The notes under the pieces: model-generated | Told to the model about the DNA's origin: nothing | Database searches by the model: none | What the model saw: only the letters and a program-made list of their open reading frames with translations | Made by a program: the position numbers and the translations under genes | Part shown: piece by piece, positions 1 through 64,000 of the stretch | Position numbering within the stretch: position 1 is the first letter of the stretch | Layout of the letters: every line of letters begins with the position of its first letter | From: Mustelus asterias | Lineage: Eukaryota | NCBI RefSeq assembly: GCF_964213995.1 | Contig: NW_027590117.1 | Location: forward strand, 3,162,001-3,226,000 | DNA length: 64,000 bases | Direction: 5' to 3'

Positions 1-1020
1 TCTCGACCATTTCTACTTCGTCCCCGTTAATGTAGACAGGGGCATGTTCTCTCTTATGCTTCCTGAAGTAGATGACAATCTCCTTCATTTTGTTGACATT
101 GGGGGACAGATTATTGTCACTGCACCAGTTCACCAGATTCTCTATCTCGTTCCTGAACTCTCTCATCATTGTTTGCGATCCGGCCCACTGCGGTGGTGTC
201 GTCAGCAAACTTGAAAATCGAATTGGAGGGGAATTTGGCCACACAGTCACAGGTGTCTCAGGAGTATAGTAGGGGGCTGAGAACACAGCCTTGTGGGGCA
301 CCAGTGTTGGGGATGATCGTGAAGGAGGTGTTGTTGCTTATCCTTTCTGATTGTGGTCTGTGGGTTAGGAAGTTCAGTATCCAGTCGCAGAGAGAGGAGC
401 CGAGGTCCAGGCCACGGAGTTTGGAGATGAGTTTTGTAGGAATATTGGTGTTGAAGGCTGAGCTGTAGTCAATAAATAGAAGTCTGCTGTCAGTGTCTTT
501 GTTATCGAGGTGTTCCAGGGCTGAGTGCAGGGGCAGGGAGATGGCGTCTGCTGTGTCCTGTTGCGCTGGTAGGCGAACTGTAGTGCATCCAGATAGTCTG
601 GGAGGCTGGAATTGATTTGTGCCATGATCTTTCAATGCACTTCTTAATGATGGATGTCTGAGCCACTGGATAATGGTCATTGAGGCACGCTGCTTAGCTT
701 TTCTTTGGTACTGGGATGATGGTCGTCGTCTTGAAACAGGTAGGGACCTGAGATTGTTGGAACAAGAGGTTGAAGATGTCTGCGAATGCGCCCGCCAGCT
801 GATCCATGCAGGATCTGAGTGCTTGTCCGGGTACCCCATCCGAGGCAGTCACTTTCCTTGGGTTGACCTCTGAGAAAGCTGCTCTGACATTTGCAATGGT
901 GACCTCAGATACAGATTCATCTCAGGCTTCCAGGGTGGAGCGCGTGCTCTCGCTGACCTCTTGCTCAGAGCGGGCACAGAATGCATTGAGCTCATCAGGG
1001 AGGCATGCGTTGGAGCCGGT
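1..1020 (-). mobile_element. Degraded Rex1/Babar-like non-LTR retrotransposon RT fragment
   Basis: ORF 258..839 carries RT motifs '[13 protein letters not shown]' and 'GAPQGCVLSPLLYS'; broken by frameshifts; same family as 2190..5030. Confidence 0.75.
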
Positions 1021-1059
1021 GATTTTTGTTCTTTCTCTAGATATTCCTCTTTTCCACTT

Positions 1060-1735
1060 CTATATAATGGTGCCCATCCCCCTGCCAGTTTAGTTCAAAC
1101 CCTCCTCGTCCACATGAGTGACCCTCTCCATGAGGACACAGGCATTGAGTACAGAATCATGCAAGTTATGCTGAGCCTTTCGAAAACTCTGATTGGATCA
1201 CAGCTGAAGCATTGAGTCCAGTTCTGCTCAGCACACTTGAGGAAACGTGACGGTGGTTCAGCGGGTGCAGAGGAGATTGACCAGAATGGTTTCAGCAATG
1301 AGGGATTTTAGCCACAAAGTTAGGTTGCAGAAGCTGTGGTTGATCTTTTTTGGAGCAAAGCAGATTGAGAGAGAGATCTGATAGAGGTGGACAGGATTAT
1401 GGCTGGTGTGGTTCAGGTAGACAAAGAAAAGTTGATCCCATTCACTGATAGTATTAGGACTAGGGGGCACAAGTTGAAGGTTTTGGAAGAGACACGGGGG
1501 GATGTGTGGAAGAACTTCTCATGCAGCGAGTGACAACCTGGAAGTTGCTGTCTCTGAGGTTGGAAGCCGAGACGATGAATTATTTCAAAGAGGAATTTGG
1601 AGGGCCATTTGAGGGAAATAAACTTGTCGGGCGATGGGGATAGAGCAGGAGAATGGGACTGACTGGATTGCTCCACGGAGAACCAGCATGGACTGGATGT
1701 GGCGAATGGCCTCCTTCCATACGGTAATGACTCTA
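1060..1735 (+). mobile_element. Degraded CR1-like LINE 3' end
   Basis: Remnants of CR1 ORF2 C-terminus (ccagttctg..cac, actagggggcac) and 3' tail 'gaatggcctccttcc'. Confidence 0.55.
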
Positions 1736-2189
1736 ATTCCAGTCTCCCCTGGTTGTCTGTTATTGGACAGTGAAGATTGGAAGCAGAGGCAGACAGTCAG
1801 GATGTGGGGAGTTAGACAAAGAGCAGCTCTTGCAGGCACCAGGTGAGAATGAGGATGGACACATTTTAAACAGAGACTGTTTGGTTTTGATTACGATCTG
1901 GTTAATCACACGGGAGCAATGAATGGAAATATGAACATTACAAATGTCCCTGCTCCATCCGGTTATCCCATTCATGGAACAGTGCAGGGTTTCAGTTCTA
2001 TCTGAATGTCATTGAATTGTCGTAGCACCTACCGCCACTGATCATGCATCTCGTACACAGACACTGAGGCCTGCAGTCACACATTGACAATGTTTGTATC
2101 ACTGGGGTTCCTTTGTGGATGTTCATTATGATTATATACTGAGATTTATAAATTACTAAAACTGCTCTTTTAAATTTATTTGCAAGACC

Positions 2190-5030
2190 AGAGATCCTCT
2201 GACCTCGGAAGGGAGACCCCGACCTGGCAGTGACCCGGAGAACCCGAACACGTGAACCCAGCCGTGACCCCAGAGACCCCATCCACCAACCGGTCTTCAA
2301 CCCGTCCATGCCAGAGTGTGGTGTGAACACCCTCCAAACTCAAACCGCAGCCCGACAGCGACCCGGAACTCCCAACCGCTCAGACCCGACTGCCGACGCA
2401 GGAACCGTGACCATGGCAACAAATCCTCCACCCACACACCAACCAAAGCGGAAACAGGATACAGCTACACCCTTGATCCCACAGACTAAACACCGTCTCA
2501 CAGGCACGACAGGAAGCAGCCACCCCAGGAAGCGTGGGAAACGCGCAGGCTTGCAGGTGAGACTGAAACAATGTGGTTCCAAGGCCCCCCTCCCCAGCTT
2601 ACTCCTGGCAAATGTTCCATCTCTGGAACACAATCTAGATGAACTTAAAACCAGACTCACTTTTCAAAGGGAACTGAGAGACTGCTGTGTGCTCTGTTTC
2701 ACGGAGACACAGACCACACCTGCTTCACCGGACAGTGCCCTACAACCTCAGGGCTTCTCCATCCACCGAATGGACCGTACAGCGGCCTCAGATAAGCACT
2801 TGAATGAGTACGTCACTACAGTAACTGACTTCCTTAGTCATTGCATAGAAGACTGAGCCAAAGAAGCAAATCCATGTTTTTCCCAACCGGAAAGCATGGA
2901 TGAACAGGGATATCCACTGCTTCCTGAAGTCCAGGTCCGAGGGGTTCCAGTCAGGGGACCCTGAACTGTAAAGAAATCCAGATGTGACCTACAGGGAACC
3001 ATCAAAGATGCCAAGTGCCAGTACCGGACCAAGCTAGAGTCCGAGGCTCGCCACATGGACTCCCACCGTTTATGGTAAGGTCTGAAAGGCATAACAGGCT
3101 ACCAGATGAAGGCATGTCGAATTGCCAGCGACAATGCCCCTCTCCCCGATGGGCTCAATGCATTCTATGTCTGTTTTGAGGAAGAGAGAGGATGCCCTCC
3201 ACTCTGAAAGCCTTGGCCGAACCTGTATCCGAGGTCACCATCACAGACTTCAGATCAGCCTTCTTGAAAGTTAACCCGCGGAAAGCGACTGGCCTGGATG
3301 GGGTGCGGGGACAGGCACTTAGATCCAGCGTGGACCAGCTGGCAGGGGTATTCGCAGACATCTTTAACTTCTCCTTTCACCAATCTGAGGTCCCTATCTG
3401 CTTCAAGAAGATGACATCATCCCTGTACCAAAGAAAAGCCAGGCATCGTGCCTTCATGACTATTGCCTGGTAGCTCTGACATCCATCATTATGAACTGCT
3501 TCGAAAGGTTAGTCATGGCACGGATCAGCTCCAGTCTCCCAGATTGCCTGGATCCACGACAGTTCACCTACTGCTGCAACAGGTCCACAGTAGATGCCAT
3601 CTCCCTGACCGTACACTCAACCCTGGAACACCTAGATAACAAAGACCCATGTCAGATTCCCATTTATTGATTACAGCTCAGCCTTCAACACCATTATTCC
3701 TACAAAGCCCATCTTCAAACACCATGGCTAGGGCTTGGTTCCTCCCTCTGCGACTGCATCCTAGACTTCTTAACCCACAGACCGCAATTAGTAAAGATAA
3801 GCAACGACACCTCCTCCATGATTATTCTCAACACCAGTGCCCCACACAAGGCTGTATCCTCAACCCCTGACGATGCTCCTTATACACTTATGACTGTGTG
3901 GCCAAATTCCGCTTCAAATCTATTTTCAAGTTTGCTGATGATACCACCATAGTGGGTCGGATCTCAAACAATGATGAGACGGACTATAGGAATGAGATAG
4001 AGCATCTGGTAAATTAGGGCAACGACAATAATCTCTCCCTCAATGTCAACCAAACAAAGGGGATTGTCATTAACTTCAGGAAGCATCGTGGAGGACATGC
4101 CCCTGTCTACATCAATGGGGGTGAAATGGAAATTGTCGAGAGCTTCAGGTTTCTGGGTGTCGAGATCATCAATAACTTGTCCTGGTCCTTCCACGCTGAC
4201 ACTACAGTTAAGTAAGACCTCTAATTTCTCAGGAGACTAAGGAAATTCAGCATTGCCTGTGTGGAGTTTGCACATTCTCCTCGTGTCTGCGTGGGTTTCC
4301 TCTGAGTGCTCCGGTTTCCTCCCACAGTCCAAAGATGTGCGGGTTAGGTTGATTGGCCATGCTAAAATTGCCCCTTAGTGTCCTGAGATGTGTAGGTTAG
4401 AGGGAAATGTGTAGGGATATGGGTAGGGCCTGGGTGGGATTGTGGTCGGTGCAGACTCGATGGGCCAGATGGCCTCTTTCTGCACTGTCGGGTTTCTATA
4501 ATTTCTATGATTTCCGCTATGACTCTCACCAAGTTTTTCAGATGCACCAAAGAAAATACCCTTTCCAGATGTATCACAGCTTGGTATGGCTCCTGCTCTT
4601 ACCAAGACCGCCTTAAACTACGAACAGTTCTTATAGTAGTGCAGTCCATCACACAAATCAGCCTCCCATCCATTGACTCCGTCTGCACTTCCCATCACGC
4701 CAGAAAAGCAGCCAGCATAATCAAAGACCCCCATGCACCCCGGACATTCTCTCTTCCATCTTCTTTCAACAGGAAAAAGATACAAACATCTGAGATCATG
4801 TACCAACCAACTCAAGAACCGCATCTTCCCTGCTGCCATCAGACTTTTGAATGGACCTATCTTATATTGATCTTTTGCTGCAGACTAGTTATGAATGTAA
4901 CACTACATTCTGCACTCTGTCATTTCTTTCTCCCCATGTACTCTATGAATGGTATGCTTTGCTTGTATAGCGCACAAGAAAAAATACTTTTCACAGTATG
5001 CCAATACATGTGACAACAGTAAATCAAATT
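2190..5030 (+). mobile_element. Rex1/Babar-like LINE, internally deleted and frameshifted (APE + RT + 3' tail)
   Basis: ORF 2230..2856 has APE motifs 'LPSLLLANV..SL..LDEL' and 'CVLCFTET'; RT remnants near 3900-3950 (FADDTT-like); 3' tail 'catgtgacaacagtaaatcaaat'; SINE nested at 4256..4516. Confidence 0.8.
4256..4516 (+). mobile_element. HE1/V-SINE-like SINE, 5' truncated
   Basis: V-SINE-type core 'tgtgtggagtttgcacattctcc...gtttcctcccacagtccaaagatgtg' plus CR1-like tail and (tttctatga)n end. Confidence 0.8.
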
Positions 5031-6149
5031 GAACAAGGGCTGTGTATTATTCCCTCACCTGTAATTGGGTTACAATGAGTAAATTATTCCTGACAGGCAA
5101 ATCATTGAACCAATCAATGTTAGTTTGAAGTTTCCTCACTTGAGTTGCAATGAACAGTGCAGTGAGCTCCTCACACACATTATGTCTGTTCTCTCTCAGA
5201 GTGCATCAGTTCCACAGTCTCAGGCAGCAGAACCGGTTGCAGAGACACATTTTCAATCCAACAATCAATCAGAGCAGGAGAGACAGACATTGTTTCCATG
5301 TCATCCCAAGTCAGTACCACTGACAGGGAGATACATAAATCCCAGTCCAAATTCTCACCCGCTATCAGATTGTCAGTGTGTCAGTCCTACAATATTGTAG
5401 CATTAGTTGCAATTCAATTAAATACCAGATAGAAATAAATGATTGTATAATCTGAGACACACACTGATTATTATAATAAGGATACATATAAATTGGTACA
5501 AACTGAGATACAGATCACATAGCTGACTTAAAGCCTCAGACGTGTAGGGCAGAAATTGTAATAATTCTCACAGTCAAACTGAGCTCAACATTCAAGTATA
5601 AAGTTCTCCCAAACACAGTGAATGATAAAGGAATCAATTTGATTATTAAAATGTGAATTACACTTCCCTTTACTTAACAAGGGCGTGTTAGATGAAAAGA
5701 TGCATGATCCTCCACAATTGTGCTCACACAAAGTGATTTAATACAAGGCAAAAATTAGATTTTTTTTGGAAAAAACCTACAGCATCAATGGCCTGTTTCT
5801 GCACTGAAATTTCAATGTGGAATGAATCCAGACTGTTAAACTGTCCCAGAGCCTTCGGTTATGTAATGAATCCCACACTGTCAGAGTAACAGTGACTGAC
5901 AGATTCAGAATCATTCTCCAGCACATGTCCATTACCAGACACTGACAGATACAGACTGTTACTGAACTCACTGACAGCACCTGAGCCTGATCCTGAACGA
6001 CACTAATCAGTCTGACACACAGATATGGTACTACTAATAGAGTCCAGAAATCATCACAAACCCACACAGACTGATGAATGTGCCAGACGACACACCCCAT
6101 ATTAAAGAAAGGGAGTTACGGACCCACATTTTCTTACATATTTTCCACA

Positions 6150-7075
6150 TTCCCATAGTGGTCGCTGCATATTTATCCACATTATACCACATCTGCCATG
6201 CAGATGCCCACACACACAGCCTGTCCAAATCACGCTGGAGGATCTCTGCATGCTCCTCACAGCTCACCCTCCAACCCAATATTGTATCATCTACATGTTT
6301 GGAGATAATACATTTAGTTCCTGTGTCCAAATCATTAATATATAATATGAACAGTTGGGGTCCAAGCACAGATCCCTGCGGTACCCCACTAATCACTGCC
6401 TTCCAATTGGAAAAAGACCCATTTATGCCATCTCTTTGCTTCCTGTCTGCTAACCAGCTTTCTATCCATCTCAAGACGCTACCCACAATCCCATGTACTT
6501 TAATTTTACATAGTAGAAGGGTGGCACGGCGGCACAGTGGTTGGCACTGCTGTCTCACAGCGCCAGGGAGCCGGGTTAGATTCCTGGCTTGGGTCACTTG
6601 TAGAGTTTGCATGTTCCCTCTGTGTCTGCGTGCGTTTCCTCTGGATGCTCTGGTTTCCTCCCACAGTCTGAAAGGCATGCTGGTTAGTTGCATTGGCCAT
6701 GCTAAATTCTCTCAATCTACCCGAACAGGTGGCAGAGTATGGCGACTGGGGGATTTTCACAATAACTTCATTGCAGTGTTAATGTAAACCTACTTGTGAC
6801 ACTAATAAACAAACTTTAAACTTTATAACTTAAAACCGTTATGTAAGACCTTGTCCAAAGCCTTCTGAAAGTCGAAATAAATCACATCCACCGGTTCTCC
6901 CTGGTCAACTCTACTAGTTACATCCTCAAAGAATTCTAGTAGTTTTGTCAAGCATGATTTCCCTTTTGTAAATCCATGCTGACTTTATCTGATTAGAACA
7001 CTGCTTTTCAAACGCTTGATAATGGACTCCAGCAACTGCCCTACGACCGACGTTCAGCTCACTGGTCGTTGGTTC
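6150..7075 (-). mobile_element. CR1-like LINE RT fragment with nested SINE
   Basis: ORF 6034..6693 '[22 protein letters not shown]...HVDDT'. Confidence 0.75.
6519..6825 (+). mobile_element. tRNA-headed V-SINE-like element with alternative 3' tail
   Basis: Head 'gggtggcacggcggcacagtggttggcactgc', V core, tail 'aacttcattgcagtgttaatgtaaacctacttgtgacactaataaac'; a second copy lies at 35102..35358 (-). Confidence 0.7.
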
Positions 7076-7254
7076 CCTCTTTCCTGTAACACTACATTCT
7101 GAACTCTCTCATTTCCTTCTCTATGAACAGTATGTTTTGTCTGGATAGCGCGCAAGAAACAATATGTTAATACATGTGACAATAATAAATCAAATCAAAT
7201 CAAATCCTCTCTACTTCTGATTTTGAATACAGGGCTTAAATTAATTACCTCTCT

Positions 7255-7410
7255 ATCCCCTGAAGGTGCTGACTCTGGCTGGGTTCAGTTCTACACTCAC
7301 TGGTTCCTCTCTCTCCTGAAGGTGCTGACTCTGGCTGTGTTCAGTTCGACACTCACTGATTCTTCTCTCTCTCTCTCCTGAAGGTGCTGACTCTGGCTGG
7401 GTTCAGTTCA
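7255..7410. repeat. Short tandem repeat, ~3 copies of a ~60-bp unit
   Basis: 'cctgaaggtgctgactctggctgggttcagtt' occurs three times. Confidence 0.85.
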
Positions 7411-7521
7411 GACGCTGGAAATCTGAAATGAAACAGAAAAGAAAGCTCTGCAGATTGTGCAGCATCTGTCTACAGAGAGAAACAGAGTTAGTTTTTCAGG
7501 TCTGTGACCTTTCATCAGAAC
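7410..7521 (-). mobile_element. Short interspersed repeat with degenerate minimal hammerhead motif
   Basis: Minus strand 'gttCTGATGAaaggtcacagacctGAAAaacta'; related pieces at ~13155..13250 (+) and ~34550..34625 (-). Confidence 0.5.
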
Positions 7522-8150
7522 TTGGAAACACAGAAACTCGGAACAGGAGTCGGCCATTCAGGCCTTTGAGCCTGTTGCATCATTCAATGTGGTCATGTCT
7601 GATCCTATATCGCAATTCCATATTCTCAGTTTTCCCCAATACCCCTTGATGCCATTAAAATCGAAAAAATTCTCTCTCTCCTTGAATATATGCAGTGACT
7701 TGGTCGCCACAGCTTCTGTGGTAGAGAATTCCACAGGTTCTAAGTGAAGAAATCTCTCCTCATCTCATTTCTAAATGGTGAACCTTGTATCCTAAGACTG
7801 TGTCCCCTTGTTCTACATTCCCCAACCAAGGAAAACATCCTTCCTGCAGCTAGTCTGGGCAATAAATACTGACCCAGACAGCGACACTCACATTCCATGA
7901 ATGAATTCAAAGACAAACTGTGGGGAGCGGGCCTCAGAGTGTTTAACAGTTACTGAGGTGAAAAACTGTAACGAACCCCCTGGCATCCGGAGCAAAGGCC
8001 GGAAAGAGTAAAACATTCCGTGCTGGGACCTTACAGTTGGTAAAGGTTTTGTCCTGTGAATGTGTAGGTGTGAATTTTGTGGAAGAGAGAGTGTATGAAA
8101 GGAGCGGGCGGGTCAGACTAATCCAACTGTGTTTGTGTGTCTGTTCTGAT

Positions 8151-8497
8151 CATAGAAATCATAGAAACCCTACAGTGCAGAAGGAGGCCATTCGGCCCAT
8201 CGAGTCTGCACCGACCACAATCCCACCCAGGCCCTACCCGCTAGTCCCTTTTTTTACCCGCTAATCCCTCTAACCTACGTATCCCAGGACTCTAAGGGGC
8301 AATTTTTAACCTGGCCAATCAACCTAACCCGCACATCTTTGGACTGTGGGAGGAAACCGGAGCACCCGGAGGAAACCCACGCAGACACGAGGAGAATGTG
8401 CAAACTCCACACAGACAGTTTCCCGAGCCGGGAATCGAACCCGGGACTCTGGAGCTGTGAAGCAGCAGTGCTAACCACTGTGCTACCGTGCCGCCCC
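8151..8497 (-). mobile_element. Full-length HE1/V-SINE-like SINE
   Basis: tRNA-like head with A/B boxes (tagcacagtgg / gggttcgattccc), V core, CR1-like tail, short atcat duplication at the ends. Confidence 0.9.
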
Positions 8498-8830
8498 ATC
8501 ATGAGATCTCCGAGTTTCTCTGGTGTAAAATAAAACGATTTTCAATCAAAGATTCCCCCCAATCCCCCTGCTGAGCTCCAAAATGAGATTTCAAGGCAAT
8601 TGTTTCGGTAAATTGAAGATTTCAGTGGAAAAGTAGAGAATATGTCAGCTATCGCGTGTGAGAGCGCAATCAGTGCAGCAGTAAAACGGGTTTCAGTGGA
8701 AAATGGAGTTCTCAGTTCGAGTGAAACCTTTTCAACAGCAAACATTCGTGTGTCAGAGACATGAAGGATGTGAGCTGGATCTCTGGAGAGGCGGAATTTC
8801 ATTGCAAGGGGAGAGTTTGTGAGGAGAGAG

Positions 8831-8903
8831 AAACACAGAGAGGCTGGAGGAGCCGGGAGCTGACAGCAGCTTGTCTCTGCTCCGTCCGCTCTCTGCCTTT
8901 AAG
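8831..8903 (+). promoter_or_regulatory. Histone H1 promoter (H1/AC box AAACACA, TATA-like ctttaag)
   Basis: AAACACA at 8831..8837, ~150 bp upstream of the ATG; TATA-like element at ~8897. Confidence 0.5.
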
Positions 8904-8979
8904 TTGCTCTGTGCCGCCACCACTGGGTTCATTTCGGATCCAGTTCTGACTCACACAGATTTTCCACACCCTCTCGGAT

Positions 8980-9645
8980 ATGACTGAAACTGCAGCCGCC
9001 GAAACGGCTCCTCCAGCCGCTCCCGCTCAAGTGAAGTCTCCCAGGAAGAAGAAGGCGGCTCCCCGACCTGCGGCAGCCGGTCCCAAGTTAGGCGAGCAGA
9101 TCCTCAATGTTGTGGCGGAATGCAGCGATCGCAAGGGGATGTCCCTGGCCGCGATAAAGAAAGCTTTGGCTGGCAGCGGAGTGGATGTGGGGAAGCGCGG
9201 CTCCCAGATCAGGTTAACTATCAAGAGGAAGGTGGAGAAAGGCTCTCTGGTGCAGACAAAGGGACAGGGCGCCTCCGGCTCCTTCAAACTCGCTCAGAAG
9301 GAAAGCCTGGGGAAAATGGGAAAGAAGTTGAAGAAACCAACAGCCAAGAAATCTTTAGTAAAGAAAACAGCGGCCAAGAAGGTGACAACAAAGAAAGCAG
9401 CAGCCAAGAAACCCGCAGCCAAGAAACTCGCAGCAAAGAAAACTCCAGTGAAGAAATCAACAGTGAAGAAAACAAGCAGCAAGAAGGCGGCAACTCCAAA
9501 AAAGGTGGTGAAGAAAGCAGCCCTGAAGAAAAAGTCTCCTGTGAAGAAGGTGACGGGCGGAAAGTCTGTCAAAAAAGCGACTAAATCGAAGGCCAAACCC
9601 AAAGTGAAAGCAGCAAAAGCGAAGAAAGCGTCAGGAAAGAAGTGA
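8980..9645 (+). CDS. H1: Histone H1 (replication-dependent), 221 aa
   Basis: Globular domain 'RKGMSLAAIKKAL...LVQTKGQGASGSFKL', K/A/P-rich tail, intronless, 3' stem-loop. Confidence 0.97.
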   Translation: MTETAAAETAPPAAPAQVKSPRKKKAAPRPAAAGPKLGEQILNVVAECSDRKGMSLAAIKKALAGSGVDVGKRGSQIRLTIKRKVEKGSLVQTKGQGASGSFKLAQKESLGKMGKKLKKPTAKKSLVKKTAAKKVTTKKAAAKKPAAKKLAAKKTPVKKSTVKKTSSKKAATPKKVVKKAALKKKSPVKKVTGGKSVKKATKSKAKPKVKAAKAKKASGKK

Positions 9646-9681
9646 AACAACCCGAGCAAATTGTAAACCTCTGAACCCAAA

Positions 9682-9722
9682 GGCTCTTCTCAGAGCCACC
9701 CACATCTCTCAGGAAAGAGCTG
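9682..9722 (+). terminator. Histone 3' stem-loop and histone downstream element (H1)
   Basis: GGCTCTTCTCAGAGCC at 9682..9697, then ACCCA; AAAGAGCTG at ~9714..9722. Confidence 0.95.
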
Positions 9723-10163
9723 ATCCCGCAAGAAAATGATTCCTGTCCCGCAGCCCGGCTCGTTCTCAATAGAGATCATTTCAAATTCAGACTAAAGCAA
9801 AACACAGCAGATGCTGAATTTCATTTGAATTTCACATTTGTTCAATCGCCACTTTCTCTCATAATAAAGATGTCTGGTAGATTCAGTGTGAGACAGTAAC
9901 ACTGGCGGCTAAAAAGCGCTTTCCAACTTCAATTTTAACACAGGAGATTTCTCCAAACAGCTGCAATAAGGTATTTGTAAACAGCTGGAAGCGGATGTGG
10001 GTGAGGATGATACTGAGGGAGATTCTTGCTGTGTTTAGGTCGGAATATTACTGACTGGGAATTATAACGGGATGTGGAGATGCCGGCGTTGGACTGGGGT
10101 AAGCACAGTAAGAAGTCTCACAACACCAGGTTAAAGTCCAACAGGTTTATTTGGCAGCAAATA

Positions 10164-10200
10164 CCATAAGCTTTCGGAGCAATGCTCCTTCGTCAGATGG
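10164..10200 (-). ncRNA. Minimal type I hammerhead ribozyme in 3' pLTR
   Basis: Minus strand CCAT-CTGACGA-AGGAGC-ATT-GCTCC-GAAA-GC-TT-ATGG: complete core, stem I, stem II and palindromic AAGCTT stem III. Confidence 0.85.
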
Positions 10201-13029
10201 AGTGGTCTCTGTTCTCAAACAGGGCACAGACACAGAAATCAAATTACAGAATACTGATTAGAATGCAAATCTCTACAGCCAGCCAGGTCTTAAATGCACA
10301 GACAATGTGGGTGGAGGGAGCATTCAACACAGGTTAAAGAGATGTGTATTGTCTCCAGACAGTACAGCTTGTGAAATTGTGCAAGTCCAGGAGTCAAGCT
10401 GTGGGGGTTACTGATAATGTGACATAAATCCAACATCCCGGTTTAGACCGTCCTAATGTGTGCGGAACTTGGCTATCAGTTTCTGCTCAGTGACTCTGCG
10501 CTGTCGTGTGTTGTGAAGGCCGCCTTGGAGAACGCTTACCTGAAGATCCAAGGCTGAATGCCCGTGACTGCTGAAGTGCTCCCCCACAGGAAGAGAACAG
10601 TCTTGCCTGGTGATTGTCGAGCGGTGTTCATTCATCCGTTGTCGTAGCGTCTGCATGGTTTCCCCAATGTACCATGCCTCGGGACATCCTTTCTTGCAGC
10701 GTATCAGGTAGACAACGTTGGCCGAGTTGCAAGAGTATGTACCGTGTACCTGGTGGATGGTGTTCTCACGTGAGATGATGGCATCCGTGTTGATGATCCG
10801 GCACGTCTTGCAGAGGTTGCTGTGGCAGGGTTGTGTGGTGTCGTGGTCACTTGTTCTCCTGAAGGCTGGGTAGTTTGCTGCGGACAATGGTCTGTTTGAG
10901 GTTGCGTGGTTGTTTGAAGGCAAGAAGTGGGGGTGTGGGGATGGCCTTGGCGAGATGTTCGTCTTCATCAATGACATGTTGAAGGCTCCGGAGGAGATGC
11001 CGTAGCTTTTCCGCTTCGGGGAAGTACTGGACGACGAAGGGTACTCTGTCCACCGTGTCCCGTGTTTGTCTTCTGAGGAGGTCGGTGCGGTTTTTCACTG
11101 TGGCACGTCGAAACTGTTGATCGATGAGTCGAGCGCCATATCCTGTTCTTATGAGGGCATCTTTCAGCGTCTGGAGGTGTCTGTTGCGATCCTCCTCATC
11201 CGAGCAGATCCTGTGTATTCGGAGGGCTTGTCCGTAGGGGATGGCTTCTTTTACGTGTTTAGGGTGGAAGCTGGAGAAGTGGAGCATCATGAGGTTATCC
11301 GTGGGCTTGCGGTACAGTGAGGTGCTGAGGTGACCATCCTTAATGGAGATGCGTGTGTCCAAGAATGCAACCGATTCCGGAGAGTAGTCCATGGTGAGTC
11401 TGATGGTGGGATGGAACTTGTTGATGTCATCATATAGTTTTTTTCAGTGATTGCTCACCATGACTCCAAAGGAAGAAAATGTCATCGATGTATCTAGTGT
11501 ATAGCATCGGTTGAAGGTCCTGTGCGGTGAAGAAGTCTTGTTCGAACCTGTGCATGAAGATGTTGGCATATTGAGGTGCGAATTTTGTCCCTATGGCTGT
11601 TCCTTGTGTCTGGATGAAGAACTGGTTGTTGAAGGTGAAGATATTGTGATCCAGGATGAAGCGGATGAGTTGTAAAATTGCATCTGGAAACTGGCAGTTG
11701 ACGGCATTGAGTACTGAGGCCGTTGCAGCAATGCCATCATCGTGGGGGATGCTGGTGTAGAGTGCCGAGACATCCATTGTGACGAGGAGTGCTCCTGGTT
11801 CAACTGCTCCATGTGTGTTGAGTTTCTGTAGGAAGTCCGTAGTGTCGCGACAAAAGCTGGGGGTTCTTTGTACAATGGGTTTCAAGATGCCCTCGACATA
11901 GCCGGAGAGGTTCTCGCACAGGGTTCCGTTTCCTGAAACGATGGGACGGCCGGGTGTGTTTGCCTTGTGTATTTTTGGGAGGCAGTAGAGATCTCCAACG
12001 CGTGGAGTACGTGGGATGAGAGCACGGAGGGTGCTCTGAAGGTCCGGATCAAAGGTTTTGATCAGAGTGTTGAGTTGACGGGTGTGTTCTTTGGTCGGAT
12101 CTGTGGGTAACTGTCTGTAGTGTTCCTCATTGTTCAGTTGTCGGTACACTTCTTTGCAGTAATCCCTTCTGTTCAGTATGACGATGGCCCCTCCTTTGTC
12201 TGCTGGTTTGATGACAATGTTGCGGTTGGTCTTGAGAGCGTGGATGGCGTTGCGTTGTGCTTGGGTGATGTTCGGTGCTGTCTTGTGAGTGCGGCTGATG
12301 AATTTGGTGTTGACGCACCTCCTGATGGCTTGGGCATACATGTCAAGTCGAGGGCAGCGGCCTTCCGGAGGAGTCCAATTCGACTCTTTCCTCTTCGGTT
12401 GCACTGCGGGTCTCTCTGTCTGCTGTTCCGGTTCATTAGCTGTCTCATTGTGTTCGCTGTTGGCCTCTTGGGGTTTGTGGAAGAACTCCCGCAGCCTCAT
12501 TCGCCTGATGAATTCCTCTGTGTCCGCTGCGAGACTGATGGGGTCTATTTTGGTAGTGGGGCAAAAGTTGAGCCCTCGGCTGAGAACTTCGATTTCATCT
12601 GGCTGAAGTGTGTAGTCCGATAGGTTGACAATGGACTTTCCTGCAGTGGTACTGTTTTCTACTGTGATACCGGGGGAGGCTTGGTTGCTGCTGGTGGTGA
12701 TGCCGAGTTTCTCAAGTTTCCTGTTCTTGGTGTGCATGTAGATGGTGTCGTTCCTTTGTCTCGTCTGCTTGGCAGAGTTTCGCAGCTGGTCTGCGTCCTG
12801 AGCGCAGGTTGAGACTATGGATTCGATCTTGGTTTCCAGGCTGCGGCGTTTGCTGTAGAGTTGGTGTATGAGGTGTTTGAGGAGGGTGAGAGAGGTGTGA
12901 CGGCACAGTCTCTCAGCGTAGTCCGTGTTAAAGGTTGACCTGAGTGGGTTCGTGATCCGTAGTCCTTTCGGTATCTTGTCTGCTTTCTTGCATGTTTGTA
13001 GAAACTTGATGTCTGTAACAGAGACCACT

Positions 13030-13066
13030 CCATCTGACGAAGGAGCATTGCTCCGAAAGCTTATGG
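13030..13066 (+). ncRNA. Minimal type I hammerhead ribozyme in inverted 5' pLTR
   Basis: CCAT-CTGACGA-AGGAGCATTGCTCC-GAAA-GCTT-ATGG, identical to the copy at 10164..10200. Confidence 0.85.
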
Positions 13067-13509
13067 TATTTGCTACCAAATAAACCTGTTGGACTTTAAC
13101 CTGGTGTTGTGAGACTTCTTATTATAACGGGGCCAGGTTTAAAAACACAAAAGCAAAGAGTCACGACCCGAAACGTTAACTCTGTCTCTCTCTCTCTCTT
13201 CACAAAAGCTGCCGGAGCTGCTGATTATTTGCAGCATTTTCTGTTTTGATTCCATATTTCAAAGCTCCGGGTTTGTGGAAACTCTTGTGTGTGAAGGGCG
13301 GCTCTGGAAGGGTTTGTGTGGGGAGCTGTGTTTCGCTTCCATTGTTCATAAACGGGTTGAAATTGGCGGTTGCAGAAACTGGAGGTGGAGCTGAAAGATC
13401 AGGGGCCGTTCTGTGTGTGTGTGTCAGTCCGGCTCTCTCCTCCCTCCCGCTCTGTGTTTAATCTTCACTCTGTCTCCTCCCCTCTCTGCTCTCACTCCGC
13501 CTTTCTGAG

Positions 13510-13535
13510 TCAGGTCGGGGCGGGCTGTATAAAAG
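13510..13535 (+). promoter_or_regulatory. H4 proximal promoter (site II-like element, GC box, TATA)
   Basis: 'tcaggtcggggcgggctgTATAAAA', ~60 bp upstream of the ATG. Confidence 0.7.
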
Positions 13536-13581
13536 GAGCCTGAAAAAGTTCCTGTCTCATATTGCGCAGTGATCTGAGTGA

Positions 13582-13902
<321 letters not shown>

Positions 13903-13936
13903 ACAACTGCAACCTTCCTCCCGAACACACAACAAA

Positions 13937-13977
13937 GGCTCTTTTAAGGGCCACTCACCGCTTCACAGAGAGAGCAG
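13937..13977 (+). terminator. Histone 3' stem-loop and HDE (H4)
   Basis: GGCTCTTTTAAGGGCC at 13937..13952 (one G-U pair), downstream AGAGAGAGCAG. Confidence 0.9.
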
Positions 13978-15173
13978 TGACCTGGGGACGGAGCTGGGAC
14001 AGGCTGTTCAGTGTTTGAGATGCATGTTTGTTTTGTTTAGGTTACAGTGCGGGAATCACCGAATTTAACATTTCATTTGGAGCAGCCATGCGGATTGTTT
14101 TTGAAATTTAGTGTATTGTCGAATCAGCCCACAGTTGACATGTGCCCTCAGTGAAACGCCACATCACTCCTGCCTAATCACAGTGTTTTCATAGTGTATC
14201 AAAGCTTTCTCTGGAATAGCGGAGTTTAGTAGCAGCAGCCGGTGAATCGTTCACTGGAACCAGTCCCAGTTGTGATGCTATTTGCGCCCAGACGGTTGTT
14301 TCCTGCACTGAAACTGACAGGCTTTGTGAAACTGATCAGTTTCCGCTCAGTCATTCACAAACCCGCAATTCCCGCAGTTTGAGCCGCTCCAACCCCAGCC
14401 TGCTTCTGATTGGCCATCCTCTCCACATTCGCAGCTCTGAACCAATCGCAGAGCATCGAATGTGAACATTGAGCCAATCATTGGCTTCAACTGTCAACCG
14501 GCAGAAATTTTGAATTGGGGGGAAATGCCGCCAATTTCAGCGCGGGAAAGGGAATTGAGACAAATTCTTAACTTATTAAAAATAGATTCTCAATTAATAT
14601 TCTGCTGTAAGATTATTTTACAAAGAGGTTTCATTTCTGAACATTTGTCCGCCACGGGCGGCAAACGGTTCTATTCAGTAATGTCAAACGGGACAAATAT
14701 GAAGTCACTCTCTGTAACAAACAACAGACTCAACCCCTTTCACACCGGCTTCAGGGAGACACAGAGAAGGATTCTGATCCTTTCCCGGAAACGGCGGCGA
14801 ATGTTACAAGCGGCACGAGAGGGGAAATCTGAATGGGCTGGAGAGCAGAGGGACAGGGATCGAGTGGAACAGCGGGAGATTCTGGGAATGAACAGCCCAG
14901 AGAGCGGGGAAAGGGTCTAAAGCACTAAGGGCAGGGAGATAGACTTCTTCAATATTTCGAGTCATGTTTGTTTTAATAAGGACGGGATAAATAGCCGTCT
15001 TTTATACAGACGGCTATTTCCTGCATCGAAAACGGCCCAATTTCTGAAAGGCGCGGTTAACAAAACAACCGAACCAATCAGAACCTGAGTTACAGACATT
15101 AATTCCCTGGTCAGAGTTTGATTGAAACTTCCTGGGCCAATTCCCGCTGGGGGCGGTTCCTCACAGAGTTTAA

Positions 15174-15644
<471 letters not shown>

Positions 15645-15673
15645 ACCCCGACTTCAGCACCAAGTACAACAAC

Positions 15674-15714
15674 GGCTCTTTTAAGAGCCACCAAATCGGC
15701 AAATGAAAGAGCTG
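15674..15714 (+). terminator. Histone 3' stem-loop and HDE (H3)
   Basis: GGCTCTTTTAAGAGCC at 15674..15689; AAAGAGCTG at ~15706. Confidence 0.95.
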
Positions 15715-16375
15715 CGATCTCCTGTTAACGATTCTAGTGTTTGAATTCCCAGGACAGAATATTCCCAGGACTCCAGTACTGAAACCTCTCAATGTTACAA
15801 TTAACCCTCCGTTGCATTGAGGTCACTCATATCTCCAATCCTTCGATGGTTGGAGTAAAAACGATGCCGTTAACAGTTCTACCGCAATTCAATTTTAAAG
15901 TGGTTTTATTAAACCTGCGATCATTTCAGTTTCCGAGCAATAATTCCGCAAATCCACTTTCTCCGCACATGTTTCGAGTCGCAGCGAGTGTTGAAAATTG
16001 CGTCAATTAGGTTCAGAATATGAAGCATGTCTCAAACAGGAGCCCACTCACACAGATATAGCCATTGCAGAAACGCTTGCACATTCGCATGGACAATAAT
16101 TAACACTTTTCCAGATAGTGACTGACTTTGAAAACCGATGGGCTGCAGATGAATGTCCTCGCAGACTATCACATTTTAAAGCAATTATATTTGAAATAGG
16201 ATCATTTATGTTCACTGGGATAGTTTCCCCGATAAACAGCAGCAAGTTGCATTAAAATACTGTATGTGTCAATAGTACGGATTGATAGAACAAAGCGGGA
16301 AACAGCTGTGCTGTGAATAGCAGTGCAGAAACTGACCGATAGACACCAGGTCGCCCTTTTTCAGATAAAATGAGT

Positions 16376-16391
16376 GGCTCTGAAAAGAGCC
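16376..16391 (-). terminator. Histone 3' stem-loop (H2A copy 1)
   Basis: Minus strand GGCTCTTTTCAGAGCC followed by AAAAAGGGCGA HDE. Confidence 0.95.
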
Positions 16392-16421
16392 TTTGGGTTA
16401 TCAGATGAAAGAATGGTCGCT

Positions 16422-16871
<450 letters not shown>

Positions 16872-17887
16872 TTATAAACTGACAGCTCCTCTGATTGGCC
16901 GCTGCTCTATTCACCTCATTTGCCTATATTCTTCACCAATCAGCTCACTGGAAACAGAAGAGGGCGGGATTTCCCCACAACATCCGGCAGAAGCAGAGAA
17001 TTTGTCCATTTCCAAAAGCCCGCCAATTTCATTGTGGGAAAGGAGCGAATTCAAATAAATCAATGTCGCCCTTGGTCAGAGATTTCAAATCCCTTCTATT
17101 GATTTGCTTTTATTCAGCTCTTCCCGTCACCAATCGCAGGCGCGGCTTTAACATTTTCTTTCAATGTGCTTCATTCTCCTATCGCTTTCTAACTGTCCCG
17201 GGCGGGAATCAATCCCTGTTCACAGCATTCCCAGAAGGAAAACACTCCGTTTCGTCTTCAATCAGAACCCACTCTCCTTCACAGAAAACAGGGAGCCGGA
17301 TCGAGTCCGCACACTGTCCTTATTCCGCTCTGTAATAATCCCACTCCGGACTGTTACCCTGCGGAGAATTACTGTGAATAAAATGATGAATCAATGAACA
17401 TTTCAGGAATTGAGAGAAGGGACCGTTACCGCGAAAAACAGCCGCTAATGAGGTCATTTTGGAGCTGTGAAAACAACAGAATAATAACAGTTTTCAGCAC
17501 AAAGCGAAGGCAGTGAGTGAATTCTGGGTTAATGTTTGGTTTACAGGACAGGAGACACAAACAGCAGTCGAAGTTATTCCATTTTACATTCTAACCATCG
17601 AATAGGAAGGTGCCGGATACAGCTTTTCACAGAGACTGACGATTAGATTTCCTCACCCAAATGTTATTGGAATGATGACCAAATAGGATTCGGGAAAGAT
17701 TTTTCCCTCCATCCCTTCCATTCTCTGGATTTACACCGGCTGAAAGAACAACGAGAAAAGTTCATAGTGACAGAAACAGATTATCCTTGGGAACACATTT
17801 AGTTTGAAACGTCCTTGTGATGTAATCGAGCAGAGTGGTTATGTTTGTGGCGAGATGCAGGAAACTGCAGACGAACAGAGGGCCGTG

Positions 17888-18254
17888 TTTTTTTAAAAAT
17901 CATTTGTGGGACATGGGCATCGCTGACTGGCCAGCATTTAATGCACATCCTGAGTTGCCCTTGTTCAGAGGACAGTTGAGAGTCAACCACAGTGCTGTGG
18001 CTCTGGAGTCACATGACGGCCATACCGGGTAAGGACGGCAGATTTCCTCCCGAAAGGAAGTGAACCAGATAGGATTTTCTGACAATCGACAATAGCTTCA
18101 CGGTCATCAGTAGATTCTTAATTCCAGATATTTTTTTATCAAATTTAAATTCCATCAACTGCCATGGCAGGATTCGAACCCGGGTCCCCAGAACATTAGC
18201 TGAGTTTCTGGATTAATAGCATAGTGATAATACCACTCGGCCATCACCTCCCCC
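17888..18254 (-). mobile_element. DeuSINE-like (SacSINE1-like) tRNA-headed SINE
   Basis: Minus head 'ggggaggtgatggccgagtggtattatcac...gggttcgaatcc', central 'catgtgactccagagccacagcactgtggttgactc', A-rich tail; related copies at 34696..35000 (+) and ~58320..58648 (-). Confidence 0.7.
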
Positions 18255-18285
18255 AGTGTACAGACATCATTAACTGGTAGGTGAA

Positions 18286-21200
18286 TGATGCGCGTCAATT
18301 GAACACGAGGCACGAAGCTTCGGTAACAGAAGGCTTTTATTGTCTAACAATGGAACTAATAGAACGTAAACACACTATCCCAGACTGACGAGGTCCCGCC
18401 CGAGCAGGGGGTCTTATACCTCTCCCAGGAGGCGGAGCCCGACTGGGATGTGCCACAACAGTAACAACCACAGGTGTATTAATCCCACAGTGGGAACCAA
18501 CGATGGTTCACCACATTCACCCCTCCTTTGAGAACAAAGGCCGGCGGGGTACGAAAACAGACTAAAATGTCAACAGATTATAAGTTCAGACGGTCTGGTG
18601 GACCGCACCATCGTTGTGACCTCCTCAATACCGGCGGTGACACCGGAGTAGGTGCTTGCGGTGGCGTTCTCCCCAAAACAGCGTCCAGCTGTTCCCCCAC
18701 GGACTCACAGGCCGGTTGACCCTGATGAAGCGGTAGTGCAGGGGATCCCGGTACACTCTGCGATGGCGCCGATCTCCGGGGCTCAGGCAAGCTGTGCATT
18801 GGAGTAAAACTGTTAAGCACTGGTCCCGGTGCTGTCCGCGCCACGTCCGGGGGAGAAATAAGGGATTCGTCACTGGGGGTATGGGAGCGACAGGAGTTGC
18901 TACGTCCCCTGCGGGCGCCAGGTCTCGGATCGAGACTGTGTCCTCTCGCCCGTCAGGATATGCCACATAGGCATACTGAGGGTTGGCGTGGAGGAGGTGG
19001 ACCTGTTCGACCAAGGGGTTGGACTTGCGGGCCCTTACCTGTCGCCGCAGAAGGACGGGTCCTGGGTACGTCAACCAGGCTGGTAAAGATATCCCCGAGG
19101 ACGACTTCCGAGGGAATGAGAACATCCTCTCGTGGGGAGTAGCATTGGTTGCCGTACACAGGAGGGAGCGAATGGAGTGAAGCGCATTAGGGAGGACCTC
19201 CTGCCAATGGGAGACTGGAAGGCCTTTGGACTTCAGCGCCAATAGGACAGCCTTCCAGACTGTAGCATTCTCTCTTTCCACCTGTCCATTACCCCTAGGG
19301 TTGTAACTCGTGGTCCTACTAGAGGCAATCCCGCATGAGAGCAGGAATTGCCTCAAGTCATTACTCATGAACGACGAGCCCCTGTCGCTATGGATATAGC
19401 TGGGGTACCCGAACAGGGTAAAAAGATCACGGAATGCCTTGATCACCGTGGCAGTCGACGTGTCCGCGCAGGGGACAACAAACGGGAACCGGGAGTACTC
19501 ATCTATTATGTTCAGAAAGTACACGTTCCGATCTGTTGAGGGAAGGGGGCCCTTAAAATCCACACTCAGCCTCTCGAAGGGGCGAGTGGCCTTGACCAAA
19601 TGTGCCCGGTCAGGTCGGTAACAGTGCGGTTTGCATTCCGCGCAAATCCGACAGCTCCTTGTCACCGACCTGACGTCCTCCACCGAGTAAGGCAGGTTGC
19701 GGGCTTTGATAAAGTGGTAGAGCCGAGTGACCCCAGGATGGCACAGGTCATTATGGAGGGCGTTCAAGCGATCCTCCTGCATAGTAGCGCATGTTCCGCG
19801 CGAGAGGGCGTCCGAGGGCTCATTGAGTTTCCCTGGACGATACATGATATCGTAGTTATAGGTGGAGAGTTCAATTCTCCACCGCAAGATCTTATCATTC
19901 TTGATCTTGCCCCTCTGCGTGTTGTTGAACATGAACGCCACGGACCGCTGGTCCGTGATCAGAGTGAACCGCTTCCCCGCCAGGTAATGGCGCCAGTGTC
20001 TGACGGCCTCCACAATGGCCTGGGCCTCCTTTTCCACCGCTGAATGCCGAATTTCGGGGCCTTGGAGGGTGCGGGAAAAAAACGCGATGGGCCTGCCCGC
20101 CTGGTTCAGTGTGGCGGCCAGGGCGAAATCAGATGCATCGCTTTCCACCTGAAAAGGGATGGATTCGTCTACCGCGTGCATCGTGGCTTTCGCGATGTCG
20201 TGTTTCAATTCCTTGAAGGCCAATTGGGCCTCTGGCGTGAGTGGAAAAGTCGTGGACTTAATAAGCGGACTGGCTTTGTCCGCGTAGTTAGGGACCCACT
20301 GCGCATAATAGGAGAAGAAGCCTAGGCATCTTCTCAGTGCTTTTGCGCTAGCGGGCAAGGGAAGTTCAGCAGGGGGGCGCATACGGTCGGGATCAGGGCC
20401 AATGACCCCGTTTTCCACCACGTATCCCAGGATGGCTAACCGGCACGTATGGAATACACACTTCTCCCTATTCGAGGTCAAATTCAGGCGAGATGCAGTG
20501 CGTAAAAAGTTCTGGAGATTTGTGTCATGGTCCTGCTGATCACGGCCGCAGATGGTGACATTATCCAGGTACCGGAAGGTAGCCCGCAGCCTGTTCTGGT
20601 CCACCATTCGGTCCATAGCACGCTGGACGACCGAGACCCCATTGGTGACACCAAATGGAACCCTAAGAAACTGATACAGACGACCATCCGCCTCAAAGGC
20701 CGTGTAGTGTCGGTCCTCTGGGCGAATGGGGAGTTGGTGGTAGGCGGACCAAAGGTCTATGGTGGAGAACACCCGGTACTGCGCAATCTGATTGACCATA
20801 TCAGATATGCGCGGGAGGGGATACGCATCCAGCTGCGTATATCGATTAATGGTCTGACTGTAATCAATGACCATCCGGGGTTTGTTCCCGCTCTTGACCA
20901 CCACAACCTGTGCTCTCCACGGACTAACACTGGGCTGTATGATCCCTTCTTTGAGGAGTCGCTGAACCTCAGATCTGATGAAGATCCGATCTTCAGTGCT
21001 GTAACGCCTACTTTTAGTAGCGATGGGCTTGCAGCCTGGTACCAGATTCTTGAATAAAGAGAGTGTGGTGATCTTTAATGTAGAAAGATTGCATGCGGGG
21101 CGCTTTGGACAATTTGGAGACTGCAGCTGTTCCCCTACTGTCAGCGAAGGGAGTGGCCCACCGTACTGTAGGATCACACTCTTCATGTGGACCATAAAGT

Positions 21201-22848
21201 TTAGTCCGAGGAGAATTGGTGCGCAAAGATGCGGCAACACAAGGAGCCTGAATCGCTCGTAAATTGTGCCTTGCACTTTCAAGGTTACCACACAACGTCC
21301 TAGCACAGGGACAGACCGGGACCTTGATGCCATAGAGATTGTCTGTTTGGCAGGTTGAATCTGGAGTCCACACCTCTTTACAATGTCAGGGTGAATAAAG
21401 CTCTCAGTGCTCCCGCTGTAAAAAAGACAATAAATTGCACGACCATTTACCTGTATATCCATCATTGAACAGTCAAGCCTGTGGTGCTTAGCCTGGTTCA
21501 GGGTGATCGACGCCACCGTTGGTCCGTGAACGTCACTGCAGGCAGCTGAGGTCGATGCTGAGGACCCCTGCTGGTCGCTCATGGTCATCGTCGACCAAAA
21601 TGGCCGCCCCCATGAATCGCACATGGTTGAGGGCGCCAAACGTAGCGACTCCTGGTGGTCATCCTCCTCCGACTCCGTCGACCACAATGGCGTCGTCCTG
21701 GACTCGCACGTGGACGAACCCCGTGAGTACTTCGACGTCGATGGTGATGATCCCCGTTCCGAAGGGTCACAGGCTGCACTGCCGTTCTTGGGCTTCGATC
21801 TGCACACCTTCGCATAATGCCCCTTTTTACCGCATAGGTTACAGACCACCGCTTCAGCGGGACACTTTTGTCGTGGATGCTTGGCTCCTCCGCAGAAGTA
21901 CCACCGCGGGCCGCATGGGGCAGCAGCCGTCGTCGGGTCTACATGGGAGCACGCCATAACACTGCACTTCGAGCCCGTGAGGCGAGGAGGGATTTGCGAC
22001 TGCTCCTGCCACGTTGTCTCCACGTGGTCCTCCGGATACAGGACCAAGCTCTTCGAAGCCGCCTCAAGCATTTCAGCCAATTCCATAGCTTGGGTCAGGT
22101 TGAGATTTCCCTTTTCTAGCAGCTTGAGACGGATGTATGAAGACCCTACCCCTGCCACAAACGCATCTCGGGTGAGGTTATACATGTACTGCTCAGCCGA
22201 CACAGCTTTGCAGTCACAGCCCCTGGCAAGCTGCAAGAGCTCATTGGCGTAATCCTCCATGGTTTCGCCCGACTGCTGACGTCGTGTAGCGAGGAGGTAA
22301 CGAGCGTGGATCTCGTTGGGAGGTTTCGTGTAGCGCTTTTTTAAAAGCTCGAGGGCCCTCGGGTAAGTGGTGGCTGCACGGATCGCGAGGTAGACTGTGT
22401 CGCTTACCCTCGAATGGAGGACCCGGAGTCTGTCATCATCTGTGGTGACCGCTGCGGAGGCTGCCAGGTAGTCTTCAAAACACTTCAGCCAGTGGTCGAA
22501 GGTGTTAGAAGCGCCCACCGCACGTGGATCTAGCGTCAGACGTTCTGGCTTTAGGATTTGCTCCATACTCTCCTTTCTTTTTCCCTTCCGTCGAGAGCTT
22601 AATGTCAGACAATAAAATTGATGCGCGCCAATTGAACACGAGGCACGAAGCTTCGGTAACAGAAGGCTTTTATTGTCTAACAATGGAACTAATAGAACGT
22701 AAACACACTTTCCCAGACTGACGAGGTCCCGCCCGAGCAGGGGGTCTTATACCTCTCCCAGGAGGCGGAGCCCGACTGGGATGTGCCACAACAGTAACAA
22801 CAACAGGTGTATTAATCCCACAGTGGGAACCAACGATGGTTCACCACA
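18286..22848 (-). mobile_element. Full-length Ty3/Gypsy LTR retrotransposon (Mag-like gag), young insertion
   Basis: 230-bp LTRs at 18286..18515 and 22619..22848 (TG...CA, 3 differences by eye); 5-bp TSD GTGAA at 18281..18285 and 22849..22853; PPT 'caaaggaggggtgaa' next to the 3' LTR. Confidence 0.97.
18625..22566 (-). CDS. Gypsy gag-pol polyprotein (Gag-CCHC, PR, RT, RNase H, IN) in a single frame
   Basis: Probable start MEQILKPERL at 22566; CCHC 'CNLCGKKGHYAKVC'; PR site mutated to 'LFYSGS'; RT 'PFG...YLDN'; RNase H 'SDAS...EKEAQAI'; integrase HHCC and D-D-E ('VDFKG..SDRG..VEREN'). Confidence 0.9.
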   Translation of the reverse strand: MEQILKPERLTLDPRAVGASNTFDHWLKCFEDYLAASAAVTTDDDRLRVLHSRVSDTVYLAIRAATTYPRALELLKKRYTKPPNEIHARYLLATRRQQSGETMEDYANELLQLARGCDCKAVSAEQYMYNLTRDAFVAGVGSSYIRLKLLEKGNLNLTQAMELAEMLEAASKSLVLYPEDHVETTWQEQSQIPPRLTGSKCSVMACSHVDPTTAAAPCGPRWYFCGGAKHPRQKCPAEAVVCNLCGKKGHYAKVCRSKPKNGSAACDPSERGSSPSTSKYSRGSSTCESRTTPLWSTESEEDDHQESLRLAPSTMCDSWGRPFWSTMTMSDQQGSSASTSAACSDVHGPTVASITLNQAKHHRLDCSMMDIQVNGRAIYCLFYSGSTESFIHPDIVKRCGLQIQPAKQTISMASRSRSVPVLGRCVVTLKVQGTIYERFRLLVLPHLCAPILLGLNFMVHMKSVILQYGGPLPSLTVGEQLQSPNCPKRPACNLSTLKITTLSLFKNLVPGCKPIATKSRRYSTEDRIFIRSEVQRLLKEGIIQPSVSPWRAQVVVVKSGNKPRMVIDYSQTINRYTQLDAYPLPRISDMVNQIAQYRVFSTIDLWSAYHQLPIRPEDRHYTAFEADGRLYQFLRVPFGVTNGVSVVQRAMDRMVDQNRLRATFRYLDNVTICGRDQQDHDTNLQNFLRTASRLNLTSNREKCVFHTCRLAILGYVVENGVIGPDPDRMRPPAELPLPASAKALRRCLGFFSYYAQWVPNYADKASPLIKSTTFPLTPEAQLAFKELKHDIAKATMHAVDESIPFQVESDASDFALAATLNQAGRPIAFFSRTLQGPEIRHSAVEKEAQAIVEAVRHWRHYLAGKRFTLITDQRSVAFMFNNTQRGKIKNDKILRWRIELSTYNYDIMYRPGKLNEPSDALSRGTCATMQEDRLNALHNDLCHPGVTRLYHFIKARNLPYSVEDVRSVTRSCRICAECKPHCYRPDRAHLVKATRPFERLSVDFKGPLPSTDRNVYFLNIIDEYSRFPFVVPCADTSTATVIKAFRDLFTLFGYPSYIHSDRGSSFMSNDLRQFLLSCGIASSRTTSYNPRGNGQVERENATVWKAVLLALKSKGLPVSHWQEVLPNALHSIRSLLCTATNATPHERMFSFPRKSSSGISLPAWLTYPGPVLLRRQVRARKSNPLVEQVHLLHANPQYAYVAYPDGREDTVSIRDLAPAGDVATPVAPIPPVTNPLFLPRTWRGQHRDQCLTVLLQCTACLSPGDRRHRRVYRDPLHYRFIRVNRPVSPWGNSWTLFWGERHRKHLLRCHRRY

Positions 22849-25274
22849 GTGAAGTAATAAAACTAATAGTCTATGAAGGATTGGAATTTGTGTTACAGTT
22901 GCAGAAAACTCTGTTCAGACCCCATTGAGATCACTGTGTTCATCCCAGGAAGATTAGATTGGCCTTGGAGTGGGAGCAGCAGAATTTCACCAGTGATGCC
23001 AGACTCAAATGATGAGGACAGATTGCAAAGACTAGTCCTGTAATAACCTGAACATGGAAGATTAAGTGGTGATGTGAGTGAGATGTTTACAGTGAATGAT
23101 TTGATAGGGTGCAGAGAGATAAACTGTTAGAATGAAAACAGATGGGTGACGTTGAGAGGGGCTGGGAGAAAGCAGTCCGTGCAGGGATCCCCGGTGGTCG
23201 TTCCCCTTAGCAACAAGTATTCCACTTTGGATACGGTTGAGGGGGATGGCATACCAGTGGTGAGCCGCAGTGAGAGGATCTCCGGCACTGTGTCCGTCTC
23301 TGTGGCTCGGGAGGGTAAGGGGCAGAGCGGGAGGGCAATAGTAATTGGGGACTCGTTAGTTAGAGGGATAGATAGGAGGTTCTGTGGCAGCAAAAGAGAC
23401 TCACGGATGGTATGTTGCCTACCGGATGCCAAGGTCCGTGACGTCTCAGACCGTGTTTTCCGGATTCTGAAGGGGGAGGGGAAACAGTCACAAGTCGTGG
23501 TACACATTGGTACCAATGACATAGGTAAGAGAAGGGACGGGGATTTAAAGCAGGAATTTCTGGAGCTGGGCTGGAAGCTGAGAGCCAAGACAAAACATGT
23601 GGTCATCTCTGGTACGTTGCCGGTGCCATGTGATAGCGAGTTGAGGAACAGGGAGAGAGTGCAGTTAAACATGTGGTTGCAGGGATGGTGTCGGAGGGAG
23701 GGTTTCAGATACGTGGATAATTGGAACACATTCTGGGGAAGGTGGGACCTGTACAAACAGGACAGGCTGCACCTGAACCAGAGGGGCACCAATATCCTGG
23801 GAGGGAAATTTGTTACGGCTCTTCAGGGGGGTTTAAACTAATTTGTCAGGGGAGTGGGAAAAGGAGTTGTAGTCCACAAGTCAGTGAGGGTGGTGAGGTA
23901 TTGGGGAAGGTATCAGGGTCAAGGGTGGGTACCGGTAGACAGGAAGGTGGGTTGAAGTGTGTCTACTTCAATGCAAGGAGCATCCGGAACAAGGTAGATG
24001 AACTTGGGGCGTGGATTGGTACTTGGGACTATGATGTTGTGGCCATTACGGAGACGTGGGTAGAACAAGGACAGGAATGGTTGTTGGATGTTCCGGGGTA
24101 TAGATGTTTCACTAAGTGTAGGGAAGCTGGTAAAAGAGGTGGAGGAGTGGCATTGTTAATCAAGGATAGTTTAACGGCTGCGGAAAGGCACTTCAAGGGG
24201 GATCTGCTCACTGAGGTAATATGGGCTGAGGGTAGAAATAGGAAAGGAGCGGTCACGTTGTTAGGAGTTTACTATAGGCCCCCAAATAGTAATAGAGATG
24301 TGGAGGAAGAAATTGCTAAGCAGATTATGCATATGTGTGGGGGTCACAGGGTAGTTAGACTTTAACTTTCCAAATATTGATTGGAACCTTTGTAGGTCAA
24401 ATAGTTCGGATGGGGCAGTTTGTGTGCAGTGTGTACAGGAGGGTTTCCTGACACAATATGTGGATAGGACGACAAGAGGTGAGGCCACATTGGATTTGGT
24501 ACTGGGAAATGAACCGGGCCAAGTGTTAGATTTGGTTGTGGGAGAGCACTTTGGAGATAGTGACCACAATTCGGTGCCTTTTGTTATTGCAATGGCGAGG
24601 GATAGGGCCATACGACAGGGCAAGGTTTACAATTGGGGGAGAGGTAATTATGATGCGATTAGGCAAGAATTAGGGGGCATAAGTTGGGAACAGAAACTGT
24701 CAGGGAAAGGAACTAATGAAAAGTGGAACTTTTTCAAGGAACAAATACTGGATGTCCTTGATAGGTATGTCCCTGTCAGGCAGGGAGGAAATGGCCGAGT
24801 GAGGGAACCATGGTTCACGAAAGAGGTGGAATGTCTTGTGAAAGGGAAGAGGGAAGCTTATGTAGGGATGAGGAAACAAGGTTCAGATGGCTCGATTAAG
24901 GGTTACAAGTTAGCAAGGAATGAGCTGAAAAAGGGGCTTAGGAGAGCTAGGAGGGGACACAAGAAGTCCTTGGCGGGTCGGATCAAGGAAAGCCCCAAGG
25001 CTTTTTACTCTTATGTGAGGAATAAAAGAATGACCAGGGTGAGGTTAGGGCCGGTCAAGGACAGTAGTGGGAACTTGTGTATGGAGTCAGTAGAGATAGG
25101 CGAGGTGATGAATGAATACTTTTCTTCAGTGTTCATCAAGGAGAGGGGCCATGTTTTTGAGGAAGAGAAGGTGTTACAGGCGAATAGGCTGGAGGAAATA
25201 GATGTTTGGAGGGAGGATGTCCTGGCAGTTTTGAATAAACTGAAGGTCGATAAGTCCCCTGGGCCTGATGAAAT

Positions 25275-25615
25275 AATAGAAATCATAGAAACCCTACAGT
25301 GCAGAAGGAGGCCATTCGGCCCATCGAGTCTGCACTGACCACAATCCCACCCAGGCCCTACCCCCACATATTTTACCTGCTAATCCCTCTAACCTACACA
25401 TCTCTGGACTCTTATGGGCAATTTTTAACCTGGCCAATCAACCTAACTTGCACATCTTTGGACTGTGGGAGGAAACCGGAGCACCCGGAGGAAACCCACG
25501 CAGAAACGAGGAGAATGTGCAAACTCCACACAGACAGTGACCCGAGCTGGGAATCGAACCTGGGACCCTGGAGCTGTGAAGCAGCAGTGCTAACCACTGT
25601 GCTACCGTGCCGCCC
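25275..25615 (-). mobile_element. HE1/V-SINE-like SINE nested in CR1 ORF2
   Basis: Near identical to 8151..8497; interrupts 'GPDE|MYPR'. Confidence 0.9.
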
Positions 25616-26364
25616 AATGTAGCCAAGGATTCTTTGGGAGGCAAGGGATGAGATTGCAGAGCCTTTGGCTTTGATCTTTGGGTCCTCGCTGTCCACGGGG
25701 ATGGTGCCAGAGGACTGGAGAATGGTGAATGTTGTTCCTCTGTTTAAGAAAGGGAATAGAAATGACCCTGGTCATTATAGACCTGTTAGTCTTACTTCGG
25801 TGGTTGGTAAATTGATGGAAAAGGTCCTTAGAGATGGGATTTACGACCATTTAGAAAGTTGCGGATTAATCCGGGATAGTCAGCATGGATTCGTGAAGGG
25901 CAAGTCGTGCCTCACAAATTTGATAGAATTTTTTGAGGAGGTAACTAAGTGTGTTGATGAAGGTAGGGCAGTTGATGTCATATACATGGATTTTAGTAAG
26001 GCGTTTGATAAGGTCCCCCATGGTCGGCTTATGATGAAAGTGAGGAGGTGTGGGATAGAGGGAAAGTTGGCCGATTGGATAGGTAACTGGCTGTCTGATC
26101 GAAAACAGAGGGTGGTGGTCGATGGAAAATTTTCGGATTGGAGGCAGGTTGCTAGCGGAGTGCCGCAGGGATCAGTGCTTGGTCCACTGCTCTTTGTGAT
26201 TTTTATTAATGACTTAGAGGAGGGGGCTGAAGGGTGGATCAGTGAATTTGCTGATGACACCAAGATTGGTGGAGTAGTGGATGAGGTGGAGGGCTGTTGT
26301 AGGCTGCAAAGAGACATAGATAGGATGCAAAGCTGGGCTGAAAAATGGCAAATGGAGTTTAAAC

Positions 26365-26545
26365 CATAGAAACCCTACAGTGCAGAAGGAGGCCATTCGG
26401 CCCATCGAGTCTGCTCCGACCACAATCCCACCCAGGTCCTACCCCCACATATTTACCCGCTAATCCCTCTAACCTACGCATCCCAGGACTCTAAGGGGCA
26501 ATTTTTAACCTGGCCAATCAACCTAACCCGCACATCTTTGGACTG
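26365..26545 (-). mobile_element. HE1-like SINE 3' half nested in CR1 ORF2
   Basis: Matches the 3' half of 8151..8497; interrupts the 'MEFNPDKC' motif. Confidence 0.85.
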
Positions 26546-28035
26546 ATAAATGTGAGGTGATTCATTTTGGTAGGGCTAATTTAAATGTGGATTACAGAGT
26601 CAAAGGTAGGGTTCTGAAGACTGTGGAGGAACAGAGAGATCTTGGGGTTCATATCCACAGATCTCTAAAGGTTGCCACTCAAGTGGATAGAGCTGTGAAG
26701 AAGGCCTATAGTGTGTTAGCTTTTATTAACAGGGGGTTGGAGTTTAAGAGCCGTGGGGTTATGCTGCAACTGTACAGGACCTTGGTTAGACCACATTTGG
26801 AGTATTGTGTGCAGTTCTGGTCACCTCACTATAGGAAGGATGTGGAAGCGCTGGAAAGAATGCAGAGGAGATTTACCAGGATGCTGCCTGGTTTGGAGGG
26901 TAGGTCTTATGAGGAAAGGTTGTGGGAGCGAGGGCTGTTCTCTCTGGAGCGGAGGAGGCTGAGGGGAGACTTAATAGAGGTTTATAAAATGATGAAGGGG
27001 ATAGATAGAGTGAACGTTCAAAGACTATTTCCTCGGGTGGATGGAGCTATTACAAGGGGGCATAACTATAGGGTTCGTGGTGGGAGATACAGGAAGGATA
27101 TCAGAGGTAGGTTCTTTACACAGAGAGTGGTTGGGGTGTGGAATGGACTGCCTGCAGTGATAGTGGAGTCAGACACTTTAGGAACATTTAAGCGGTTATT
27201 GGATAGGCACATGGAGCACACCAGGATGATAGGGAGTGGGATAGCTTGATCTTGGTTTCAGATAAAGCTCGGCACAACATCGTGGGCTGAAGGGCCTGTT
27301 CTGTGCTGTACTGTTCTATGTTCTATGTTAGCTCTGAATGGGGGAACCTCACCGTAAAATGAGAGTGAGACATTTCAGGGATAATTTAGACCATAAGATA
27401 TAAGTATATAAAATATAAGAATTAGGCCACTCGGCCGCTTGAGTCTGCTCTGCCAATGAAGCATAGATGATATTTTTCTCATCCCCACTGTTCTGCCTTT
27501 TCCCCATAATCCCTGATCCCCTTATTTAATTTCAGGAAAAGCTTCTTGATAGAGGATGGTGGGAATGTTGAATTGTCCACAAACAATTTTTAAAGCTGAG
27601 TTTATCAGGAAATTAACAAGCTGAAGACGACAAGCAGCCAGTAACATGAAGGTGGATAGTCAGAGTTTCTGTAGGTATTTAAACAATAAAAGAATTAAAG
27701 TGAGCATTGGTTCTATCGAAAGTGCATCTGGGGAATTGATAATGGAAAATGGGATATTGACAAATGAATTGAACAGGTAGTTTTCATTTGTGTTCACTAT
27801 AGAGGACACAAGTAACATCCCAAAAATAGCTGGAAATCAGCAAATGGAAGGGAGGGAGGAACTCAGGAAAATTACAATCACCAGGGAAAGTGGTATTGAG
27901 CAAATTGTCGGATCTGGAGGCTGACAAATCCCTGCGTCCGGATGGGCTTCACACTCAGGACATGAAATCAGTGGCTAATGAGATAGCTGATGCATTTGTT
28001 TTAATTTTGCAAAATTCCCTGGCTTCAGAGAATGT

Positions 28036-28192
28036 GATGTGGAGATGCCGACGTTGGACTGGGGGGTAAGCACAATAAGAAGTCTTACAACACCAGGTTA
28101 ATGTCCAACAGGTTTATTTTACTACTAAGTAAACCTTGTGCTACCAAATAAACCTATTGGACTTTAACCTGGTGATGTGAGACTTCTCATTG
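28036..28192. mobile_element. Fold-back solo PLE pLTR (two inverted pLTR pieces) with 12-bp TSD
   Basis: 'acaacaccaggttaatgtccaacaggtttattt' and its inverse; TTCAGAGAATGT at 28024..28035 and 28193..28204. Confidence 0.75.
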
Positions 28193-28302
28193 TTCAGAGA
28201 ATGTTCCATTAGAATGAAATATAGAAAGTGTAACACCTTTATTCAAAAAGAGATGGAGAGAGAAAACAGGGAACTACAGGCTGTTACCCTGACAGCTGTT
28301 CG

Positions 28303-28430
28303 ACGATGAAGGGGCAGCCTGTTCCGAAAGCTGGTGGCTTTTGCTACCAAATAAACCTGTTGGACTTTAACCTGGTGTTGTCAGACTTCTTCCTCTGTTT
28401 ACCCCAGTCCAACGCCAGCATCTCCACATC
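28303..28430 (+). mobile_element. Solo PLE pLTR with decayed hammerhead
   Basis: 'gatgaaggggcagcctgttccgaaagct...aaataaacctgttggactttaacctggtgttg...atctccacatc'. Confidence 0.7.
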
Positions 28431-30231
28431 TTTTTCTGGGTGGCAGGATATGTCGAATGGTGTATCTGTACCAGGGCCACAACTTGTTACAATTTATAAA
28501 AATGGCTTTGATGAAGGGACTGAAGATACGGTTGTTAAATTTGCTGACAGCATAAAGATTGACAAGAAATTAATTGCAAAGTGTACGTAAGGAGGCTACA
28601 AAAGGAAACAGATAGGTTATGTGAATTGGCAAAATGTGGCAAGTGAGGCAAATTGCGAGGATGAAACAGTGGATGAAAAATTGAGACTTACAAAGTTGAG
28701 ATGAATAGGGTGCCAGCCAGGTACATAGCCACCAGAAATAAATACACGGCATCCAAAGCTAGAGTATCCTGGAGTCTAAGGATATTGATAAGAAAATAAG
28801 GAAGAAAAAAGAGACATAGGATGCATGCTGGAATAATAATAGCAATAGAAATCAGGAAAAACAGTTCAAATGCAGGAGAGAGGCTAAGGCTTTAATAAGG
28901 GAGGCTAAAAGGGAGCATGAGGAAAGGATAGCAGGCTGCGCTAAAACAAATAGTAAAATGTTCTTCAAACATATACATGTGAAAAGGTTAGTGAAGGATA
29001 AAGTGGGGCTCAAAAGGGCAGGGTAAACTGATCACTGAAGCAGAGGGTATGGCAGAGATACTAAATGAGTACCCTGCTTCTGTCTTTACAAAATTAGACA
29101 ATATGACAATGGCCCTGTTGAAAATATGGGTGCTCAGTAACTGAACAGTATAGTGATAGATAAAGAAGAGGCGCTAAAACTCTGGCAGCACTCTCAGTCG
29201 AGAAATCACCAGGTCCAGACTGGATGCATGGTAGATTGCTGAGAGGTGAGGGAGCAAATTGCGCAGCCATTGACAGAAACTTCCTGGCCTCTTTGAACAC
29301 AGAATTAGTCCCATGGGATTGGAGGATTGCAAATGTAATGCTGTTTTTCAGGAAAGGGGCAAAGGATACCCCAGGAAACTACAGACCTCTCAGCTGGACA
29401 TCAATAGTGAGAAAACAGATGGAGGCCACAGTCTGAAATAAGATATATATATACTCTCAGAGAAATATAAGTTCATACTCGGCAGATGACATAATTTTCT
29501 CAAGGGCAGGTCATGTTTGGCAAGATGAGACACAGACATTGGATGAGGGTAGTGCTGTCGATGTTGTATATTTGGCCTTTCAGAAAGCATTTGATATGGT
29601 GCCACATGGCAGGTTGGTGAGCGAATTAGAAATGTTTGTGATTGATGGGTCCTTGGCAGCATGGATTAGAAGTTGGCTGAAAGATAGGAAACAGAGGTTG
29701 GGTATAGATGTGCATTTCTCAGACTCGAGACGAGTTGAAAGTGGTGTTCCCCAGGGATCAGTGTTGGGACACTTGCTTTTTCTGATTTATAAAAAACCAT
29801 TTAGAGATCGATGTTAAGGGCAAAATTTGCATACAATACCAAGCTGGGGAGAATAGTGAATTGTGAGAATGATGCTGAGTGACTTTAGAGGGACATTGAC
29901 AAGTTGCCCAAATGGGCAGACACCGCAGATGAATTGCAATGCAGCAAAATGTGAGGAAATGCATTTTGGTACAAGAAACATGAGGAGAAAATATGCCCAT
30001 TATGGTACAACATTTAGGGGAAGAACAGGAGCAGAGAGAACTTGGGTTTCAAGTGTATAATGCTCTGTTGCGGGCAAGGCAAGTTGAAACAGTTATTAAT
30101 ACGGCTGATAGGATCCTTGGAGTCATAGAGGTTTACAGCATGGAAACAGCTCTTTGGCTCAACTTGTCCAAGCTGCCCTGTTTATACCACTAAGCTAGTC
30201 TCAATTGCCTGCATTCGGCCTGTATCCCTTC

Positions 30232-30575
30232 AGAATCATAGAAGCCCTATAGTGCAGAAAGAGGCCATTTGGCCCATCGAGTCTGCACCGACCACAATCC
30301 CATCCCGGCCCTACCCCCTTATCCCGACATATTTACCCGCTAATCCCTCTAACCTACGCATCTCGGGACACGAAGCGGCAATTTTAGCATGGCCAATCAA
30401 CCTAACCTGCACATCATTGGACTGTGGGAGGAAACCGGAGCACCCAGAGGAAACCCATGCAGACACGAGGAGAATGTGCAAACTCCACACAGACAGTGAC
30501 CCAAGCCAGGAATCGAACCCAGGTCCCTGGAGCTGTGAAGCAGCAGTGCTAACCACTGTGCTACCGTGCCACCCC
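30232..30575 (-). mobile_element. HE1/V-SINE-like SINE
   Basis: Full length, similar to 8151..8497. Confidence 0.88.
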
Positions 30576-30934
30576 AATTCCCTACAATTCCAATTCCAAT
30601 TTATACCAATCTTACCCATGTAACTGTCTAAATGCTTTTTAAAAGACAAAATTGTACCTACCTCTACGACTGCCTCTGGCAGCTCGTTCCAGACACTCAC
30701 AACTGTGTGTGTGAAAACCCTCTGGTTCTGGGTTCCTAGTCCATGAATCAGAAAAGGCTAATATAGATGTGCAGCAAATAATTAGGAATGCAAATAGAAT
30801 GTTATTGCTTAATGTGAGGAATTGTAGGGAATTGATGCTTCACTTGAACAGAACGAGGTGAGACCACATCTGGAGGATTGTATACAGTACTGGTCCCCTT
30901 ATCGAAAGAAAGATGTAAACACGTTAGAAGCAGT

Positions 30935-31627
30935 GTCAGTGTGCAATGAATACTCTCTCAATCTATCAGCGTGTGTGCGTGAAGAATCAACTCTCTCAAT
31001 CTATTACTGTATGGGTGTGGAATTAACTCTCAATCTATTAGTGTGAGAGTGTGGAATTAACTCTTTCTCAACCTATTACTGTGTCTCAGTGTGTAATTAA
31101 CTCTATCTTAATCTAGTGCTGTGTTTGGGTGGAATTAACCCTCTAACAATCTATTACTGTCTGTGTGTGTGTGGAATTAAAACTCTCTCAATCTAACAGT
31201 GTGTGTGGGTGTGGAATTAACTTTCTCTCAATCAGTTGCTGTGTGTCGGTGTGGAATTAACTCTATCTTAATCTATTACTGTGAGAGAGTGTGCAAGTAA
31301 CACTGACAATCTATTAGTGTGTGTGAGTGTGTGGTTAACTCTCTCTCTCAGTCTATTGCTGTGAGAGAGTGTGGAATTAACTCTCCCTCTCAATCTATTA
31401 CTGTGTGAGAGTGTGTTGAATTAACTAGCTGACAATATATTACTGTGTGTGTGTGTATGTGGAACTAACTCTCTCTCAATCTATTACTGTGTGAGAGTGC
31501 GTGGAATTAACGAGCTGACAATATATTACTGTGTGTGTGTGTGTATGTGTGTGTGTGGAACTAACTCTCAATCTATTACTGAGTGAGTGTGTGTGTGGTG
31601 TGTGTGGAACTAACTCTCTCTCAATCT

Positions 31628-31673
<46 letters not shown>

Positions 31674-33200
31674 AGTTGACTCTCTCAATCCATTAGTGTG
31701 TGAGAGCGGCAATTATAATTGTCTCAATCTACTACTGTGTGTCAGTGTGGCAGAAACTCTCTCTCAATCTATTACTATGTGAGAGTGTGGCAGTAACTCT
31801 CTGACAATCTATTACTATGTGAGAGTGTAGAATTATCACTCTCTCAATCTGTTACTGTGTGTAGAATTAATTCTCTCTCAATCTATTAAGGTGTGTGAGT
31901 GTGTAATTAACCCTCTGTCAGTCTATTACTGTGTATGAGTGTCGAATTAACTCTCTCAATCGATTAGTGTGTGAGTGTAGAATTAACTCTCTCACTCCAT
32001 TACTGTGTGTGAGTGTGGAAATGACTCTCTTCTATTACTTTATCGATTACTGTGCAGAATTAACTCTCTCAATCTATTATTGTATGTGAGTGTGGAATTA
32101 ACTCTATCCTATTACTGTTTGTGCATGTGTGCGTGTGTGTGGAATTAACTCTCTCTCAATCTATTCCTCTGTGTGATTGTGGAAGTAGCTCTCTCAATCT
32201 ATTGCTGTGTGTGTGTTGAATTAACTCTCTCTCAATCTATTGCTCTGTCAGTGTGGAATTAACTCTCTCTCAATCTATTGCTCTGTCAGTGTGGAATTAA
32301 CTCTCTCACAATCTATTACTGAGTGTGAGTGTGGAATTAACTATCTCTCAATCTATTACTGAGTGCAAGTGTGCAAATAATACTCTCTCAATCTATTACT
32401 GTGTGAGAGGGTGGAATTAACTCACATCTATTACTCGGTGCGAGTGTGGAATTAACTCCCTCTCAATCTATTCCTCAGAGTGTGTGGAATTAACTCTCTC
32501 TCAATCGATTACTGAGTGTGAGTGTGGAATTAATTCTCTCTCAATTTATTACTGTGTGAGAGGGTGGAATTAACTCCCATCTATTACTATGCATGAGTGT
32601 GGAATTAACTCCCTCTCAATCTATTACTATGTGATAGTGTGGAATTAACCGTCTCAATCTGTTAGTGTGTGTGTGTGGAATTAACACCCTCTGAATTGAA
32701 TTGTGAGAGAGTGTGGAATTATCTCTCTCAATCTATTACTGTGTGCGAGTGTGCAATGAATAATCTCTCAATCTATCACTGTGTGAGTGTGTAATTAACT
32801 CTCTCTCAAACTATTACTGTGTTTCAGTGTGGAATTAACTCTCAATCTATTACTGTGTGTCAGTGTGGAATTGACTCTCTCTCAATCTATTGCACTGTGT
32901 GCGAGCGTGGAATTAACTGTCTCTCACTGTATTGTTGTGTGTGAGGATGGAAGAACTCTCTCTCAATCTATTACTGTGTGAGAGTGTGGATGTAACTCTC
33001 TCTCAATATGTTACAGTGTGAGAGTGTGAAATTGACACTCTCTCAACCAATTACTGTGTATGTGTAATTAACTCCCTCTCAAACTATTACTGAGTGTGAA
33101 TGTGGAATTAACTCTCTCTCAATCTGTTACTGTGTGATTGTAGAAATAACTCCCTAGCTATCTATCAATAATGTATGCAATTAACTGTCAGTCTCTGTTA
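30935..33200 (+). repeat. Satellite array, ~36-40-bp unit
   Basis: Consensus 'tgtgtgagtgtggaattaactctctctcaatctattac' repeated dozens of times, with variable (TG)n and (CT)n tracts. Confidence 0.95.
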
Positions 33201-33214
33201 CTGTATGGAAGTGG

Positions 33215-34135
33215 GTCACTGTCAGCTTAGCAAACTGCTGCTAGTAGAGGGCCACAGGGATTAGTGCTGGGTTCTCAGCGATTTACAATCTATACTAATG
33301 ACCCAGATGAAGGGACAGATCAACACCAAATTTTCAGGCAATATATAGGTAAGTGGGAAAGCAGGTTGTGAGGAGGACACAAAAAGTCTGCAAGGGGATA
33401 TAGAGAGGTTAAGTGAGTGGACACAAATCTGGCAGGTAGGATACAATGTAGGAAAGAGTGAGGCTTTCCACTTCAGTGGGAAGAATTGGAAGGCAGAACA
33501 TTATTTAATTAGAGGAAGAGACAGCAGAATGTTACAGTACAGAGGGTCTAACTGTAATTATAAGTACATATGTGGAGTATAAAAGTAGGGAAATGTTGCT
33601 GCAAATACATGGCATTGCTGAGTCTACACGTTTATATGCTTTCTCTGATTTAAAGAGGGAAACACTTGTATTGTAGGCAATGAAGATTCACTTGGTTGAT
33701 TGCTAAGATGAAGGAGTCATCTTATGAGGAAAGTTTAATCAAGTTAAGCTAATATCATAGAAGTTGAGAAGAATGAGAGATGATCATATTGAAACATTGA
33801 AGAATCTGAGGAGACTGGACAGGGTAGATGTTGAGCGGAATGTTTCCATTTATGGGCAAAATTGGAACTACAGGACACAGTTTAAAAATAAAGTATGCCC
33901 CACTTAAGATGGAGATGAGAAGGAATTTCTCCTCTCAAAGTGTCCTTAATTTTTGGCATTGATTAGATTCCATCCTAAGGTAGGAAGAATTTTGATCTAC
34001 GAGAGAGACAAGGGTTATAGGGCAGGCAATAAAATGGAGTTGAGGCCATAATCACATCAACCACGATCTTACTGAATGGTGGGGCAACCCAAAAGAACAA
34101 ATTGCCTTCTGCTACTCCTGCTTCATATGTTCTGA
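33215..34135 (+). mobile_element. Decayed CR1-like LINE 3' end
   Basis: RT C-terminal and 3' tail remnants. Confidence 0.55.
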
Positions 34136-34695
34136 TTTGATGTCAATGTGGAACTAACCCTCTTAGTCTCTGTTTCAGTATTTCAGTGTGGAATTAACTT
34201 ACGTTTGACACTGCATATGAGTGCAGAACTGATTCCCTTTCCATTACTAATTTTATATGAGTGTGCAATGTCTCTGTCAGTCTCTGTTACTGTACAGGAC
34301 ACCTTGATGAGAAATGTTTGGGCCCGACTGGTCTCAAATGTACTCAGGGTTAAACCCATCAGCTTTTCCTCCATCAACACTCCAGTTCAAAGCCAGCCAA
34401 CAAGAACATACCTTCACAGAAAGTGAACACCAATTTTCACAACCAACATCCACCCTGGTTCAAATGGATTCTTTGTCCATTTCTGGCCTCATTTTTCTGA
34501 GCAACAGCCACAATAATTCACTGGTAAAATCATGTGGCCACTGGAATTTTGAAACAAGGTGAAAATTCTGGAATACACAACATGTCAGGTAGCATCTGCA
34601 AAGAGAGAAACAGAGTTCATGTTTCAGCTCACTGACAATCAGCATGAGATAAAACACTTCCTAATATCCACTCATGGCGGCCGCAGTTCCCACAT

Positions 34696-35000
34696 GGGGA
34701 GGTAATGGTGTAGTGGTATTGTCACTGGACTAGTGATCCAGTGTAATGCAATGGGAGCAAATTTTACCACAGCAGAGAGTGCAATTTGAACTAAAAAAAA
34801 ATCTGGAATTAAGGTCTAATGATGACCACGTCATGACAACCCACTTCATTTACTGATGCTCCTTTAGGCAAGCAAATCTGCCCAAATTTACTCTTCTGGC
34901 CGACATGTGACTCCAGACACACAGCAATGTGGTTGACTCTTAAGTGCCCTCTGAAATGGCCTAACAAGCCAGTGATGCCCACATCACATGAATTAATAAA
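34696..35000 (+). mobile_element. DeuSINE-like SINE
   Basis: Head 'ggggaggtaatggtgtagtggtattgtcactggactag'; core shared with 17888..18254. Confidence 0.65.
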
Positions 35001-36223
35001 AACAATGCTCTGCGCCCCGGAAAGTGCTCTATCCAGGACACTGACTTGCCCAGGCACAGCCACAAGGCAATCTGTGCTGGAACATTCCCCAGTGCCACAT
35101 GTAAAGTTTATTTATTTGTGTCACAAGTAGGGCTTACATTAACACTGCAATGAAGTTACTCTGAAAACTCTCTAGTCACTGCACTCTGGCACCTGTTTGG
35201 GTACACTGAGAGAGCATTTAGCATGACCAATGACCAGAGGAAACCTATGCAGACATGGGGAGATTGTGTAGACTTCGCATCGACAGTGACCTAAGCCAGG
35301 AATCGAATCTGGGTCCCTGGCGCTGTGAGGCAGCAGTGCTAACCACTGCACCACTCCCATTCCACCAAGCTGCCCGTGTCTTATTGAAGTTTCCCACTTT
35401 CCTCCTCACAGTTGCCAATGCCTCCAAGATTGGTGGCGTATGGAAATGTTGAGCTTGAGTCCTGTACACCAAGGTGTGTGTCATTAATATATATCAGGAA
35501 GAGCAGGGCTCCTAAAACCGAGCCCTGGGGAACTCCACTAGAAACCTTCCTCCAGTCTGAAACACAACCATTAACCACTACTCTCTGTTTCCTCTCACTC
35601 ACACTGTTCCATATGGGGCGGTGAAGATGGCCTCAGCACCCTAGCTATGACTGTAACACTGCATTCTGCACTCTCTCCTATCCTTCTCTGTGAATGGTAT
35701 GCTTTGTTTGTATAGCACGCAGGAAACAATACTTTTCACTATTTACTAATACATGTGACGATAATAAATCAAATCATACCTCAATCTGAGAATGTATTTC
35801 AGATTTGGATTTGTATCAAATGTATTTGTGAATATTCACTGTGGCCATTAGTACAGTCAATTCAAAACCCCTGATTTGCGTGATGTGACTGGTATTTAAG
35901 TCGAATCTCAGAGTACATTATTACTGTTCATTGTGTAACTTTTAATTAGAATCGATGTGTCAGTTTTACCACATATTTAATTTGGAGCTAAGGCTGCTCT
36001 ATTGTGGGATTGACACTGTGATGATCTGATGGCAGGAGTCAATTTGGACTTGGATTTATGGATCCCACTATCAATAGTACTGGGTTTGATTTGATTTATT
36101 ATTGTCACATGCATTGGTATACAGTGAAAAGTATTGTTTTCTTGCGTGCTATACAGACAAAGCAGACAGTTCATACAGCACATAGAGCAGAAGAAAAGGT
36201 GAGGATGCAGAATGTAGTCCATT

Positions 36224-36306
36224 TAATTGGAGTGCGGTTCAAATGCACACGGACATAAGTCCGTTGGATCTTAAGTCCAACCCCTTAACCACTCGGCCAT
36301 CCTGGT
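36224..36306 (-). pseudogene. tRNA-Leu(TAA) pseudogene
   Basis: Minus strand ACCAGGATGGCCGAGTGGTTAAGGGGTTGGACTTAAGATCCAACGGAC..., matching vertebrate tRNA-Leu-TAA; T-arm/B-box mutated and 3' acceptor strand lost. Confidence 0.85.
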
Positions 36307-36434
36307 AGGATATTTAGAGTCACATGGACAAAAATGTCTGTCTCTCCTGCTCTGTTTGATTGATGGATTGAAAACGTGTCTGCAACTATTTCTGCTCTCT
36401 GAGACCGTTGAACTAATAAGATGTCTGTGTGTCT

Positions 36435-37669
36435 GGAATTGGTTGCATCCTTGGACATACGCATCTCCATCAAGGACGGTCACCTCAGCACTTCACTGTA
36501 CCACAAGCACATGGATAACCTCATGATGCTCCACTTCTCCAGCTTCCATCCTATACACGTTAAAGAAGCCGTCCTCTGTGGACAAGCCCTCTGTATACAC
36601 AGGATCTGCTCAGATGAGGAGTATTGCAACAGACACCTACAGACGCTGAAAGATGCCCTCATAACAACAGGATATGGTGCTCGACTCATTGACCGACAGT
36701 TCCGATGTGCCACAGAAGACAAACACAGGACATGATAGACAGAGTACCCTTCATTGTCCAATCCTTCCCCAGAGCGGAGAAGCTACGACATCTTCTCCGG
36801 AGCCTTCAACATGTCAAGTATGAAGACGAACATCTCGCCAAGGCCATCCCCACACCCTCACTTCTCGCCTTCAAACAATCGCATAACCTCAAACAGACCA
36901 TTGTCTGCAGCAAATTACCCAGCATTCAGGAGAACATTGACCACGACACCACACAACCCTGCCACAGCAACCTCGGTAAATGTGCCGGATCATTGACACT
37001 GATGCCATCATCTCACATGAGAACACCATCCACCACGTACACCGTACATATTCTTGCGAGTTGGCCAATGTTGTCTACCTGACACGCTGCAGGAAAGGAT
37101 GTCCCAGGGCATGGCACATTGGAGAGACTATGCAGACACTATGACAACGGATGAATGAACACCGCTCAACAATCGCCAGGCAGGAGTGCTTCCTTCCTGT
37201 CGGGGTACACTTCAGCAGTCATGGGCATTCAACCTCTGATCTTCGAGTAAGCGTTCTCCAAGGTGGCCTTCACGACACATGACAACGCAGAATCACTGAG
37301 CAGAAACTGATAGCCAAGTTCCGCACACATGAGGACGGCCTCAACCGGGACCTTGGGATCATGTCACACTATCTGTAACCCCCACAACTTGCCTGGGCAA
37401 AATATCAATAACTGTCCTGGCTGGAGACAATACACACCTCTTTAACCAGTGCTTGGCCCTCTCTCCACTTACACTGTCTGTAATTTTAAGACTTGATTAC
37501 CTGTAAAGACTCGCATTCTTACCATTATCTTGTAAATTGAGTTTGTGCCTGTATGTGCCCTGTTTGTGAACACAGCTTCTCACTCACCTGAAGGAGCCTG
37601 AGACTCCAAAAGCTTGTGCTGCCAAATAAACCTGTTGGACTTTAACCTGGTGTTGTGAGACTTCTTACT
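36435..37669 (+). mobile_element. 5'-truncated Penelope-like element (RT end, GIY-YIG, 3' pLTR), degraded
   Basis: ORFs 36421..36735 and 36705..37082 are paralogous to 10847..11392; pLTR at ~37580..37669. Confidence 0.9.
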
Positions 37670-38793
37670 GTCTGAGCTCCGTCAGCGACAACGTGAGATG
37701 GAGCCGGCGACTCACTTCCCTGTAACTTGCGTGGAAGAGACATCACATTTATTCACGTTCCTTCAATAATTTGTCTGTGGAAACAAAGTATATTTTAAAA
37801 TTCAAGTACAGGTGAGAGAGAAGATACAGATTCCGTCAGTTTAATCTCTATTAATAATCATTGTGAGCGGTTTGTGAGGCTGCAGCCAGACTCGAGCTCT
37901 GATTGGTCACTCACATTTCAATCAGATTCGTAACCAACCGGAGAGCCAGGGAGAAGAAATGGGAGGTTTTGATTGGTTCACATTTTCAAATTGGAAAAGC
38001 CCGCCAATTTCAGTGCAGGAAAAATACAAAATAACCGAACGCCTGAATGTTCAGGAAACTATTTCAATCTCACACTTTATAATCTGTTTATTGTATTTTC
38101 CGCCACAGAATCCTGGCGCTATTTTAGGAACAGTTTGAATTTCTCAATCTCTTATCTGTAACCGGCGGTAATCAGACCCCGTTCAGCAATTTAAAACGGA
38201 GCAAATCTCAGCTCAGTGGAAAAGCAGAAACATAGAGATCACCAACCAACCCCTTCACACAGGCTTCACAGGGACAGAGGGAAACGGCTGATTTCTGATC
38301 CTATCCCCCGAAAGCGGCCGGGAATGTTACAATGGGAAGTGCGGAGAGAATCCCCGGCCCGATCCCGCCGGTGGAACAGGCAGCTTTGTGTCTGGAGAAT
38401 AGGGAGCGCCGGGGGGAGGCAGATCTTAAAGCGCTGCAATGGACTCAGGTCCTGTGTGTGCAGAAATCTCTCTGATTCCGTCAATGGCGCAAATGATGAA
38501 ATTGTTGATTAACAACTGAAATCAGAACCTGGGTTCCAGATATTAACTATTAATAAAAAGCAGCAACTTGCATGCATTAAAATACTGCCTGTGACAATAC
38601 TGTCGTAATGTGGATGGTGTATTCGCCTGATGAATTCCTCTGTATCTGCTGCGAGACTGATGGGGTCTATTTACTATCGCACACAGGGGGAACTACGGAT
38701 TGATAAAACAAAGCGGGAAACAGCTGTGCTGTGAATAGCACCGCAGCATCTGAGGGACAGACAATAGATCGCCCTTTTCCAGAAAAAGTGAGT

Positions 38794-38809
38794 GGCTCTG
38801 AAAAGAGCC
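38794..38809 (-). terminator. Histone 3' stem-loop (H2A copy 2)
   Basis: Minus strand GGCTCTTTTCAGAGCC followed by AAAAGGGCGA HDE. Confidence 0.95.
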
Positions 38810-38840
38810 TTTGGGGTTATCAGATTAAAGAATGGCCGCT

Positions 38841-39290
<450 letters not shown>

Positions 39291-39699
39291 TTATAGCTCC
39301 GGGAGGAATGGAGGTGTGGACATTGCTGATTGGTCACTTTGTTGCTGCCTCTCAGCATCTTGTTCATATGACCAATCAGAAACCTGCTTAACTCACCAAT
39401 CCGGAGAGCCCACGGAGTGAGGGCGGAAAATAACGGCGCCAAAATCTCAGATTCGAACCGATTTCATTTCAAACTGTAAAAGCCACCAAAGCGGAAAGAA
39501 CAAGAGTTTCGAAAATTATACGAATAGGTAATGGTTAATTAATTTTGAGTAATGTAAGAATCTCCCTTTCTCTCCTTCCCCAGTCTATAGTTAACCTGTA
39601 TCTGGCAGTTTCTGATTTTCAGCCTGGGCTTTTCGGAAAATAAGTCGAAAATAACAAACCGTTGCTGATCGTGAAATCTGAATTCAAATTTCCTTTCCT

Positions 39700-40336
39700 T
39701 TACCCCAATTCCGTCGGGACCTGGGGTGGAGGGTGATGCATGCAGCAGTTCCGCACAACCGTAGGATTCACTGGTTCACGGGCTCCGAAGACTGCCCTTT
39801 CTTCGGCCTTGTGGAGTCCGTGGACCATGTCTATGTTGTGTGTCTTAGGCTGCACTCCCTTTATGTTTTCCTAAAGAACCTTTTGTTGATGTTTTGTTTG
39901 CACTTCAGTCCCACGCTCCTGATCTCCGGACACCCGGTGCGGAGAGGGGAGGGTCGGATGGCGACCTCCTCGTGAACCTGCTCCTGGGCCTGGCGAAACG
40001 CGCCATTTACCGGGCCAGGCTGCGGGCGATCGAGGGGGCCGTCCATCCTGACTGTCTTCCCCTCTACCGCGGCTACGTTCGCGGCCAGGTGTCCCTGGAG
40101 AGGGAGCATGCGGTGTCCACGGGCGAGGTTGACGCTTTCCGCGCCCGCTGGGTACCGCAGGGGTTGGGGTGCATTATTGGCCCTAATAATCACATTTTAA
40201 TTTTATGTTTTTAAGTTTCCTTTGTACTTTGATTTCTGTTCGGGCTGTTCCCCCTCCTTTTTGGGGAGCTGCCCCTTTTACTTTGTCCTGATTTAATCTG
40301 AGTTTGTTTACTTGGTTTGGTTTGACCTAAAAAGAG
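39700..40336 (+). mobile_element. Tx1/L1-clade LINE 3' fragment
   Basis: C-terminal zinc-knuckle region 'W..MHAAV....CPF.G.VESVDHVY..C.RL', 'LVNLLLGLAKRAIY', pyrimidine-rich 3' UTR. Confidence 0.75.
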
Positions 40337-41136
40337 GACAACACCTACATTTAAAAAAAATCTCCCTTTCTCTCCTTCCCCAGTCTATAGTTAACCTGTA
40401 TCTGGCAGTTTCGGATTTTCAGCCTGGACTTTTCGGAAAATAAGTCGAAAATAACAAAATTTTCACTATTCATTTTTGAAAAGTTCGCAGATGTATTTAT
40501 AAAACAAGAAATACATTTCAAATAAAATCTCTCAATAATTAACTGTTGAACAACAAAGTGTTTAAAACATCAGTATCTGTTTGCACCATTTCACATTTTA
40601 TCCCAAGTTGCAGATTTGCTTTTAGAATCCTGGATCCATTCGGGGTTAATCTCGGCCCTTTTTAAAACTCTCGAACTCGCCGCCAGAAAGTCTCATTGAC
40701 ATCGTTCTGTAAACGGACGGGATGTTCTCCATATTCGTGAGAATCAAGAGGGGAGTGAACATTTTCGGTGTAAATTGACCAGTGCCGAGACTGAGGTTCC
40801 TGCACAATCGGGGCTGATAGGGAATAAACTGATCGATTATCAAGACCAAACTGGAACAGAATTGGAAGCTGACACATTTGCTCCATTCGCTCTCTCTCTC
40901 TCTCTCTCTCTCTAAAGTCGGGGAAACGGGCCTCTGAGATCTAAGTGCGGAGGCGGTCGGAAACCAATTAATTAATTAATGAAACATTATTAATCAGACG
41001 CTGGGCGATCAACTTGCATTACTCAGTACCTATCATTGATCAACAGTAAAAACAATTAGATTGTTCGAGACGCTTCAGAGTGAAAGATTAATTGAAACTA
41101 AATGGATGATACAGCTTTTTCAGGGAGATTGTGAGT

Positions 41137-41152
41137 GGCTCTTAAAAGAGCC
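41137..41152 (-). terminator. Histone 3' stem-loop (H2B copy 1)
   Basis: Minus strand GGCTCTTTTAAGAGCC followed by AAAAAGCTG HDE. Confidence 0.95.
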
Positions 41153-41186
41153 GTTGTGTTTGGGATGTTTTTCAGTCCATGGGGTT

Positions 41187-41561
41187 TTACTTGGAGCTGG
41201 TGTACTTAGTCACCGCCTTTGTCCCTTCCGACACGGCGTGCTTGGCCAGTTCCCCGGGCAGCAGCAGGCGCACGGCGGTCTGGATCTCCCGGGAGCTGAT
41301 GGTGCTGCGCTTGTTGTAATGGGCCAGGCGGGAAGCCTCACCCGCGATGCGCTCGAAAATATCGTTCACGAACGAGTTCATGATGCTCATGGCCTTGGAG
41401 GAGATGCCGGTGTCGGGGTGAACCTGCTTCATCACTTTGTAGATGTAGATGGAGTAACTCTCCTTCCTCGACTTTCGCCGCTTCTTCCCGCCCTTTATTA
41501 CCGGTTTCTTAATCACTTTCTTCGCCCCCTTCTTAGGAGCTGCTTTCTTCTCATCCACCAT
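41187..41561 (-). CDS. H2B: Histone H2B (copy 1), 124 aa
   Basis: [12 protein letters not shown]...[27 protein letters not shown]...[10 protein letters not shown]; ATG at 41561. Confidence 0.98.
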
Positions 41562-41611
41562 TGTCACAGTTAATTTCAGACACAGAATCACTGAGTCGCG
41601 CTCGGAACTCC

Positions 41612-41722
41612 TCTTTTATGGATCAAAGCAGAGGCCTATGCTAATGAAGGATTGCTGAAAGCCCTGTTCCCCATTGGCTCATTCACAATGATGTCAATTC
41701 GTGACGCTCTCTCTCTGATTGG
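41612..41722 (-). promoter_or_regulatory. H2B promoter: TATA-like CATAAAAG, octamer variant ATTAGCAT, two CCAAT boxes
   Basis: Minus strand order CCAAT...CCAAT...ATTAGCAT...CATAAAAG upstream of the ATG. Confidence 0.75.
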
Positions 41723-41747
41723 TTAGTTCAGATACACAAACACATAG

Positions 41748-42072
41748 TTTTTTTTATACTTTTCCAATTCAATCAAATCTAATTCAGAGTCTCAACAAGT
41801 TGAGACATTTCAGATCCAGGCTGACAAGACAGGACGGGAGACCAAAACCACCCTGTCCTGGGCCTGATCGACATGAGTCAAGCTGATTGGAGAAGGGGGA
41901 GGATCCTCCTCCAAGACTTGAGCTCATTTGCATCTTAGCCAAAAGGCCGAGATGCCGCTTTTAAAAATTGCTTCATATGAAACATATGAAGCCTCAGCGT
42001 AACCTAATGACCTCAACCAAGTGCAGGCAATCCATACTACACTTGATCTGAGCCAAAAGGCCGAGAAGCGAT
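41748..42072 (-). mobile_element. U2 snRNA-headed, poly(A)-tailed short retroelement (copy 1)
   Basis: Begins ATCGCTTCTCGGCCTTTTGGCTCAGATCAAGTGTAGTAT (U2 nt 1-39, one mismatch); second U2 piece (nt 7-27) at 41932..41952; ends TATAAAAAAAA; second copy at 47220..47543. Confidence 0.85.
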
Positions 42073-43400
42073 GTGGATTTGAGCAGCAACCAGCCTGTTG
42101 TCAATCCGTCCTTTCCCCTTGTCCGCCCCGATCCACCCAATCCCCTGACTCTCTCACTCCCTCTGCCGCACCAGCGCATTCTCTCTGCTGCTAATCCCAC
42201 ATCACTCTATCAGACTGCTGATACTGTTCATACATTTCCCCTTCCTCACCAGCACCAACTGCTCTGCTTTACTTCCGCCCATCACCGGGAGCTGGCAGTG
42301 TACAATATCTGGGCGTGTGGAAGGGGAATAAGTTTGATGAGCAACAGCCACATTGACATTGTTGCTAAAACAAAAAGCTGATTGCAAGAAGGAGTGGAAT
42401 CAGAATTGGATATTACTGGCTACAAGCCTTGATACGGTTCCACACCAGAGGCAAATAAAGAAAATGAGAGCACGTGGAATGGTGGGGGCTGGGTGGGTGG
42501 GTGGGTGGCTGGGTGGGCGGGCGGGGGGGGGGGGGGGGGCCTGGGGGAGAGAATGTCCTGGAATAGACTGAGAACGAGCTGATGGACAGAAAACTGAGAG
42601 TCGGAACAAATGGGTCATTTTCAAGTTAGCAGACTATGACAAGTGGGCTACCACAAGGATCAGTGTTTGGGCCACTGCTTTCTACAATCTGTGTATCAAT
42701 GATTTGGGATTAAAGGTAATATTTCCAAATTGGGAGCTGTCACAAACAAGGTGGATGTGTGAGTTGTGAGAAGGAGGCAAAGACTCTTTGTGTGTATTTG
42801 AAGAGGCTGAGCGAATGGGCAACAATTTTGCAGATAGAAGCAATGCGGAGAGATATGAGGAGATTTAATCATTAAATATGTTCATGAGTGAGATTGATAG
42901 ATTTCTACATATCAAAAACATCAAGGGTTACGGGGATAGTTCAGGAAAATGGTGTTGAAGTGGAAAATCAGTCATGATTTCACTGTATGGCAATGTAGAC
43001 TCGAAGAGCCGAATGGCCGACACTTGCTCCAATTTCTTATCTTCTAATTATGTTTTAGCATGGTCATCATTCTGTGACTGTAATTAACGATAAATGAGTA
43101 CAAGGTACTTCTTGTATCCTGTCACAATATGACTGTGGCTTTAAAAATAGAACAGAGCATGTCCATAGCTAGTGACTGACCTCCTATTTTCCAACAGACT
43201 TTCCACAATTGAATTCCACATTTAGGTAAGGGATGGAATACTCTCCACTCACTGGTCAGTGCACCTCCAACAACACCAAAGAATCTCAGAAACAAATCTA
43301 GTTTTTGGTTTCACTTGCAAACCATTCACCAGCTTCAGCATTTACTCCCTCAACCATTCATACACAGTGTGCACCATTTGTGAAGTACACTGCAAGAACG

Positions 43401-43730
43401 GGCGACACAATGGTTAGAGAGCTGCCTCACAATGCCAGGGACCCAGGTTCGTTTCCGGCCTCGGACGCCTGTCTTTGTGGAGGTTGCATATTCTCCCCTT
43501 ATCTGCATGGGTTTTCTCCAAGTGCACTGGTTTCCTCCCACAGTTCAAAGTTGTGCAGGTTATTCGGATTGGCCATGTTAATTGCCCCTTGGTACCCCAA
43601 GATGTGTAGTTAGGGGATGTAGCCGTGGTAAATTTGTGGGGTTATGGGGATAGGGCCTGGGTAAAATGTTGAGTCAGTGCAGACTTGATGGGTCGAATGA
43701 CATTCTTCTGCACTGGAGGGATCCTATTCT
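43401..43730 (+). mobile_element. Older V-SINE-like SINE
   Basis: Diverged tRNA head, V core and tail. Confidence 0.7.
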
Positions 43731-45299
43731 AAATCAGTGAGGCTGAGTGTGGGACTGAAATAGCATCTCACTATTTCATGTACAGAATGTGATTAATTAT
43801 GCGCCTGTAAGTATTGGGTACAGTATGTGAAACAAAATGTGTATTTGTCTGTTGATTGCCAGCTTGCATGTGTGAGATTGGCTGAACATAATTTTGTGAC
43901 TCATGCACAATATCAGTCTCCACTGTGTGTGTTAATATGGGGTAAATTCTGCTCATGCCAGTGTCTTGAATTGAATGGGAGTTTGATTTCAGTTCTGCAG
44001 GCATGTGTCATTGAGTAACTGCATAAGTGTCTGAATCATACTGTATGCATCGGTCTCTGGTACAACATTTGGTGTGCTTTTCTGTCTGTCTGTGATGTTG
44101 TGTGTGAATGCAGGGTTCATTCTATGGATGCTACTTGTGATACTGTGTGAGAGTGGACTTCATTTTGCTTCACTGTTTCTCAAAACAAAAGTTTGAATGT
44201 AGGTATCATTCTGTAGTTGTCATTCTCTAGTATGTTTTGGAATTCCTTGTTCTTCCATCTGTCTCTAGAGAGTTTGAGAAAGTAGGATTAATTTTACATC
44301 TGTGATTCTCTGATTATCCATGTGGGTGTAGGAATCAATCTTTATCCATGTGTCTCTTGCGTTGTGTTGAAGTGTGGGATACTTCTGTACTTTAAGGTGA
44401 CATGTATCTCAGACATTGTGATAAACACTACATGCTAAAATTATAATGTGTTGATATTTGTTCATCTTTCAATTTATTTTTTCATGTAGATTTCCAGTAC
44501 ATTTGACTGTCCCTGTTTATATTCAGCAGCTGTGTGTGAGTATTCAATTTGTAATTCTGTGAATGGTAACAATTGGATACATAACCTGGGAAGCAATTCC
44601 TGCAATTGGAAGCAAAGGAATTGCTGTTACATCTTTCTGTCTTACTCATATTGAGCTTTTTTGGATTCATTTACATATTTATCAGGTAATTAATTGTAAT
44701 TTATTCAGTATTGTACAATTATCTTTTGTCTGTCTGAGCGAAGAATTGTTACTTAATGTGTGATCAAGGTGACACCGTGTTTTATATCTGTGAGTGGATG
44801 AATTTGTTTTATTCCTGTGATATATACCTGTCAAGATAAAAGATAAGAAAATGTAGATGTACAAAAGGACTAAAAATGTTAACATGCAGGTCCAGATGGC
44901 AATTAGGAAGGCTAATGATATGTTGGACGTTATTGCAAAAGGTTTTGAGTACAGCAGAAGTGAAGCCTTACTTTAATTGTATAGCAGCTTAGTTAGACGG
45001 CACCTGGAGAACTGTGTGTAGTTTTGGTCCCCTTACCTTAGGAAGGATAATTATTTTGTGATAGAAAGTGTAACAAAGGTTCACCAAACTTGTTCCAAAG
45101 ATCAGAGAGGCATCTACATCGGTACAGACTTGGTGGGCTAAAGGATCTGTTTCTGTTCTGTATTGTTCTTTGTTCTTTGCATCCCTATAGTGGGGGAGGA
45201 TATTTATGCCATCTAGTCTGCACTGACTCAGCATCTTACATTTTCCCACACAACCCCCTCCCACACTATCCAAATAACCCACAAACCATTGAATCTGCA

Positions 45300-46380
45300 C
45301 AAGCTGGAACACAAAGGAACATGCAACCTGTGACCATCACCCTCTGCTTTATGCCACTACGAAAGTTTTTGATGCAATTTTCCAAATTATACTGGATCAC
45401 ATGGGCTCATATCTTCTTGACCAGTCTCCCATTGTCAAATGCCTTACTGAAGTCCATGTGGACGACATCAACTCACTGCCCTGACCTACAAGGCTAGACA
45501 ACTCCCCAAAAAATTCAATCTAATTTGTTAGACATGATCTCCCCCGAACAAAGCCATGCTGACTATCCTTGATTAATCCTTGCCTCTGCAAATGGAGATT
45601 AATTTTGACCCTCACAATTTTTCTCAATAGTTCCCCTTACACTGATTTCAGACTTTAAACAACTGCATTGTGTCCTTGTCACCTCAAGTACATCTCCACT
45701 CTCCAACACTACAATGACTTCCCTGGTCAGTATTGTCATCCCACCTCTCCTGTTCTCTTATCTATCTCTTTCTGAACACAATTCTTGAATATTCAGCACC
45801 CTGTCTTCACTCTTTAAGCCACATTTCTGTCATTTCCTTCGCATCAGATTCCCACATTTCTCTTGGTCCTTCAAGCTCATCAACCTTATTTATCACACTT
45901 TGTGTTTACATACATTGGAAACCTGTCTTGACATTCTTCATAGTACTTGTTTGTCTCCTTCTATCCAACATGGTATTACTTCCTTCTCCTGTATTATCCA
46001 TCACTCTCCCTCCTTTCTGCCCTTATTCCTTTCTGCTACTTTTATATGTATCACAACCTCTATCCTATCACCCTCCTCTTTCAGGATGTCCTGCAGCGAT
46101 TCAGTGACATCCCTGACACTGGCCAGAGAGATAACACACCATCCTGAAGTCAAATCCTTGGCCACAGAAATGCTTGTCTGCACTACTGACTGATGAATTC
46201 CCTATCACTATTGCTCTTCCTGTCTTCTTCTTCCCCACCTGTTCAAGCAAGATGCTTGTGGTGCCAGAATCTTGGCTCTGACTGCACTCCTCTGGGGTGC
46301 TGACCAGCACCCTCATCTGCATCCAAAATGGAAGACATGTTCGTGACTAGGATCCCAGGGGACTCCTGCAGTACCCGTTT
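45300..46380 (-). mobile_element. Decayed CR1 fragments including ORF1 esterase remnant
   Basis: 'KKTGRAIVIGNS..D.HFCG...RMVCYL' and 'VRDVTESLQDILK' resemble ORF 23146..23841. Confidence 0.65.
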
Positions 46381-46732
46381 GGGTGGCAGGGTGACAAAGT
46401 GGTTCGCATGGCTGCCTCACAGCATGAGGGACCCGGCTTCAAGTCTGGCCTTGGATGGCTGTTTGTGTGGAGTTTGCACATTCTCCCGGTTTATGTGTGG
46501 GTTTCCTCCTGGTGCTCTGGTTACCTCCCACAGTCCAAAAATGTGCAGGTTAGGTGGATTGACCATGCTAAATTGCCCTTTAGTGCCCCAAGATGTGTAG
46601 GTTAGAGAGATTGGCAGCGTAAATACCTGGGGTTATGGGGATAGGGGCTGGGTAGGATGGTTATTGGTGCAGGCTCGATGGGCTGAATGGCCCCCTTCTG
46701 CACTGTAGGGATTCAATAATTCTATTCTATGA
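46381..46732 (+). mobile_element. Older V-SINE-like SINE
   Basis: tRNA head, V core, tail (ttcta)n. Confidence 0.75.
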
Positions 46733-47063
46733 TTCCACATGCCTGTTCTTCCTGGACTGCTCAGTGGTCACCCATTCCCTTCTTTCCTCTAGTACCTTGA
46801 GCTCTGCTGTGACCATCTCTCTAAATGTGCTGTCCATATAACTCTCAGCCTCTCAAATGCATCACAGTCTGTCCAGCTGCTCCTCAAGGTCCGAAACCTG
46901 GAGCTCCAGTTTCTGCAGCTGGGAACACTTCCTGCACATGTGGTCATTCAAGACACTGGCCGCATCCAAGACTCCCCACATGAGACAAACCACACATTCT
47001 ACTCAGCTGTCTTCACCTGACGTGTCTTCAATGTAAAATTTACACCTTATACTAGAACAAATC

Positions 47064-47752
47064 AGATGTCGTGATGCCGGCATTGGACTGGGGTGGGCAT
47101 GGTAAGAAGTCTCACAACACCAGGTTCAAGTCGAACAGGTTTATTTGGTAGCACGAGCTTTCGGAGCACTTCTCCTTCCTCAGGTGAGTGGAGAATTGGG
47201 TTCACAAACAGAGCATATATTTTTTTTATACTTTTCCAATTCAATCAAATCAAATCCAATTCAGAGTCTCAACAAGTTGAGACATTTCAGATCCAGGCTG
47301 ACAAGACAGGGCGAGCGACCAAATCACCCTGTCCTGGGCCTGATCTACATGAGCCAAGCTGATTGGAGAAGGGGGAGGTTCCTCCTCCAAGACTTGAGCT
47401 CATTTGCATCTTAGCCAAAAGGCTGAGATGCCGCTTTTAAAAAATTGCTTCATATGAAACACACGAAGCTTCAGTGCAACCCAATGACCTCAACCAAGCG
47501 CAGCCGACCATACTACACCTGATCTCAGCCAAAAGGCCAAGAATGAATCAGCTCATCAGCTGACTATTACATCACTCTGTGATTGGTTCCATGCTTTGTT
47601 GGGTCAGCTGACCCTTACATCTTGTTCCCATTGGTCACATTACATCCAATCAAAGTTGTCCCCGGTTACACTCCAACAAGGAGCAGCGTGCTGAAAGCTC
47701 ATGCCACCAAAAAATCCAGATGGACTTTAACCTGGTATTGTGAGACTACTTG
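47064..47752. mobile_element. Composite insertion: inverted PLE pLTR pieces enclosing U2-headed element copy 2, with 11-bp TSD
   Basis: pLTR (-) at 47064..47219 with intact hammerhead; pLTR (+) at ~47678..47752; CTAGAACAAAT at 47052..47062 and 47753..47763. Confidence 0.7.
47220..47543 (-). mobile_element. U2 snRNA-headed short retroelement (copy 2)
   Basis: Colinear with 41748..42072 over its whole length; U2 nt ~6-39 at 47510..47543; poly(A) at 47220..47227. Confidence 0.85.
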
Positions 47753-48414
47753 CTAGAACAAATAAAGATAATATATAATAATTTTCCCAATAAATAACAT
47801 GCTTCGTTTAGCTTCAGCTAAATATGTAGATGTGCTTGAAACAGTTCAGAGAAGGTTTACGGGATTAATACCAGGAAGGAGCGGGTTGTCTCATGAGGAC
47901 ATGTTGGAGGGGATAAATTTGCAAGCGAGAGGTTAGAAGAGTAAGTGTCGACTTGATTGAAACTTTACAGATCTGAGTGGTCTTGACAGGATGGATATGA
48001 AGAGCATATTTCCTCTTGTGGGAGAATCTAGAATGAGGGGTCACTGTTTAAAAATAAAGGGTCATTCATTTGAGGCACAGATGAGGCGAGATTATTTTCT
48101 CTCAGAGGGTTGTGTGTCGATGGAACTCCCTCAAAAGGCAAAGCAAGCAAAATCTTTCAATATTTTGATTGCAGAGGTGGATAGAAAATCATAGAATACC
48201 TACAGTGTCGACGAAGGCCATTTGGCCCCTCGGGTTAGCACTGATTTTCCAACAGAGCATCTTTCTGAGGCTCACTCCTTGCTGCATCCCTGTAACCCCA
48301 TGCATTTACCCTGCTAATCCCCCTAACCTACACATCTTGGGACACAAAGAAGCAAGTTAGCATGGTCAATCCACCTAACCTGCACATCTTTGGAATGTGT
48401 GAGGAAACTGGAGC

Positions 48415-49385
48415 GTAGAAACATAGAAATCAGAAGCAGGAGTCGGCCATTCAGCCCATCGAGCTTGCTCCACAATTCATTCTGATCATTGAATTCAATA
48501 TCCTGATCCCCACTCTCCCCCCCATATCCCTTGATCCCTTTGAACCCAAGAGCTATATCTAATTTCTTCTTGAAACCAGATAACGTTTTGGCCTCAACTA
48601 CATTCTGTGGTCATGAATTCCGCACATTCACCACCCTCTGGGTGAGGAAATTTCTCCTCACCCAAGTTCCAAAAGCTTTACCCCTTATCCTCAACCAAGA
48701 CCCCTAGTTCTGGACTCCCCCACCATTTGGAATATTCTTTCCAGCCAACTTAGTCTCTCTGAATCCTAAGTGATTTAGTCTCCGATCATATGACACATCT
48801 GCCAGCCCAGGAATCAGCCAAGTAAACCTCCATTGTACTCTCTCTATAGCAAGGACATCCTTCCTCAGATAAGGACACCAAAAATGCACACAATACTCCA
48901 GGTGTGGCCTCACCAACGCCCTACACAATTGCAGCAAAACATCCCTATCTCTGTACTCAAATCCTCTCGCTATTAAGGCCAACATACCATTTGCCTTCTT
49001 TACTGCCTGCTGTACCTGCGCTCTTACTTTCAGCAACTGATGCATGAGGACTCCAAGATCTCATTGAATATCCACCTCTCTAAATTTACAACCATTCATG
49101 TAATAATCTTTTTTCCTATTCCTTCTACCAAAGTGGATAACCTCACATTTATCCACATTATAGTGCATCTGACATGCGATGTCCATGCACTCAGCTTGTC
49201 CAAATTACGCTGAAGTAACTCTGCATCCTCCTCACAGCTTACCCTCCCACCCAACTTCGTATCATCTGCAAATTTGGAGATAATACATTTAGTTCCCTCT
49301 TCTAAATCATTAATATATAATGTGAACAGTTGGGGTCCTGGCACTGATCCCTGCAGAACTGCACTAGTCACTGACTGCCACTCAG
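48415..49385 (-). mobile_element. CR1-like LINE 3' fragment
   Basis: ORFs 49096..49446 (FADDTKLGG) and 48704..49045 (LVRPHLEYCV). Confidence 0.8.
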
Positions 49386-50599
49386 AAAAAGCACCCAGAG
49401 GAACAAATGTTGACACAGGGAGAATGTGCAAATTCCAGACAGTCACCCAAGGTTGGAATTGAACCCGGCTCCCTGGTGCTATGAGGAAGCAAGGAGGTGA
49501 AAGATTATCGGGGATAGGTAAGGATGTGGGTTTGAAGTTACAATCAGACCAGTCATGATCATATTGAATGGTGGAGCAGGCTCAAGGGGCCAAGTGGCCT
49601 ACACCTGCTCCTAATTCAGACATTCATCTGTCTGGGAATTTTTGAAATATGTTCAAGAGAATTTCTTGGATCAGAGTATTCTCAAGAAACTATGAACAAA
49701 GCATTGCTGGATCTGGTGCTGGGGTGGGCCAAGGTTGGCCACATGAATCAAGTGTCTGTGTTTTTATCCAGTGATCATTGGATCACAAGCTTGACATTAG
49801 CAAGGAACAATCTAAAGTAAACATTCTAAATTGGAAGAGGACTAACTTCAATGCTTCTTAGTCTGCTCCTTCTGCAGTATTATCCATCACTCTCCCTCCT
49901 TTCTGCCCTTATTCCTTTCTGCTACTTCTATGTGCTGGTGTCGAACCCGCTGCCAATTTAGTTGAAACCCTCACCAACCAGACGACTGAACCATAAACCA
50001 ACAACAATGTTGTGCTTGGGGCCTGTGCTTGCAGAGCACAATGGATCAGAACTCCAGCAAGTGAACCTCTTGGCCATCTCTGCTGGGTGTGTGAGTGACA
50101 CTTACTGTGTGTGAGGAGCTGGCTGTAATTCACCTTGTGTGAAAGAATCGCTCCATTTATTCTGCTGGTTTCAACTCTTTGCCTGTCAGAAGGAAAAATG
50201 TTGATTAAATTTAAGAGGATAGGTAGAAAATACACTATACATTGAATATTTTAACAATTGCTTATCAAGCGCAAAGGAAGAACAGTCAAACAGAGTCAGT
50301 GTGTGATTCCACTGCCGTCCTGCAACACATGCACTGAAATACAGGTACAGAGACTGACAGATACAGAATAAAATGAACACACTGATATTGTGGATGAGAG
50401 CGATACAAACAAAAATAAAACTAATACCACCAAGAAGAGAATTATTACTACATGCAGTCACATGCACCACCTTTGGACAGACACACAATGAGACCCAGAT
50501 ACAGAATGAATCATAAACTCAGATATGTTCTCATCCATTCACAGATACAAATCCCACACTCACATGCTCTATCAGTGAGTAAATCCCACACTAAGCTTT

Positions 50600-51820
50600 A
50601 AAGTTCTTTGAGGAGGCAAAAGGAAGTTCGATAAAGGAGAACCAGTGGACGTGATTTATTTAGATTTCCAGAAGGCCTTCTGACACGGTGCGGAGTCGGA
50701 GACTGTTAAATAAGTTAAGAGCCCATGATGTTAAGGGTAAGATCCAGGCATGGATAGAGGATTGGCTGACTGGCAGAAGGTGGGGATAAAGAGGTCTTTT
50801 TCAGGATGGCAGCCGATGTTGAGTGGTGTGCCTCAGGGATCAGTGCTGGGACCACAACTTTTCACCATATACATTAACAATTTGGAAGCAGGAAGTGAAA
50901 GCTCTGTTGCTAAGTTTGCAGATGATACAAAGACATGGAGAGGGACAGGTAGTACTGAGGAAGCAGGGAGGCTGCAGAAGGACTTGGACAGGCTAGGAGA
51001 GTTGGCAAAGAAGTGGCAGATGGAATACAATGTGGAAAAGTGTGAGGTTATGCACTTTGGAGGGAGGAATGGAGGCATAGACTATTTTCTAAATGGGGAA
51101 ATGCTGAGGAAATCAGAAGCGCAAAGGGACTTGGGAGTCATTGTTCAAGATTCTCTTAAGGTTAACCGGCAGGGTCAGTTGGCAGTTCGGAAGGCAAATG
51201 CAATGTTAGCATTCATGTCGAGAGGGATACAATATAAGAGCAGTGATGTACTTCTGAGGCTGTACAAGGCTCCAGTCACACCCCATTTGCAGTATTGTGA
51301 GCAGCTTTGGGCCCCGTATCTAAGGAAGGATGTGCTGGCCTTGGAAAGGGCCCAGAGGAGGTTCACAAGAATGATCTCTGGAATGAAAAGCTTGTCATAT
51401 GAGAAACGGTTGAGGACTCTGAGTCTGTACTCATTGGAGTTCACAAGGATGAGGGGGGACCTTGTTGAAACTTATAGGATACTGTGAGGCCTGGATAGAG
51501 TGGACATGGAGAGTTTGTTTCCAAAATCAGGAAAAACTAGAACCAGAGGGCACAATCTCAGGCTAAAGGGACGATCCTTTAAAACAGAGATGTGGAGTAA
51601 TTTGTTCAGCCAGGGACTGGTGAATCTGTGGAACTCTTTGTTGCAGAAGGCTGTGGAGGCCAAGTCATTGAGTGTTTTTTAAGACAGAGATAGGTAGACT
51701 TGATTAATAAGGGGACCAGGGATTATGGGGAAAAGGCAGAATGAGGAAGAGAAAAATATCAGTCATGATTGGCGGATAAGACTCGATGGGCCGAGTGGCC
51801 TAATTCTGCTCCGATAACTT
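50600..51820 (+). mobile_element. CR1-like LINE 3' fragment
   Basis: ORF 50750..51487 '[19 protein letters not shown]' plus 3' tail. Confidence 0.85.
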
Positions 51821-51827
51821 ATGGTCT

Positions 51828-52395
51828 CACACACTATCAGAGTGAGTAAATCCCGCAATCACACACTGTATCAGAGAGTGAGTAAATCCCACACTCTCAC
51901 ACTGTATCAGAGAGTGAGTAAATCCCACACTCTCACACTGTATCAGAGAGTGAGTAAATCCCACACTCTCACACTGTATCAGAGAGTGAGTAAATCCCAC
52001 ACTCTCACACTGTATCAGAGAGTGAGTAAATCCCACACTCTCACACTGTATCAGAGAGTGAGTAAATCCCACACTCTCACACTGTATCAGAGAGTGAGTA
52101 AATCCCACACTCTCACACTGTATCAGAGAGTGAGTAAATCCCACACTCTCACACTGTATTAGAGTGAGTAAATCCCCCACACACACACTGTATCAGAGAG
52201 TGAGTAAATCCCGCACTCACACACGGTATCAGAGAGTGAGTAAATCCCACACTGTATCAGAGAGTGAGTAAATCCCACACGGTATCAGAGAGTGAGTAAA
52301 TCCCACACTCTCACACTGTATCAGAGAGTGAGTAAATCCCACACTCTCGCACTGTGTCAGAGAGTAAGTAAATCCCACACTCACGCACATTACCA
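51828..52395. repeat. Homogeneous 36-bp minisatellite
   Basis: Unit 'atcagagagtgagtaaatcccacactctcacactgt', about 15 copies, many of them perfect. Confidence 0.95.
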
Positions 52396-52573
52396 GAGAT
52401 TCACAGTTCCTGAAGGAATCCCACACTCCCGCACAGTTCTTCTGTGGAGAAGGGTCCCTCACACCGACAGCCAGGCGACATTTCCCGTTGGATCTTTTTT
52501 TTTAAGTGTTTAAATCACCATCTTTAATTTACTTAGGACAAAACAGCTTTAACTATACCCTCCATGTTCAGTG

Positions 52574-52882
52574 TCAATTTGCTGATTCAGTGACTTTATT
52601 TGGTCTGCGCCCTTGAAACAATTTTCTGTTTCTCTGAACTTGAAGCTTTGCCCCTTCAAGGAGGCGTGGTTCCTTCTGCAGTGCATTCTGAAGCCCTTCT
52701 TCTGTATTGAAGCCAACCCAACAGAATCCTCTACGAAATCCAGTCTCTTTTTCGAATGGAAGAAGACATTTCTTTACTAATCCAAACTGTCCAAAATATT
52801 CTTTGATTTCTTTGCCGGCCAGGGTCCAGGGCACCCGCGACACGAAGATCTCGAAGCTCTTTCTGGAAGGAGCCGCCGCCAT
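52574..52882 (-). CDS. SLIRP: SLIRP (SRA stem-loop-interacting RNA-binding protein, mitochondrial RRM protein), intronless retrocopy, 102 aa
   Basis: 'IFVSRVPWT...KEYFGQFG.VKKCLLPFEKETGFRRGFCWVGF..EEGLQNALQ' matches the SLIRP RRM; ATTAAA signal, A9 tail (52495..52503) and 15-bp TSD (52483..52497 / 52900..52914). Confidence 0.9.
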   Translation of the reverse strand: MAAAPSRKSFEIFVSRVPWTLAGKEIKEYFGQFGLVKKCLLPFEKETGFRRGFCWVGFNTEEGLQNALQKEPRLLEGAKLQVQRNRKLFQGRRPNKVTESAN

Positions 52883-53136
52883 CTTGTAATGGCCGCCGGT
52901 CCCGGTGGATCTTTACACACTGAGAAACTGGCGCTGGAGATTCTTTGTAAAATGTATTTCCTGATTGTGGTAAGGAGGCTTGTGATTGGCGGAAACTTCT
53001 CAATCTGATTGGTCTGTTTTCATATCCACTCAAATGAACCCCTGATAAGTGACTGTAATAACTTTCAAAATGTCGAATCACAATCATTGCTTTCCCAATT
53101 CCTCATTAGCATAGTTCTGTGGGACTGTCTATTTAC

Positions 53137-53259
53137 GGTAAGAAGTTTAATAACACCAGGTTAAAGTCCAACAGGTTTATTTGGTAGCAAAAGCCACACA
53201 AGCTTTCGAAGCTCTAAGCCCCTTCTTCAGGTGAGTGGGAATTCTGTTCACAAACAGAG
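53137..53259 (-). mobile_element. Solo PLE pLTR fragment with intact minimal hammerhead, inside the H2B promoter
   Basis: 'aacaccaggttaaagtccaacaggtttatttggtagc'; minus strand CAC-CTGAAGA-AGGGGC-TTAGA-GCTTC-GAAA-GC-TT-GTG. Confidence 0.85.
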
Positions 53260-53333
53260 TTTAGAAAGACAAAACAAAGTTTATTTAATCAGCGCTCGGA
53301 AGGGGTTTGCTTTATTTCTGTGTGAAATTGAAC

Positions 53334-53720
53334 ATGGCTGATGAGAAGAAACCAACATCGAAACCAGCTCCCAAGAAGGGGGCGAAGAAAGTGATTAAGA
53401 AACCGGGAGCAAAGGGCGGCAAGAAGCGACGAAAGTCGAGGAAGGAGAGTTACTCCATCTACATCTACAAAGTGATGAAGCAGGTTCACCCCGACACCGG
53501 CATCTCTTCCAAGGCCATGAGCATCATGAACTCGTTCGTGAACGATATTTTCGAGCGCATCGCGGGTGAGGCTTCCCGCCTGGCCCATTACAACAAGCGC
53601 AGCACCATCAGCTCCCGGGAGATCCAGACCGCCGTGCGCCTGCTGCTGCCCGGGGAACTGGCCAAGCACGCCGTGTCGGAAGGTACAAAGGCGGTGACCA
53701 AGTACACCAGCTCCAAGTAA
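53334..53720 (+). CDS. H2B: Histone H2B (copy 2), 128 aa
   Basis: [16 protein letters not shown]...[10 protein letters not shown]; ATG at 53334. Confidence 0.98.
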
Positions 53721-53756
53721 AACTCCCCATGGACTGAAAAACACTCCAAACACAAC

Positions 53757-53797
53757 GGCTCTTTTAAGAGCCACCCACAATCTCTGTGAAAAAGCTG
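53757..53797 (+). terminator. Histone 3' stem-loop and HDE (H2B copy 2)
   Basis: GGCTCTTTTAAGAGCC at 53757..53772, ACCCA, then AAAAAGCTG. Confidence 0.95.
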
Positions 53798-55041
53798 CGC
53801 CATCTTTTCCCTTATTGAGTGAATGAGAAATGTCTTTCTGGAGGACAGAGATTTGTCCCGGTGCAGAATGCTGTGAATGGGACTTCATACCCGCCCCTCA
53901 CACACACTTTCACATTGAAGGGACAATCAAACTGAACTGAGAGCGTATTTTAAATCCCAGTCTGGGGATTGTCACGGACAATGGGGAGAAAGAATATCAG
54001 GAGGTAATTATTTAAATTTATTTATAACTATATTCAGAGTTTCACGACCCTGAATTAATTTTTTTTTCTCGGTTGATCTGGGAGCAGCTCCCGCAACAGA
54101 GTAAAGGCGGGAATGAAGAGGTTATTCTCGGGCTGATCTGTTTATTCCGCAGCTTTCCCAGAGGACGGAATCAGCCAGATCTGTGCACACACAGGACCTG
54201 AGTACATTGCAGCGCTTTAAGATCTGCCTCCCCCCCCGGCCTCCCTATTCTCCGGACACAAAGCTGCCTGTTCCACCGGCGGGATCGGGCCGGGGATTCT
54301 CTCCGCACTTCCCATTGTAACATTCCCGGCCGCTTTCAGGGGAGAGGATCAGAAATCAGCCGTTTCCCTCTGTCCCTGTGAAGCCTGTGTGAAGGGGTTG
54401 GTTGGTAATCTCTTCGTTTCTGCTTTTCCACTGAGCTGAGATTTGCTCCGTTTTAAATTGCTGAACGGGGTCTGATTACCGCGGGTTATAGATAAGAGAT
54501 TGAGAAATTCAAACTGTTCCTAAAATAGCGCCAGGATTCTGTGAGGGAAAATACAATAAACAGATTATAAAGTGTGAGATTGAAATAGTTTCCTGAACAT
54601 TCAGGCGTTCCGTTATTTTGTATTTTTCCTGCACTGAAATTGGTGGGTTTTCCAGTTTGAAAATGTGAACCAATCAAAACCTCCCATTTCTTCTCCCTGG
54701 CTCTCCCATTGGTTAAGAATGTGATTGAAATGTGAGTGACCAATCAGAGCTGGAGTCTGGCTGCAGCCTCGCAAACCGCTCACAATGATTATTAATAGAG
54801 ATTAAACTGACGGAATCTGGATTTGAGATATTAAATGTACTTTGTTTCCACAGATAAATATTTGACAGATCCAAAACAAACGTGATATTTCCTCCACACA
54901 AGTTACAGGGGAAATTGTCGCCAACTCCTTCTCACACACAGTCCGTACATTGTCACTGACAGCTCAGAGACAATGATCAATTCCACAGACCCAAACAGCA
55001 GGAGAGACAGATGATGTGCCTATTTGACAGCTCGTTCTCGT

Positions 55042-55117
55042 ACCAGAATGGTCGAGTGGTTAAGGCTTAAGATCCAATGGCCATATGTCTGCGTGGGTTC
55101 GAACCCCACTCCTGGTA
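55042..55117 (+). pseudogene. tRNA-Leu(TAA)-derived gene/pseudogene with 7-nt deletion in the anticodon stem
   Basis: ACCAGAATGGTCGAGTGGTTAAGGC[GTTGGAC missing]TTAAGATCCAATGG...GGTTCGAACCCCACTCCTGGTA; A and B boxes and a TTTTT terminator (55124..55128) retained. Confidence 0.85.
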
Positions 55118-55306
55118 AATGAATTTTTAACACTACAGTCTGCACCCTCTCCTTTCCTTCTCCCCTCTACTCTATGAACGGTATGATTCGTCCGTTTTAC
55201 GCAAGAAGCAATACCTTTCACTGTATACCAATACATCAAAACAAACTCAGTGCCATTGATAGGGGGATCCATAAATCCCAGTCCAAATTCTCACCTAATA
55301 TTGGAT

Positions 55307-55660
55307 CATAGAATCATAGAAAGAATCATAGAAACCCTGCAGTGCAGAAGGAGGCCATTCGGCCCATCGAGTCTGCACCGACCACAATCCCACCCAGGCC
55401 CTACCCCCACATATTTTACCCACTAATCCCTCTAACCTACGCATCCCAGGACTCTAAGGGGCAATTTTTTTAACCTGGCCAATCAACCTAACCCGCACAT
55501 CTTTGGACTGTGGGAGGAAACCGGAGCACCCGGAGGAAACCCACGCAGACACGAGGAGAATGTGCAAACTCCACACAGACAGTGACCCGAGCCGGGAATC
55601 GAACCCGGGACCCTGGAGCTGTGCAGCAGCAGTGCTAACCACTGTGCTACCGTGCCGCCC
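55307..55660 (-). mobile_element. Full-length young HE1/V-SINE-like SINE
   Basis: Near identical to 8151..8497; absent from the paralogous site near 36020. Confidence 0.9.
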
Positions 55661-57229
55661 ATCACTGTGTCAATCCCACAATAGAGCAGCCACAGCTCCA
55701 AATTCAATATCTGATCAAACTGACAAATGGTTTTCGGTTAAAAGTTACACAATGCACCTTAATAATGTGCACTGAGATTCGAGTTAAATACCACCCACAT
55801 CAGGGGTTTAAAAGTGGCCCATAGTTTGTATCCTCACAAATACATTCGATACAAAGCCTCATCTCAAATACATTCTCAGATTGAGATATTCTGAGGGCTC
55901 GTATAACCTGAGATACAAATTCAGATTTCAGTTGAAAATTCACCCAGATTATGAAACTTAAAGTTACAATATCAATTTGATTACTTTGAATTGAACTATA
56001 GCTTATTAACTAATCCTAACTCCCCACTCACACTGAGCAAGATGGACGATACTACATGAATTCCAGACTGAGTTTCCTTTTACATTCATGTCAAAATTCT
56101 TACTCAGAATCAGACTGAGTGTCACAGATCAAATCAATGTGAACAACCTGAGTGAAGCTTGCATAGCAATCCCGTATCAGATTGAAGGATACACTATCTT
56201 TCACAATTGTGTTCAGAGTGACACAGATTTAATGTTGGGCCGAAATTCACACACATTGTTTGCTTCAAACCTACCACACCAGTGGCCTGTTGCTTTGCTG
56301 GAAATTTATATAGAATGAATCCAAACTTATAAATAGATTGAAGATTACATGATGAATCCCATGCTCACACTGAGTCATAGAGTCTGACAGACACACGATA
56401 ATTCTCAAACATGTGCTCAGTGTTAGATGAATGAATCTCATGCTGCACATGCAGCACCAGAGACTGAAAGTTACATCTGATTATCACACTTACATAGCAG
56501 TATCCCAGACACTTGAGTACCAGTGACAGATTCAGAATGATCCCACACTCACACACATTATGACAGTCTGACCAATACACATGATTTGCACCCTTTAGAA
56601 ACAGCAGCAGATATACTCAGATGCTGAATGAACCCCACTGTATGGTACCAGAAACAGAAACATAAATCCTACCCTAATATTCCATCTTTGTGACAGATCA
56701 GAATGCCTGCCAAACTCATACAATTTCAGAGAATACTGAATACTGCACTCGTGCGGTACCAGAAAGATTCCTATTCAGAATTGTGTTTAAATTCATATAC
56801 AATAGCACTGACTGATAGTCACACACACAAACACACACACACTAACTGAAATGGAGTCTTTAAGCCAAAGGTAGATAGATTGTTGATAAACAAAGACTAA
56901 AAGGTATTAAGTTTAGACAGGAGTGTGGAGTCGATGTTCAAATCAGATCAGCCATGATGTAATAGAATGGAGGAGCAGACTCGAGTGTTCTATTCCTGCT
57001 CAGAATTTGAATGTTCACGCATGCTATTCTTAAGAGATTCAGAATGAGTCCCAAATTCACGTGCAATATCAGAAAGTAACTGATGGACAAAATCCCTTGC
57101 TCAACTACTGTTCCAAACACAGGCTCAAACAATGATGCAACATACATCCTGCAGCAGAAAATGCAAGATACATATGACATATGGTACAGATATATTGCAC
57201 CAGAGAATGAGAGATACAGAATGAATCCA

Positions 57230-58160
57230 GCCACAATGAAGGAACAGCAATATATTTCCAAGTGAGAATGGTAAGTGACTTGGAGGGTAAGGTCCATTTA
57301 ATGGTGTTTCCATGAGTCAACTGTTCTTGTCCTTCTCTCGACGGTAGTGCTCTTTGGTTTGAAAGATGCTACTGAAGGAAGCTTTGTGAGTTCCAGTAGC
57401 TCATCTTGGAGGTAGTAAGTACTGCTGCCACTGTGTGTCAGTGGTCAAGGGCATGTGTGTTTACAGATGGGATGTCAATCATGAGGGATGCTTTGTCCGG
57501 GATGGTGTCAAACCTCTTGAGTGTTGCTGGTGCTGCATTAACCCAGGCAAGTGGAGATTAATCCATCATACTCCTGATTTGTGCCTGGTAGATGGTGAAT
57601 AGTGTTTGGCAGTCAGGATCTTTGTTACTCACCATGGGATTTTGTGTCTCTGACCTGCCTTGTAGCCCTTGTATTACATCGCTAGTCCAATTGAAGGTAA
57701 TCACAAAGATATTGATATAATTTCATTTAATGTCAAGGGACAATGGTTAGATTCTCTCTTGCTGGAAATGGTCTTGGTCTGGTACATGTGTGGTGTGATT
57801 GTTATTTGCCACTTCTCAGCCCAAGCTTGGATACTGTCCAGTTCTTGCTGCATTTGCGAGTGGGCTGCTTCGGTAACTGAAGAGTCCTGAATGGTGCTAA
57901 ACATTGCACAGTCATCAGCGAGCATCTCCAGTTCTGACCTTATGGTGGAAGGGTCTGGGACAGTAACTTGACAAACTCGGGAAATGATCTCCTGAGGATG
58001 AAATGACTGACCACCACAACCATCTTACTTTATGCTGGATAAAGTTCCAACCAGTGGAGAGGTTTCCATGATTCCCATCGACTTTGCTTTTGCTGAGGAT
58101 CCTTGATGCTGAACTCGGTCAAATCCTGTTTTGATGTCGAGGGCAGTCACTCTCATCTCA
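57230..58160 (-). mobile_element. Decayed LINE RT 3' fragment (CR1/L2 group)
   Basis: ORF 57701..57925 'MLADDCAMFSTI...QQELDSIQAWAEKWQ'. Confidence 0.6.
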
Positions 58161-58319
58161 TCTCAGAGGATCGTTAGTCAGTGGAATTCCCTTCCCCAGA
58201 CAACAGTTGAGGCTGGATCATTGAATATGTTCTAGGCTGAATTAGACAGATTATACAAGGGAGTGAATGGTTGCTGCAAAAGTTCAAAAAGTCGATTTGC
58301 AGCCACAATGATTTCCTTG

Positions 58320-58648
58320 GTCCATTCATAGGATGTGTGCATCACTGGCCAGCATTTATTACCCATCCACGGATCGAGTCAACCACATTGCTGTCGCTCT
58401 GAAGTCACATGGAGGCCACACAAGATAATTTCATCAGATTTCCTGCCCTAAAGCACATTAGTGAACCAGATGGATTTTTCCAACAATGGTTCCATCGCCA
58501 TCACTAGATTCTTATTTTCAAATTACTTTTTATTGACATCAAATTCGACCATCTGCTGTGGAGGGTTTCGAACCTGGGTGCCCAGAACATTAGCTGAGTT
58601 TCCAGATTAATAGTCTAGCGATGATACCTCGAGACCATCGCCTCCCCT
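58320..58648 (-). mobile_element. DeuSINE-like SINE
   Basis: Colinear with 17888..18254. Confidence 0.7.
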
Positions 58649-59249
58649 TCTTGAATGATGGTGCAGGACTGAGGGGCTGAATGGCCTGACTCCTGTCCAT
58701 ATTTCTAATATGATAGTAACCGTCATAATTGATTCCATTTTATTTTGATTTTTGGTTTTCATCTTTATTTTCTCTTGATTTTGCTTTCAGCTGGCAGCTG
58801 TTCATCATTCTTCCATTCACACCTCCTTCAGACACATCTCTGTTTGCTGTTACTTGTTCCTTTCCCACTCCCTTGCAGCACCAATTATTTTATTACTTAA
58901 TCACTCCTGCCCTCCACCTTGCTTTGGAAAGCACAAGACAAAAGGTTCCACTAATTTCAGTAATGAGGCGGGAGCAGGATAAATTAATAATCTGACAGTA
59001 AATAAACATCAAACACTGAGTGACCGCAATATGTTAGAGGCAGACATTCAGTGCGTGGAGAAAGGACACACGCAGGTCACAGTTTTGACCTTAAGTAAGG
59101 CCGAGAAGGGTGAAATGTGTTGTAAACTGTACATGTTAAAATCCGTCCAGCTGTGAAGAGGCGAATCAAGGGAACAATCAGAGAGACTGAAAAAAGTATT
59201 TCATACAATGTGTATCTAATGAAAGCCTGAAGAAAGGAAACTTCACGTT

Positions 59250-59811
59250 CTCTCTGCTTTGGAACTGTGCTCTCTGCTGTGGAACTGTCTTCTCTGCTGT
59301 GGAACTGTGCTCTCTGCTGTGGAACTGTGCTCTCCGCTGTGGAACTGTGCTCTCCGCTGTGGAACTGTGCTCTCCGCTGTGGAACTGTGATCTCTGCTGT
59401 GGAACTGTGATCTGTGCTATGGAACTGTGCTCTCTGCTGTGGAACTGTGCTCTCTGCTGTGGAACTGTGCTCTCTGCTGTGGAACTGTGCCCTCTACTGT
59501 GGAACTGTGATTCCTGCTGTGGAACTGTGCTCTCTGCTGTGGAACTGTGCTCTCTGCTGTGGAACTGTGCTCTCTGCTGTGGAACTGTGCTCTCTGCTGT
59601 GGAACTGTGATATCTGCTGTGGAACTGTGATCCCTGCTGTGGAACTGTGATCCTTGCTGTGGAACTGTGCTGTCTGCTGTGGAACTGTGATCTCCGCTGT
59701 GAAACTCATTTCCCTGTTGTGGAAAAGTACTCTCTGCTGTGGAACTGTGCTCTCTGCTGTCAAACTGTGATCTCTGCTGTGGAACTGTGCTCTCTGCTGT
59801 GAAACTGTGCT
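59250..59811. repeat. 20-bp minisatellite
   Basis: Unit 'ggaactgtgctctctgctgt', ~28 copies. Confidence 0.97.
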
Positions 59812-61164
59812 CAGGGGTAACATTTTCCACTCTCCAAACTGCTGAGACTGTTAAAGAATGTAGACAATGTTGGATCCATTCTTCCCATTGCCACTTCCTT
59901 TCGTATCCTGTGATGTAGATTATTGGGCCTTGGAGATTTTGCAGCCCTCAGTCCCATTAATTTCTCCAGCACTATATATTTTAGTAATATTAAATCCCCC
60001 CAATTTCTAGACCATGGTTCCCGAGCATTGCTGGGAAGTTATTTGTGTGTTCCTCCATGAAGACAGCATGAAAACACTTATTTAATTGCGCTGCCATTAC
60101 CTTGTTCTCCGTTATAAATTTGCCCATATCCGAATGCAAAGCACCTAAATTTGTCTTTGTTATATTTTTTCACACACGAACATAAGCTTTAATAGTCCAA
60201 TTGTAAGCGACTTGCAAGTTCACTCTCCTACAGCATTTTATCCCTCTAATCAATCTCTTTATCCTCCTTTCCTAAAATAAAAACTGTTCCCAATCCTTGG
60301 GATTGCAACTTTTTCTTTCAACTTTATAAAAATCATCATCAGATCTAATAATACGTAATTTTATTAGCCATGATTAGGTCATTTTTCCTGTTATGTTTCT
60401 GCGACTGAAGGAAATGTACAACTGTTACAATGCAAGCATTTCTTCCTTAAATATCAGACACTGCCTATCCACCTTCGTGCCCCTTCATCGAGTTTCCCAA
60501 TCTATTTTAGCCAACTCACCTGTAATACATTCTGAGTTTCCGTTGTTTAGAGCTGGGACTTCAGTTTAAGCTTGGATTTGAATCTTTGTTCTGACTGAAG
60601 ACAGGTGTTTCACAAAGCAGACACTCAGTCTATCCAATCTAGAGCAAACCACATTGTGAGCATTGAATGTATTCTACCAAATTGAAACATAAAACGTTCA
60701 GATACATCAATATTTCTCCTGGCCGTATAATTAAGGTCTTGAACAATGCGTACTGATAATGGAGCTTTCCATTTGAGAAATTCTGATATTTCTTCCTTTT
60801 TCCTCAGCCACTGATCTCCCCACTCTGTGGCTGACAGCATTCTCATCTGTGTCCGCTCTTGTCCCACACCTCTGCTCTCACCCCGTCTCTATATTCTCTG
60901 TATTATGATAATGCTTTCTCCTTTAAATTACCAACTTCTTCAATGGATTAGCTCTCATTGAATGTTTTTAAGGCAAGGATAGATAAATTTTTGAACAGTA
61001 AAGGAATTAAGGGTTATGGTGAGCGGGTGGGTAAGTGGAGCTGAGTCCACAAAAAGATCAGCCAAGATCTTATTGACTGGCGGAGCAGCCTCGAGGGGAC
61101 AGATGGCCTACTTCTACTCCTAGTTCTTATGTTCTTCATCCCACATTCATACACAATAAATGAT

Positions 61165-63995
61165 TGTGAGAGAGTAAATTTCACACACACACACAGTAAT
61201 AGATTGAGAGAGAATTAATTCCAGACTGCCACACAGTAATACACTGAGAGTTATTTCCACTCTCGCACACATTAATAGATTGAGAGAGTGTTAATTCCGC
61301 ACCGACACACGGTAATAGATTGAGAGGGAGTTAATTCCACACTGACACACAGTAATATGTTGAGACAGAGAGGTAAATTCATACTGACATACAGTAATAG
61401 ATTGAGAGGGAGATAATTCCACACTCATACATAGAAAATTACAGCACAGGAACAGGCCCTTCGGCCCTCCAAGCCTGCAACGACCATGCTGTCTGACTCA
61501 ACTAAAACCCCCTACGCTTCCGGGGACCATATCCCTCTATTCCCATCTCATTCATGTACTTGTCAAGACACCCCTTAAAAATCACTACCGTATCCGCTTC
61601 CACTCCCTCCCCCGGCAACGTGTTCCAGGCACCCACCACTCTCTGTGTAAAGAATCTGCCTCATATATCTCTTTTAAAACTTGCCCGTCGCACCTTAAAC
61701 CTATGCCCCCTATTAATTGACTCTTCCACCCTGGGAAAAAGCTTCTCACTATCCACTCTGTCCATGCTTCTCATAATCTTGTAGACTTCTATCAGGTCTC
61801 TCCTCACCCTCCGTCACTCCAGTGAGAACAAACCAAGTTTCTCCAACCTCTCCTCATAACTAATGCCCTCCATACCAGGCAGCATCCTGGTAAATCTTTT
61901 CTGTACCCTCTCCAAAGCCTCCACATCCTTCTGGTAGTGTTGCGAACAGAATTGAACACTATATTCCAAGTGCGGCCTCACTAAGGTTCTATAAAGCGTC
62001 AACATGACTTGCCAATTTTTAAACTCAATACCCCGGCCGATGAAGGCAAGCATGCCGTATGCCTTCTTGACTACCTTCGCCACCTGCATTGGCACTTTCC
62101 GTGACCTGTGTACCTGTACACCCAGATCCCTTTGCCTATCAATACTCCTAAGGGTTCTGCCATTTACTGTATATTTCCTATCTGTATTAGACCTTCCAAA
62201 ATGCATTACCTCACATTTGTCTGGATTAAATTCCATCTGCCATCTCTCCGCCCAAGTCTCCAACTGATCTATATCCTGCTGTATCCTCTGATGGTCCTCA
62301 TCGCTATCCACAAATCCACCAACCTTTGTGTCGTCGACAATCTTACTAATCAATCCAGTTACATTTTCCTCCAAATCATTTATATATATTACAAACAGCA
62401 AAGGTCCCAGCACTGATCCCTGAGGAACACCACCACCCCAAGCAATAGATTGAGAGACTGTTAATCCCACAGTCACACACAATGAATGATTGAGAGAGAG
62501 TGAATTCCACACCGACACACAGTAATAGATTGAGAGGGAATTAATTCCACACTCTCACAAACAAATAGATTGAGAGAGTTAATTCAACACACACACACTG
62601 TAATAGATTGAGACAGAGAGCTAATTCCACACTGACATACAGTAATAGATTAAGAGGGAGATAATTCCACACTCTCTCTGTTTTGGATTGCGAGAGAGAT
62701 GATTCCACACTGAGACACAGTAATAGATTGAGAGAGTTAATTTCACATTCACACACACTAATAGACTGAGAGAGTTAATTCAACACACACACACTGTAAT
62801 AGATTGAGACAGAGAGCTAATTCCACTGTGACATACAGTAATAGATTGAGAGAGAGAGAATTCCACACACTCACACAGTTATAGATTGAGAGAGAGTTAA
62901 TTCCACACTCATACAAGTAATAGATTGAGGGACCGTTAATCCCACAGTCACACACACAAATGATTGAGAGGGAGTGAATTCCACTCCGACACATAGTAAT
63001 AGATTCAGAGAGAGTTAATTCCAGACTGACACAGTAATAAATTGAGAGAGTTATTTCCATTCTCTCACACAGTAATAGATTGAGAGAGAGTTAGTTCCAC
63101 ACTCAGACACACTAATCGATTGAGAGAGTTATTTCCACACCCATACACACCAATAGATTGAGAGAGAGTTATTCTACGTTCCCACACAGTAATAGATTCA
63201 GAAAGAGTCAATTCCACACTGACACTGTAATAGATTGAGCGAGAGTTAATTCCACATTCACACACAGGAATAGATTGCGAGTTAATTCCATGCTCTCTCA
63301 CAGCAACAGATTGAGAGAGAGTTAATTCCATGCTCTCTCACAGCAACAGATTGAGAGAGAGTTAATTCCACACTGACACAGGAATAGATTGTGAGAGAGT
63401 TAATTCCACACTGACACAGGAATAGATTGAGAGAGAGTTAATTCAACACTCTCTCACAGTCATAGATTGAGAGTTAATTCCACACCCTCACACAGTAATA
63501 GATTGAGAGGGAGTTAATTCCACACTGACACACAGTAATAGAGTGAGAGAGAGAGATAAATCGACACTCTCACACAATAAAAAATTGAGAGAGAGTGAAT
63601 CCACACAGACACACAGTAATAGATTGAGAGAGTTTATTCCACACTGACACACAGTAATAGATTGAGAGAGAGTTAATTCCCCACACACACAGTAATAGAT
63701 TGAGAGAGTTTATTCCACACTGACACACAGTAATAGATTGAGAGAGAGTTAATTCCCCACACACACAGTAATAGATTGAGAGAGTTTATTCCACACTGAC
63801 ATACAGTAATAGATTGAGAGAGAGATAATTCCACACTCACACAGGTGATAGATTGAGGGACCGTTAATCCCAGTCACACACAAATGATTGACAGGGAGTG
63901 ATTTCCAATCCGACACATAGTAATAGATTCAGAGAGAGTTAATTCCAGACTGACACAGTAAGAAATTGAGAGTTATTTACACACACACACACAGG
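61165..63995 (-). repeat. Satellite array (same ~36-40-bp family as 30935..33200, opposite orientation), interrupted by a CR1 fragment
   Basis: Unit 'cacacagtaatagattgagagagttaattccacact' is the reverse complement of the 31-33 kb unit. Confidence 0.93.
61430..62440 (-). mobile_element. CR1-like LINE 3' end inserted in satellite
   Basis: ORF 61814..62518 '[20 protein letters not shown]...LVRPHLEYSVQF' plus 3' tail. Confidence 0.88.
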
Positions 63996-64000
63996 TGCGC

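Follow-up and report, generated by a model that had tools for sequence, protein, structure and literature searches.

Introduction

In Tf1 and Tf2 of S. pombe, in Tj1, in Tosmo1-3 and in the Tf1/sushi chromoviruses, the primer is part of the element's own RNA, which anneals to the PBS and is released by cutting (PMC10085805, PMC4600332). Plants provide further cases. Self-priming is predicted for Tcn1 (gypsy) and for TAR, Houba and Osr-1 (copia) from PBS-LTR complementarity of at least 10 bp (PMC6317226), and these plant lineages show that self-priming arose more than once. The demonstration has so far come from fission-yeast Tf1, with self-priming otherwise attributed mainly to chromovirus relatives and some plant lineages.

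Here we describe a retrotransposon in a 64,000-nucleotide stretch of DNA from Mustelus asterias (the window). Like the Tf1/sushi elements, it belongs to Ty3/Gypsy and has no tRNA PBS; its PBS is complementary to its own 5' LTR, and a cut would free a 3'-OH. Our literature search on the priming of this lineage returned no account.

Results

The element lies on the minus strand and has the following features.

22848..18286, minus strand: whole element, with two 230-bp LTRs, TSD, PPT and one ORF
22849..22853, with the other copy at 18281..18285: TSD, TTCAC
22619..22848, minus strand: 5' LTR, 230 bp, TG...CA, ending CATCA at 22619; three differences from the 3' LTR
22746..22751, minus strand: candidate TATA box, TATAAG, from the sequence
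22715..22721, minus strand: initiator TCAGTCT, predicted start A = 22719, from TATA spacing and locus L265
22683..22689, minus strand: R stretch GTTCCAT, predicted by MFE fold to pair with the gag start ATGGAGC (22566..22560)
22668..22682, minus strand: putative self-primer segment in R, TGTTAGACAATAAAA, with the predicted cut between 22669 and 22668
22603..22618, minus strand: one-base spacer A (22618) and PBS complementary to the element's own R, TTTTATTGTCTGACA (22617..22603)
18625..22566, minus strand: single gag-pol ORF, comprising Gag with zinc knuckles, PR, RT with YLDN, RNase H and IN
18516..18529, minus strand: polypurine tract
18286..18515, minus strand: 3' LTR, 230 bp

The TG...CA LTRs, the TSD, the PPT, the domain order and an RT whose best match among solved structures is Ty3 RT (E 8.5e-48) are those of Ty3/Gypsy, and the element is a young LTR retrotransposon of this group. 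Pfam detected zinc-knuckle, protease, RT, RNase H and integrase domains in the ORF, in the order PR-RT-RNase H-IN; the protease active-site motif is altered in the window copy. As an initial annotation of this DNA had stated, the TSD is 5 bp long (TTCAC at both ends) and a chromodomain is absent, both from the ORF by Pfam and from the precomputed Pfam lists of the homologs shown. The empty-site joint, with five shared letters, was present in contigs of all four runs examined.

The insertion sits in a histone gene cluster (window 13510..16865, with an H3 ORF at 15174..15644 and other histone-like ORFs). Retroelement fragments with RT-like ORFs, putatively Penelope-like and CR1-like, flank the region (window 11430..13118 and 23131..26369). 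Since the flank of the element is common to three other loci (L001, L003 and L004), the insertion was duplicated together with the histone cluster.

Directly after the 5' LTR, the sense strand reads A (22618) and then TTTTATTGTCTGACA (22617..22603). TGG, with which the PBS of the tRNA-primed class starts, is absent, and the longest tRNA match to the PBS was 6 nt among 26 distinct tRNA genes sampled, an incomplete set. This comparison had been proposed in the initial annotation, and its outcome agrees with the claim made there that the element is without a tRNA PBS. Rfam gave no match, and the viral contigs searched held no relative. As first annotated, 15 nt of the PBS form an antiparallel duplex with TGTTAGACAATAAAA (22682..22668), in which one pair is G-U. 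A 15-nt run was found in none of 5000 shuffled LTRs (0/5000), where the maximum was 14, reached twice. Thirteen of the pairs have predicted probabilities of 0.81-1.0; the remaining two, which lie closest to the end of the LTR, have 0.59 and 0.26. At the G-U place, 27 of the 29 family loci printed carry the Watson-Crick letter, and G occurs in the window and in the duplicate sharing its flank; the G-U is private to the window insertion.

The genome was searched with the pattern AATAAAAGCC-N36-62-CATCAATTTTATT, and with the reversed pattern as a control. There were 10,569 matching junctions in the same genome and none for the reversed control. All 108 normal 5' LTRs that we fetched have at least 12 Watson-Crick pairs, and 71 of them have 15/15. 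Given that the seven pairs nearest the LTR end are partly fixed by the search pattern, covariation was tested only on the other eight, which are variable. Over 18 segment types, 135 of 144 variable pairs hold, whereas 10,000 shuffles averaged 72 and never exceeded 100. Since the PBS varies among these 18 types, they cannot all be matched by one host RNA. Another family of this genome, with a Gag ~55% identical, has its own pair, switching from GCT/AGC to GCG/CGC on both sides. A paired change in a single copy is seen at locus L087.

A blind scan for pairing was performed on a metagenome set of 80 loci, 53 of them with enough upstream DNA. Among these 53 testable loci, 40 contain a perfect duplex of 10-18 bp, with 37 starting exactly 1 nt after the CA; in the shuffle control, only two loci reached 10 pairs in any of 30 shuffles. 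Eight distinct segment types in this set end in GTTAAA, TTTAAA, TGAAGA, GATAAAA, GATAGA or GATTAA and not in AATAAA or ATTAAA, indicating that the pairing is independent of the poly(A) hexamer. The nearest named homologs come from sharks and rays (73-82% RT identity), and further ones from cnidarians, tunicates, nematodes, crustaceans and insects. A self-pairing PBS in place of a tRNA site is thus shared by thousands of related copies within this genome and by dozens of families from other animals. The compensatory changes between PBS and LTR segment that the initial annotation had suggested looking for are present in both sets. The pairing is real, conserved, covarying and under selection, and its register is fixed 1 nt after the LTR's CA.

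The surroundings of the duplex also show some regularity. RCC follows the segment in most families, and an RCCT...AGGY hairpin begins directly after the predicted cut in metagenome loci L061, L063, L068, L072 and L081. When L148 is compared with L149, the PBS complementarity of L148 extends to 19 nt via two letters matching R, the pattern expected if the flank had been replaced by a copy of a longer primer.

Integrated cDNAs provide a second line of evidence. At locus L162, a full LTR is followed by A and then by an inverted LTR that runs from AATAAAA back to TG, with the TSD GAGAG. A genome search recovered 147 junctions in which the PBS is extended by sequence complementary to R, and further searches recovered more. 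The 172 such loci that were fetched comprise 99 two-U3-end insertions with a 4-5/5 TSD, 7 that continue past the PPT into internal sequence, 5 without a TSD, 57 that are incomplete and 4 duplicates. One palindromic product (L199) carries the window's same 15-nt segment. In the palindromic loci, the strand that exits U5 thus passes in register into sequence of the R segment. Together, these cDNAs and the covariation across families support the self-priming put forward in the initial annotation, and we consider it very likely that the element is primed by its own RNA. The palindromic loci do not discriminate between a primer from the 5' end, a primer from the 3' end and a mis-jump of plus strong-stop DNA. 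Tf1 cDNA often retains a single-stranded PBS copy (PMC11042837), and such a retained copy offers, by analogy, a route to palindromes.

The genome contains ~150 or more near-perfect 500-bp LTR palindromes (L171-L347), which would give long dsRNA if transcribed. In L272 (506..1381) and L276 (4961), an integrase-made end with a TSD lies at a cryptic GCGCATCA inside the integrase gene, on the opposite strand, where it mimics an LTR end.

A further class of fossils consists of incomplete loci that start with a minus-sense U5 copy that folds back. Three pattern searches returned 31 rows, which after removal of 3 duplicates and 2 chance matches left 26 distinct events; 6 more from outside the patterns brought the census to 32. 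In 20 of the 32, the fold-back terminates at the proposed cut, no more than 0-4 letters from the GGC complementing the GCC that follows AATAAAA. The others end beyond the cut (5 events, by about 9-12, 26, 70, 80 and 104 nt), are short (5) or are complex (2), and none of the 32 ends at the predicted cap. The 20 cut-site events represent 6 U5 types, and 17 of them have a 4-5/5 TSD. Homology at the fold-back end is only 3-4 nt, and in each of the 18 events checked the following 5-52 nt offer 4-24 sites with homology just as good. Of the cut-site events, 7 have no room for a second T after GGC and 3 require at least one T; only an end at ...GGCT satisfies all of them, if CpG decay is assumed in two. 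This end would place the 5' end of the template at the last A of AATAAAA, with the primer ending AAUAAA and the DNA starting AT. A two-nucleotide CA/AT end is also found in retroviruses and Ty3. The window's own family contributes none of the 20 cut-site fossils, and the window cut between 22669 and 22668 is transferred by alignment.

One locus bears on the other end of the primer. In L265 (G000:C16:52867026, plus strand), the 5' LTR is followed by a primer copy that reaches back exactly to the initiator, and then by 3' UTR, PPT and 3' LTR. A search of the genome for a second cap-stop fossil besides L265 found none. Structurally, L265 is a TRIM-like mini-element, the product of one aberrant second jump.

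The best-supported geometry is an internal cut of the 5' R between AATAAA and AGCC, at ~+51, with the capped fragment priming, and on the sequence evidence this is probably how the element works. The fossil cDNAs suggest that the 5' R would be cut at this site and that the upstream capped fragment would remain on the PBS and prime. Minus strong-stop DNA would then consist of U5 and only the part of R after the cut, starting AT at the CA/AT end and ending ...GGCT, and its jump would take it to the 3' R, at a point after the hexamer and before the poly(A) site. Copying of an untrimmed primer by the plus strand, or by a folded-back minus strand, could yield the palindromic two-U3-end products that became integrated. 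By analogy with Tf1 only, the cutting may be done by the element's RNase H; trimming of the primer to ~15 nt in the normal course would likewise be an analogy. Several observations count against a 5' cut, namely that the cap-stop fossil is a single case (L265), that 5/32 fold-backs extend beyond the cut, and that segment and U5 are swapped together in L408. Moreover, the inverted arms run past the initiator into U3 in 99 of the 100 examined, and the 5' model therefore needs a further jump onto the 3' R.

Those U3 arms favor an alternative in which the 3' copy of R primes. The RNA 3' end would be cut or trimmed back to AAUAAA and would pair with the PBS, circularising the RNA, and the long upstream R would serve the first jump. 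This proposal could also account for the arms past the PPT (7/172), for some crossovers upstream of the segment, and for a modest asymmetry in U3, where the inverted copy agrees with the U5 haplotype at more sites than the forward copy (28 vs 13, p=0.03). A 3' primer would leave the 5' R intact and unpaired, however, and minus DNA should therefore reach the cap; none of the fold-backs does so, and 20/32 stop at the proposed cut. In addition, the primer in L265 has the initiator as its 5' end. Because of the fold-back ends and L265, we disfavor priming from the 3' R and regard it as improbable.

Recombinant LTRs were examined in several ways, and neither the arm comparison nor the mosaic mapping favored a 5' cut. 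A leave-one-out test of arm against U5 haplotype gave 25 vs 23 R sites and 12 vs 13 loci, with no asymmetry in R, and the idea that heterologous arms favor a 5' cut was rejected on the same 25 vs 23 sites. Mosaic mapping of 132 LTRs revealed 15 switches, which are spread over R on either side of AATAAA; this region is AT-rich and homoplasy is likely there. Both recombinant kinds occur in three-marker haplotype counts, in which the U3-edge marker is homoplastic. U5 alone is swapped in L421, L427 and L428, which counts in favor of the 5' cut. One element has LTRs (L415 and L416; G000:C7:139736918 and 139740844) that differ from each other in their subfamily alleles, both at the primer segment and in U3.

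A second alternative follows Tf1 more closely: transcription would start at or near the segment, the primer would be the RNA 5' end, and the TATA/initiator match would be irrelevant. This geometry is known for Tf1 and relatives (PMC10085805), and the invertebrate families, in which a start site was not identified, leave room for it. The promoter motifs argue against it. TATAAG (22751..22746) lies 32 nt upstream of the initiator A (22719), and a predicted +1 at 22719 would put the segment at +38..+52. Among 30 pattern-selected loci, 28 have a TATA box that precedes AATAAA by 75-80 nt, and 14 of the 17 segment types examined keep a distance of 31-33 nt from TATA to initiator. In 17 of 18 types, R just upstream of the segment can form a 6-9 bp duplex with the start codon of gag. 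These duplexes are individually weak against shuffles, and such a helix requires that stretch in the RNA; the pseudoknot-free MFE fold contains local hairpins in the loop along with the AUG helix. The primer copy in L265, which stops at the initiator, also speaks against a start at the segment, and we find such a start hard to credit. Promoter motifs and L265 point instead to an internal primer and, with the fold-back ends after AATAAA, support the non-Tf1 geometry that the initial annotation had raised, relative to a predicted start.

With an internal primer, the duplex may also hide the 5' AATAAA and, with the second helix, the gag AUG, by analogy only. The hiding of the poly(A) signal, again suggested in the initial annotation, is possible in this genome and finds no footing in the 8 metagenome segment types whose partner has neither AATAAA nor ATTAAA. 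Poly(A) masking would be at most secondary, because the partner segment often lacks AATAAA. A last proposal, in which concealing the poly(A) signal of the 5' LTR is the main role of the duplex, a host RNA fragment, a protein or a de novo start provides priming, and the clustered fold-back ends reflect pausing of the RT where it meets the duplex, could draw on the AATAAA in the segment of all families sampled in this genome (where the search pattern required AATAAA) and on the partial sampling of host tRNAs (26 distinct genes), but is the least probable of the three, given types in other animals that pair in the same register without AATAAA/ATTAAA, a PBS that differs among 18 types in one genome such that no single host RNA fits, and a best match of 6 nt to the sampled tRNAs with none in Rfam.

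Finally, the RT motif of the element is YLDN (residue 669), not YXDD. In 133 aligned homologs, this column holds N in 96 and D in 34, and the N codons are both AAT and AAC. RNase H catalytic residues are kept in 128-130 of the 133, and the integrase acidic residues are conserved too. YXDD members with a self-pairing PBS also occur (e.g. L069, L079 and L113). A link between YXDN and RNase H-dependent self-priming is speculation.

Discussion

If internal-cut priming is true of sharks and rays, cnidarians, tunicates, nematodes and arthropods, tRNA-independent priming would be a major route in animals; one vertebrate genome alone holds >10,000 junctions. Annotation tools requiring a tRNA PBS would be expected to under-call such elements. 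The proposal yields a one-nucleotide prediction for the cut in the RNA duplex and a natural YXDN RT for study, and it makes reverse-transcription intermediates readable from genome assemblies. In its fullest form, to which we would give an even chance, a very large, animal-wide, chromodomain-less Gypsy lineage independently evolved a new self-priming geometry. The capped RNA would be cut internally and precisely at a duplex of measured length (14-15 bp), in a process coupled to masking of the poly(A) signal and the start codon and carried out by a natural YXDN RT with slowed polymerase balanced by RNase H, and the fossils would map the cut and the primer 5' end to ~1 nt.

The nearest parallel for the RT motif is Ty1 D211N, in which the second YXDD aspartate is likewise replaced by asparagine. 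This variant keeps polymerase activity in vitro and loses transposition, which is partly suppressed by RNase H mutations (PMC2148107). Ty1 D211N is a laboratory mutant without transposition, whereas here 96 of 133 natural homologs have N and the lineage stands at thousands of copies.

Dictyostelium Skipper is also a Gypsy element with a pyrimidine-rich, non-tRNA PBS; in contrast to the element described here, it has a chromodomain, and no complementary LTR segment was found in it (PMC5006619). Tcn1 and TAR differ in belonging to plant lineages, with Tcn1 a chromovirus, and no mapped cut site appears in the account consulted (PMC6317226); the cut site proposed here is placed by fossils.

The closest comparison is with Tf1/sushi. 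The element has the PBS of that class, complementary to its own LTR and not to a tRNA, but it has no chromodomain at the integrase C-terminus, and the RT motif in its lineage is mostly YXDN. In Tf1, the primer is the RNA 5' end (the first 11 nt) within a three-duplex 'pretzel', in which U5 pairs with both flanks of the PBS; here, promoter motifs and L265 would place it internally, at a predicted +38..+51. The duplex here is 14-15 bp long, is separated from the LTR by a 1 nt spacer, is followed by a conserved RCC, and is accompanied by a predicted AUG-pairing helix.

What the first reader, a model, noticed from the sequence alone, without database searches (positions are those of the whole stretch)
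41748..42072. U2 snRNA-headed, poly(A)-tailed short retroelement family (SINEU-like) in a probable shark genome, two copies in the window
Seen: the minus strand reads U2 nt 1-39 (ending just after the branch-point recognition sequence GUAGUA). Next comes an ~80-nt segment with a perfect hairpin (cttcatatg-ttt-catatgaag) and an Sm-site-like AATTTTT. Then a second U2 stem-loop I copy (nt 7-27) is fused to an octamer ATGCAAAT, followed by CCAAT, more hairpins (gtctcaac-tt-gttgagac) and a poly(A) tail. A colinear copy lies at 47220..47543, so this is a repeated unit and not a one-off U2 pseudogene. No PSE is visible upstream, so this copy was probably retroposed. Known: snRNA-headed SINEs (SINEU) were described in crocodilians, and the Keno (Tx1) and Utopia LINEs target U2 genes near this position. 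Inference: this is a non-autonomous element transcribed from a master locus under a U2 promoter, possibly derived from a U2-targeting LINE. Both 3' flanks (ctatgtgtttg / tatgctctgtttg) weakly resemble U2 nt 36-46 (GTATCTGTTC), which could reflect residual target preference.
Basis: partly seen in the sequence, partly recalled or inferred. Interest (0 to 1): 0.82.

Follow-up and report, generated by a model that had tools for sequence, protein, structure and literature searches.

The report
Self-masking U2-headed shark retroposon
A short repeat in a shark genome starts with the front end of the splicing RNA U2, folds back to cover that end and finishes in a poly(A) tail; it looks like a jumping element of a kind described so far in crocodilians, though only two copies could be examined.

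Summary
Two minus-strand copies (41748-42072, 47220-47548) are 90% identical over 343 columns. Their similarity starts at the U2 5' end, stops at an A8 tail, and their flanks are unrelated. The window is a shark histone cluster, probably Mustelus asterias.

Nt 47-72 is an antisense arm, rich in G·U pairs, that covers U2 nt 11-36. Differences between the copies mostly keep pairing (0 of 9 hit pairs broken A→B; 4 of 11 B→A), which suggests selection on, or editing of, a sense-strand RNA.

Not supported: the 'octamer' is a diverged second U2 head; the Sm-like motif lacks the consensus G; neither junction matches the Keno/Utopia target; copy B's 'U2-like' flank is a Penelope end; there is no target-site duplication. 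The tail does not significantly match the window's L1/Tx1-like fragment.

Best reading: a SINEU-like non-autonomous retroposon, transcribed from a source copy under an external (probably U2) promoter and moved by an L1/Tx1 enzyme. Copy number, partner LINE, expression and Repbase/Dfam status could not be checked. New variant of a known kind.

The parts
41748..42072 (-). Copy A, full-length U2-headed element (325 nt)
   Evidence: fold z -7.67, 0 of 100 shuffles as stable
42034..42072 (-). Head 1: U2 snRNA nt 1-39 (one difference from the Rfam consensus in the conserved stretch, nt 23), ending at the Keno/Utopia cut position 38/39
   Evidence: for the insertion position
42001..42026 (-). Antisense arm (nt 47-72) pairing with head nt 11-36: 15 Watson-Crick + 7 G·U of 26 positions in A, 12 + 10 in B; tandem U·U, and in B a tandem G·A/A·G
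   Evidence: duplex -30.8 kcal/mol, reached by 22 of 12,636 window 40-mers and 7 of 5,000 shuffles
41970..41992 (-). Hairpin H2 (10 bp; two G·U pairs in copy B)
41961..41969 (-). Oligo-U stretch between H2 and H3 (Sm-site-like but lacking the G; also a Pol III-terminator-type T run)
41926..41955 (-). Head 2: older, diverged U2 nt ~2-33, folded as an extended stem-loop I (H3); the 'octamer' is its 3' end
   Evidence: head1/head2 alignment; fold
41873..41927 (-). Hairpin H4 (non-U2 body)
   Evidence: sense z -4.5, antisense -2.0
41813..41869 (-). Hairpin H5; holds the one two-sided change (G-C in A, A-U in B), next to an indel
41789..41806 (-). Hairpin H6
41748..41788 (-). T/G-rich tail (ATTTG repeats, one more unit in B) and A8; no AATAAA or ATTAAA
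47220..47548 (-). Copy B (329 nt; clear similarity from U2 nt 6 at 47543), A8 at 47220-47227
   Evidence: fold z -8.53, 0 of 100 shuffles
47065..47219 (-). 3' flank of copy B: Penelope-type terminal repeat (context, not part of the element)
   Evidence: RT and GIY-YIG of the window's Penelope copy
41187..41747 (-). 3' context of copy A: histone H2B promoter (2 CCAAT, ATTAGCAT, TATA-like) and gene; the A tail lies 187 nt before the ATG

Best explanation
A non-autonomous, SINEU-like retroposon of a carcharhiniform shark. Shown: a ~325-nt non-coding unit made of U2 nt 1-39, an antisense arm, a hairpin, an older U2 head, three more hairpins and an A tail, present twice with unrelated flanks. Inferred (1): copies have no promoter of their own, since internal T runs argue against Pol III and there is no tRNA head. 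One or more source copies are therefore transcribed by Pol II from an outside promoter, most simply a U2 gene promoter because the RNA starts at U2 nt 1. Inferred (2): the RNA folds into a chain of hairpins; the arm pairs with U2 nt 11-36 and so hides the U6-pairing segment and most of the branch-point recognition sequence, which keeps the transcript from acting as a defective U2 and stabilises it. Inferred (3): the A tail is used by an L1/Tx1-clade ORF2 protein in trans for target-primed reverse transcription, here without a target-site duplication. Inferred (4): the present form arose when a new U2 head was added in front of an older U2-headed element, as in SINEU-1.
For: Similarity runs from the U2 5' end to the A tail and stops there. 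Both U2-to-body junctions are shared by the two copies, so they descend from one composite rather than from separate chimeras. The two-headed build, poly(A), oligo-T and missing promoter match Kojima's SINEU description. Folding z is -7.7 and -8.5, against -5.3 and -4.9 on the opposite strand; 0 of 196 window tiles reach -7.6 (rough z). The 5' rod folds only on the sense strand (z -4.0 versus -0.8), with G·U:A·C = 7:1 in A and 10:0 in B. With pairs defined from A alone, 0 of 9 pairs hit by substitutions are broken in B, against about 6 expected (P 0.0005-0.001), which neutral decay after a DNA duplication would not give. A 5'-truncated L1/Tx1-like insertion whose 98-bp duplicated flanks differ at only 2 sites shows that this clade was recently active in the genome.
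Against: Only two copies were seen, 5 kb apart; no genome-wide count was possible. There is no target-site duplication. No partner was identified: the tail does not significantly match the window's L1/Tx1-like 3' UTR (59-336 of 1,000 shuffles score as high). The reverse structure test is not significant (4 of 11 pairs broken, P 0.10-0.16). A strand-neutral helix count gives G·U:A·C 3:2 in A (not significant) and 7:1 in B (P 0.035), and the rod's register was chosen from the sense fold. Covariation from two sequences does not exceed its shuffle control (245 of 500). The 3' flanks share an 8-mer (212 of 50,000 random pairs; 63 of 4,000 for 40 nt), which this model does not explain. No source locus or RNA was seen.
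Confidence: 0.62

Rival explanations
1. An internally deleted Keno (U2-targeting Tx1 LINE): the source copy sits in a U2 gene at nt 38/39 and is co-transcribed with U2 nt 1-38, and the body is the LINE's joined 5' and 3' UTRs. It would then be a non-autonomous LINE rather than an independent SINE.
For: The head stops at nt 38/39, the shared Keno/Utopia insertion point. Tx1-Mar, the presumed SINEU partner, clusters with Keno and some of its families carry U1/U2 heads. This origin gives a U2 promoter for free.
Against: Neither copy is followed by U2 nt 39 onward, nor preceded by a GTAGTA-like site. 3'-truncated snRNA copies also arise through L1 at single-stranded segments with no targeting LINE (that section does not give the U2 positions in text). 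The crocodilian Utopia 3' end has no poly(A) and does not resemble this tail by eye. No Keno sequence was available to compare.
Confidence: 0.16
2. Retrocopies of a host non-coding RNA gene: a shark-specific, U2-derived, snRNA-like RNA that is Sm-bound and possibly regulates U2 through its antisense arm. The copies here would be dead processed pseudogenes.
For: Strong, sense-specific, substitution-tolerant structure. The oligo-U sits between two hairpins as Sm sites do; it is predicted unpaired in A. Polyadenylated snRNAs are known to be retrocopied.
Against: The Sm consensus G is missing in both copies, and the motif occurs in 5-10% of shuffles; in B it is predicted mostly paired. No match to a recalled 3'-box pattern in the window. 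The copies differ at 21 of 310 sites, a lot for copies of one conserved gene unless they decayed, yet they have not decayed structurally. No Rfam family other than U2 matches.
Confidence: 0.1
3. A one-off chimeric retrocopy duplicated locally at DNA level within the unstable histone cluster.
For: Both copies lie 5 kb apart on one strand in a cluster with duplicated histone genes; both have exactly A8 and a weakly similar 3' flank; no TSD.
Against: The 5' flanks are unrelated and similarity ends at the RNA boundaries. The substitution pattern A→B is not neutral. A two-headed, six-hairpin composite is unlikely as a single event.
Confidence: 0.07
4. Mobilised by, or targeted to, Penelope elements: copy B is a template-switch chimera of the U2-headed RNA and a 5'-truncated Penelope end, or an insertion into one.
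For: B's A tail abuts a Penelope terminal repeat, and another truncated Penelope copy starts 6 nt further along the same repeat. SINEU-3 is known to target another transposon.
Against: A's 3' flank does not match other Penelope copies (794 and 808 of 4,000 random windows score as high), nor does B's 5' flank. Penelope ends are common in this window.
Confidence: 0.05

Closest known systems
SINEU-1/-2/-3 of crocodilians (Kojima 2015, PMC4494074)
   Same: U2-derived 5' head, repeated U-derived segments, poly(A), under 500 bp, internal oligo-T, no internal promoter, TSD often absent.
   Different: Reported only in crocodilians; they prefer Mariner-N4_AMi and are moved by Tx1-Mar. The text read mentions no arm antisense to the head and no RNA-structure analysis. 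Homology of the bodies could not be tested.
Keno (Tx1 clade) and Utopia (RLE) U2-targeting non-LTR retrotransposons (PMC4640811; PMC6136364)
   Same: U2 broken at nt 38/39; a copy in a U2 gene would yield an RNA beginning with U2 nt 1-38.
   Different: They encode RT and endonuclease and are followed by U2 nt 39 onward or a similar site; this element is non-coding and both copies lie outside U2-like sites.
3'-truncated and chimeric snRNA retropseudogenes (Doucet et al. 2015, PMC4476161)
   Same: Truncated snRNA joined to other sequence through LINE machinery.
   Different: Those are independent events, usually with TSDs; here two copies share both junctions and a structured body.
U2 snRNA (Rfam RF00004)
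   Same: nt 1-39 nearly identical.
   Different: Lacks U2 beyond nt 39; the 5' end is predicted to be sequestered by the arm (stem-loop I probability about 0).

Membership tests
SINEU | 5' head derived from U1 or U2 snRNA | tested here: met
   Rfam U2 nt 1-39 in both copies
SINEU | 3' poly(A) tail | tested here: met
   A8 in both copies, short
SINEU | Short (<500 bp), non-coding | tested here: met
   325/329 nt; longest stop-free frame wholly inside is 58 codons; no credible protein relative for the two frames searched
SINEU | Repeated 5' addition or duplication of U-derived segments | tested here: met
   Second, more diverged U2 segment at nt ~118-149
SINEU | Internal oligo-T and no Pol III head | tested here: met
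   T4-T6 runs at nt 15, 105/106, 129; no tRNA hit at either copy
SINEU | High copy number of one shared structure (a replicating family, not independent chimeras) | tested here: inconclusive
   2 copies in 64 kb with shared junctions and unrelated flanks; rest of genome unavailable
SINEU | Mobilised by a Tx1-clade LINE with shared target preference | tested here: inconclusive
   Tail versus the window's L1/Tx1-like 3' UTR not significant; shared 8-mer in 3' flanks, n=2
SINEU | Sequence homology to the crocodilian SINEU-1 3' body | not testable with these tools
   Supplement unavailable; no Repbase or Dfam
Keno / Utopia | 5' U2 fragment ends at nt 38 | tested here: met
   Match runs to nt 39; site
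Keno / Utopia | 3' flank is U2 nt 39 onward or a U2-like target | tested here: not met
   Flanks begin CTATGTG and TATATGC; B's is Penelope; compare
Keno / Utopia | Encodes RT and endonuclease | tested here: not met
   No such ORF
Keno / Utopia | Shares termini with an autonomous shark Keno (for a non-autonomous derivative) | not testable with these tools
   No eukaryotic nucleotide collection available
Sm-class snRNA | Sm site PuAUUUNUGPu | tested here: not met
   AAUUUUUAA (A) and AAUUUUUUA (B) lack the G
Sm-class snRNA | Stem-loops flanking a single-stranded site | tested here: inconclusive
   Unpaired in A (0.81-1.0), mostly paired in B's ensemble (0.14-0.43 over the U run)
Sm-class snRNA | Upstream PSE/DSE and downstream 3' box | tested here: inconclusive
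   Recalled consensus patterns: no same-strand PSE-like hit upstream of either copy, no upstream octamer, no 3' box in the window; shark consensus unknown

The most novel reading that the evidence does not exclude
The antisense arm is the working part: the element is an snRNA-promoter parasite whose arm pairs with its own U2 head in cis and with cellular U2 snRNA in trans (duplex about -30 kcal/mol over nt 11-36). Pairing in trans would hold U2 where reverse transcriptase can jump onto it near nt 39 and add a fresh head, explaining the repeated U2-head additions seen in SINEUs. It could also make the RNA a natural regulator of U2. It would be a retroposon or domesticated snRNA-like gene that recognises the spliceosomal RNA it came from.
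Probability: 0.15. Interest if true: 0.87.

Novelty: new variant of a known kind. Interest (0 to 1): 0.62.

Why it matters
In the papers found, snRNA-headed SINEs are described only from crocodilians, and how they are transcribed is stated there as an open question (PMC4494074). A second, probably independent, example in sharks would show that the design recurs. Because these copies are little decayed, the source locus, its promoter and its RNA should be findable in a finished assembly, which makes that question directly testable. The arm that hides U2's splicing-active 5' end suggests how a parasite can use a spliceosomal RNA's start without disturbing splicing. One copy also sits just upstream of an H2B promoter.

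Tried and rejected
1. Partner LINE in the window: element tail against the 3' UTR of the L1/Tx1-like fragment near 40200-40360; 218, 336, 249 and 59 of 1,000 shuffles scored as high in the four comparisons. Rejected as evidence.
2. Indirect copy search through predicted proteins: the 49-codon sense frame gave no hit among near-length or longer proteins. A 69-codon antisense frame gave 3 hits at 36-39% identity; the best is a repeat protein with 9 of 26 identities per stretch; the other two were not examined. Only 2 of the possible frames were searched. Uninformative about copy number.
3. A 19-mer of the body in prokaryotic genomes: 3 hits, about the 4 expected by chance (my arithmetic), none extending beyond 32 nt.
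4. Octamer as a regulatory element: rejected. U2-like target preference: rejected at the junction register. TSD: none adjacent to the junctions.
5. Ribozyme: no Rfam ribozyme at E≤1, no hammerhead core pattern.
6. ADAR editing as the source of B's G-for-A differences: possible (8 of 12 differences in nt 6-117 are A/G; nt 23 and 30 are A→G relative to U2). But two sites could be CpG decay in A, the arm also carries U-for-C wobbles, and the control SINE pairs show similar A/G skews. Left open.
7. The Atlas search for the L1/Tx1-like fragment gave no usable hit.
8. Viral and metagenome contigs stayed unchecked. No shark nucleotide collection, Repbase or Dfam was available.

Full report
OBSERVATION. 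BLAST gives 90.1% identity over 343 columns, E 8e-129. A profile of the two copies finds only these two in the window. Rfam calls both U2 (47.3 and 42.2 bits; gathering score 46), but only U2 nt 1-39 align well. Similarity begins at the U2 5' end (nt 1 in A, clearly from nt 6 in B) and ends at an A8 tail. The 5' flanks are unrelated and no target-site duplication adjoins the junctions. The copies differ at 21 of 310 aligned sites, within the 9-24 per ~246 seen among six pairs of the window's common SINE-like repeat.

CONTEXT. The window is a histone cluster (H1, H4, H3, two H2A, two H2B; 7 histone stem-loop hits) among LINE, Penelope and Gypsy remnants. The H1 protein falls in a 26-member cluster whose 14 listed named members are all Mustelus asterias; the H2B cluster holds other sharks. 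The window is therefore a carcharhiniform shark, probably that species. Copy A ends 187 nt before an H2B start codon, just upstream of its CCAAT boxes. Copy B's 3' flank is a Penelope terminal repeat.

Folded as RNA, A and B have z-scores of -7.67 and -8.53, with 0 of 100 shuffles as stable. The opposite strands give -5.3 and -4.9. None of 196 tiles of the window reached -7.6 and 4 reached -5 (six shuffles per tile and a fixed SD, so rough, and tiles were not centred on the element). The non-U2 body alone scores -4.5, so U2's own hairpin is not the cause. The consensus is six hairpins. The first is unexpected: nt 47-72 is antisense to U2 nt 11-36. On one ungapped register A has 15 Watson-Crick, 7 G·U and 1 A·C positions out of 26; B has 12, 10 and 0. 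Head-arm duplexes of -30.8 and -33.1 kcal/mol are matched by 22 and 1 of 12,636 window 40-mers and by 7 and 1 of 5,000 shuffles. The rod is sense-specific (z -4.0 versus -0.8). In the ensemble it abolishes U2 stem-loop I and pairs nt 25-36, but forcing stem-loop I costs only 5-7 kcal/mol, so a switch is possible.

IS THE STRUCTURE UNDER SELECTION? With pairs defined from A alone (81 pairs, probability ≥0.9), substitutions hit 9 pairs and break none; strand-symmetric simulations break about 6 (P 0.0005-0.001 in 20,000 runs). Defined from B (90 pairs), 4 of 11 are broken (P 0.10-0.16); two of these four are register or gap-placement shifts that the consensus fold keeps paired. A strand-neutral count gives G·U:A·C of 3:2 in A and 7:1 in B; 159 and 3 of 392 tiles are as skewed. 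Covariation from two sequences is at control level (245 of 500 shuffles). I read this as moderate evidence that the copies descend from structured sense-strand RNAs of slightly different source copies, or were edited as RNA, rather than from one DNA duplication followed by neutral decay. That is the main support for 'family' beyond the count of two.

CORRECTIONS. The 'octamer' aligns with U2 nt 26-33 of a second, more diverged head, its ATGC extends that hairpin, and octamers are not enriched in the window (5 versus 3.7). The Sm-like motif lacks the G of PuAUUUNUGPu (consensus from PMC6954390, passages), occurs in 5-10% of shuffles, and is unpaired in A but mostly paired in B. Keno and Utopia insert between U2 nt 38 and 39, and relaxed Utopia sites keep GTAGTA|TCTG-like junctions (PMC4640811: passages, part 2 of 5 of the text, supplement 1 part 1 of 8, supplement 4 part 1 of 2; PMC6136364, passages). 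Neither junction here fits. The 3' flanks do share TGTTTGTG (212 of 50,000 random pairs; 63 of 4,000 over 40 nt); this is unexplained and could be a different target preference. Recalled PSE and 3'-box patterns found nothing in place, which is weak evidence because the shark consensus is unknown.

MECHANISM. Shown: the anatomy, RNA-like ends, T runs at nt 15, 105 and 129, no AATAAA and no tRNA head. Inferred: Pol II transcription of a source copy from an outside promoter, most simply a U2 promoter; folding that hides the U6-pairing segment and most of the branch-point recognition sequence (roles of these U2 segments are from my own knowledge); reverse transcription in trans by an L1/Tx1 ORF2 protein primed on the A tail; and origin by addition of a new U2 head to an older headed element. 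A young L1/Tx1-like insertion at about 39659-40360 (98-bp duplicated flank with 2 differences; weak zf-RVT match below Pfam's cut-off) shows such enzymes were active, but its tail does not significantly match. Confidence 0.62. Rivals: a deleted Keno co-transcribed with U2 (0.16), retrocopies of a host snRNA-like gene (0.10), local duplication (0.07), Penelope link (0.05).

COMPARISON WITH KNOWN SYSTEMS. Kojima 2015 (PMC4494074; parts 1-4 of 5 read, covering the main text; figures and supplements not available) defines SINEU by U1/U2 heads, repeated head addition, poly(A), internal oligo-T and no promoter, finds them only in crocodilians, and leaves transcription open. This element works like SINEU and meets the structural criteria. 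Copy number and partner are untested, and homology to the crocodilian body could not be examined, so I call it SINEU-like and probably independent. It is not a Keno or Utopia member (no ORFs, wrong flank) and does not meet the Sm-class snRNA consensus. Doucet et al. (PMC4476161; passages and section 8) show that truncated snRNA heads arise without targeting LINEs, so the nt-38/39 end is suggestive only.

NOVELTY. Searches (7 papers with SINEU and snRNA) listed no shark snRNA-headed SINE and no SINE with an arm antisense to its own head; most of those papers were seen only as listings. Passages of PMC5786205 and PMC7245038 cite only Kojima 2015 for this class, and the shark SINE paper PMC5499810 has no occurrence of 'snRNA'. 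The library lacks most subscription journals, and Repbase Reports and Dfam were not searchable, so the family may already be catalogued. Indirect searches for more copies were uninformative.

VERDICT. A real feature and a new variant of a known kind; interest 0.62. The class is known and the family claim rests on two copies, but the lineage appears new, the self-masking arm was not found in print, and the element offers a direct route to the open question of how SINEUs are transcribed.

Noticed in passing
window ~39659-40360 (+): 5'-truncated, frameshifted L1/Tx1-like 3' end with an A tail, flanked by an unusually long duplicated sequence of 98 bp (2 differences), inserted upstream of an H2A gene; weak zf-RVT match.
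   Followed up: partly
window 52574-52882 (-): Intronless 102-aa RRM reading frame (Pfam RRM_1; SLIRP-like by recall, not tested), head-to-head with the H2B gene at 53334.
   Followed up: partly
window 53137-53259 (-): Penelope terminal repeat inserted between the promoter motifs and the coding sequence of the second H2B gene.
   Followed up: partly
window 47065-47219 (-) and 47678-47751 (+): Copy B and a ~130-nt CCAAT-rich spacer lie between two outward-facing Penelope ends.
   Followed up: partly
window ~10071-13121 (-) and 36432-37669 (+): Penelope element with RT and GIY-YIG domains split over several frames, plus a decayed second copy.
   Followed up: partly
window 18625-22683 (-): 1352-aa Gypsy-type reading frame with protease, RT, RNase H and integrase domains.
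   Followed up: no
window 14301-14625: Tile between the H4 and H3 genes that folds well on both strands (rough z -5.6 and -4.5); not identified.
   Followed up: no
window 41638-41645 (-) and 53105-53112 (+): Both H2B promoters carry ATTAGCAT next to a CCAAT box, one base from the usual H2B octamer (recalled), and neither has a divergent H2A partner.
   Followed up: no
window 30930-33150, 51770-52460, 59130-59930, 61130-63970: Tandem arrays of ~40, 36, 20 and ~40 bp units; the first and last are the same satellite in opposite orientation.
   Followed up: no
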